Source: a bacterium (GTDB lineage Bacteria; Sysuimicrobiota; Sysuimicrobiia; Sysuimicrobiales; Kaftiobacteriaceae). From it: DNA of 24,111 bases. The stretch's first letter is position 1, and every line of letters starts with the position of its first letter. A program made the translations under genes and the position numbers. The stretch spans positions 1 through 24,111 of the forward strand of contig JBIOWP010000085.1 in NCBI GenBank assembly GCA_044868695.1, read 5' to 3'. The notes beneath the pieces are model-generated. The model had not been told where the DNA came from. It made no database searches and saw nothing but the letters and a program-made list of their open reading frames with translations. Shown here piece by piece: positions 1-24,111 of this stretch.

Positions 1-67
1 CGGAGACAGGTTGTGGCCTTCGAGAAGCTTAACCCGCGCGGGTCAGCGAAGGCACAGCCTGCCTCCG
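1..67. repeat. Long imperfect inverted repeat (about 21 bp stem) with inner palindrome ACCCGCGCGGGT (32-43); may extend beyond the window edge
   Basis: CGGAGACAGGTTGT-G-GCCTTCG (1-22) pairs with CGAAGGC-ACAGCCTGCCTCCG (47-67) with one bulge, one wobble and one mismatch. Confidence 0.7.
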
Positions 68-76
68 CCTAGTTTC

Positions 77-115
77 GGGGTCCCCACAAGTTCGCTCCCG
101 CGAATTTGTGGGGTG
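77..115. repeat. REP-like GC-rich hairpin
   Basis: CCCCACAAGTTCGC (82-95), loop TCCC, GCGAATTTGTGGGG (100-113): 14-bp stem with one G-T pair, framed as GGGGTCCCC...GGGGTG. Confidence 0.55.
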
Positions 116-180
116 CAGACAGATGCAGCCGCGCGGGAGTTGCGGACGCAGGACGTCAGAGGAACTCATGTGTGTCCCAC

Positions 181-189
181 ATTCTACCA
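181..189 (-). promoter_or_regulatory. Extended -10 promoter element (TGn-TAGAAT) pointing toward the left edge
   Basis: Minus strand reads TGTGGTAGAAT directly after the tctA stop codon; the same TAGAAT hexamer precedes pdxA. Confidence 0.55.
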
Positions 190-191
190 CA

Positions 192-1721
192 TCACGCTTC
201 TGCCGGACGCGGCGCGCCGCCGATCTTCCCGCGGCCCCGGTAGGCGCGGATCGCCGGCAAGGCAAACAGCAGCGCGCTAGCCACGATGAAGACCATCGCA
301 ATGGGACGGCCCAAGAAGAACAGTGGAGTCCCGTCCCCCATGATCAGGCTCTGGCGCAGCGCCTGCTCGGTCATGTCGCCCAGCACCAGCGCAACCACGA
401 GCGGCGCCAGCGGGTAGCCGAGCTTCTTGAACCCGTACCCGACGACGCCCGACCCCAGCATGATCCACAAGTCCAGGACCTGGTTGTTCGTCGCGTATGC
501 TCCGATGCTGGACATGATGACGATCAACGGCGCCAGGATCCCGAACGGGATCCGGTTGATCGCCGCAAATACCGGCACCATGGTCAGTACGATCAGCACG
601 CCAAGGACGTTGGCGACGTACATCGACCCGATCAAACCCCACACAAACTCGCGCTGCTCCGTGAACAGCAGCGGCCCCGGGTTGAGGCCCCAGATGAAGA
701 ATCCGGCCAGCATCACGGCGGCTGTGGGGGATCCGGGGATGCCCAGCGTGATCATCGGCAGCAGCGACCCAATGCCGGCGGAGTGCGCGGCCGTCTCCGG
801 GGCGACGACGCCCTCGACTTCGCCTTTGCCGAACCGCTCCGGATGCTTGCTAAACTGCTTGGCCAGCCCGTAGCTCATGAACGACGCAGGCGTGGCGCCG
901 GTGCCGGGCAGGACGCCGATCCAGAAGCCGAGGATGGTGCTCCGGACGATAGTGGCGAAATAGCGCGGGAACATCCGCCAGGTCTCCCACACGTCCCCGA
1001 AGCTGACGCGCCCCTTGACCCCCTCCAGCTTCAGGCCCTCTTCCACCGTCAGGAAGATCTCCCCCAGGCCGAACAGCCCGATAGCAATGACGATGAAGTT
1101 GATGCCGCTCTGCAGTTCGATGAAGCCGAAGTTCATACGCGGCTGCCCGCTGACGATGTCAAAGCCCACGGTGCTGAGCAGCAGCCCGAGCAGGGTCATC
1201 AAAATGGTCTTGGCCGGCTGCCCGCCGCCCAGCCCGGTAAACGTGGCGAACGCCAGCAGCAGCACGGCGAAGTTCTCGGGCGGTCCAAATTTGAGGGCAA
1301 TCTCAGCTAGCGGCGGCGCGAAGAACGTGAACAAGAGGATGGACACGAGGGCGCCGATGAACGAGGAGCTGAACGCCGCCGTCAGCGCGAGCCCCGGCCG
1401 TCCCTGCTTGGCCAGCGGGTGGCCGTCGAAGGTCGTCGCCACCGACCAGGGCTCCCCGGGGATGTTGAACAGGATCGAGGTGATGGCACCGCCGAAGATC
1501 GCGCCCCAGTACACCGAAGCCAGCAGGATGATCGCGCCGGTGGGCGTCAGTGTGAACGTCAGTGGCAGCAGCAGTGCCACTCCGTTCGTCCCGCCCAGCC
1601 CCGGCAGCACACCGATCGCGGTGCCGAGGATCAATCCGATCACCGCGATGAGGAGATGCGCCGGCGCGAGGGCGACGCCTAGGCCGTACAGGAGATCGTT
1701 GAAGACAGACAGGACGCTCAT
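192..1721 (-). CDS. tctA: Tripartite tricarboxylate transporter large permease TctA (509 aa)
   Basis: Polytopic hydrophobic protein with the duplicated TctA motifs GVLPGLGG / GVLPGTGA, NIPGEP and GSLLPMITLGIPGSPTAAVML; follows tctB and tctC. Confidence 0.95.
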   Translation of the reverse strand: MSVLSVFNDLLYGLGVALAPAHLLIAVIGLILGTAIGVLPGLGGTNGVALLLPLTFTLTPTGAIILLASVYWGAIFGGAITSILFNIPGEPWSVATTFDGHPLAKQGRPGLALTAAFSSSFIGALVSILLFTFFAPPLAEIALKFGPPENFAVLLLAFATFTGLGGGQPAKTILMTLLGLLLSTVGFDIVSGQPRMNFGFIELQSGINFIVIAIGLFGLGEIFLTVEEGLKLEGVKGRVSFGDVWETWRMFPRYFATIVRSTILGFWIGVLPGTGATPASFMSYGLAKQFSKHPERFGKGEVEGVVAPETAAHSAGIGSLLPMITLGIPGSPTAAVMLAGFFIWGLNPGPLLFTEQREFVWGLIGSMYVANVLGVLIVLTMVPVFAAINRIPFGILAPLIVIMSSIGAYATNNQVLDLWIMLGSGVVGYGFKKLGYPLAPLVVALVLGDMTEQALRQSLIMGDGTPLFFLGRPIAMVFIVASALLFALPAIRAYRGRGKIGGAPRPAEA

Positions 1722-1724
1722 GCT

Positions 1725-2204
1725 CTATTTCCCGTACAGGAGCGTCTCGAGGATGATGCCTTTCGGTAGGGGCAGCAAGAACCACCGTTCGAAGATGAAA
1801 AAGAGCGCAAGCGGCACCAGCACGCTGACCAGGGCGATCGAAATCCAGCGGTGCCGCCCGACAAGCCACATGTAGCCGGCGAGGTAGATCGCGCCACCGA
1901 TGTAGATCCCCAGCAGGTCCAGCAGGACGATCACCGCCACCATCGGCGCGAAGACCACCACGAGCGGCTTCCACGCGTATCCGGGAATGAAGGGAGCCGC
2001 GTCGCGGTCGATCGTCTGCGGGCGCAGGCTCTGCACCACCACGATCGCGGCGGTCAGCAGCACGCCGACGGACAGCCAGAAGGGGAAGAAGCCGGCGCCG
2101 GGCCCGATCGATGTCCAGGTCACCGACAGATGCAGCGCCTGCCAAACCATCGCGCCGGCGCCGACCAGGAGCGCGGCCGCAACGGCTGTTTCTGCCTTGC
2201 GCAT
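1725..2204 (-). CDS. tctB: Tripartite tricarboxylate transporter small membrane subunit TctB (159 aa)
   Basis: ATG at 2204 after GGGAGG; GPGAGFFPFW near the N-terminus, FERWFLLPLPKG at the C-terminus, 4-5 TM segments; lies between tctC and tctA. Confidence 0.92.
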   Translation of the reverse strand: MRKAETAVAAALLVGAGAMVWQALHLSVTWTSIGPGAGFFPFWLSVGVLLTAAIVVVQSLRPQTIDRDAAPFIPGYAWKPLVVVFAPMVAVIVLLDLLGIYIGGAIYLAGYMWLVGRHRWISIALVSVLVPLALFFIFERWFLLPLPKGIILETLLYGK

Positions 2205-2239
2205 GATGCCTCCCAGGGGTGGTGGAGAGCGTACGTGCA

Positions 2240-2270
2240 GTGGGCGGGCGCAGAGCCCACGCCCGCCCAC
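2240..2270 (-). other. Intercistronic stem-loop after tctC (probable mRNA-stabilising or differential-expression hairpin)
   Basis: Perfect 11-bp inverted repeat GTGGGCGGGCG / CGCCCGCCCAC with a 9-nt loop; no U-tract on either strand. Confidence 0.6.
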
Positions 2271-2277
2271 GCCTGCG

Positions 2278-3288
2278 CTACTGCTCGGCCAGACCGCCTT
2301 TGATCATCAAGTTCTTCACCGTGGCGTCCTTCTGATCGAGGTATCGCAAGAACTCCGCTCCGGTCAGGAACGCCTTGGTGAACGCGCCACGCTCGATGAA
2401 GTCTGCCATCTCCGGCGTGTCCATCAACTTGCTGAACACGCCCTGGTAGAAGGCCACGGCATCAGGCGGCATGTTGGCGGTCCCGAACACACCGCGCAGC
2501 ATCTGATACTCGATGGGAAATCCCAGCTCCTTCATGGTCGGGACGTCCTTCCACTGCGGCGACTGCACCCGGTCGCTGGCGAAGATCGCCAGCGGGCGTA
2601 CGCGGCCGCCCTCCCAATGACCGACCATCTCGAGCGGGTTGTTCACCGTGAAATCGACCTGCTTGCCCACCACCGCCGCCGCCACCGCCCCGCCGCCCGA
2701 GAACGGCACGTACGTGAAGTCGACGTCCCACGCCTGCTCCAGCAAGACCATGATGATCTCGTCTTCCTGCTTGCTGCCGGTGCCGGCCATCTTGAAGCTG
2801 CCCTTGGGCGCCGCCTTGGCGGCTTTCTCGAAGTCGGCGACCGCCTTCCACGGCGAATCCGCGGGGATCGTCAGGGCGAAGTTGTCCAGCAGCAGCCGCG
2901 CGATGGGCGTCAGGTCGCGCCAGGAGAAGCGGGAGCCGTCCCGCTTGCGGATGACCTGCGCCACCGGCGTCGCGAAGAGGTTGTCCAGCGTGATGAGGAT
3001 CGTGTGCGGGTCGCCCGCCTTGTCGATCATCCACAAGAAGGCCTGCGCGCCGGCGCCCGCCGGCCGGTTGACCGGAATGACGGGCTGCGGGGCGAGGTTG
3101 TACTTGGCGATCAGCGGCGCCATGAAGCGGGCCTGCTGATCGGCGCCGCCGCCGGTGCCCGCCGGAATCGTCCACTCAATCGGGCGGCGCGGGCTGAATC
3201 CCGCCGCGCCCAGGGCCGGGACCGTGAGGATGCTCACCAGGAGCACAAGCCCCGCCGCCAGGGCGGGCCTGACCCATGTCGACCGCAT
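2278..3288 (-). CDS. tctC: Tripartite tricarboxylate transporter substrate-binding protein (TctC/Bug family, 336 aa)
   Basis: ATG at 3288 after GGAGGTGGGAG; signal peptide; Bug motifs IPAGTGGGADQQAR, VNRPAGAG, YVPFSGGG, DVPTMKELG. Confidence 0.93.
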   Translation of the reverse strand: MRSTWVRPALAAGLVLLVSILTVPALGAAGFSPRRPIEWTIPAGTGGGADQQARFMAPLIAKYNLAPQPVIPVNRPAGAGAQAFLWMIDKAGDPHTILITLDNLFATPVAQVIRKRDGSRFSWRDLTPIARLLLDNFALTIPADSPWKAVADFEKAAKAAPKGSFKMAGTGSKQEDEIIMVLLEQAWDVDFTYVPFSGGGAVAAAVVGKQVDFTVNNPLEMVGHWEGGRVRPLAIFASDRVQSPQWKDVPTMKELGFPIEYQMLRGVFGTANMPPDAVAFYQGVFSKLMDTPEMADFIERGAFTKAFLTGAEFLRYLDQKDATVKNLMIKGGLAEQ

Positions 3289-3324
3289 TATCTCCCACCT
3301 CCACCGAAATGACCTACCCCTGCC

Positions 3325-3365
3325 GGAAAATACATGGGGCTTACCGTGATCCTGGTAAGCCCCAT
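3325..3365 (-). terminator. Probable (leaky) intrinsic terminator between the oxidoreductase beta gene and tctC
   Basis: Perfect 12-bp stem ATGGGGCTTACC / GGTAAGCCCCAT (3334-3365) with an 8-nt loop, followed on the minus strand by GTATTTTCC. Confidence 0.6.
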
Positions 3366-3391
3366 CTTCCCGCTGTTGCATCGTACATCCG

Positions 3392-4417
3392 TTACGCCGG
3401 AGGCTGATCCTGCTCCAACTCCTTATGGAAGGGGATGACGCCGGGGATCAGCCACTTCGCCCACATGTCGTCAACCTTCGACTGGAAGTAGTCGATGTCG
3501 TCGTCGGTGAAGTGCGCGAAGCGGCCCTGCCGCAGCAGGTAGTCGCGCACTGGCTTGCGCTTGGAACGCTTCTCGGCGATACCTTTGGTGCGGCCGTAGA
3601 GTTTCAGCACGCGGTTTTCGACCTCATACAGCGGCCAGATCCCGGTCTCCACGGCCAGCTCGCCCAGCTCGTGGGAGAGCATGGGATCGTAGTCCCACCC
3701 CTTGGGGCACGGATCCAGCGAGTGGACGAACGTCGGACCGCCGATCGTCAGCGCTTTGCGCACCCGGTTCATCATCTCCACCGCGTACGACGCGCAGACG
3801 GTACCCACGTACCGCGTCTCCGGATGGCCGGCGGCCAGCATGCCGGCCACGTTCTTCTTCCAGCGGCTGTGCATGATCCGCTTCATCTTGCCCGGCGGGC
3901 TGAAGGTGGTGTGCGCGCCGTACGGCGTCATGCCTGAGAGTTGAATGTCGGTGTTGGCATACGACTCGTTGTCGTAGAGCAGGATGAGCACGTTGTACTG
4001 CGGGTGAGTGAGCGTGGCCGAAATCGCCGACAGGCCCATGTCCGCGCCGCCCCCGTCGCCACAAAACGCGATGACGTTGATGGGCTCTTCCTTCATCTTT
4101 CCCTTGCGCATCAGGGCCTTCAGCGCGGCCGCGGTGCCCAATCCGGCCGACCCCGAGCTGCCCAGCTGCGTGTGCATCCAGGGCACGACCCATGACGTGC
4201 TGTAGTAGGTCGTGTTGGCCACGTACATGCAGCCGGTGCTGCCCAGGACGATGGTGCGCGGGCCAGAGGCTTTGACCATCAGCTTCATCACCAGGGCCGA
4301 CTCGCACCCCTGGCACGTCCGGTGACCGGAGGTGAAGTACTCCTCCAGTGGAACTTTCTTGACCCCCTTGAATGGGTCCAGGACCTGTGTGGGGAGGGTC
4401 TCGACGGCATCCGCCAT
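3392..4417 (-). CDS. 2-oxoacid:ferredoxin oxidoreductase beta subunit (ThDP-binding), oxalate oxidoreductase-like (341 aa)
   Basis: ATG at 4417 after GAGGAG; GHRTCQGC, TGCMYVAN and PCPKGW supply the proximal 4Fe-4S cysteines; ThDP motif GDGG...YDNESYANT. Confidence 0.92.
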   Translation of the reverse strand: MADAVETLPTQVLDPFKGVKKVPLEEYFTSGHRTCQGCESALVMKLMVKASGPRTIVLGSTGCMYVANTTYYSTSWVVPWMHTQLGSSGSAGLGTAAALKALMRKGKMKEEPINVIAFCGDGGGADMGLSAISATLTHPQYNVLILLYDNESYANTDIQLSGMTPYGAHTTFSPPGKMKRIMHSRWKKNVAGMLAAGHPETRYVGTVCASYAVEMMNRVRKALTIGGPTFVHSLDPCPKGWDYDPMLSHELGELAVETGIWPLYEVENRVLKLYGRTKGIAEKRSKRKPVRDYLLRQGRFAHFTDDDIDYFQSKVDDMWAKWLIPGVIPFHKELEQDQPPA

Positions 4418-4428
4418 GGTCAGCTCCT

Positions 4429-5655
4429 CTATTCCCGAATTCCTATCCACGTGATGAGCGGCTGGGTCTCACCGGCCGCCGCCTTGAAGAGCATGTCGCT
4501 CATGCGTCGCACGTCCGGCACGGTCACCTCGCGGCCTCCGAGACCGCAGATGAAACCGGCCACCGGCGGCCTCTTGGCGGCCGGGTACAGCGAGGCGCGG
4601 ATCTCGGTGGCCAGCACGCCACTGAGGTGCGGGGAGCCGAACGAGTAGTCCCGGTCGATGACGCCCACCGCCTTGAAACGGCCCAGTGTCTGCGCCAGCT
4701 CCTCGCCCGGGAACGGCCGGAACCACCGCACCCGCACAAAGCCGACCTTCTTCCCTTCCTTGCGCATCTGCCGGATGGCCACCTTCACCGGCATCGACAG
4801 CGTGCCCATGCCGACCAGGACGACGTCGGCGTCGTCGGTCTGATACTCCTCGAAAAACGGATTCCCGTACGAACGGCCGAAGATCCGCTCGAAGTCGCGG
4901 TACGCCTCGGGAATCACCGCCGACTTCGACCGCTTCATCGCTTCGTCGTTGTGCTTGCGCAGCTCCATCAGCCAGTCCTCGTTCACCTGCGGGGCGACAG
5001 TGATCGGGTTGTCGGGATGCAGCAGCAGGTCGCCGCGGTTGTACGGCGGCAGAAAGGCGTCCACCCACTCCTGCGGCGGAATCTTCACCATTGACTGCGA
5101 GTGCGTGAGGAACGCGCCGTCACAGGCGATGGCGCACGGCAGAAAGACGCGGCGGTCCTCGGCGATACGGTAGGCCATCAGCGCCGTATCCAGCGCCTCC
5201 TGCGCGTTGTCGACCCACACGAGCTGCCAGCCCAGGTCGCGGACCGCGAGCGCATCGTTGTGCTCCACGCCGAACGCCCCGGGGTCGTCGAGGGCGCGGT
5301 TGCCGACCATCGCGACCATCGGGATCCGCAGCGCGGGCGTGACGGTGAGCGCCTCAAACGCATACATCCAGCCGACGCCGCTGCTCCCGCAGAAGACGCG
5401 CGCCCCAGCGGCCGAGGCGTGCTTAACGATCTCGAACTGCGAGTGCTCCGATTCGGCGACGATGTACTCGCAGTCCAGCTCGCCGTTGGCGACCAGCTTG
5501 GCCACATACTGCATCACCGTGTCATAGGGCCGGATGGGATACGCGGTGATCACGTCGACGTCGGCCAGTTTGCAGGCGACCGCGATCGCCTCGCTGCCGC
5601 TGATCAGCGACTCCTTTTCCTTCTGGGCCTGCGCCTTCTCGATGACCCTGGCCAT
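4429..5655 (-). CDS. 2-oxoacid:ferredoxin oxidoreductase alpha subunit, oxalate oxidoreductase-like YPIRP type (408 aa)
   Basis: ATG at 5655 after GGAGG; SGSEAIA, AYPIRP, ESEHS (ThDP-activating Glu), GSSGVG, DGAFLTH, FRPFP, GLGGR. Confidence 0.92.
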   Translation of the reverse strand: MARVIEKAQAQKEKESLISGSEAIAVACKLADVDVITAYPIRPYDTVMQYVAKLVANGELDCEYIVAESEHSQFEIVKHASAAGARVFCGSSGVGWMYAFEALTVTPALRIPMVAMVGNRALDDPGAFGVEHNDALAVRDLGWQLVWVDNAQEALDTALMAYRIAEDRRVFLPCAIACDGAFLTHSQSMVKIPPQEWVDAFLPPYNRGDLLLHPDNPITVAPQVNEDWLMELRKHNDEAMKRSKSAVIPEAYRDFERIFGRSYGNPFFEEYQTDDADVVLVGMGTLSMPVKVAIRQMRKEGKKVGFVRVRWFRPFPGEELAQTLGRFKAVGVIDRDYSFGSPHLSGVLATEIRASLYPAAKRPPVAGFICGLGGREVTVPDVRRMSDMLFKAAAGETQPLITWIGIRE

Positions 5656-5659
5656 CCCC

Positions 5660-6895
5660 TTAGCCTCCCGCGCTCGCTTCGCCGACATCGGTGACGACCT
5701 TCTCGGTGATTGCCTCGCCGCCGGTATCGACGATCCCGTCCTTCACCATCTGGTCGATCTGCTTCTCATACTGCCCGCGGATCTGGAACCCATGCGACCG
5801 CTCGGGTTTGTGCTGAATCTTCTCCTGCAGCCAGGCCTTGTATGGAGCCTTGTCCTTCTTCCACATGTCCCACTGGCTGGCGTTGTCCGCGAAGGCGGTC
5901 TCGTTGACCATCGTGATACAGTTCGTCACCGGGCACACCGCTTCGCACACGCCGCACCCGCAGCACGCCTGCATGTTGGCGTCGTAGTAGCCGTCGGGGG
6001 TGACGTCGAAACAGGAGTCCGGACACTGCAGCCAGCACAGCGTGCACTTCACGCACGTGTCGAAGTCCACGACCGGCCGCATCGTGCGGGTGGAGAACTT
6101 CTTGAAGACCGGATTGCGGTCGGGACGGAACCCGCCGGTCTGCTGCGTGGCCGGGTCGGAAAAGCCCGCTCCGGTGGGAATGCTGGGGATCGCCAGGCCT
6201 TCCCGCATCTCGAACCACTTGGGGAGCTCGAACTCGTAGGGTTTCTCTGGATTGCCTTCCGTCGGCTGCACCGGCCGTGTCGTGGTCCGATCGTGAGCCT
6301 TGCGCGCCGAGGCCACCTTCAGGGTGTCATTCCACTCCTCCAGAATCGCCTTCTCCACGGCGTCGATGCGGAACAGCTCCGGCAGCACTTTAGCAATGGC
6401 GCCAAGGATGCGCACGTCGGTGTGGTCGTCTTTGTACACCCACAGGCCGGCGAAACTCGGGATGCCCTTCACGATCGCCAGATTGTAGGGTGCGTCCTTC
6501 CGGTGGGCCATCGTCACCAGCGACTCCGCGGGCTGCATCGAGGTCACCATCAGGGTGCCGCCGGGCTTGAGGAGCCGGTTGATGGGCTGCAGTCCGTACC
6601 AGGCCCAGGACTCCACGCCCTTGCACAGCGTGTCGTCGACCGCAATCGAGATGTCGACTTCCTTGGGCTCGTACTTCGCCATCCCCTCCTGCAGCGTCTC
6701 GTCGTCCGTGGCGACGATCGCGAAGTTCTTCGCCGGGATCCCGTTGCGCTCGGGGCTGTCGCCGTAGCGGCCAAACGAAATGCCCGTCTTGCCGGCGCGC
6801 TTGGCGGCAAGCACGATCCCGCGGCTGATGTTCTTGGCCAGGTTCTTCTGGAAGATGCCGCGGTAGACGATTTCCACTGCAAAGAGACGGCCCAC
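5660..6895 (-). CDS. 2-oxoacid:ferredoxin oxidoreductase fused gamma-delta subunit with 2x[4Fe-4S] domain (411 aa)
   Basis: GTG after GGAGG; gamma-type N-terminus (YGDSPERNGIP); RTMRPVVD followed by CVKCTLCWLQCP and CCGCGVCEAVCP. Confidence 0.9.
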   Translation of the reverse strand: MGRLFAVEIVYRGIFQKNLAKNISRGIVLAAKRAGKTGISFGRYGDSPERNGIPAKNFAIVATDDETLQEGMAKYEPKEVDISIAVDDTLCKGVESWAWYGLQPINRLLKPGGTLMVTSMQPAESLVTMAHRKDAPYNLAIVKGIPSFAGLWVYKDDHTDVRILGAIAKVLPELFRIDAVEKAILEEWNDTLKVASARKAHDRTTTRPVQPTEGNPEKPYEFELPKWFEMREGLAIPSIPTGAGFSDPATQQTGGFRPDRNPVFKKFSTRTMRPVVDFDTCVKCTLCWLQCPDSCFDVTPDGYYDANMQACCGCGVCEAVCPVTNCITMVNETAFADNASQWDMWKKDKAPYKAWLQEKIQHKPERSHGFQIRGQYEKQIDQMVKDGIVDTGGEAITEKVVTDVGEASAGG

Positions 6896-6898
6896 TGG

Positions 6899-7663
6899 TT
6901 AGCCTCCCACGCGGGGTGAGTGCTGTCGGAGCAAGACGTCTTCGATCTCTTCCAGGTGCTGGTGCATCGCCGCCTCGGCGGAGGCCGCGTCGCGGCGCCG
7001 GATCGCCTCCAGGATGCGGTGGTGTCCGTCGAGCGACCGTTCGAGTCGGCCGGTGACCTGCAGCGAGCGCTCGCGGCTCTCGCGCAGCAGGTCCATCAAC
7101 ACGTCCAGGACCCGCAGGATCACCTTGTTGCTGGCGGCGGTGGCGATAGCGTAGTGGAACTCTGAGTCCTCATCGATGGCCAGCTGGCCCTGGCGGACCT
7201 TCTCGCGCTGGCGGTTGAAAATCGCCTCCAGCGATGACACATCGTCGGGTGTGGCATGCGCCGCTGCGCGGGCGGCCACCCCCGGCTCGATCAGCTTGCG
7301 AACGTCCCAGAGATCGGCAAGCAGCGTCCGGTTGCGGACCAGCAGTGACGCCAGCGGACTGACCAATGAGTCCGGAGACAGATCCCTGACCACCGTCCCC
7401 TCGCCCTGGCGGGGCTCGAGGAGACCCATCAACTCCAGTACGCGGATCGCGTCCCGCACGGACGTCCGGCTGACGCCCAGCCTCTCTGCCAGTTCGCGCT
7501 CGGGCGGCAGGTGGTCCCCCGGCTGCAGGCGGCCGTCGTTGATCAGCCGCTGAATTTGCGCAGCGACTTCCTCATAGACGCGGGTCTTGCGGACAGGTTC
7601 CAGCTCGTCTTTGACTGCGGCGGGTGAGGTAATTGTTGACTCCGGACGTGAGGAATGGTCCAT
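6899..7663 (-). CDS. GntR family, FadR subfamily transcriptional regulator (PdhR/LldR/GlcC-like)
   Basis: wHTH LQPGDHLPPERELAERLGVSRTSVRDA...RQGEGT; FCD domain DSEFHYAIA, HHRILEAIRRRD, MHQHL. Exact start uncertain (no SD). Confidence 0.93.
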   Translation of the reverse strand: MDHSSRPESTITSPAAVKDELEPVRKTRVYEEVAAQIQRLINDGRLQPGDHLPPERELAERLGVSRTSVRDAIRVLELMGLLEPRQGEGTVVRDLSPDSLVSPLASLLVRNRTLLADLWDVRKLIEPGVAARAAAHATPDDVSSLEAIFNRQREKVRQGQLAIDEDSEFHYAIATAASNKVILRVLDVLMDLLRESRERSLQVTGRLERSLDGHHRILEAIRRRDAASAEAAMHQHLEEIEDVLLRQHSPRVGG

Positions 7664-7676
7664 TGGTCAGACCATT
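7662..7676. promoter_or_regulatory. FadR-subfamily operator TGGTC-A-GACCA
   Basis: Dyad TGGTCAGACCA at 7664-7674 abuts the regulator start codon and matches the TGGT-N3-ACCA FadR-subfamily consensus; extra TGGTC half-site at 7656-7660. Confidence 0.8.
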
Positions 7677-7679
7677 GCT

Positions 7680-7708
7680 AATGTCGCACAGTGTCCGGGC
7701 CCTGTCAA
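7680..7708 (-). promoter_or_regulatory. Putative sigma70 promoter of the regulator-oxidoreductase-tct operon
   Basis: Perfect TTGACA (7708-7703), 17-nt spacer, weak TGn-GACATT -10; the predicted start site falls within the operator. Confidence 0.55.
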
Positions 7709-7729
7709 GCAAGAAAGATCATCAATGGG

Positions 7730-8251
7730 TCAGGTGAGGGTCCAGGCGTCTTTCCAGCTTTGGGGGAGCGGCAGGTCGGCGATATTCGCGTAGAACGCCC
7801 ACATCCCATGGTGAAGCGTCTCGTGCTGCAGCAGCCGCAGAAGGTGCTGGAGGAGGGTGAGTGTGGCCCCGCCCCAATCGATGGGCCGCGCCAGTTGCTC
7901 GGGCGTCAGCTTCCGCAGCGCCGTGAGCAGTTCTTCATCTAGATGGTGCATGTAGGCGGCCAGATTTTCCTTCGACTGTTCCAGCGCCCGCTGGCGGGGC
8001 GCCCGGAAATCCATCCTGCCGGTGCCGATGGCCGCGACATAGCAGCCCTGGATGTCGGCCGCGTGGCGCATCTGCCTGACGAGCGTCCCAAACCCCGGTT
8101 GTGGAGAGAAGTTCATCACCGCGTACGGCAACGCCCGAAGCAGGTCGTAGGTCAACGCGCGCGTCTGCCTCCACGCCTCTGCCCACTGCGCGATGTCGGG
8201 GGTGGGGAAAGCGTCGCCAGCCCCCTGGTCCGCGGTCCCCGTTCCGGTCAT
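7730..8251 (-). CDS. DinB/YfiT superfamily protein (173 aa)
   Basis: DinB pattern TRALT..LL..LP..MNFSP, RQMRH, LLQHETLHHG (His triad); ATGA overlap with the ABC ATPase. Confidence 0.82.
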   Translation of the reverse strand: MTGTGTADQGAGDAFPTPDIAQWAEAWRQTRALTYDLLRALPYAVMNFSPQPGFGTLVRQMRHAADIQGCYVAAIGTGRMDFRAPRQRALEQSKENLAAYMHHLDEELLTALRKLTPEQLARPIDWGGATLTLLQHLLRLLQHETLHHGMWAFYANIADLPLPQSWKDAWTLT

Positions 8252-9123
8252 TGCAGCGATTGCGCCTCCCGCAGGGCCGCGCGCCCCTCGCGCACCGCCT
8301 GGAAGAAGGCCGGCTCGTCCTTCAAGGCGGCGGTCCGCGGGCGCGGCAGATTCACGGCGACTTCCCGCACGATGCTGGACCCGGTGCGCGGCGACGCCCC
8401 CCGGCCCATGACGACCACGCGGTCCGACAGAAAGACCGCCTCCTCGATCGAGTGCGTGACGAAGATGATGGTGAGGTTTCGCAGCTCATACAGCCGCAGC
8501 AGCTCCAGATTCATCCGGTCGCGGGTGATCTCATCCAGCGCCCCGAACGGCTCGTCGAGCAGCAAGACCTGCGGGTCGAGCGTGAGCGCGCGCGCGAGCG
8601 CGACGCGCTGCTGCATCCCGCCGGACAGCTTCTCGGGATGGTAGCGTGCAAACGCCTCTAGCTCCACCATCCGCAGGACCTGCTGTGTCTGCGCCAGGTA
8701 CTGTCCGCGGTGAGCCCGCCACGCCCACCACCGCGGATCGCGGAGCCGCAGCGGCAGCAGGACGTTTTCCTCCACCGTGAGCCATTCGAACAGGACGGGC
8801 TGCTGGAAGATGACCGAGGACAGCCCTCCCTGCACGGCCTCGCGCGGCGGTCGGCCGCACACTTCGAGCCGTCCCGCCGTGGGTACGCGGATGCCGGCCA
8901 GCAGGAACAGGACGGTGGTCTTGCCGCATCCGGAGGGGCCGATGACGGAGACAAACTCCCCCCGCTGGACGTCCAGGGTGACATTCAGCACCACGTCCAG
9001 CGCCTGCGGCGATCCGCCCCCGAACACGCCGCGCGTCCCGGCGACCTCGTAGGTCTTGGAGATCTGTTCCAGGCGGAGAATGGGAGGAGGCCGGACCTCC
9101 GCCGGCCTCCCCGTCTCGTTCAC
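8248..9123 (-). CDS. ABC transporter ATP-binding protein, NitT/TauT family
   Basis: Walker A GPSGCGKT, signature LSGGMQQRVALARAL, Walker B LLLDEPFGALD, VTHSIEEAVFLSDRV. Confidence 0.95.
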   Translation of the reverse strand: MNETGRPAEVRPPPILRLEQISKTYEVAGTRGVFGGGSPQALDVVLNVTLDVQRGEFVSVIGPSGCGKTTVLFLLAGIRVPTAGRLEVCGRPPREAVQGGLSSVIFQQPVLFEWLTVEENVLLPLRLRDPRWWAWRAHRGQYLAQTQQVLRMVELEAFARYHPEKLSGGMQQRVALARALTLDPQVLLLDEPFGALDEITRDRMNLELLRLYELRNLTIIFVTHSIEEAVFLSDRVVVMGRGASPRTGSSIVREVAVNLPRPRTAALKDEPAFFQAVREGRAALREAQSLQ

Positions 9124-10106
9124 GGCTTGACGCCGCTACTGAACTGCGTGGTGTAGGCGGCTTTGACGTTTGGGGTCGACATGAAGATGCCGGCCGCCAC
9201 CAGATCGTTCGCGAGTCGGTCCCACGCGGCCGTGTCGATGTAGCCCAACCCGTTCTGCCGCGTCGCCGGCGTCTCGATGATGGATGCCAGGAAATCCATC
9301 CCCGCGATCTCGTGGGCTTTGTCCAGGTTCTTGTTGTACTTCAAGAGGATGTCGGCTGTCTCGCCGCGGTTGGCCAGCGCGTACTGGAAACCCTTGTAGT
9401 GCCCGGTCACAAACTGCTGGACGATCTGCGGGTACTTGCGGACGATCTCCTCGGTGGTGAAGATGACGTTCTCCGGCCATTTCATCCCGAAGTCGTCCGC
9501 GTACGAATACACGTAGTACGTTTCCTTCACGACGCGCTTGGCGACCAGTACTTCGTTGTAGCCCATCGCGTGCGCGAACTGGACCTGTTTCTGCACCCAG
9601 GCCCCGATCGTCGCGGGGTCGCCCTGCTGGTTGACGACTTTGATTTGCTTCTCCCACCCGCGGCCGATCATCGCCTTGATCTGCTTGTCATAGCCGATCC
9701 AGGTGGCCACGTTCCCTTTCACGTCCTTCGGGGACCGCAGCGGCACCCAGGACAGCAGATGGATCGCCGACTTCTGGAAGTCGTGGGAGACAACGACCAG
9801 CGGAAGCCTCTGCTTCTCCCGCGCCTCCAGGATGTTGTATGGGTAATCCACGCCGAACACGATCTCGCCGGCGCGCGCCTTGGCCATGACGCGGTCGATC
9901 GGCGACAGCCCCGGCCCGCCGCTGATCACCTGCACCCGCAGGTTGCCGAAGTACCCCTTCTCCACGCCGACGGGATCACCCATCGACTCGTTGTGGATGA
10001 ACCAGGCCTCGATCATCGAGACCGGCTGTCCCTGCGCCGCGGCGCCGGCCGACACCGCAAGCGCCAGGGCCAGCGTCACAATCACAATCCGGTGCATCAT
10101 CCGCAT
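9120..10106 (-). CDS. ABC transporter substrate-binding protein, NMT1/THI5-like (328 aa)
   Basis: ATG at 10106 after GGAGGTGG; signal peptide; EKGYF...GGPG, YNE, IFTTEE, KGFQYALAN, GLGYID; flanked by permease and ATPase. Confidence 0.85.
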   Translation of the reverse strand: MRMMHRIVIVTLALALAVSAGAAAQGQPVSMIEAWFIHNESMGDPVGVEKGYFGNLRVQVISGGPGLSPIDRVMAKARAGEIVFGVDYPYNILEAREKQRLPLVVVSHDFQKSAIHLLSWVPLRSPKDVKGNVATWIGYDKQIKAMIGRGWEKQIKVVNQQGDPATIGAWVQKQVQFAHAMGYNEVLVAKRVVKETYYVYSYADDFGMKWPENVIFTTEEIVRKYPQIVQQFVTGHYKGFQYALANRGETADILLKYNKNLDKAHEIAGMDFLASIIETPATRQNGLGYIDTAAWDRLANDLVAAGIFMSTPNVKAAYTTQFSSGVKP

Positions 10107-10135
10107 GCTCCACCTCCGAGATATGTGTGCGCGCC

Positions 10136-10954
10136 CTACGGGCGCTCTCTTGCGATGCTGACATGCCACGGCAGCATCAGCCGTTCCGCGACCGTGACGA
10201 TCCCCAGCAACACCCAGCCGATCATGGTGCAGAACACCGCGGCCAGGAACACCCGTACCGTGTTGCCGACGTAGCGCGAATCCAGGATCATGTAGCCCAG
10301 ACCTTCGAACGCGCCAAACAGCTCGCCGACGATCGCGCCGTTGACCGCCGCCATGACTCCGCCTTTGAGACTGGTGAAGATGATCGGCAGCGCCGACGGC
10401 AGCTTCAACAGCAGCATCCGCTGCAGCCAGGAGGCATTGTACACGTCCATCAGGGCCTCGCGCATGGGATCGACGGAGATAAACTCCTTGTGGGTGTGGT
10501 ACAGCACCGCAAAGAACGTGTACAGCCCCGCGATGACGATCTTGCTCGTGATCCCCAGCCCGAACCACACGACCACCAGCGAGGCCAGGGCGACGAACGG
10601 CGTGCTGTTGAGGGTCACCACGAGGCGGTACAGGAAGTTTTCCAGCGTGCGCGGCAGCCACACGAACAGCATCGCTCCCAGCAGGGCCAGCGCCGACCCG
10701 GCCACAAACCCGAGCACCGTCTCCTGAGAGGTGACCTTCGCGTAGTAGAGCACGAGCGGGGCGTCATCTCCCAGCGCGCGCAGGATTTGCGACGGCGCCG
10801 GTAGCAGGTAGGGCTGGTTGTACAGGCGCGACCCGACTTCCCACGCCGCGACGAGGAACGCGGCGAACACGGTCCACGACCCCAGGTCGGCGAACGGCGT
10901 GCGCCGCGGGGCCGGGCGGAGCGGAGGCGCCGGGCGGGCGCTCTCCTGCGCCAT
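10136..10954 (-). CDS. ABC transporter permease, NitT/TauT family (272 aa)
   Basis: TGATG overlap with the codA stop; LLPAPSQI, VVWFGLG..SK, KLPSALP, AIVGE.FG..EGLGY. Confidence 0.93.
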   Translation of the reverse strand: MAQESARPAPPLRPAPRRTPFADLGSWTVFAAFLVAAWEVGSRLYNQPYLLPAPSQILRALGDDAPLVLYYAKVTSQETVLGFVAGSALALLGAMLFVWLPRTLENFLYRLVVTLNSTPFVALASLVVVWFGLGITSKIVIAGLYTFFAVLYHTHKEFISVDPMREALMDVYNASWLQRMLLLKLPSALPIIFTSLKGGVMAAVNGAIVGELFGAFEGLGYMILDSRYVGNTVRVFLAAVFCTMIGWVLLGIVTVAERLMLPWHVSIARERP

Positions 10955-12222
10955 CACGGCACGAACCGGACGGGCTCGTCCCGGCCGTTCCAACGCACGG
11001 CCGAGCGCGCGGGCTGGGTCTGCGCGACCACCCTGCCGCGAGAGACGACGACGCGGCGGACCGCCAGCGTGCGTACCGCCTCCACCGCGGTGGGGGCGTC
11101 AAAGACGACCAGATCGGCGCGCTTCCCTTCCGCGAGGCCGTAGTCGTCCGCGCCGAAGCAGGCCGCGGCCCGCGTGGTCACCAGGTCCAGCATCGTCTCC
11201 AGCTCATCGCGGCCGGACATCTGGCCGTAGTGGACCATCACGAAACAGGCCTGCACCGGATCCCCCACCCCCAGCGGATACCACGGATCCATGATGGAGT
11301 CGTGACCGATGCACACGTTGATGCCGTTCGCCAGCAGCTCCTTCACCCGGGTAAAGCCGCGCCGGACGGGGTACCCGTCGAACCGTCCCTGCAGCACCGA
11401 GTTGTCCAATGGATTCGTGATGACGTGCACCCCCGCGTGGCGGATCCAGCGGATCAGACGGTAGGCGTAGGCGTTGTTGTAGGAGTGCATCGCAGTGGTG
11501 TGGCTGGCGGTGACGCGGCCCTGGAGCCCGAGCCGGACGGTCTCCGCCGCCACCAGCTCCAGGAAGCGGCTCTGATCGTCGTCGGTCTCATCGCAGTGCA
11601 GGTCGGCGCGGCGGTCGTACTCGGCGGCCAGCCGCAGCACGGTGCGGACGTCGCGCTCCCCGTACTCGCGGGTCCACTCGTAGTGGGGAATGCCGCCGAC
11701 GACGTCCGCGCCCATCTCCAGCGCCCGCACCATCAGCTGCTCGCCGTCGGGAAATGAATAGATCCCCTGCTGCGGGAACGCCACAATCTGCAGGGTCATG
11801 GCATCCTTGACCGCGTCGCGCACCTCCAGCAGCGCCCCGAGCGCGGTCAGCTTGGGGTCGCAGACATCCACGTGCGTCCGGACGTGCGTCACGCCGTGCG
11901 CCAGCATCCACTTCAACGCGGTCGCGGCACGCTGGGTGACGTCCTCGTGCGAGAGCGACTTGATCCGCTCACCCCAGATCTCGATCCCTTCAAACAGCGA
12001 GCCGGTGCGGTTGTGCCGCGGCTGGCCGACGGTCAGCACGGCATCAAGGTGGATGTGCGGTTCCACGAGCGCCGGCGTCACGAGGCTGCCGGCGGCGTCG
12101 ACCTCGGCCGGGGCCCGGTCGGGAAGCGACGGCGCGATCACCGCGATGCGGTCGCCGCGGATGCCGATGTCACACAGGGCTGCCTGGCCCTGGATGGCGG
12201 CGTTGCGGATCATGAGGTCCAT
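10954..12222 (-). CDS. codA: Cytosine deaminase, amidohydrolase superfamily (candidate 5-methylcytosine deaminase; 422 aa)
   Basis: EPHIHLD, GSLFEGIE.W, VRTHVD, VAFPQ, GGIPHYE, HCDETDD, SHTTAMHSY, GHDSIMDPWYPLG: the full bacterial CodA motif set. Confidence 0.92.
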   Translation of the reverse strand: MDLMIRNAAIQGQAALCDIGIRGDRIAVIAPSLPDRAPAEVDAAGSLVTPALVEPHIHLDAVLTVGQPRHNRTGSLFEGIEIWGERIKSLSHEDVTQRAATALKWMLAHGVTHVRTHVDVCDPKLTALGALLEVRDAVKDAMTLQIVAFPQQGIYSFPDGEQLMVRALEMGADVVGGIPHYEWTREYGERDVRTVLRLAAEYDRRADLHCDETDDDQSRFLELVAAETVRLGLQGRVTASHTTAMHSYNNAYAYRLIRWIRHAGVHVITNPLDNSVLQGRFDGYPVRRGFTRVKELLANGINVCIGHDSIMDPWYPLGVGDPVQACFVMVHYGQMSGRDELETMLDLVTTRAAACFGADDYGLAEGKRADLVVFDAPTAVEAVRTLAVRRVVVSRGRVVAQTQPARSAVRWNGRDEPVRFVP

Positions 12223-12284
12223 GAGGGTTGGAGAAGCGGACGTCCTGGGATTTCGTCGAGCCGCGAGGGCTTCCTGCCGGCGTC

Positions 12285-12716
12285 CTACGAGTCAGTTCTC
12301 CTGAGGTGCGCACGGAAGTGCGCTTCGATGCGGGCACGCAGGACCGCAGGGTCAGAGGCGGGATCGGTCACGTCATCGCGCGGGACCGCCAGCGGCACCG
12401 CCAGCACCCACGCCCCCCCAAGCTCCGCGCGGATGGCCTGCGCGTCCTCGGTAAGGTCCACCGCCGCGCCGGGCGCGAGCTCGCGGGCCACCACGACCAC
12501 CAGCTCCTGAAAGCGCTCGATGCCGAGCAGGTTGCGCATCACCTCCAGCGCGCGGTCACGGACGTCGTCAGGACTGCGACCGCGCACCGGGGTGCGGGTG
12601 AGGGTGCGTCCGGTGACCGGATCCCGAATCACCGCGCTGTAGCGGCGCTCGTGATCCGGTCCTTCAACCACCAGGCGGAACTCGCGGCCGTAGACGACGA
12701 GAGACTCACCCGTCAT
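12285..12716 (-). CDS. Hypothetical protein (143 aa)
   Basis: ATG at 12716 forms an ATGA overlap with the upstream stop; protein-like composition; no family recognised. Confidence 0.7.
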   Translation of the reverse strand: MTGESLVVYGREFRLVVEGPDHERRYSAVIRDPVTGRTLTRTPVRGRSPDDVRDRALEVMRNLLGIERFQELVVVVARELAPGAAVDLTEDAQAIRAELGGAWVLAVPLAVPRDDVTDPASDPAVLRARIEAHFRAHLRRTDS

Positions 12717-13780
12717 CGGCTGAGACCGGCCAGCAGTGTCGCCAGTGCCTCGCCGCTGCGCCCTGCCCATTCCCGCAGCAACGGCAGCACCGGCTCGATC
12801 GCACGCAGGCCTTCGACGCCGCCGTCGGGGAGCATCCGCATGACGGCACGCGTCCGGCCTCCATCCCGTGGCACGAGCTCGAAAGTGAACAGGGCGGTGC
12901 CCGCAGGCGTCGTGGACCGCTCCGTGAAGTAGCGGAACGGCTTCCAGTCCAGAATCTCCTCGTCGACGGTGAACTCCCCGTGGACGCAGTGATTCGTGGT
13001 GCCGACCCCCGGCACGCCGCGCGGGTTGCGTTGGTCCACCCGCCGGGTGTCCACCTGCCACAGGGGCCGCCTGGCCGGCGAGGTCAGGTAGTCCCACACA
13101 ACCGCCGGGGGCGCGTCCAGGTCATACTCGGCCATGGTAATCCCGCGGTCCGGGCCGACGTACACGCTCTGGCCCTCCTGCTCTTCGCGCCAGCGCCGCT
13201 CGAGATCCAGGACATAGCCGGTGACCTCGCCGACATCGTCAAACGCCTGCGTGTGCTCCACCATCCCCAGCACCGCAGGGTCGAGTCCAAACCGCTCCAC
13301 GCACGCCTTGGTGAAGAAGGCGTATCCGCGCAGCCGGGTGCGGTCCGCCACCGTGTTCTTGAGCAGCCGGTGCACGAGGATCACGTCCTGGCCGACCAGC
13401 TCGCGGTTGCCGGCGATGTCATGCAGCACGTACTGGCCGAAGTGCGTCATGAACTTGAGATTGAGCCGGGGAATGAGCCGGCAGGCGTCGCATTGGCAGG
13501 TCGTATGGCGTTTGATGTGCTCCAGCCGTCTTGCAAACGCCAGGTAGCACGACTCCGTCATCGTCAGGAGCCCGGCGCCGTCGGTCTCGCCCTCGTGCCC
13601 GTAGCAGAAGACGGCGTCGCCCTCGAGTTTGGCCAGGTGCAGGACGCCGCGCATCTGCTCGACCACCACGCCCATCAGGTCGGCCAGGATGTCCTGTGAG
13701 TGCTCCAGTTCGACCCCGGCCAGGTACGTCGAGTAGCCGGTGATGTCGCCGATGGCCAGGCACCCGCGCTCTACCGCCAT
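12713..13780 (-). CDS. DUF2652 (class III nucleotide cyclase-like) domain fused to SRPBCC/START domain (355 aa)
   Basis: ATG at 13780 after GGAGG; GDITGYS, KLEGDAVF, CQCDAC, LKF..H.G, GQDVILVHRLLKN; C-terminal APPAVVWDYLT..W, GVGTTNHCVHG, ILDWKPFRYFT. Confidence 0.85.
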   Translation of the reverse strand: MAVERGCLAIGDITGYSTYLAGVELEHSQDILADLMGVVVEQMRGVLHLAKLEGDAVFCYGHEGETDGAGLLTMTESCYLAFARRLEHIKRHTTCQCDACRLIPRLNLKFMTHFGQYVLHDIAGNRELVGQDVILVHRLLKNTVADRTRLRGYAFFTKACVERFGLDPAVLGMVEHTQAFDDVGEVTGYVLDLERRWREEQEGQSVYVGPDRGITMAEYDLDAPPAVVWDYLTSPARRPLWQVDTRRVDQRNPRGVPGVGTTNHCVHGEFTVDEEILDWKPFRYFTERSTTPAGTALFTFELVPRDGGRTRAVMRMLPDGGVEGLRAIEPVLPLLREWAGRSGEALATLLAGLSR

Positions 13781-13842
13781 GCCGTCCTCCGCATGCGGGC
13801 AGCCTTCCACAGCCTCTCTGGCGGCCCCTGCGTGCGACCCGC

Positions 13843-13848
13843 TAGAAT
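13843..13848 (+). promoter_or_regulatory. -10 element of a probable leaderless pdxA transcript
   Basis: TAGAAT lies 7 nt before the ATG at 13856; no properly spaced SD. Confidence 0.6.
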
Positions 13849-13855
13849 AGGATGC

Positions 13856-14836
13856 ATGAACGCGCAGGTCATTGCCGTGACGCTGGGCGACCCCGCGGGG
13901 ATCGGGCCGGAGATCGTCATGCGGTCGCTTGCATCCGACCCGGTCCGCCGGTCGGTGCGGGCGGTGGTCGTCGGCGACCGCTGGGTGGTGGAGCGCGCGA
14001 TGGACGTGACCGGGGTCCGTCTGGAGTTCTCCGCGTCCGGCCCCGCGCAGCTGATAGACCTGGCCAACGTGGACCACCGGCTGCAGTGGGGAAAACTCCA
14101 GGCGACGGCGGGCGGCGCGGCCGGCCAGTTCATCGAGCGGGCGGTGGAAGAGGCGCTCGCCGGCCGGGTGGATGCGATCGCCACCGCGCCCATTAATAAG
14201 GAAGCGCTGTGGCGGGCCGGCTACCGGCACCTGGGGCATACCGAAATGCTGGGAGCGCTGACCGGGTCCCCCGATCCCCTGACGATGTTTGTCGTCAGGA
14301 CGCTGCGGATTTTCTTCCTGACGCGCCACCTCTCGCTGCGGGACGCCCTCGAGCAGGTTACGCAGGAGCGGATCGCGGCCGTCCTCCCGCGCATGGCCGC
14401 CGAACTCCGCCGACTGGGGTTTCCCGAGGCGCGGATCGCGGTGGCGGCGCTGAACCCGCACGCCGGGGAAGGCGGGGCGCTGGGCCGCGAAGACCATGAG
14501 GAGATCGCCCCGGCAGTCGCTCAAGCGCGCGCGCAGGGACTGCGGGTGGATGGGCCAATACCCGCCGACGCGGTGTTCGCCCAGGCGCTGGACGGGCGGT
14601 ACGATGCCGTCCTCTCGCTGTACCACGACCAGGGGCACATCGCGGCTAAGACGGCGGACTTCCACGGCGCGGTCAGCGTGACACTGGGGCTGCCGTTCCT
14701 CCGCACCAGCGTGGATCACGGCACCGCGTTCGACATTGCCGGCACGGGCGTCGCACGCGCCGACAGCATGATCGCCGCCATTCTCATGGCGGGCGACCTC
14801 GTCAGACGCACGCGCCTGGCCGGAAAACCCGTCTGA
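13856..14836 (+). CDS. pdxA: PdxA family dehydrogenase (4-hydroxythreonine-4-phosphate or D-threonate 4-phosphate dehydrogenase, PdxA2-like; 326 aa)
   Basis: TLGDPAGIGPE, TAPINKE, GHTE, NPHAGEGG, YHDQGHI, RTSVDHGTAFDIAG. Confidence 0.93.
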   Translation: MNAQVIAVTLGDPAGIGPEIVMRSLASDPVRRSVRAVVVGDRWVVERAMDVTGVRLEFSASGPAQLIDLANVDHRLQWGKLQATAGGAAGQFIERAVEEALAGRVDAIATAPINKEALWRAGYRHLGHTEMLGALTGSPDPLTMFVVRTLRIFFLTRHLSLRDALEQVTQERIAAVLPRMAAELRRLGFPEARIAVAALNPHAGEGGALGREDHEEIAPAVAQARAQGLRVDGPIPADAVFAQALDGRYDAVLSLYHDQGHIAAKTADFHGAVSVTLGLPFLRTSVDHGTAFDIAGTGVARADSMIAAILMAGDLVRRTRLAGKPV

Positions 14837-15696
14837 TGCGGCGGACCGACCTCGCCATGCTCGCCCTGGTCCTCGTCTGGGGCGTGAACTTCCCCATCGT
14901 CAAGATCACGTTCCGCGAGATGAGCCCGATGGTGTTCACCGCTCTGCGCTTCGCCGGCGCCACGCTCCTGCTGCTCCTGGTGATGCGCCGGGAGGGTGGC
15001 GCGCCGGTGCCGAGGGCGCAGTGGCCCCTGGTGATCGTGCTCGGGCTGCTGGGCCACGCCGTGTATCAGATCTTCTTTATCAACGGCCTCGCCCGCACGA
15101 CGGCCGGCAACTCGTCCGTCATCCTCGCGATGGTCCCGCTGTTTGTGGCCGTACTGTCGGCACTTCTGCGGATCGAACGCGTCGCCCCCCGGACGTGGAT
15201 CGGCATCGCCCTGGCCTTTGCCGGGCTGTCGGTGCTGGTGGCCGGCCACGGCGGGCTGCGGATCAGCACGGCCACGCTGGCCGGGGATGTCCTCACGCTC
15301 TTCTGCTCATTGTGCTGGGCCGTGTACACGGTGCTCTCCCGCCCCCTGCTGCGGACGATGTCCCCCCTGCAGCTCACGACGGTCACGATGGCCGCCGGCG
15401 TGCCGGTGCTGATCCTGGCCGCCGTGCCCGAGCTGCTGCGCCAGTCCTGGGGCGCGGTGAGCTGGCCGGCGTGGGCCGCGCTGGCTTTCTCGACGGTGTT
15501 CTCCGTCGTAGTCGGCTACGTGGTCTGGTACGCGTCGGTGCAGGCGGTCGGCGGGCCGAAAACGGCCGTGTACTCCAATCTCATCCCCGTCGTGACGCTG
15601 GTCGCCTCCTGGTTCCTGCTCGGCGAGACCCTGGGCCCCCTGCAGGCCGTCGGCGCCGCGGTCGTCCTAACGGGCGTGTCCCTCGCCAGAACGTAG
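14836..15696 (+). CDS. DMT/EamA family transporter (286 aa)
   Basis: About 10 TM segments in two EamA repeats (WG.NF, LRF; WAVYTVL, NLIPV, LLGE); TGATG overlap with pdxA. Confidence 0.93.
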   Translation: MRRTDLAMLALVLVWGVNFPIVKITFREMSPMVFTALRFAGATLLLLLVMRREGGAPVPRAQWPLVIVLGLLGHAVYQIFFINGLARTTAGNSSVILAMVPLFVAVLSALLRIERVAPRTWIGIALAFAGLSVLVAGHGGLRISTATLAGDVLTLFCSLCWAVYTVLSRPLLRTMSPLQLTTVTMAAGVPVLILAAVPELLRQSWGAVSWPAWAALAFSTVFSVVVGYVVWYASVQAVGGPKTAVYSNLIPVVTLVASWFLLGETLGPLQAVGAAVVLTGVSLART

Positions 15697-15791
15697 CACC
15701 CCGTCCCCAGACCAGCGGCGTCTGCCATTCCACCGGGGCGGGCACAGCACCAGTGAAGCATCTTCTGTCACGCGCCGAGGGGGGGCTCAGC

Positions 15792-16331
15792 GTGTCGCAT
15801 CGATTTGTTTCAATCCTCACCGTCATCGCCGCGGTCACGATCGCGGCCACCACCGGTCTCGCCGCGCCGGCGTGGGTCACGTACAGGCACCCCCAGTTGG
15901 GATTCTCGCTGAACTATCCGGGCAGCTGGGCGCCCGCCGGAGAGGTCAGCGGGGTGGACTTCATGGCGCTCGGTCCCAACGCGGCGGGGCTGCCGGGCGT
16001 GCGGCTGAACGTCAACGTGACGCATGACACGATCCCCTCCGGCACCTCCGTCGACGTCTATCATGACAAGACCCAGGATGTGCTGAAGTCGATCTTCAAC
16101 GCGTATCGCCTGCTGCAGGTGGATCGAGTCAAAACCGGGTCGTTCCCCGCGATGCTCCGCCAGTACACCTGGAAGGCCAACAACGGCGTCGAAATCTACC
16201 AGCTGCAGCTGGTGACCGTGGACGGCACCCGTGGCTTCATCGCGACGGGGACCACGGGCGCCGCCTCAGGGCAGCTGGAGGGCGAGGCGAAGCTGCTGGC
16301 AAACATTCTGATGACGTTCCGGCCACGGTAG
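15792..16331 (+). CDS. Secreted PsbP/DcrB-like protein, paralog 1 (179 aa)
   Basis: GTG after GAGGGGGG; signal peptide; W.TY....GFSLNYP.SW start and IL.TFR end typical of PsbP/DcrB-like proteins. Confidence 0.75.
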   Translation: MSHRFVSILTVIAAVTIAATTGLAAPAWVTYRHPQLGFSLNYPGSWAPAGEVSGVDFMALGPNAAGLPGVRLNVNVTHDTIPSGTSVDVYHDKTQDVLKSIFNAYRLLQVDRVKTGSFPAMLRQYTWKANNGVEIYQLQLVTVDGTRGFIATGTTGAASGQLEGEAKLLANILMTFRPR

Positions 16332-16336
16332 CGGCG

Positions 16337-16885
16337 ATGCACGCTCCCAGACATCAGCGATGGCTGCAGGGGCTCGCGGCCCTTGTGAGTCTGCTGGTGC
16401 TGGTCCCGGCGGCGTCCGCTCAGGCCTGGCAGACGTACCGGCATCCCAAGCTCGGATTCTCACTGAACTACCCCGACAGCTGGAGCGTGACCAATGGTCC
16501 CACCGGCGTCGTGTTCATGGCGCTGGGACCCACGCCGTCTGGGGTGCAGGGCCTGCGGCTCAACGTCAACGTCACCTATGAGGAAGTTCCCACGGGCGTG
16601 AGCGTGGAAGAGTACGAGGCGCAGAACGAGACCGGCCTGGGGCTGCTGTTCAACGGCTACCGCCGGCTCCGCACCGACCGCACGATGATCGGGGCGTTTC
16701 CGGCCGTGGTGCGCTATTATACCTGGAAGCGCAACGACGGGGTCGAGCTATACCAGATGCAGCTGGTCACCATCGCCGGCACCCGGGGGTATGTCGTCAC
16801 CGGGACCACGGCGACCTCGTCCAGCAACCTGTCGGATGATGCCAAGCTCCTCGTCAGCATCCTGTTGACCTTCCGGCCGCAGTAA
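16337..16885 (+). CDS. Secreted PsbP/DcrB-like protein, paralog 2 (182 aa)
   Basis: Signal peptide ending ASA-QA; aligns without gaps to the preceding protein (85 of 152 identities by hand count). Confidence 0.78.
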   Translation: MHAPRHQRWLQGLAALVSLLVLVPAASAQAWQTYRHPKLGFSLNYPDSWSVTNGPTGVVFMALGPTPSGVQGLRLNVNVTYEEVPTGVSVEEYEAQNETGLGLLFNGYRRLRTDRTMIGAFPAVVRYYTWKRNDGVELYQMQLVTIAGTRGYVVTGTTATSSSNLSDDAKLLVSILLTFRPQ

Positions 16886-16890
16886 CCTGC

Positions 16891-18180
16891 ATGCCCCATC
16901 GTCCCGTCCGCCCTCAACCGGAGTTCAGAGGTCCCATCTGGGAAGACCGCGCGTCGGATCGCATGGCCGCAGTCGCGGGCGTCGTCCTCACCCTGCTCAC
17001 GGCGATCGAGCTGGCGCTTCCGCCGTCGAACCGGGTGCTCGCCCTGCGCGCAACCCGCCCAGGTGCCGCGGCCATTCTCACCGCGGAAACCGCCGCGGCG
17101 CAGCAGGCCGCGCCGGTCTCGCGCCGCCCGGTGCCTCGCGACGTGCGGGCGGTCTACCTGACGTCATGGAGCGCCGCGACGCCGAGTCGCCTACGCGATA
17201 CCATCACGCTGGCCCACACCACGGAGGTCAACGGCGTCATCATCGACATCAAGGACTACACCGGGACCGTGGTGTTCGGCACCGACAATCCTGTGATCAA
17301 CGCGGTCGGCGCTAGCGAATCCCGTCTCGACCTCACCACGCTCGTGGAGCGGCTGCATCGCGAGCATCTGTACGTCGTCGTCCGGATCGCCGCGTTTCAG
17401 GATCAACATCTGGTGAAAATTCGACCGGACCTGGCGGTCCGGGACGCCGACGGCCGGATCTGGCGGGACCGTAAAGGGGTGGCGTGGGTCGACCCGGCCT
17501 CAGAAGACGTGTGGGCGTACCTGGTCGAGATCGGCCGCGAAGCGGCGCAGGCCGGGGTGGACGAGCTGAACTTTGACTACATCCGCTTCCCGTCTGATGG
17601 AAATCTGGCCGGCCTGCGGTACCCGGTGTACGATGCCGGCAGGGAAAGCCAGCGCCAGGTCATCGGACGGTTCTTCGCATATCTGACGGGGCGCCTGCGG
17701 CCGACCGGCGCCGTGCTCTCTGCGGATCTATTCGGACTGACCACGGTGCGTCCGGACGATCTGGGCATCGGCCAGGTCATCGAAGACGCGCTTTTGTCTT
17801 TCGACTATGTCTCCCCGATGGTCTACCCCTCACACTACGCGCGGGGGTTCATGCGGTTCGCCAATCCGGCGGCACACCCGTACGAGGTGGTGCGCTACTC
17901 GCTGCTGGAAGCGCAGCGCCGCCGCGCCGAGGTCGTGGGGCTGCTGGCGATGATGTCCGCCGGCGACGGGCGCGCCCCAGCCGGCCGCGTCGCCCAGATC
18001 CGGCCGTGGCTGCAGGCGTTCGACCTAGGCGCGCCCTATACGCCTCCGGTCATTCGCGCCCAGATGGACGCGGTGTCCGCCGCCGGGCTCACATCGGGCT
18101 GGTACCTCTGGAATCCCGCGAATCGCTACCAGGCGGCGACCTTCGAGCAGGACCGGCCGGCGGCCGCCAGCGGCCGCTAG
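16891..18180 (+). CDS. Putative glycoside hydrolase, DUF4015 family, N-terminally anchored
   Basis: IIDIKD..G, RIAAFQD, WVDP, ELNFDYIRFPSDG, SADLFG, IGQ, SPMVYPSHY, RPWLQAF, WNPANRY. Start may be the later Met (MAAVAG). Confidence 0.82.
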   Translation: MPHRPVRPQPEFRGPIWEDRASDRMAAVAGVVLTLLTAIELALPPSNRVLALRATRPGAAAILTAETAAAQQAAPVSRRPVPRDVRAVYLTSWSAATPSRLRDTITLAHTTEVNGVIIDIKDYTGTVVFGTDNPVINAVGASESRLDLTTLVERLHREHLYVVVRIAAFQDQHLVKIRPDLAVRDADGRIWRDRKGVAWVDPASEDVWAYLVEIGREAAQAGVDELNFDYIRFPSDGNLAGLRYPVYDAGRESQRQVIGRFFAYLTGRLRPTGAVLSADLFGLTTVRPDDLGIGQVIEDALLSFDYVSPMVYPSHYARGFMRFANPAAHPYEVVRYSLLEAQRRRAEVVGLLAMMSAGDGRAPAGRVAQIRPWLQAFDLGAPYTPPVIRAQMDAVSAAGLTSGWYLWNPANRYQAATFEQDRPAAASGR

Positions 18181-18190
18181 GGAGCGCGGG

Positions 18191-18424
18191 TTAGAACTTC
18201 TTCGGGACTCCGCTCACCTGCGTCCGCACCGGAATCCCGTCCCACTGCGGGGGCACTTTCGTCAGTACCGGGCTCGTGTGTTCCACCACGAGGACGACGA
18301 TCTCATAGCCGCCGGACCCTCCGGTGGTCACCCCGGCGCCGACGAACCCCGGCTCCGAGGCCAGACGCCGCTCCAGCGCGCGTTTGGCCTTCTGCACCCG
18401 CGCCGGCGGACGCGCGGCCATCAT
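18191..18424 (-). CDS. Small protein homologous to the N-terminal (pro-like) domain of the adjacent protease (77 aa)
   Basis: ATG at 18424 after GAGAGGG; colinear motifs AKxxLxxRL, VGxG, VLV and PxxxxGIP...GxxxKF shared with the protease N-terminus. Confidence 0.72.
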   Translation of the reverse strand: MMAARPPARVQKAKRALERRLASEPGFVGAGVTTGGSGGYEIVVLVVEHTSPVLTKVPPQWDGIPVRTQVSGVPKKF

Positions 18425-18437
18425 GTGCGCGTCCCTC

Positions 18438-19454
18438 TCACGGGGCGACCTCCACCCGGAACCGCTGCAGCACCCGCTGGATCGGGATGGCAAACGTGAC
18501 GACCGTGCTTCCCGCAAACAGCAGCCCCACCACACGGCCCTGCCCGTCCACAATCGCCGACCCTGAATCGCCGGGGCGGCTGAACGGCCCGTCCACGTTT
18601 TCGATCACCATCACGTCGTCCACGCGGACCAGACCCTGATCATACACGACGTTGAACACATCGAACTGGACGGCGCGCACGATCCCCTCCGTGATGCCCG
18701 TGGTACGTCCGGACTTCCGGACGAGCAGGTTCAGCGCCGGGTCTCCCGAGCCGGTCGGGGCGCCGATGCCCAGAATCGCCGGATCCACGGCCAGCCCATC
18801 GGTGAACTGCGCGATCGCGGCATCCATGCGGTTGGGGGCGTTCTCGAATTTCAGGGGAACGAAGCGGGCGAGCGACGCCACCCGGTCGGCGGCGCGGCCG
18901 CCGTCCAGCGTTGCCGGCTGCACGACCCCGGCGCCGACGGCGGCCCGGTTCTCATTGGCCAGCACGTGGTTGTTGCTCAACGCGTACAGCGTCCTGCGGT
19001 TCTTCGTGTCGGCCACGACCAGACCCAGCGTGCCCGCGTAGAGGAATCCCACCGCCTCGAACGCCAGGCCGCCGGAGACCCCGCCGGGCACCGGGCGGTG
19101 CCGCTGCTGGTTGGGAAATTGAAACTTGCGGGCGTAGCCGACTCCTTCGATGTCGGTGGGAATGCCCCCGATCGACGCGGGGATGCGGTCGCCGGGACTG
19201 ATCCGTCCCTTGGGATACTTCCGCGCGACCAGCACCTTGACGCACAGCTCGCCGGTCGGACGGTCGGACACGCGCTTCTCACCGATCCCCAGCCCCACCA
19301 GGTTGACCCCGGGCGCGGGCTGATACCGGCGCTTCTTCCGCACGACCACCGCCCGCAGGACGTACCGCTCGATCCGGGGCACCAGCCGGCTGCGCAGCTC
19401 TTCCTTCGCCGCGATCAGGTCGTCCGGCATCCGGCGGATCAGCGGTCGTTTCAT
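18438..19454 (-). CDS. Trypsin-like (PA clan) serine protease, Nal1-like, no signal peptide (338 aa)
   Basis: Triad motifs LSNNHVL, MDAAIA, PGDSGS; also GTLG, VQPA..DGG, KSGRTTGITEG, VVGLLFAG. Start at 19454 (ATGA overlap) or 19430. Confidence 0.88.
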   Translation of the reverse strand: MKRPLIRRMPDDLIAAKEELRSRLVPRIERYVLRAVVVRKKRRYQPAPGVNLVGLGIGEKRVSDRPTGELCVKVLVARKYPKGRISPGDRIPASIGGIPTDIEGVGYARKFQFPNQQRHRPVPGGVSGGLAFEAVGFLYAGTLGLVVADTKNRRTLYALSNNHVLANENRAAVGAGVVQPATLDGGRAADRVASLARFVPLKFENAPNRMDAAIAQFTDGLAVDPAILGIGAPTGSGDPALNLLVRKSGRTTGITEGIVRAVQFDVFNVVYDQGLVRVDDVMVIENVDGPFSRPGDSGSAIVDGQGRVVGLLFAGSTVVTFAIPIQRVLQRFRVEVAP

Positions 19455-19903
19455 GCCGCCATCTTCTTGAACAGCTGAATCTGGCCCAGATGATAGGAGG
19501 TATGCTCCAGCGAGTGCAGGACCACCCAGATCTTGGTCACGCGCCGGCGCTGCTTATCCCAGGGGATCTCGATCTCAGACGCCAGGTCCGCCGCGGTCAT
19601 GGCCCGCAGCACCTCCTGCACCTCCGCGTGGGCCCGGCGCAGGTTCTCGACCAGCGGCGTTTTGGCCGGATGATCTTTGACGAATTCCGAGTCGCGGTTC
19701 CGGTGCACCGGCTGCCCGCCGACGACCTCCCGGATCCAGTACCGTTCCGATCCGGCGACGTGGCGCAGCAGGATCCCGATCGTGTTGGACAGACGCGGGT
19801 GCACCCAGTTGATCTCCGCGTCCCCCAGGGAATCCACCGCCTTGAAGATGTCGGTATGCAGGGACTCCAGCTGCTGGCTGATAGATAGTATCACTGGATC
19901 CAC
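19451..19903 (-). CDS. DinB/YfiT superfamily protein (DUF664/DUF1572-like, 150 aa)
   Basis: GTG at 19903 after GAGGTG; NTIGILLRHVAGSERYW, RNRDSEF, HSLEHTSYHLGQI. Confidence 0.85.
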   Translation of the reverse strand: MDPVILSISQQLESLHTDIFKAVDSLGDAEINWVHPRLSNTIGILLRHVAGSERYWIREVVGGQPVHRNRDSEFVKDHPAKTPLVENLRRAHAEVQEVLRAMTAADLASEIEIPWDKQRRRVTKIWVVLHSLEHTSYHLGQIQLFKKMAA

Positions 19904-19951
19904 GGCGTCACCTCGCCCGACGACGTCTGATTGCATCTTGGAGGGTGCTCG

Positions 19952-20437
19952 ATGAGTCTGAAAGCCGCCCGCGACCGGGTCCCCCGCCGCAGCGTGACCC
20001 TCGAGGCCGGCACGACGTTTGACACCACCTTCGTCTCCGGCCGGCACGCGAACCTGATGGTGGCCGCCCGGCCGCCGGGCTACCACTCGCGGCCGCACGC
20101 CCACGACGCGGAGCAGTTGAACTACGTCCAGGAGGGTGAGGTGTGGTTCTTCGTCGGCGCCAAGGGCTATCATCTCCGCCAGGGCGACTTCTTCCGCGTC
20201 CCGCGGGGCGCGGTGCACTGGATGTGGAACCGGACGGACCGTCCTCTTCTCCTCATCGAAGCCCACGCGCCGTCCATGGTCAACGACCCGCTGTTTTCTT
20301 CTTTCGGGATGCGGCTCTTTGACCCTGGTGAAGACGGCGCCGTCGAGAGCTCCGCGGTCAACGCGATGGTGTCAGACTACGATCCGGCTCCGGTCGAAGC
20401 CAACTACCCTGATCCGAACGGCCCCGGGGAACGCTAG
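19952..20437 (+). CDS. Cupin domain protein (161 aa)
   Basis: ATG at 19952 after GGAGGG; motif 1 PPGYHSRPHAHDAEQLNYVQEG and motif 2 GDFFRVPRGAVH. Confidence 0.88.
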   Translation: MSLKAARDRVPRRSVTLEAGTTFDTTFVSGRHANLMVAARPPGYHSRPHAHDAEQLNYVQEGEVWFFVGAKGYHLRQGDFFRVPRGAVHWMWNRTDRPLLLIEAHAPSMVNDPLFSSFGMRLFDPGEDGAVESSAVNAMVSDYDPAPVEANYPDPNGPGER

Positions 20438-21879
20438 GGCCGGTACCCCAGCAGCGGCCAGTAGAGGAACGCCGCCGCCCATGTGAGCAGCAGCAGGAGG
20501 ATCGACGCGGGGAATCCCGACCGCATGTAGTCTCTGATCGTGTAGTACTCGTAGCCCAGGGTGATCATGCCCGTCGGCGTCTGCGTGGGCAGCAGGAATC
20601 CCGGCCCGGCGGTCAGCACCACGACCATGCCGACCCACACGGGGTTGAGCGTCCAGCCGCGGGCCAGCGTGAAGGCGAGCGGCAGCCCCGCGGCGATCAT
20701 CCCGAGATTGTTGACGAACCCGATGCGCACCAGCATGACCAGCGGCGCGACCATCAACGCGGCGGTCAGCGGCGAGGGCTGGTGGACCAGACGCAGCGTC
20801 GCGTCCGTCAGCCACCGCCCGGCGCCGGAGCGGTCCAGCGCGTCTGCCAGCGCGAGCGCCACGCCGAAGAGGATGATGACGTTCCAGCGCACCGCGGCCA
20901 TCGCCCGCTCCCACGTCAGCAGGCGGATGCCGGGCAGCAGCAGCGCGATCGCGCCGACCATCCCGGCCTGCGGCGTGCTGATGCCCCACCGCGGCCCGGC
21001 GACCCATAGGACAAACATCAACAGGAAAATCAGCAGCATCTTCCGTTCAGCGACCGACAGCGGCCCCATGCGGCGCAGCGCCTCCCGGACGTACGCCGCG
21101 CCTCCGGCGAGTTCGGTCTGCCCGGGCGGAAACACCCACAGCAAGATCCGCCACAGCAGCAGGGCGAAGATGACGACCACGGGGAAGAACGCCGCCATCC
21201 AAGCCGGATACGCCCACCGCACGTCGATGAGCCGCTCAAACGCCCCGGCGGCGTAGACCGTCGCCCCCGCTGCGGTCATCAGTCCGATCCCGGCCATGAT
21301 GGACACGTGGGAGGCGCCGATCAGCATCGACTTCGCAAAAGGAGACGACGGCGGGATGCTGGCGGCGTCGATGATCCCCAGGCACACCGGCAGGATCATC
21401 GAGATCCGGCCCGTCGCGGTGGGCACCATCAACGAGAGCACGACCGCCGATCCCAGCAGCGCGAGGAGCACCGCGGACGGGCGGCCGCCGGCGCGCTGCA
21501 GCAGCGCAAGTGCGATCCGCCGGCCCAGCCCGACGTCGGCCATCGCCTGAGCCAGGATGAAGGTCACGAACAGCAGCCAGACAAACTCGGTGCCGAATCC
21601 GGAGACCGCGTCCGTAAACGGGATGACGCCGAGCAGCGAGATCATCGTGAGGATCAGCAGGCCGGACAGCGACGGATCCTGCACGCCGCTGGCCCAGAAC
21701 AGTACCGCCGACACGAGCGCAGCCAGCGCAAACGCTCCGGGCCGGCTCAACCCGTCCGGGAGCGGCGCGGCCGCGGCGGCCGCAAAGCACAACACTAAAA
21801 CCGCCCAGGGGATCCACGCCCAACGAGGCTGACGCTCTTCCTGTTCTTCTAACGGTGCGCTGTCGAGGGAGGGCATCAC
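20434..21879 (-). CDS. SLC13/DASS family anion (di/tricarboxylate) transporter
   Basis: Polytopic; GLGRRIAL, MVPTATGR, MGPLS..E, WNVIILFG..LAL, FLLPTQTP, GY.Y...DYMR.G. Start GTG 21879 or ATG 21876. Confidence 0.88.
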   Translation of the reverse strand: MMPSLDSAPLEEQEERQPRWAWIPWAVLVLCFAAAAAAPLPDGLSRPGAFALAALVSAVLFWASGVQDPSLSGLLILTMISLLGVIPFTDAVSGFGTEFVWLLFVTFILAQAMADVGLGRRIALALLQRAGGRPSAVLLALLGSAVVLSLMVPTATGRISMILPVCLGIIDAASIPPSSPFAKSMLIGASHVSIMAGIGLMTAAGATVYAAGAFERLIDVRWAYPAWMAAFFPVVVIFALLLWRILLWVFPPGQTELAGGAAYVREALRRMGPLSVAERKMLLIFLLMFVLWVAGPRWGISTPQAGMVGAIALLLPGIRLLTWERAMAAVRWNVIILFGVALALADALDRSGAGRWLTDATLRLVHQPSPLTAALMVAPLVMLVRIGFVNNLGMIAAGLPLAFTLARGWTLNPVWVGMVVVLTAGPGFLLPTQTPTGMITLGYEYYTIRDYMRSGFPASILLLLLTWAAAFLYWPLLGYRP

Positions 21880-22655
21880 ACGGAGCGGACCAGCCCGCCG
21901 TCGACGAGAATGGACTGGCCGGTGAGATAACTGGCGCGGGGGGATGCCAGGAAGACGATGACCGCGGCGACTTCGGCGGGCTCCCCCAACCGGCCCAGCG
22001 GGATGCCGGCGGCGTCGTCCCCGACCGCCGCCTCCGGCGCCGTACCCCGGCGCCGCGCATGATCTTCAAGGCGCCGGCGCCGCCGCTCGGTGAGGATGCG
22101 GCCCGGCGCGACGCTGTTCACGGTGAGGCCGGCGGGGGCCAGCTCGTCGGCCAGGCTGCGCACCAGGTTGGCGAGCGCGGCTTTGGCGGCGTTCGACGGC
22201 GACTGGTGCGGCGTGGGCTGCCGGCCCGACGCCGCGCCCAGCAGCACGATGCGCCCGCCGCGCGGCAAATGAGGCACGGCCAGCCGCACCATCCGCACGG
22301 CGGAAAAGAAGTTCAGCTCGAACGCCGCGTGCCAGCTGGCGTCGTCCAGTTCCATGAACGCGCCGCGGTGCCCGGCGCCGACCGCATGGATCACCGCGTC
22401 CAGCGATCCCAGGACCTCCACCGCCTGCGCCACGGCGCGCGCGGCGTCCGCGGCGTCGGTGACGTCGGCGCGGACGGCGAACCCGACCCCGCCCAACCGG
22501 CCCACCTCCACGGCCGCCGCGGCCAGCTCGGTGGCGTCGCGCGCGACCAGCGCGACCCGCGCGCCTTCCTGGCCGAGCAGCCGGGCGGTCTCCAGCCCGA
22601 TCCCCCGGGTCCCGCCCACCAGCAGCACCGGCCGGTCCCGCAGCGCTAGATCCAT
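21876..22655 (-). CDS. Short-chain dehydrogenase/reductase, atypical (SxxxK in place of YxxxK; 259 aa)
   Basis: GGTRGIG, ADVT, VNSVAPGRILT, PLGRLGEP.EVA, ASYLTGQ..VDGG; the active-site helix reads SNAAK. Confidence 0.92.
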   Translation of the reverse strand: MDLALRDRPVLLVGGTRGIGLETARLLGQEGARVALVARDATELAAAAVEVGRLGGVGFAVRADVTDAADAARAVAQAVEVLGSLDAVIHAVGAGHRGAFMELDDASWHAAFELNFFSAVRMVRLAVPHLPRGGRIVLLGAASGRQPTPHQSPSNAAKAALANLVRSLADELAPAGLTVNSVAPGRILTERRRRRLEDHARRRGTAPEAAVGDDAAGIPLGRLGEPAEVAAVIVFLASPRASYLTGQSILVDGGLVRSV

Positions 22656-22665
22656 CTGGGGGTCC

Positions 22666-23049
22666 TCATCGCGCCGGCCCGGCGTCGAACACCTCCTTGG
22701 CGGCGGCCAGCGCGTCGTGGGTCGCCGGCACCCCCTGGTAGGGCGCCAGCTGCACGATGGTCTCCACGATCTGTTCCTTCGACCATCCCGCGCGCAGCGA
22801 CGCCCGGATATATCCGCGGAGCTGGGCCGTCCGACCCTGCACCGACAGCGCGACCAGCGTGATCAGCACGCGGGTCTTGGTGTCCAGCTGCGGCCGCGTG
22901 TAGAGGTCGCCGAACACACTCTCATAGATCCACCGGGAGAAAAACGGCGCGAGCTCCTGGGTCGCCGGCGTGCCGGGCGGCACCCCAGGCCCCATGATGT
23001 CATCGCGCATCTTGCGGCCACGCGTCAGCCGATCGTCAGTCTCGCTCAC
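22666..23049 (-). CDS. Carboxymuconolactone decarboxylase (CMD) family protein, PcaC-like (127 aa)
   Basis: FGDLYTRPQLDTKTR.LIT...GWSKEQIVE...QLAPY.G.P; no AhpD CxxC; GTG after GGAGGGG. Confidence 0.88.
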   Translation of the reverse strand: MSETDDRLTRGRKMRDDIMGPGVPPGTPATQELAPFFSRWIYESVFGDLYTRPQLDTKTRVLITLVALSVQGRTAQLRGYIRASLRAGWSKEQIVETIVQLAPYQGVPATHDALAAAKEVFDAGPAR

Positions 23050-23064
23050 AGTCCCCTCCGGAGT

Positions 23065-24036
23065 CTATCGTCTTCGCAGCCCCAGCTCGTCAATGATCTT
23101 CGTCAGGCGCGATTCCTCGTCCACGAGGAACCGCCGGAAGTCCGCCGGTCCCAGGTAGAGATCGATCGCGCGGGCGTTCTGATTGAAGCGCTTCCAGGAG
23201 TCCGTGCCGAGCGCCTTCTGAAATGCCACGGCCAGGGCTGCGATGCGCAGTGCGGGGACTCCGGAGGGCGCCAGGACGCTGCGCCACTGCGCAAACACGA
23301 CGTTCCAGCCCTTCTCCTTCAGCGTCGGCACCTGCGGGAAGATCGAGCTGCGCCGCTCGCTCGCCACGGCGAAGGGCGCCATCCGCCCGGCCTGCACGTG
23401 CTGGAAGAACTCTGACACGTTCCCCACGAGCATCTCCGCATTGCCGCCCAGGAACGTCAGGGCTGCGGGCCCGCCGCCCTCGTGCGGGATGTATTCCAGG
23501 TCGATCCCGGCTTCTTTCTCCCAGGACAGGACGACGAAACTGTCGATGCCGCCGATCGCCGATCCCGCGACCCGCACCTTGCGCGGATTCACCTTGGCGA
23601 ACGCCACCAGTTCTTCCAGCGTCTTCCACGGCGCGTCCGGGCGGACCATCAACCACTCCTCTTCCCCGTGGATACGCGCGACCGTATCGTATGCGTCCCA
23701 CTTCAACTGCAGCTGGTTGGTGATGATGGGCGTAATGATCGACGAGCCGGCGTGCGCAAACAACACCGTGTACCCGTCGGACGGGCGGCCGGCGACATAC
23801 GCGTTCGCCGCGGTGCCGCCTGCGCCGGGACGATTCTCCACCACCAGCGGCTGCGGCAGGATGCCCCGGGCGCCCTCAGCGAGCGCGCGGGCAAAGACAT
23901 CGGCGCCGCCGCCGGGCGCAAACCCGACGACGAATGTGATCGGGCGCGCCGGATAATCCGCCGCCCCGGGCTGCGCCGGGGCGGCCGCCATGATCAGGAC
24001 CAGGAACGCCAGTGCGAACACTTTCATCCCCTTCAC
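23065..24036 (-). CDS. Tripartite tricarboxylate transporter substrate-binding protein (TctC/Bug family)
   Basis: Signal peptide; YPARPITFVVGFAPGGGADVFAR, VENRPGAGG, PSDGYT, VPTLKEKG. Start GTG 24036 or ATG 24027. Confidence 0.93.
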   Translation of the reverse strand: MKGMKVFALAFLVLIMAAAPAQPGAADYPARPITFVVGFAPGGGADVFARALAEGARGILPQPLVVENRPGAGGTAANAYVAGRPSDGYTVLFAHAGSSIITPIITNQLQLKWDAYDTVARIHGEEEWLMVRPDAPWKTLEELVAFAKVNPRKVRVAGSAIGGIDSFVVLSWEKEAGIDLEYIPHEGGGPAALTFLGGNAEMLVGNVSEFFQHVQAGRMAPFAVASERRSSIFPQVPTLKEKGWNVVFAQWRSVLAPSGVPALRIAALAVAFQKALGTDSWKRFNQNARAIDLYLGPADFRRFLVDEESRLTKIIDELGLRRR

Positions 24037-24050
24037 CCCCTCGTGTCCTC

Positions 24051-24110
24051 CTACGCTACAGACACCGGGACCGCCGCCGCGGCGCCGGGAGGCTTGCCTG
24101 ACCGCTTGAT
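24051..24110 (-). CDS. Possible C-terminal tail of an upstream gene cut by the window edge (...IKRSGKPPGAAAAVPVSVA*)
   Basis: Open frame ends in TAG at 24053-24051, overlapping AGGAGG before the tctC-like gene; too short to identify. Confidence 0.35.
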   Translation of the reverse strand: MKRSGKPPGAAAAVPVSVA

Positions 24111-24111
24111 G

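Follow-up and report, generated by a model that had tools for sequence, protein, structure and literature searches.

We found that a stretch of 24,111 nucleotides from a soil bacterium of the phylum Sysuimicrobiota (CSP1-3), here called the window, carries a seven-gene module which, judging from its sequence, would take up oxalate under the control of a repressor and oxidise it to 2 CO2 without CoA; we put the probability of this reading at roughly 70%. The module comprises genes for a GntR/FadR-subfamily regulator, for the gamma-delta, alpha and beta subunits of an enzyme resembling oxalate oxidoreductase (OOR), and for TctC, TctB and TctA of a tripartite tricarboxylate transporter (TTT). All seven lie on the minus strand and, as the earlier note had stated, are co-oriented with gaps of mostly 3-11 nt: from the regulator to tctA the gaps measure 3, 4, 11, 103, 73 and 3 nt, four of the six lying within that range and the exceptions being beta-tctC (103 nt) and tctC-tctB (73 nt). 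The locus is not an assembly artefact, since the region was covered piecewise by near-identical contigs from the soil runs of two studies and the same gene order was seen again in relatives. None of the 25 ORFs scanned in the window is oxc, frc or oxlT, as had been claimed, and a profile search found none of the three above cut-off anywhere in the window's genome.

Enzyme subunits and their relation to OOR

The subunits are encoded on the minus strand at 5660..6895 (gamma-delta, a gamma part, domain III, fused to a 2[4Fe-4S] ferredoxin, domain V), 4429..5655 (alpha, domains I-II) and 3392..4417 (beta, domain VI, with TPP and the proximal [4Fe-4S] cluster), presenting the three-subunit layout with fused domains III-V described for OOR (PMC5020499). 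In both sequence and fold, the best match was the OOR of Moorella thermoacetica (5C4I, 5EXD, 5EXE). For example, 5c4i was the top match of each subunit in a PDB search, with 328.7 bits for alpha (next PDB match 229.8), 292.7 for beta (next 203) and 70.7 for gamma-delta (next 43.9); the gamma-delta AlphaFold model was weak (pLDDT 62.5, ferredoxin part <50) and was used for Foldseek ranking only. The OOR families of NCBIfam (NF045790-NF045792) were likewise the best matches of all three subunits, each scoring below the cut-off (gamma-delta 86.9/230, alpha 378/500, beta 335.9/590), and the scores for the pyruvate:ferredoxin oxidoreductase (PFOR) families also fell below their cut-offs (PorA 360/550, PorB 281/405, PorD 56.5/120).

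The motifs quoted in the earlier note were all found, YPIRP at residues 39-43 of alpha and GHRTCQGC, TGCMYVANT, YDNESYANT, GHPE and PCPKGW in beta. In alpha, R42 aligns to R31 of OOR, R120 to R109 and Q223 to Q211, and N155 of beta corresponds to N143; the equivalents of R31, the residue for oxalate's second carboxylate (PMC5020499), and of R109 are kept across the window's enzyme and its relatives, which we call clade A. Unlike Moorella OOR, however, the window's enzyme has Ala (A127) at Asp116 of the switch loop, Asp at Pro113 (D124) and Asp at Gly145 of beta (D157), the last being invariant across clade A and absent from OOR. At position Asp116 we counted 108 Ala and one Ser in 109 clade-A alpha matches (repeats of one genome included), and Asp in seven of seven true-OOR matches. 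Asp116 has been reported to be important for the bait-and-switch mechanism of OOR (PMC5020499), and a variant without it offers a direct test of that mechanism. The replacements at Asp116 and beta Gly145, and the sub-cut-off scores of all three subunits, had been passed over in the earlier note. Since Asp116 is missing and the enzyme falls outside the OOR equivalogs of NCBIfam, we infer CoA-free oxalate oxidation rather than transfer it by orthology.

The Gly-rich loop of domain III, which we take to be the CoA-binding loop, is absent from clade A, as it is from OOR: the window's enzyme has YRGIFQK, as against GRGGQG in the PorC of locus L202 and [WT]RG[IV] in true OORs. The acidic plug loop of OOR presumably lies in domain III and contains Glu154. 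At about the place of the SEGG/TEGA loop of true OORs, the window's protein has VYKDDH (GLWVYKDDH in the plug-loop region, where Moorella OOR differs), with low model confidence at 147-155. A C-terminal extension of about 70 aa further sets gamma-delta apart from the Moorella subunit. Its eight ferredoxin cysteines were invariant in the 18 sequences aligned. The binding of alpha to beta is textbook knowledge.

In a quick tree of alpha, which had YPITP-type proteins as outgroups and did not include Moorella OOR itself, the sister group of clade A was formed by the sequences that score above the OOR cut-off, and the YPITP enzymes lay apart (SH-aLRT 88), so that the proposed grouping with OORs held for alpha. 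Named Kor/For, Vor and Pad enzymes were compared by NCBIfam scores only. The four-subunit archaeal-type PFOR/VOR and PadEFGHI enzymes (e.g. M. acetivorans PFOR 9BT4; NF040682, NF045764), which are CoA-dependent (PMC12337175), share the domain set and the split alpha and beta and gave the second-best matches, but their YPITP motif, GRGGQG-type gamma loop and separate delta subunit are absent here. The genome has three other genes of E1-type dehydrogenases, and the window's alpha is the only 2-oxoacid:ferredoxin oxidoreductase (OFOR) alpha found in it. The tree, the gamma loop and these three genes bear out the earlier view of an OOR-like enzyme, and we rejected a housekeeping PFOR because of the motif, the gamma loop, the tree and the gene context. 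An unusual CoA-dependent oxidoreductase for pyruvate or another 2-oxoacid, with oxalate genes as neighbours through shared regulation, would agree with the database name of the clade-A enzyme, 'pyruvate ferredoxin oxidoreductase', with the 360 bits of alpha on PorA_Arch against 378 on OOR alpha, and with the lack of a second OFOR alpha; however, YPIRP in place of YPITP, the missing Gly-rich loop, the branching with OORs, the three E1 dehydrogenases and the consistent oxalate-type neighbours make this very improbable.

Distribution and gene neighbourhood of clade A

Of 94 genomes from the host phylum, 67 had clade A, related genomes in these counts being non-independent samples, and the clade also occurred in some Acidobacteriota and Myxococcota. 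Unlike bacteria with Oxc/Frc systems, the clade-A hosts tested had no oxc or frc above cut-off and have a ferredoxin-type enzyme instead; for oxc, the counts were 0 of 94 phylum genomes and 0 of five other clade-A genomes. All 80 clade-A loci in GTDB are from metagenome-assembled genomes and none of 54 matching plasmid records held a clade-A enzyme (all <60% identity, best 37%), and hence no cultured clade-A host was found. Four contigs (L042, L043, L074 and G006:C84) hold a clade-A enzyme plus a true OOR, which may therefore have different substrates.

In the literature searched, which did not extend to primary OOR papers, we found no description of clade A, and OOR figured there as the single Moorella enzyme; the main text of the papers examined on the CSP1-3 phylum does not mention oxalate. 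Soil oxalate turnover in the oxalate-carbonate pathway has been surveyed by oxc, frc, oxdC and oxlT (PMC10192776), and such gene surveys underestimate it according to a review (PMC13409138). A CoA-free route in clade A would be missed by oxc/frc surveys, with the module in 67 of the 94 genomes of a phylum free of oxc. Conversely, because of its pyruvate-type label and its score below the OOR filter applied in one rTCA survey (PMC13147460), the clade-A enzyme could be miscounted as CO2-fixing.

Of 68 loci informative for the slot after beta, 47 had an OxlT-family gene there and 11 a TTT. Eight of eight OxlT-family neighbours tested pass TIGR04259; in the single neighbour that was aligned to the OxlT structure, Arg272 and Lys355 are both retained. 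OxlT is an oxalate:formate antiporter, and the oxidation of oxalate to 2 CO2 yields no formate, from which the earlier note had argued that an OOR route cannot sustain OxlT antiport and that a TTT would fit. A TTT does follow the enzyme in the 11 loci, but the argument itself was contradicted, because the OxlT family is the commonest neighbour and this TTT subfamily also adjoins formate-producing oxc/frc operons. TTT and OxlT-family carriers thus appear interchangeable in the slot.

Oxalate-CoA-ligase-like and PanE-like genes were near the enzyme in 34 of 80 loci, aminotransferase genes in 27 and malate synthase genes in eight. In the PDB, the neighbouring ligase matched oxalyl-CoA synthetases best, at 428 bits; the highest-scoring ligase not acting on oxalate reached 255. 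In addition, an LctP/GlcA-type permease follows tctA in six loci, and an isocitrate-lyase-like ORF, named by eye, is close to L197. These aminotransferase, malate synthase, permease and isocitrate-lyase-like genes, together with the loss of Asp116, the OxlT partner, the true OOR on the same four contigs and a TctC relative of Skermanella lying about 7 kb from gcl-hyi-glxR, would also suit an enzyme that oxidises glyoxylate or another C2 acid (e.g. oxamate) to CO2 and formate or a formyl unit, the formate driving OxlT antiport and the operon still belonging to an oxalate/glyoxylate network. We consider this unlikely, since Arg31, for oxalate's second carboxylate, is retained, the TctC subfamily tracks several kinds of oxalate pathway, the glyoxylate genes are equally explained by oxalate assimilation (PMC13409138), and the window's genome encodes neither a close oxalate-CoA ligase nor a close PanE (best identities 32% and 29%) to turn imported oxalate into glyoxylate.

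The TTT subfamily and the proposed oxalate route

The adjacent genes tctC (2278..3288, solute-binding protein, PF03401), tctB (1725..2204, small membrane subunit, PF07331) and tctA (192..1721, large membrane subunit, PF01970), on the minus strand, all score above the Pfam gathering scores and form a complete set like those of known TTTs (TctABC; Bug, MatC, AdpC, TphC). The closest solved TctC is distant (4X9T, uncharacterised, 111 bits). A GTGSKQED-type motif is common to the window's TctC, the sole TctC with it in its genome, and 66 of 80 relatives scanned from a seed 53% identical to the window's protein. The TctC tree placed the window's protein and its relatives in one clade (support 91), with rows L119, L122, L123, L151 and L190 disregarded as beta subunits.

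Elsewhere, TctC relatives adjoin oxc/frc, true OOR or oxlT. In loci of at least 7 kb, counted for this TctC clade alone, 24 of 31 had an oxalate marker, 17 of these a marker other than clade A; the genes beside close TctC matches were above cut-off for oxc in eight of eight tested and for true OOR alpha in two of two. For plasmid-borne relatives in Skermanella, Azospirillum and Roseomonas we found no direct oxalate gene, and oxc, frc and oxlT were all absent up to a distance of 12 kb from three Azospirillaceae plasmid loci of this TctC type. The Oxc/Frc/OxlT and Oxs/PanE2 systems of Oxalobacter and Methylorubrum have in common with clade-A loci the OxlT-family carriers, the ligase-like and PanE-like genes and the same TctC subfamily. 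The reading of oxalate as the likeliest substrate, already favoured in the earlier note, is strengthened because the neighbours of both clade A and the TctC relatives include oxalate-type genes, OxlT-family and oxalate-CoA-ligase-like genes among the former.

The window's TTT might instead import another substrate (e.g. malonate, tartronate, glycolate or a metal-oxalate complex) and be merely co-regulated with an oxalate-oxidising enzyme, as could fit the hairpin between beta and tctC, the position of the window's TctC on its own CSP1-3 branch with 41-52% identity to 80 metagenome relatives, and the finding that several members of the phylum (L006, L007, L100, L106 and L108) have no TTT after beta. 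The slot shared by TTT and OxlT, the GTGSKQED-type motif and the single TctC clade argue against it, and we regard it as quite improbable. Oxalate could be a new TTT substrate, no oxalate-linked TTT having been found in the literature searched, and TctC lends itself to an easy ligand assay.

Under the oxalate reading, oxalate would be captured by TctC and imported by TctAB, an OxlT-family carrier taking the place of the TTT in most hosts outside CSP1-3. Both carboxylates would be held at TPP by Arg42, Arg120 and Asn155 of beta, and both carbons released as CO2; the role of the absent Asp116 might be taken by the clade-specific Asp157 of beta or by Asp124 of alpha. Electrons may pass through three [4Fe-4S] clusters, whose cysteines are conserved, and reach an external carrier, which might be the FdxA-like ferredoxin encoded in the genome (a profile search of which found no single-cluster ferredoxin, PF13370), and on to respiration through complex I and a heme-copper oxidase, which this host encodes, unlike the acetogen Moorella, whose OOR also differs in that the window's enzyme is linked to a TTT. 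Carbon assimilation via glyoxylate would be possible as well in many Acidobacteriota, where oxalate-CoA-ligase-like, PanE-like, aminotransferase and malate synthase genes adjoin the enzyme; the module in the window's genome would mainly yield energy, because no close ligase or PanE match is present there. More tentatively, and with the odds somewhat against it, the majority of CSP1-3/Sysuimicrobiota, a phylum widespread in deep soil, and some Acidobacteriota and Myxococcota may be hidden oxalotrophs with an oxygen-compatible second class of OOR, in which the catalytic Asp moved from Asp116 on the switch loop of alpha to Asp157 of beta and which is supplied by a TTT subfamily specific for oxalate and used by Oxc/Frc bacteria too.

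Regulator and intergenic elements

The regulator (6899..7663, minus strand) combines a GntR HTH with an FCD domain (PF00392, PF07729), as in the FadR subfamily; its best NCBIfam matches, NanR, LldR, PdhR and GlcC, were each below cut-off. A regulator gene was present at 70 of 71 related clade-A loci with room for one. An operator-like palindrome, TGGTC-N9-GACCA (7656..7674), overlaps its start codon (7661-7663), and these observations agree with the self-regulation proposed earlier: the regulator is likely an autorepressor, which on binding the palindrome over its own start would keep the operon repressed; binding of oxalate or an oxalate derivative to the regulator would lift the repression. 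Within 200 nt upstream of the regulator, the palindrome was exact in 48 of 81 genes and had at most one mismatch in 62, compared with 18 and 44 of 2490 random windows, the pattern having been derived from the same upstream regions as those counted. It is not unique in the window's genome, which has eight exact matches. An earlier candidate, TGGTC-N-GACCA, was given up because it fitted just 21 of the 81 upstream regions.

A candidate -35 box, TTGACA (7703..7708, minus strand), was read by eye, with a 17-nt spacer to a weak candidate -10, GACATT (7680-7685), which matches the consensus at just three of six positions, so that a consensus scan did not list this promoter; TTGAC(A) is also upstream in most of the relatives' regulator regions listed. 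In the gap between beta and tctC, a 12-pair hairpin with a T-rich tail (3334..3365, minus strand) may be an attenuator or an mRNA-stability element. Strong hairpins, unrelated to each other in sequence, were present in most of the relatives' beta-tctC gaps that were folded.

Operon layout and enzyme subunits

The seven ORFs described in the earlier note were found at the positions claimed, all on the minus strand (192-7663), and its mostly 3-11 nt spacing is matched by intergenic gaps, in operon order, of 3, 4, 11, 103, 73 and 3 nt. Their Pfam domains were GntR+FCD, Fer4, POR_N+PFOR_II, TPP_enzyme_C, TctC, TctB and TctA. Near-identical contigs from four soil runs of two studies, one run possibly being the source, cover the stretch piecewise; the host genome (G000), presumably of phylum CSP1-3/Sysuimicrobiota, measures 2.6 Mb at 95% completeness.

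Moorella oxalate oxidoreductase (OOR) was the top PDB match of alpha (328.7 bits; runner-up 229.8), beta (292.7; 203) and gamma-delta (70.7; 43.9), and when gamma-delta was modelled with AlphaFold, at low confidence (pLDDT 62.5), OOR chains again ranked first. The three NCBIfam OOR equivalogs were top for the three subunits, with every score below the cut-off. For the alpha phylogeny, 134 sequences were reduced to 65 by removing one for coverage and six frameshifted or partial rows and by thinning outgroups. In this quick IQ-TREE, the window alpha lay inside a clade (clade A; support 99) with one basal variant (96), and the sister of clade A was a clade (support 100) whose tested members, from loci L074, L081 and L082, pass the OOR cut-off. 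Of the phylogenetic comparison proposed earlier, the part concerning OOR stood, alpha grouping with the OOR-passing clade (joint node SH-aLRT 88) in a tree composed without Moorella's own sequence and without named Kor, Vor or Pad references. In the basal variant, P0250, which is 47-48% identical to the window alpha, the motifs read FPIRP and RALDDPGNF, and Asn stands where OOR has Asp116.

Arg31 (YPIRP), Arg109 and Asp116 are named as key OOR residues in PMC5020499. The window alpha keeps the two arginines (as R42 and R120), and Asp116 is replaced by Ala127. Over all loci, with some genomes counted twice, this position is Ala in 108 and Ser in one of 109 RALDD-loop matches, and Asp in 7/7 R[TA]LDPP-loop matches. 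The beta motif reads YANTDIQ in 101 of 110 matches; the remaining nine, all in true-OOR loci, carry Gly, as does Moorella beta. This reciprocal alpha/beta pattern suggests the hypothesis that a putative catalytic acid has moved. Gamma starts with YRGIFQK in the window, [WT]RG[IV] in true OORs and GRGGQG in a PorC, the Gly-rich loop of domain III being what we take to be the CoA site. Domain III binds CoA, according to PMC13768988. Gamma-delta residues ~337-411 (window 5660-5890) form a conserved C-terminal extension past the ferredoxin domain (SQW...R-HGF...GQY), which is absent from Moorella delta and could shield clusters from O2.

The gene set, residues, tree position and neighbours, which were directly established, are best read as import of oxalate and its CoA-free oxidation to two CO2, with electrons passing to ferredoxin and respiration, a reading to which we would give a probability of about 0.7; within it we infer the substrate, CoA independence, electron acceptor and ligands of TctC and the regulator.

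Neighbours and distribution of clade A

Neighbours were counted in the best 80 of 180 confirmed GTDB loci, and the counts are not independent because most of these loci are from related Terriglobia. The regulator was upstream of gamma-delta in 70 of the 71 loci with room. Twelve loci were too short beyond beta; among the 68 informative ones, an OxlT-family gene followed within 600 nt in 47 (45 co-oriented), TctC in 11 and other content in 10. All eight OxlT genes scanned (seven of the 47-locus set and one from another locus, L104) passed TIGR04259, the remaining assignments of the set being by tblastn similarity, and in the single OxlT sequence compared with the O. formigenes structure, Arg272 and Lys355 were conserved. 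In 12 further phylum loci, two of which repeat earlier contigs, the slot after beta held TTT in eight, OxlT in one and neither in three. The earlier note argued for a TTT on the ground that OxlT is unusable with OOR. This argument does not hold: the enzyme's usual partner is in fact OxlT, and the window-type TTT also accompanies formate-forming operons. With oxalate going to two CO2, OxlT would have to operate without formate, and some contigs carry both clade A and a true OOR; for these reasons a rival in which the clade-A enzyme converts glyoxylate to formate stays alive, as an unlikely one, beside the preferred CoA-free oxidation of oxalate.

A true OOR operon lay directly downstream in two of the 10 other-content loci and divergently upstream in one. 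At L074:910-4729, L042:6364-11264 and L043:9635-14523, next to clade-A operons, such true OOR operons have a separate gamma and also encode a GltD-like flavoprotein of 610 aa with a delta-type ferredoxin domain at its end; these are likely NAD(P)-linked OORs. An AAA ATPase resembling Cdc48/VAT (assigned by eye) adjoins true OOR genes at L074:9321-11717, L096:3450-5525, L144:1408-3678 and L145:9052-10470, and matched only those four among all compared loci.

The same 80 loci included an acyl-CoA ligase in 34, a PanE-like gene in 34, an aminotransferase in 27 and malate synthase in eight. The top four PDB matches of the neighbouring ligase were all oxalate-CoA ligases. PanE2 of M. extorquens is a putative oxalyl-CoA reductase (PMC8411744).

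At E <= 1e-90, matches were present in 67 of 94 phylum genomes (a tally taking in two unpublished genomes, G017 and G025), with the best match at least 58% identical in each, and in 39 of the 54 high-quality ones; an Acidobacteriota sample gave 9/301, seven at 57% identity or more. Two Acidobacteriota genomes, G238 (L196/L197) and G321, have two clade-A copies each; in G238 OxlT accompanies both, and one copy adjoins malate synthase and an isocitrate-lyase-like ORF. No oxc gene exceeded the cut-off in the 94 phylum genomes or in five other clade-A genomes, and none of oxlT, oxc and frc did so genome-wide in G000. Among the genes of G000 are three full ones for E1-type dehydrogenases, together with complex I NuoF, a heme-copper oxidase and, on contig C45, an FdxA-like ferredoxin (named by eye). 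A limited literature search, covering passages of text, returned no description of clade A or of an oxalate TTT; clade A may be present in the primary OOR papers or the 2016 OFOR phylogeny as an unnamed group, and gene tables of two CSP1-3 papers may list the operon genes under another name.

The TTT importer and its relatives

Metagenome contigs were scanned with the TctC of locus L052 (53% identical to that of the window), and the best 80 of 590 relatives were analysed. Oxalate markers, counted without a matched control, occurred in 24 of 31 loci of at least 7 kb and in 8/49 shorter ones. The 24 comprised seven with clade A and 17 with oxc, frc, oxlT, true OOR or ligase+PanE. In these loci the oxc cut-off was passed by eight close matches, the frc cut-off by one gene, and those for OOR alpha and oxlT by two genes each; two other TPP enzymes adjoining frc missed the oxc cut-off. 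These acetolactate-synthase-like enzymes, beside frc and TTT (L141:4191-5906 and L152:6605-8299), have a 45% identical relative close to clade A in L024 (54-1706) and are possible non-canonical oxalyl-CoA decarboxylases. In a FastTree read with five mis-picked rows disregarded, the window TctC grouped with these relatives (support 91), apart from the four other TctC genes of G000. Against the link to oxalate, three Azospirillaceae plasmid loci with this TctC type lacked oxc, frc and oxlT within 12 kb, and one had gcl-hyi-glxR ~7 kb away.

A second, partial tctA, 92% (aa) and 81% (nt) identical to that of the window, opens contig C119 of G000 (1-1040; L095). Behind it come an unassigned 330-aa ORF, then an LctP permease and lastly a GMC-oxidoreductase-like ORF, as downstream of the operon in relatives; this partial tctA reflects either a duplicate transporter or a mixed bin. 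TerC/YjbE-family membrane genes recur beside the window-type TTT or after beta (L106:4948-5898, L136:5213-6391, L110 and L111).

Operator-like palindrome and other genes of the window

The palindrome TGGTC-N9-GACCA (7656-7674) overlaps the regulator's ATG just downstream of a TTGACA box (7703-7708). Upstream of regulator genes, the regions from which the pattern itself was derived, it was exact in 48/81 and within one mismatch in 62/81; among 2490 random windows the corresponding counts were 18 and 44. The regulator would autorepress the operon.

Elsewhere in the window, an ABC transporter whose binding protein is NMT1/THI5-like, and a cytosine deaminase above the cut-off (8248-12222), likely serve pyrimidine salvage. 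Positions 19931-24036 encode a cupin, a DASS transporter, an SDR, a carboxymuconolactone-decarboxylase-like protein and a second TctC, unrelated to that of the operon and nearly identical to one on contig C30. A trypsin-like peptidase (18438-19454) has weak similarity to the Nal1 C-terminus.
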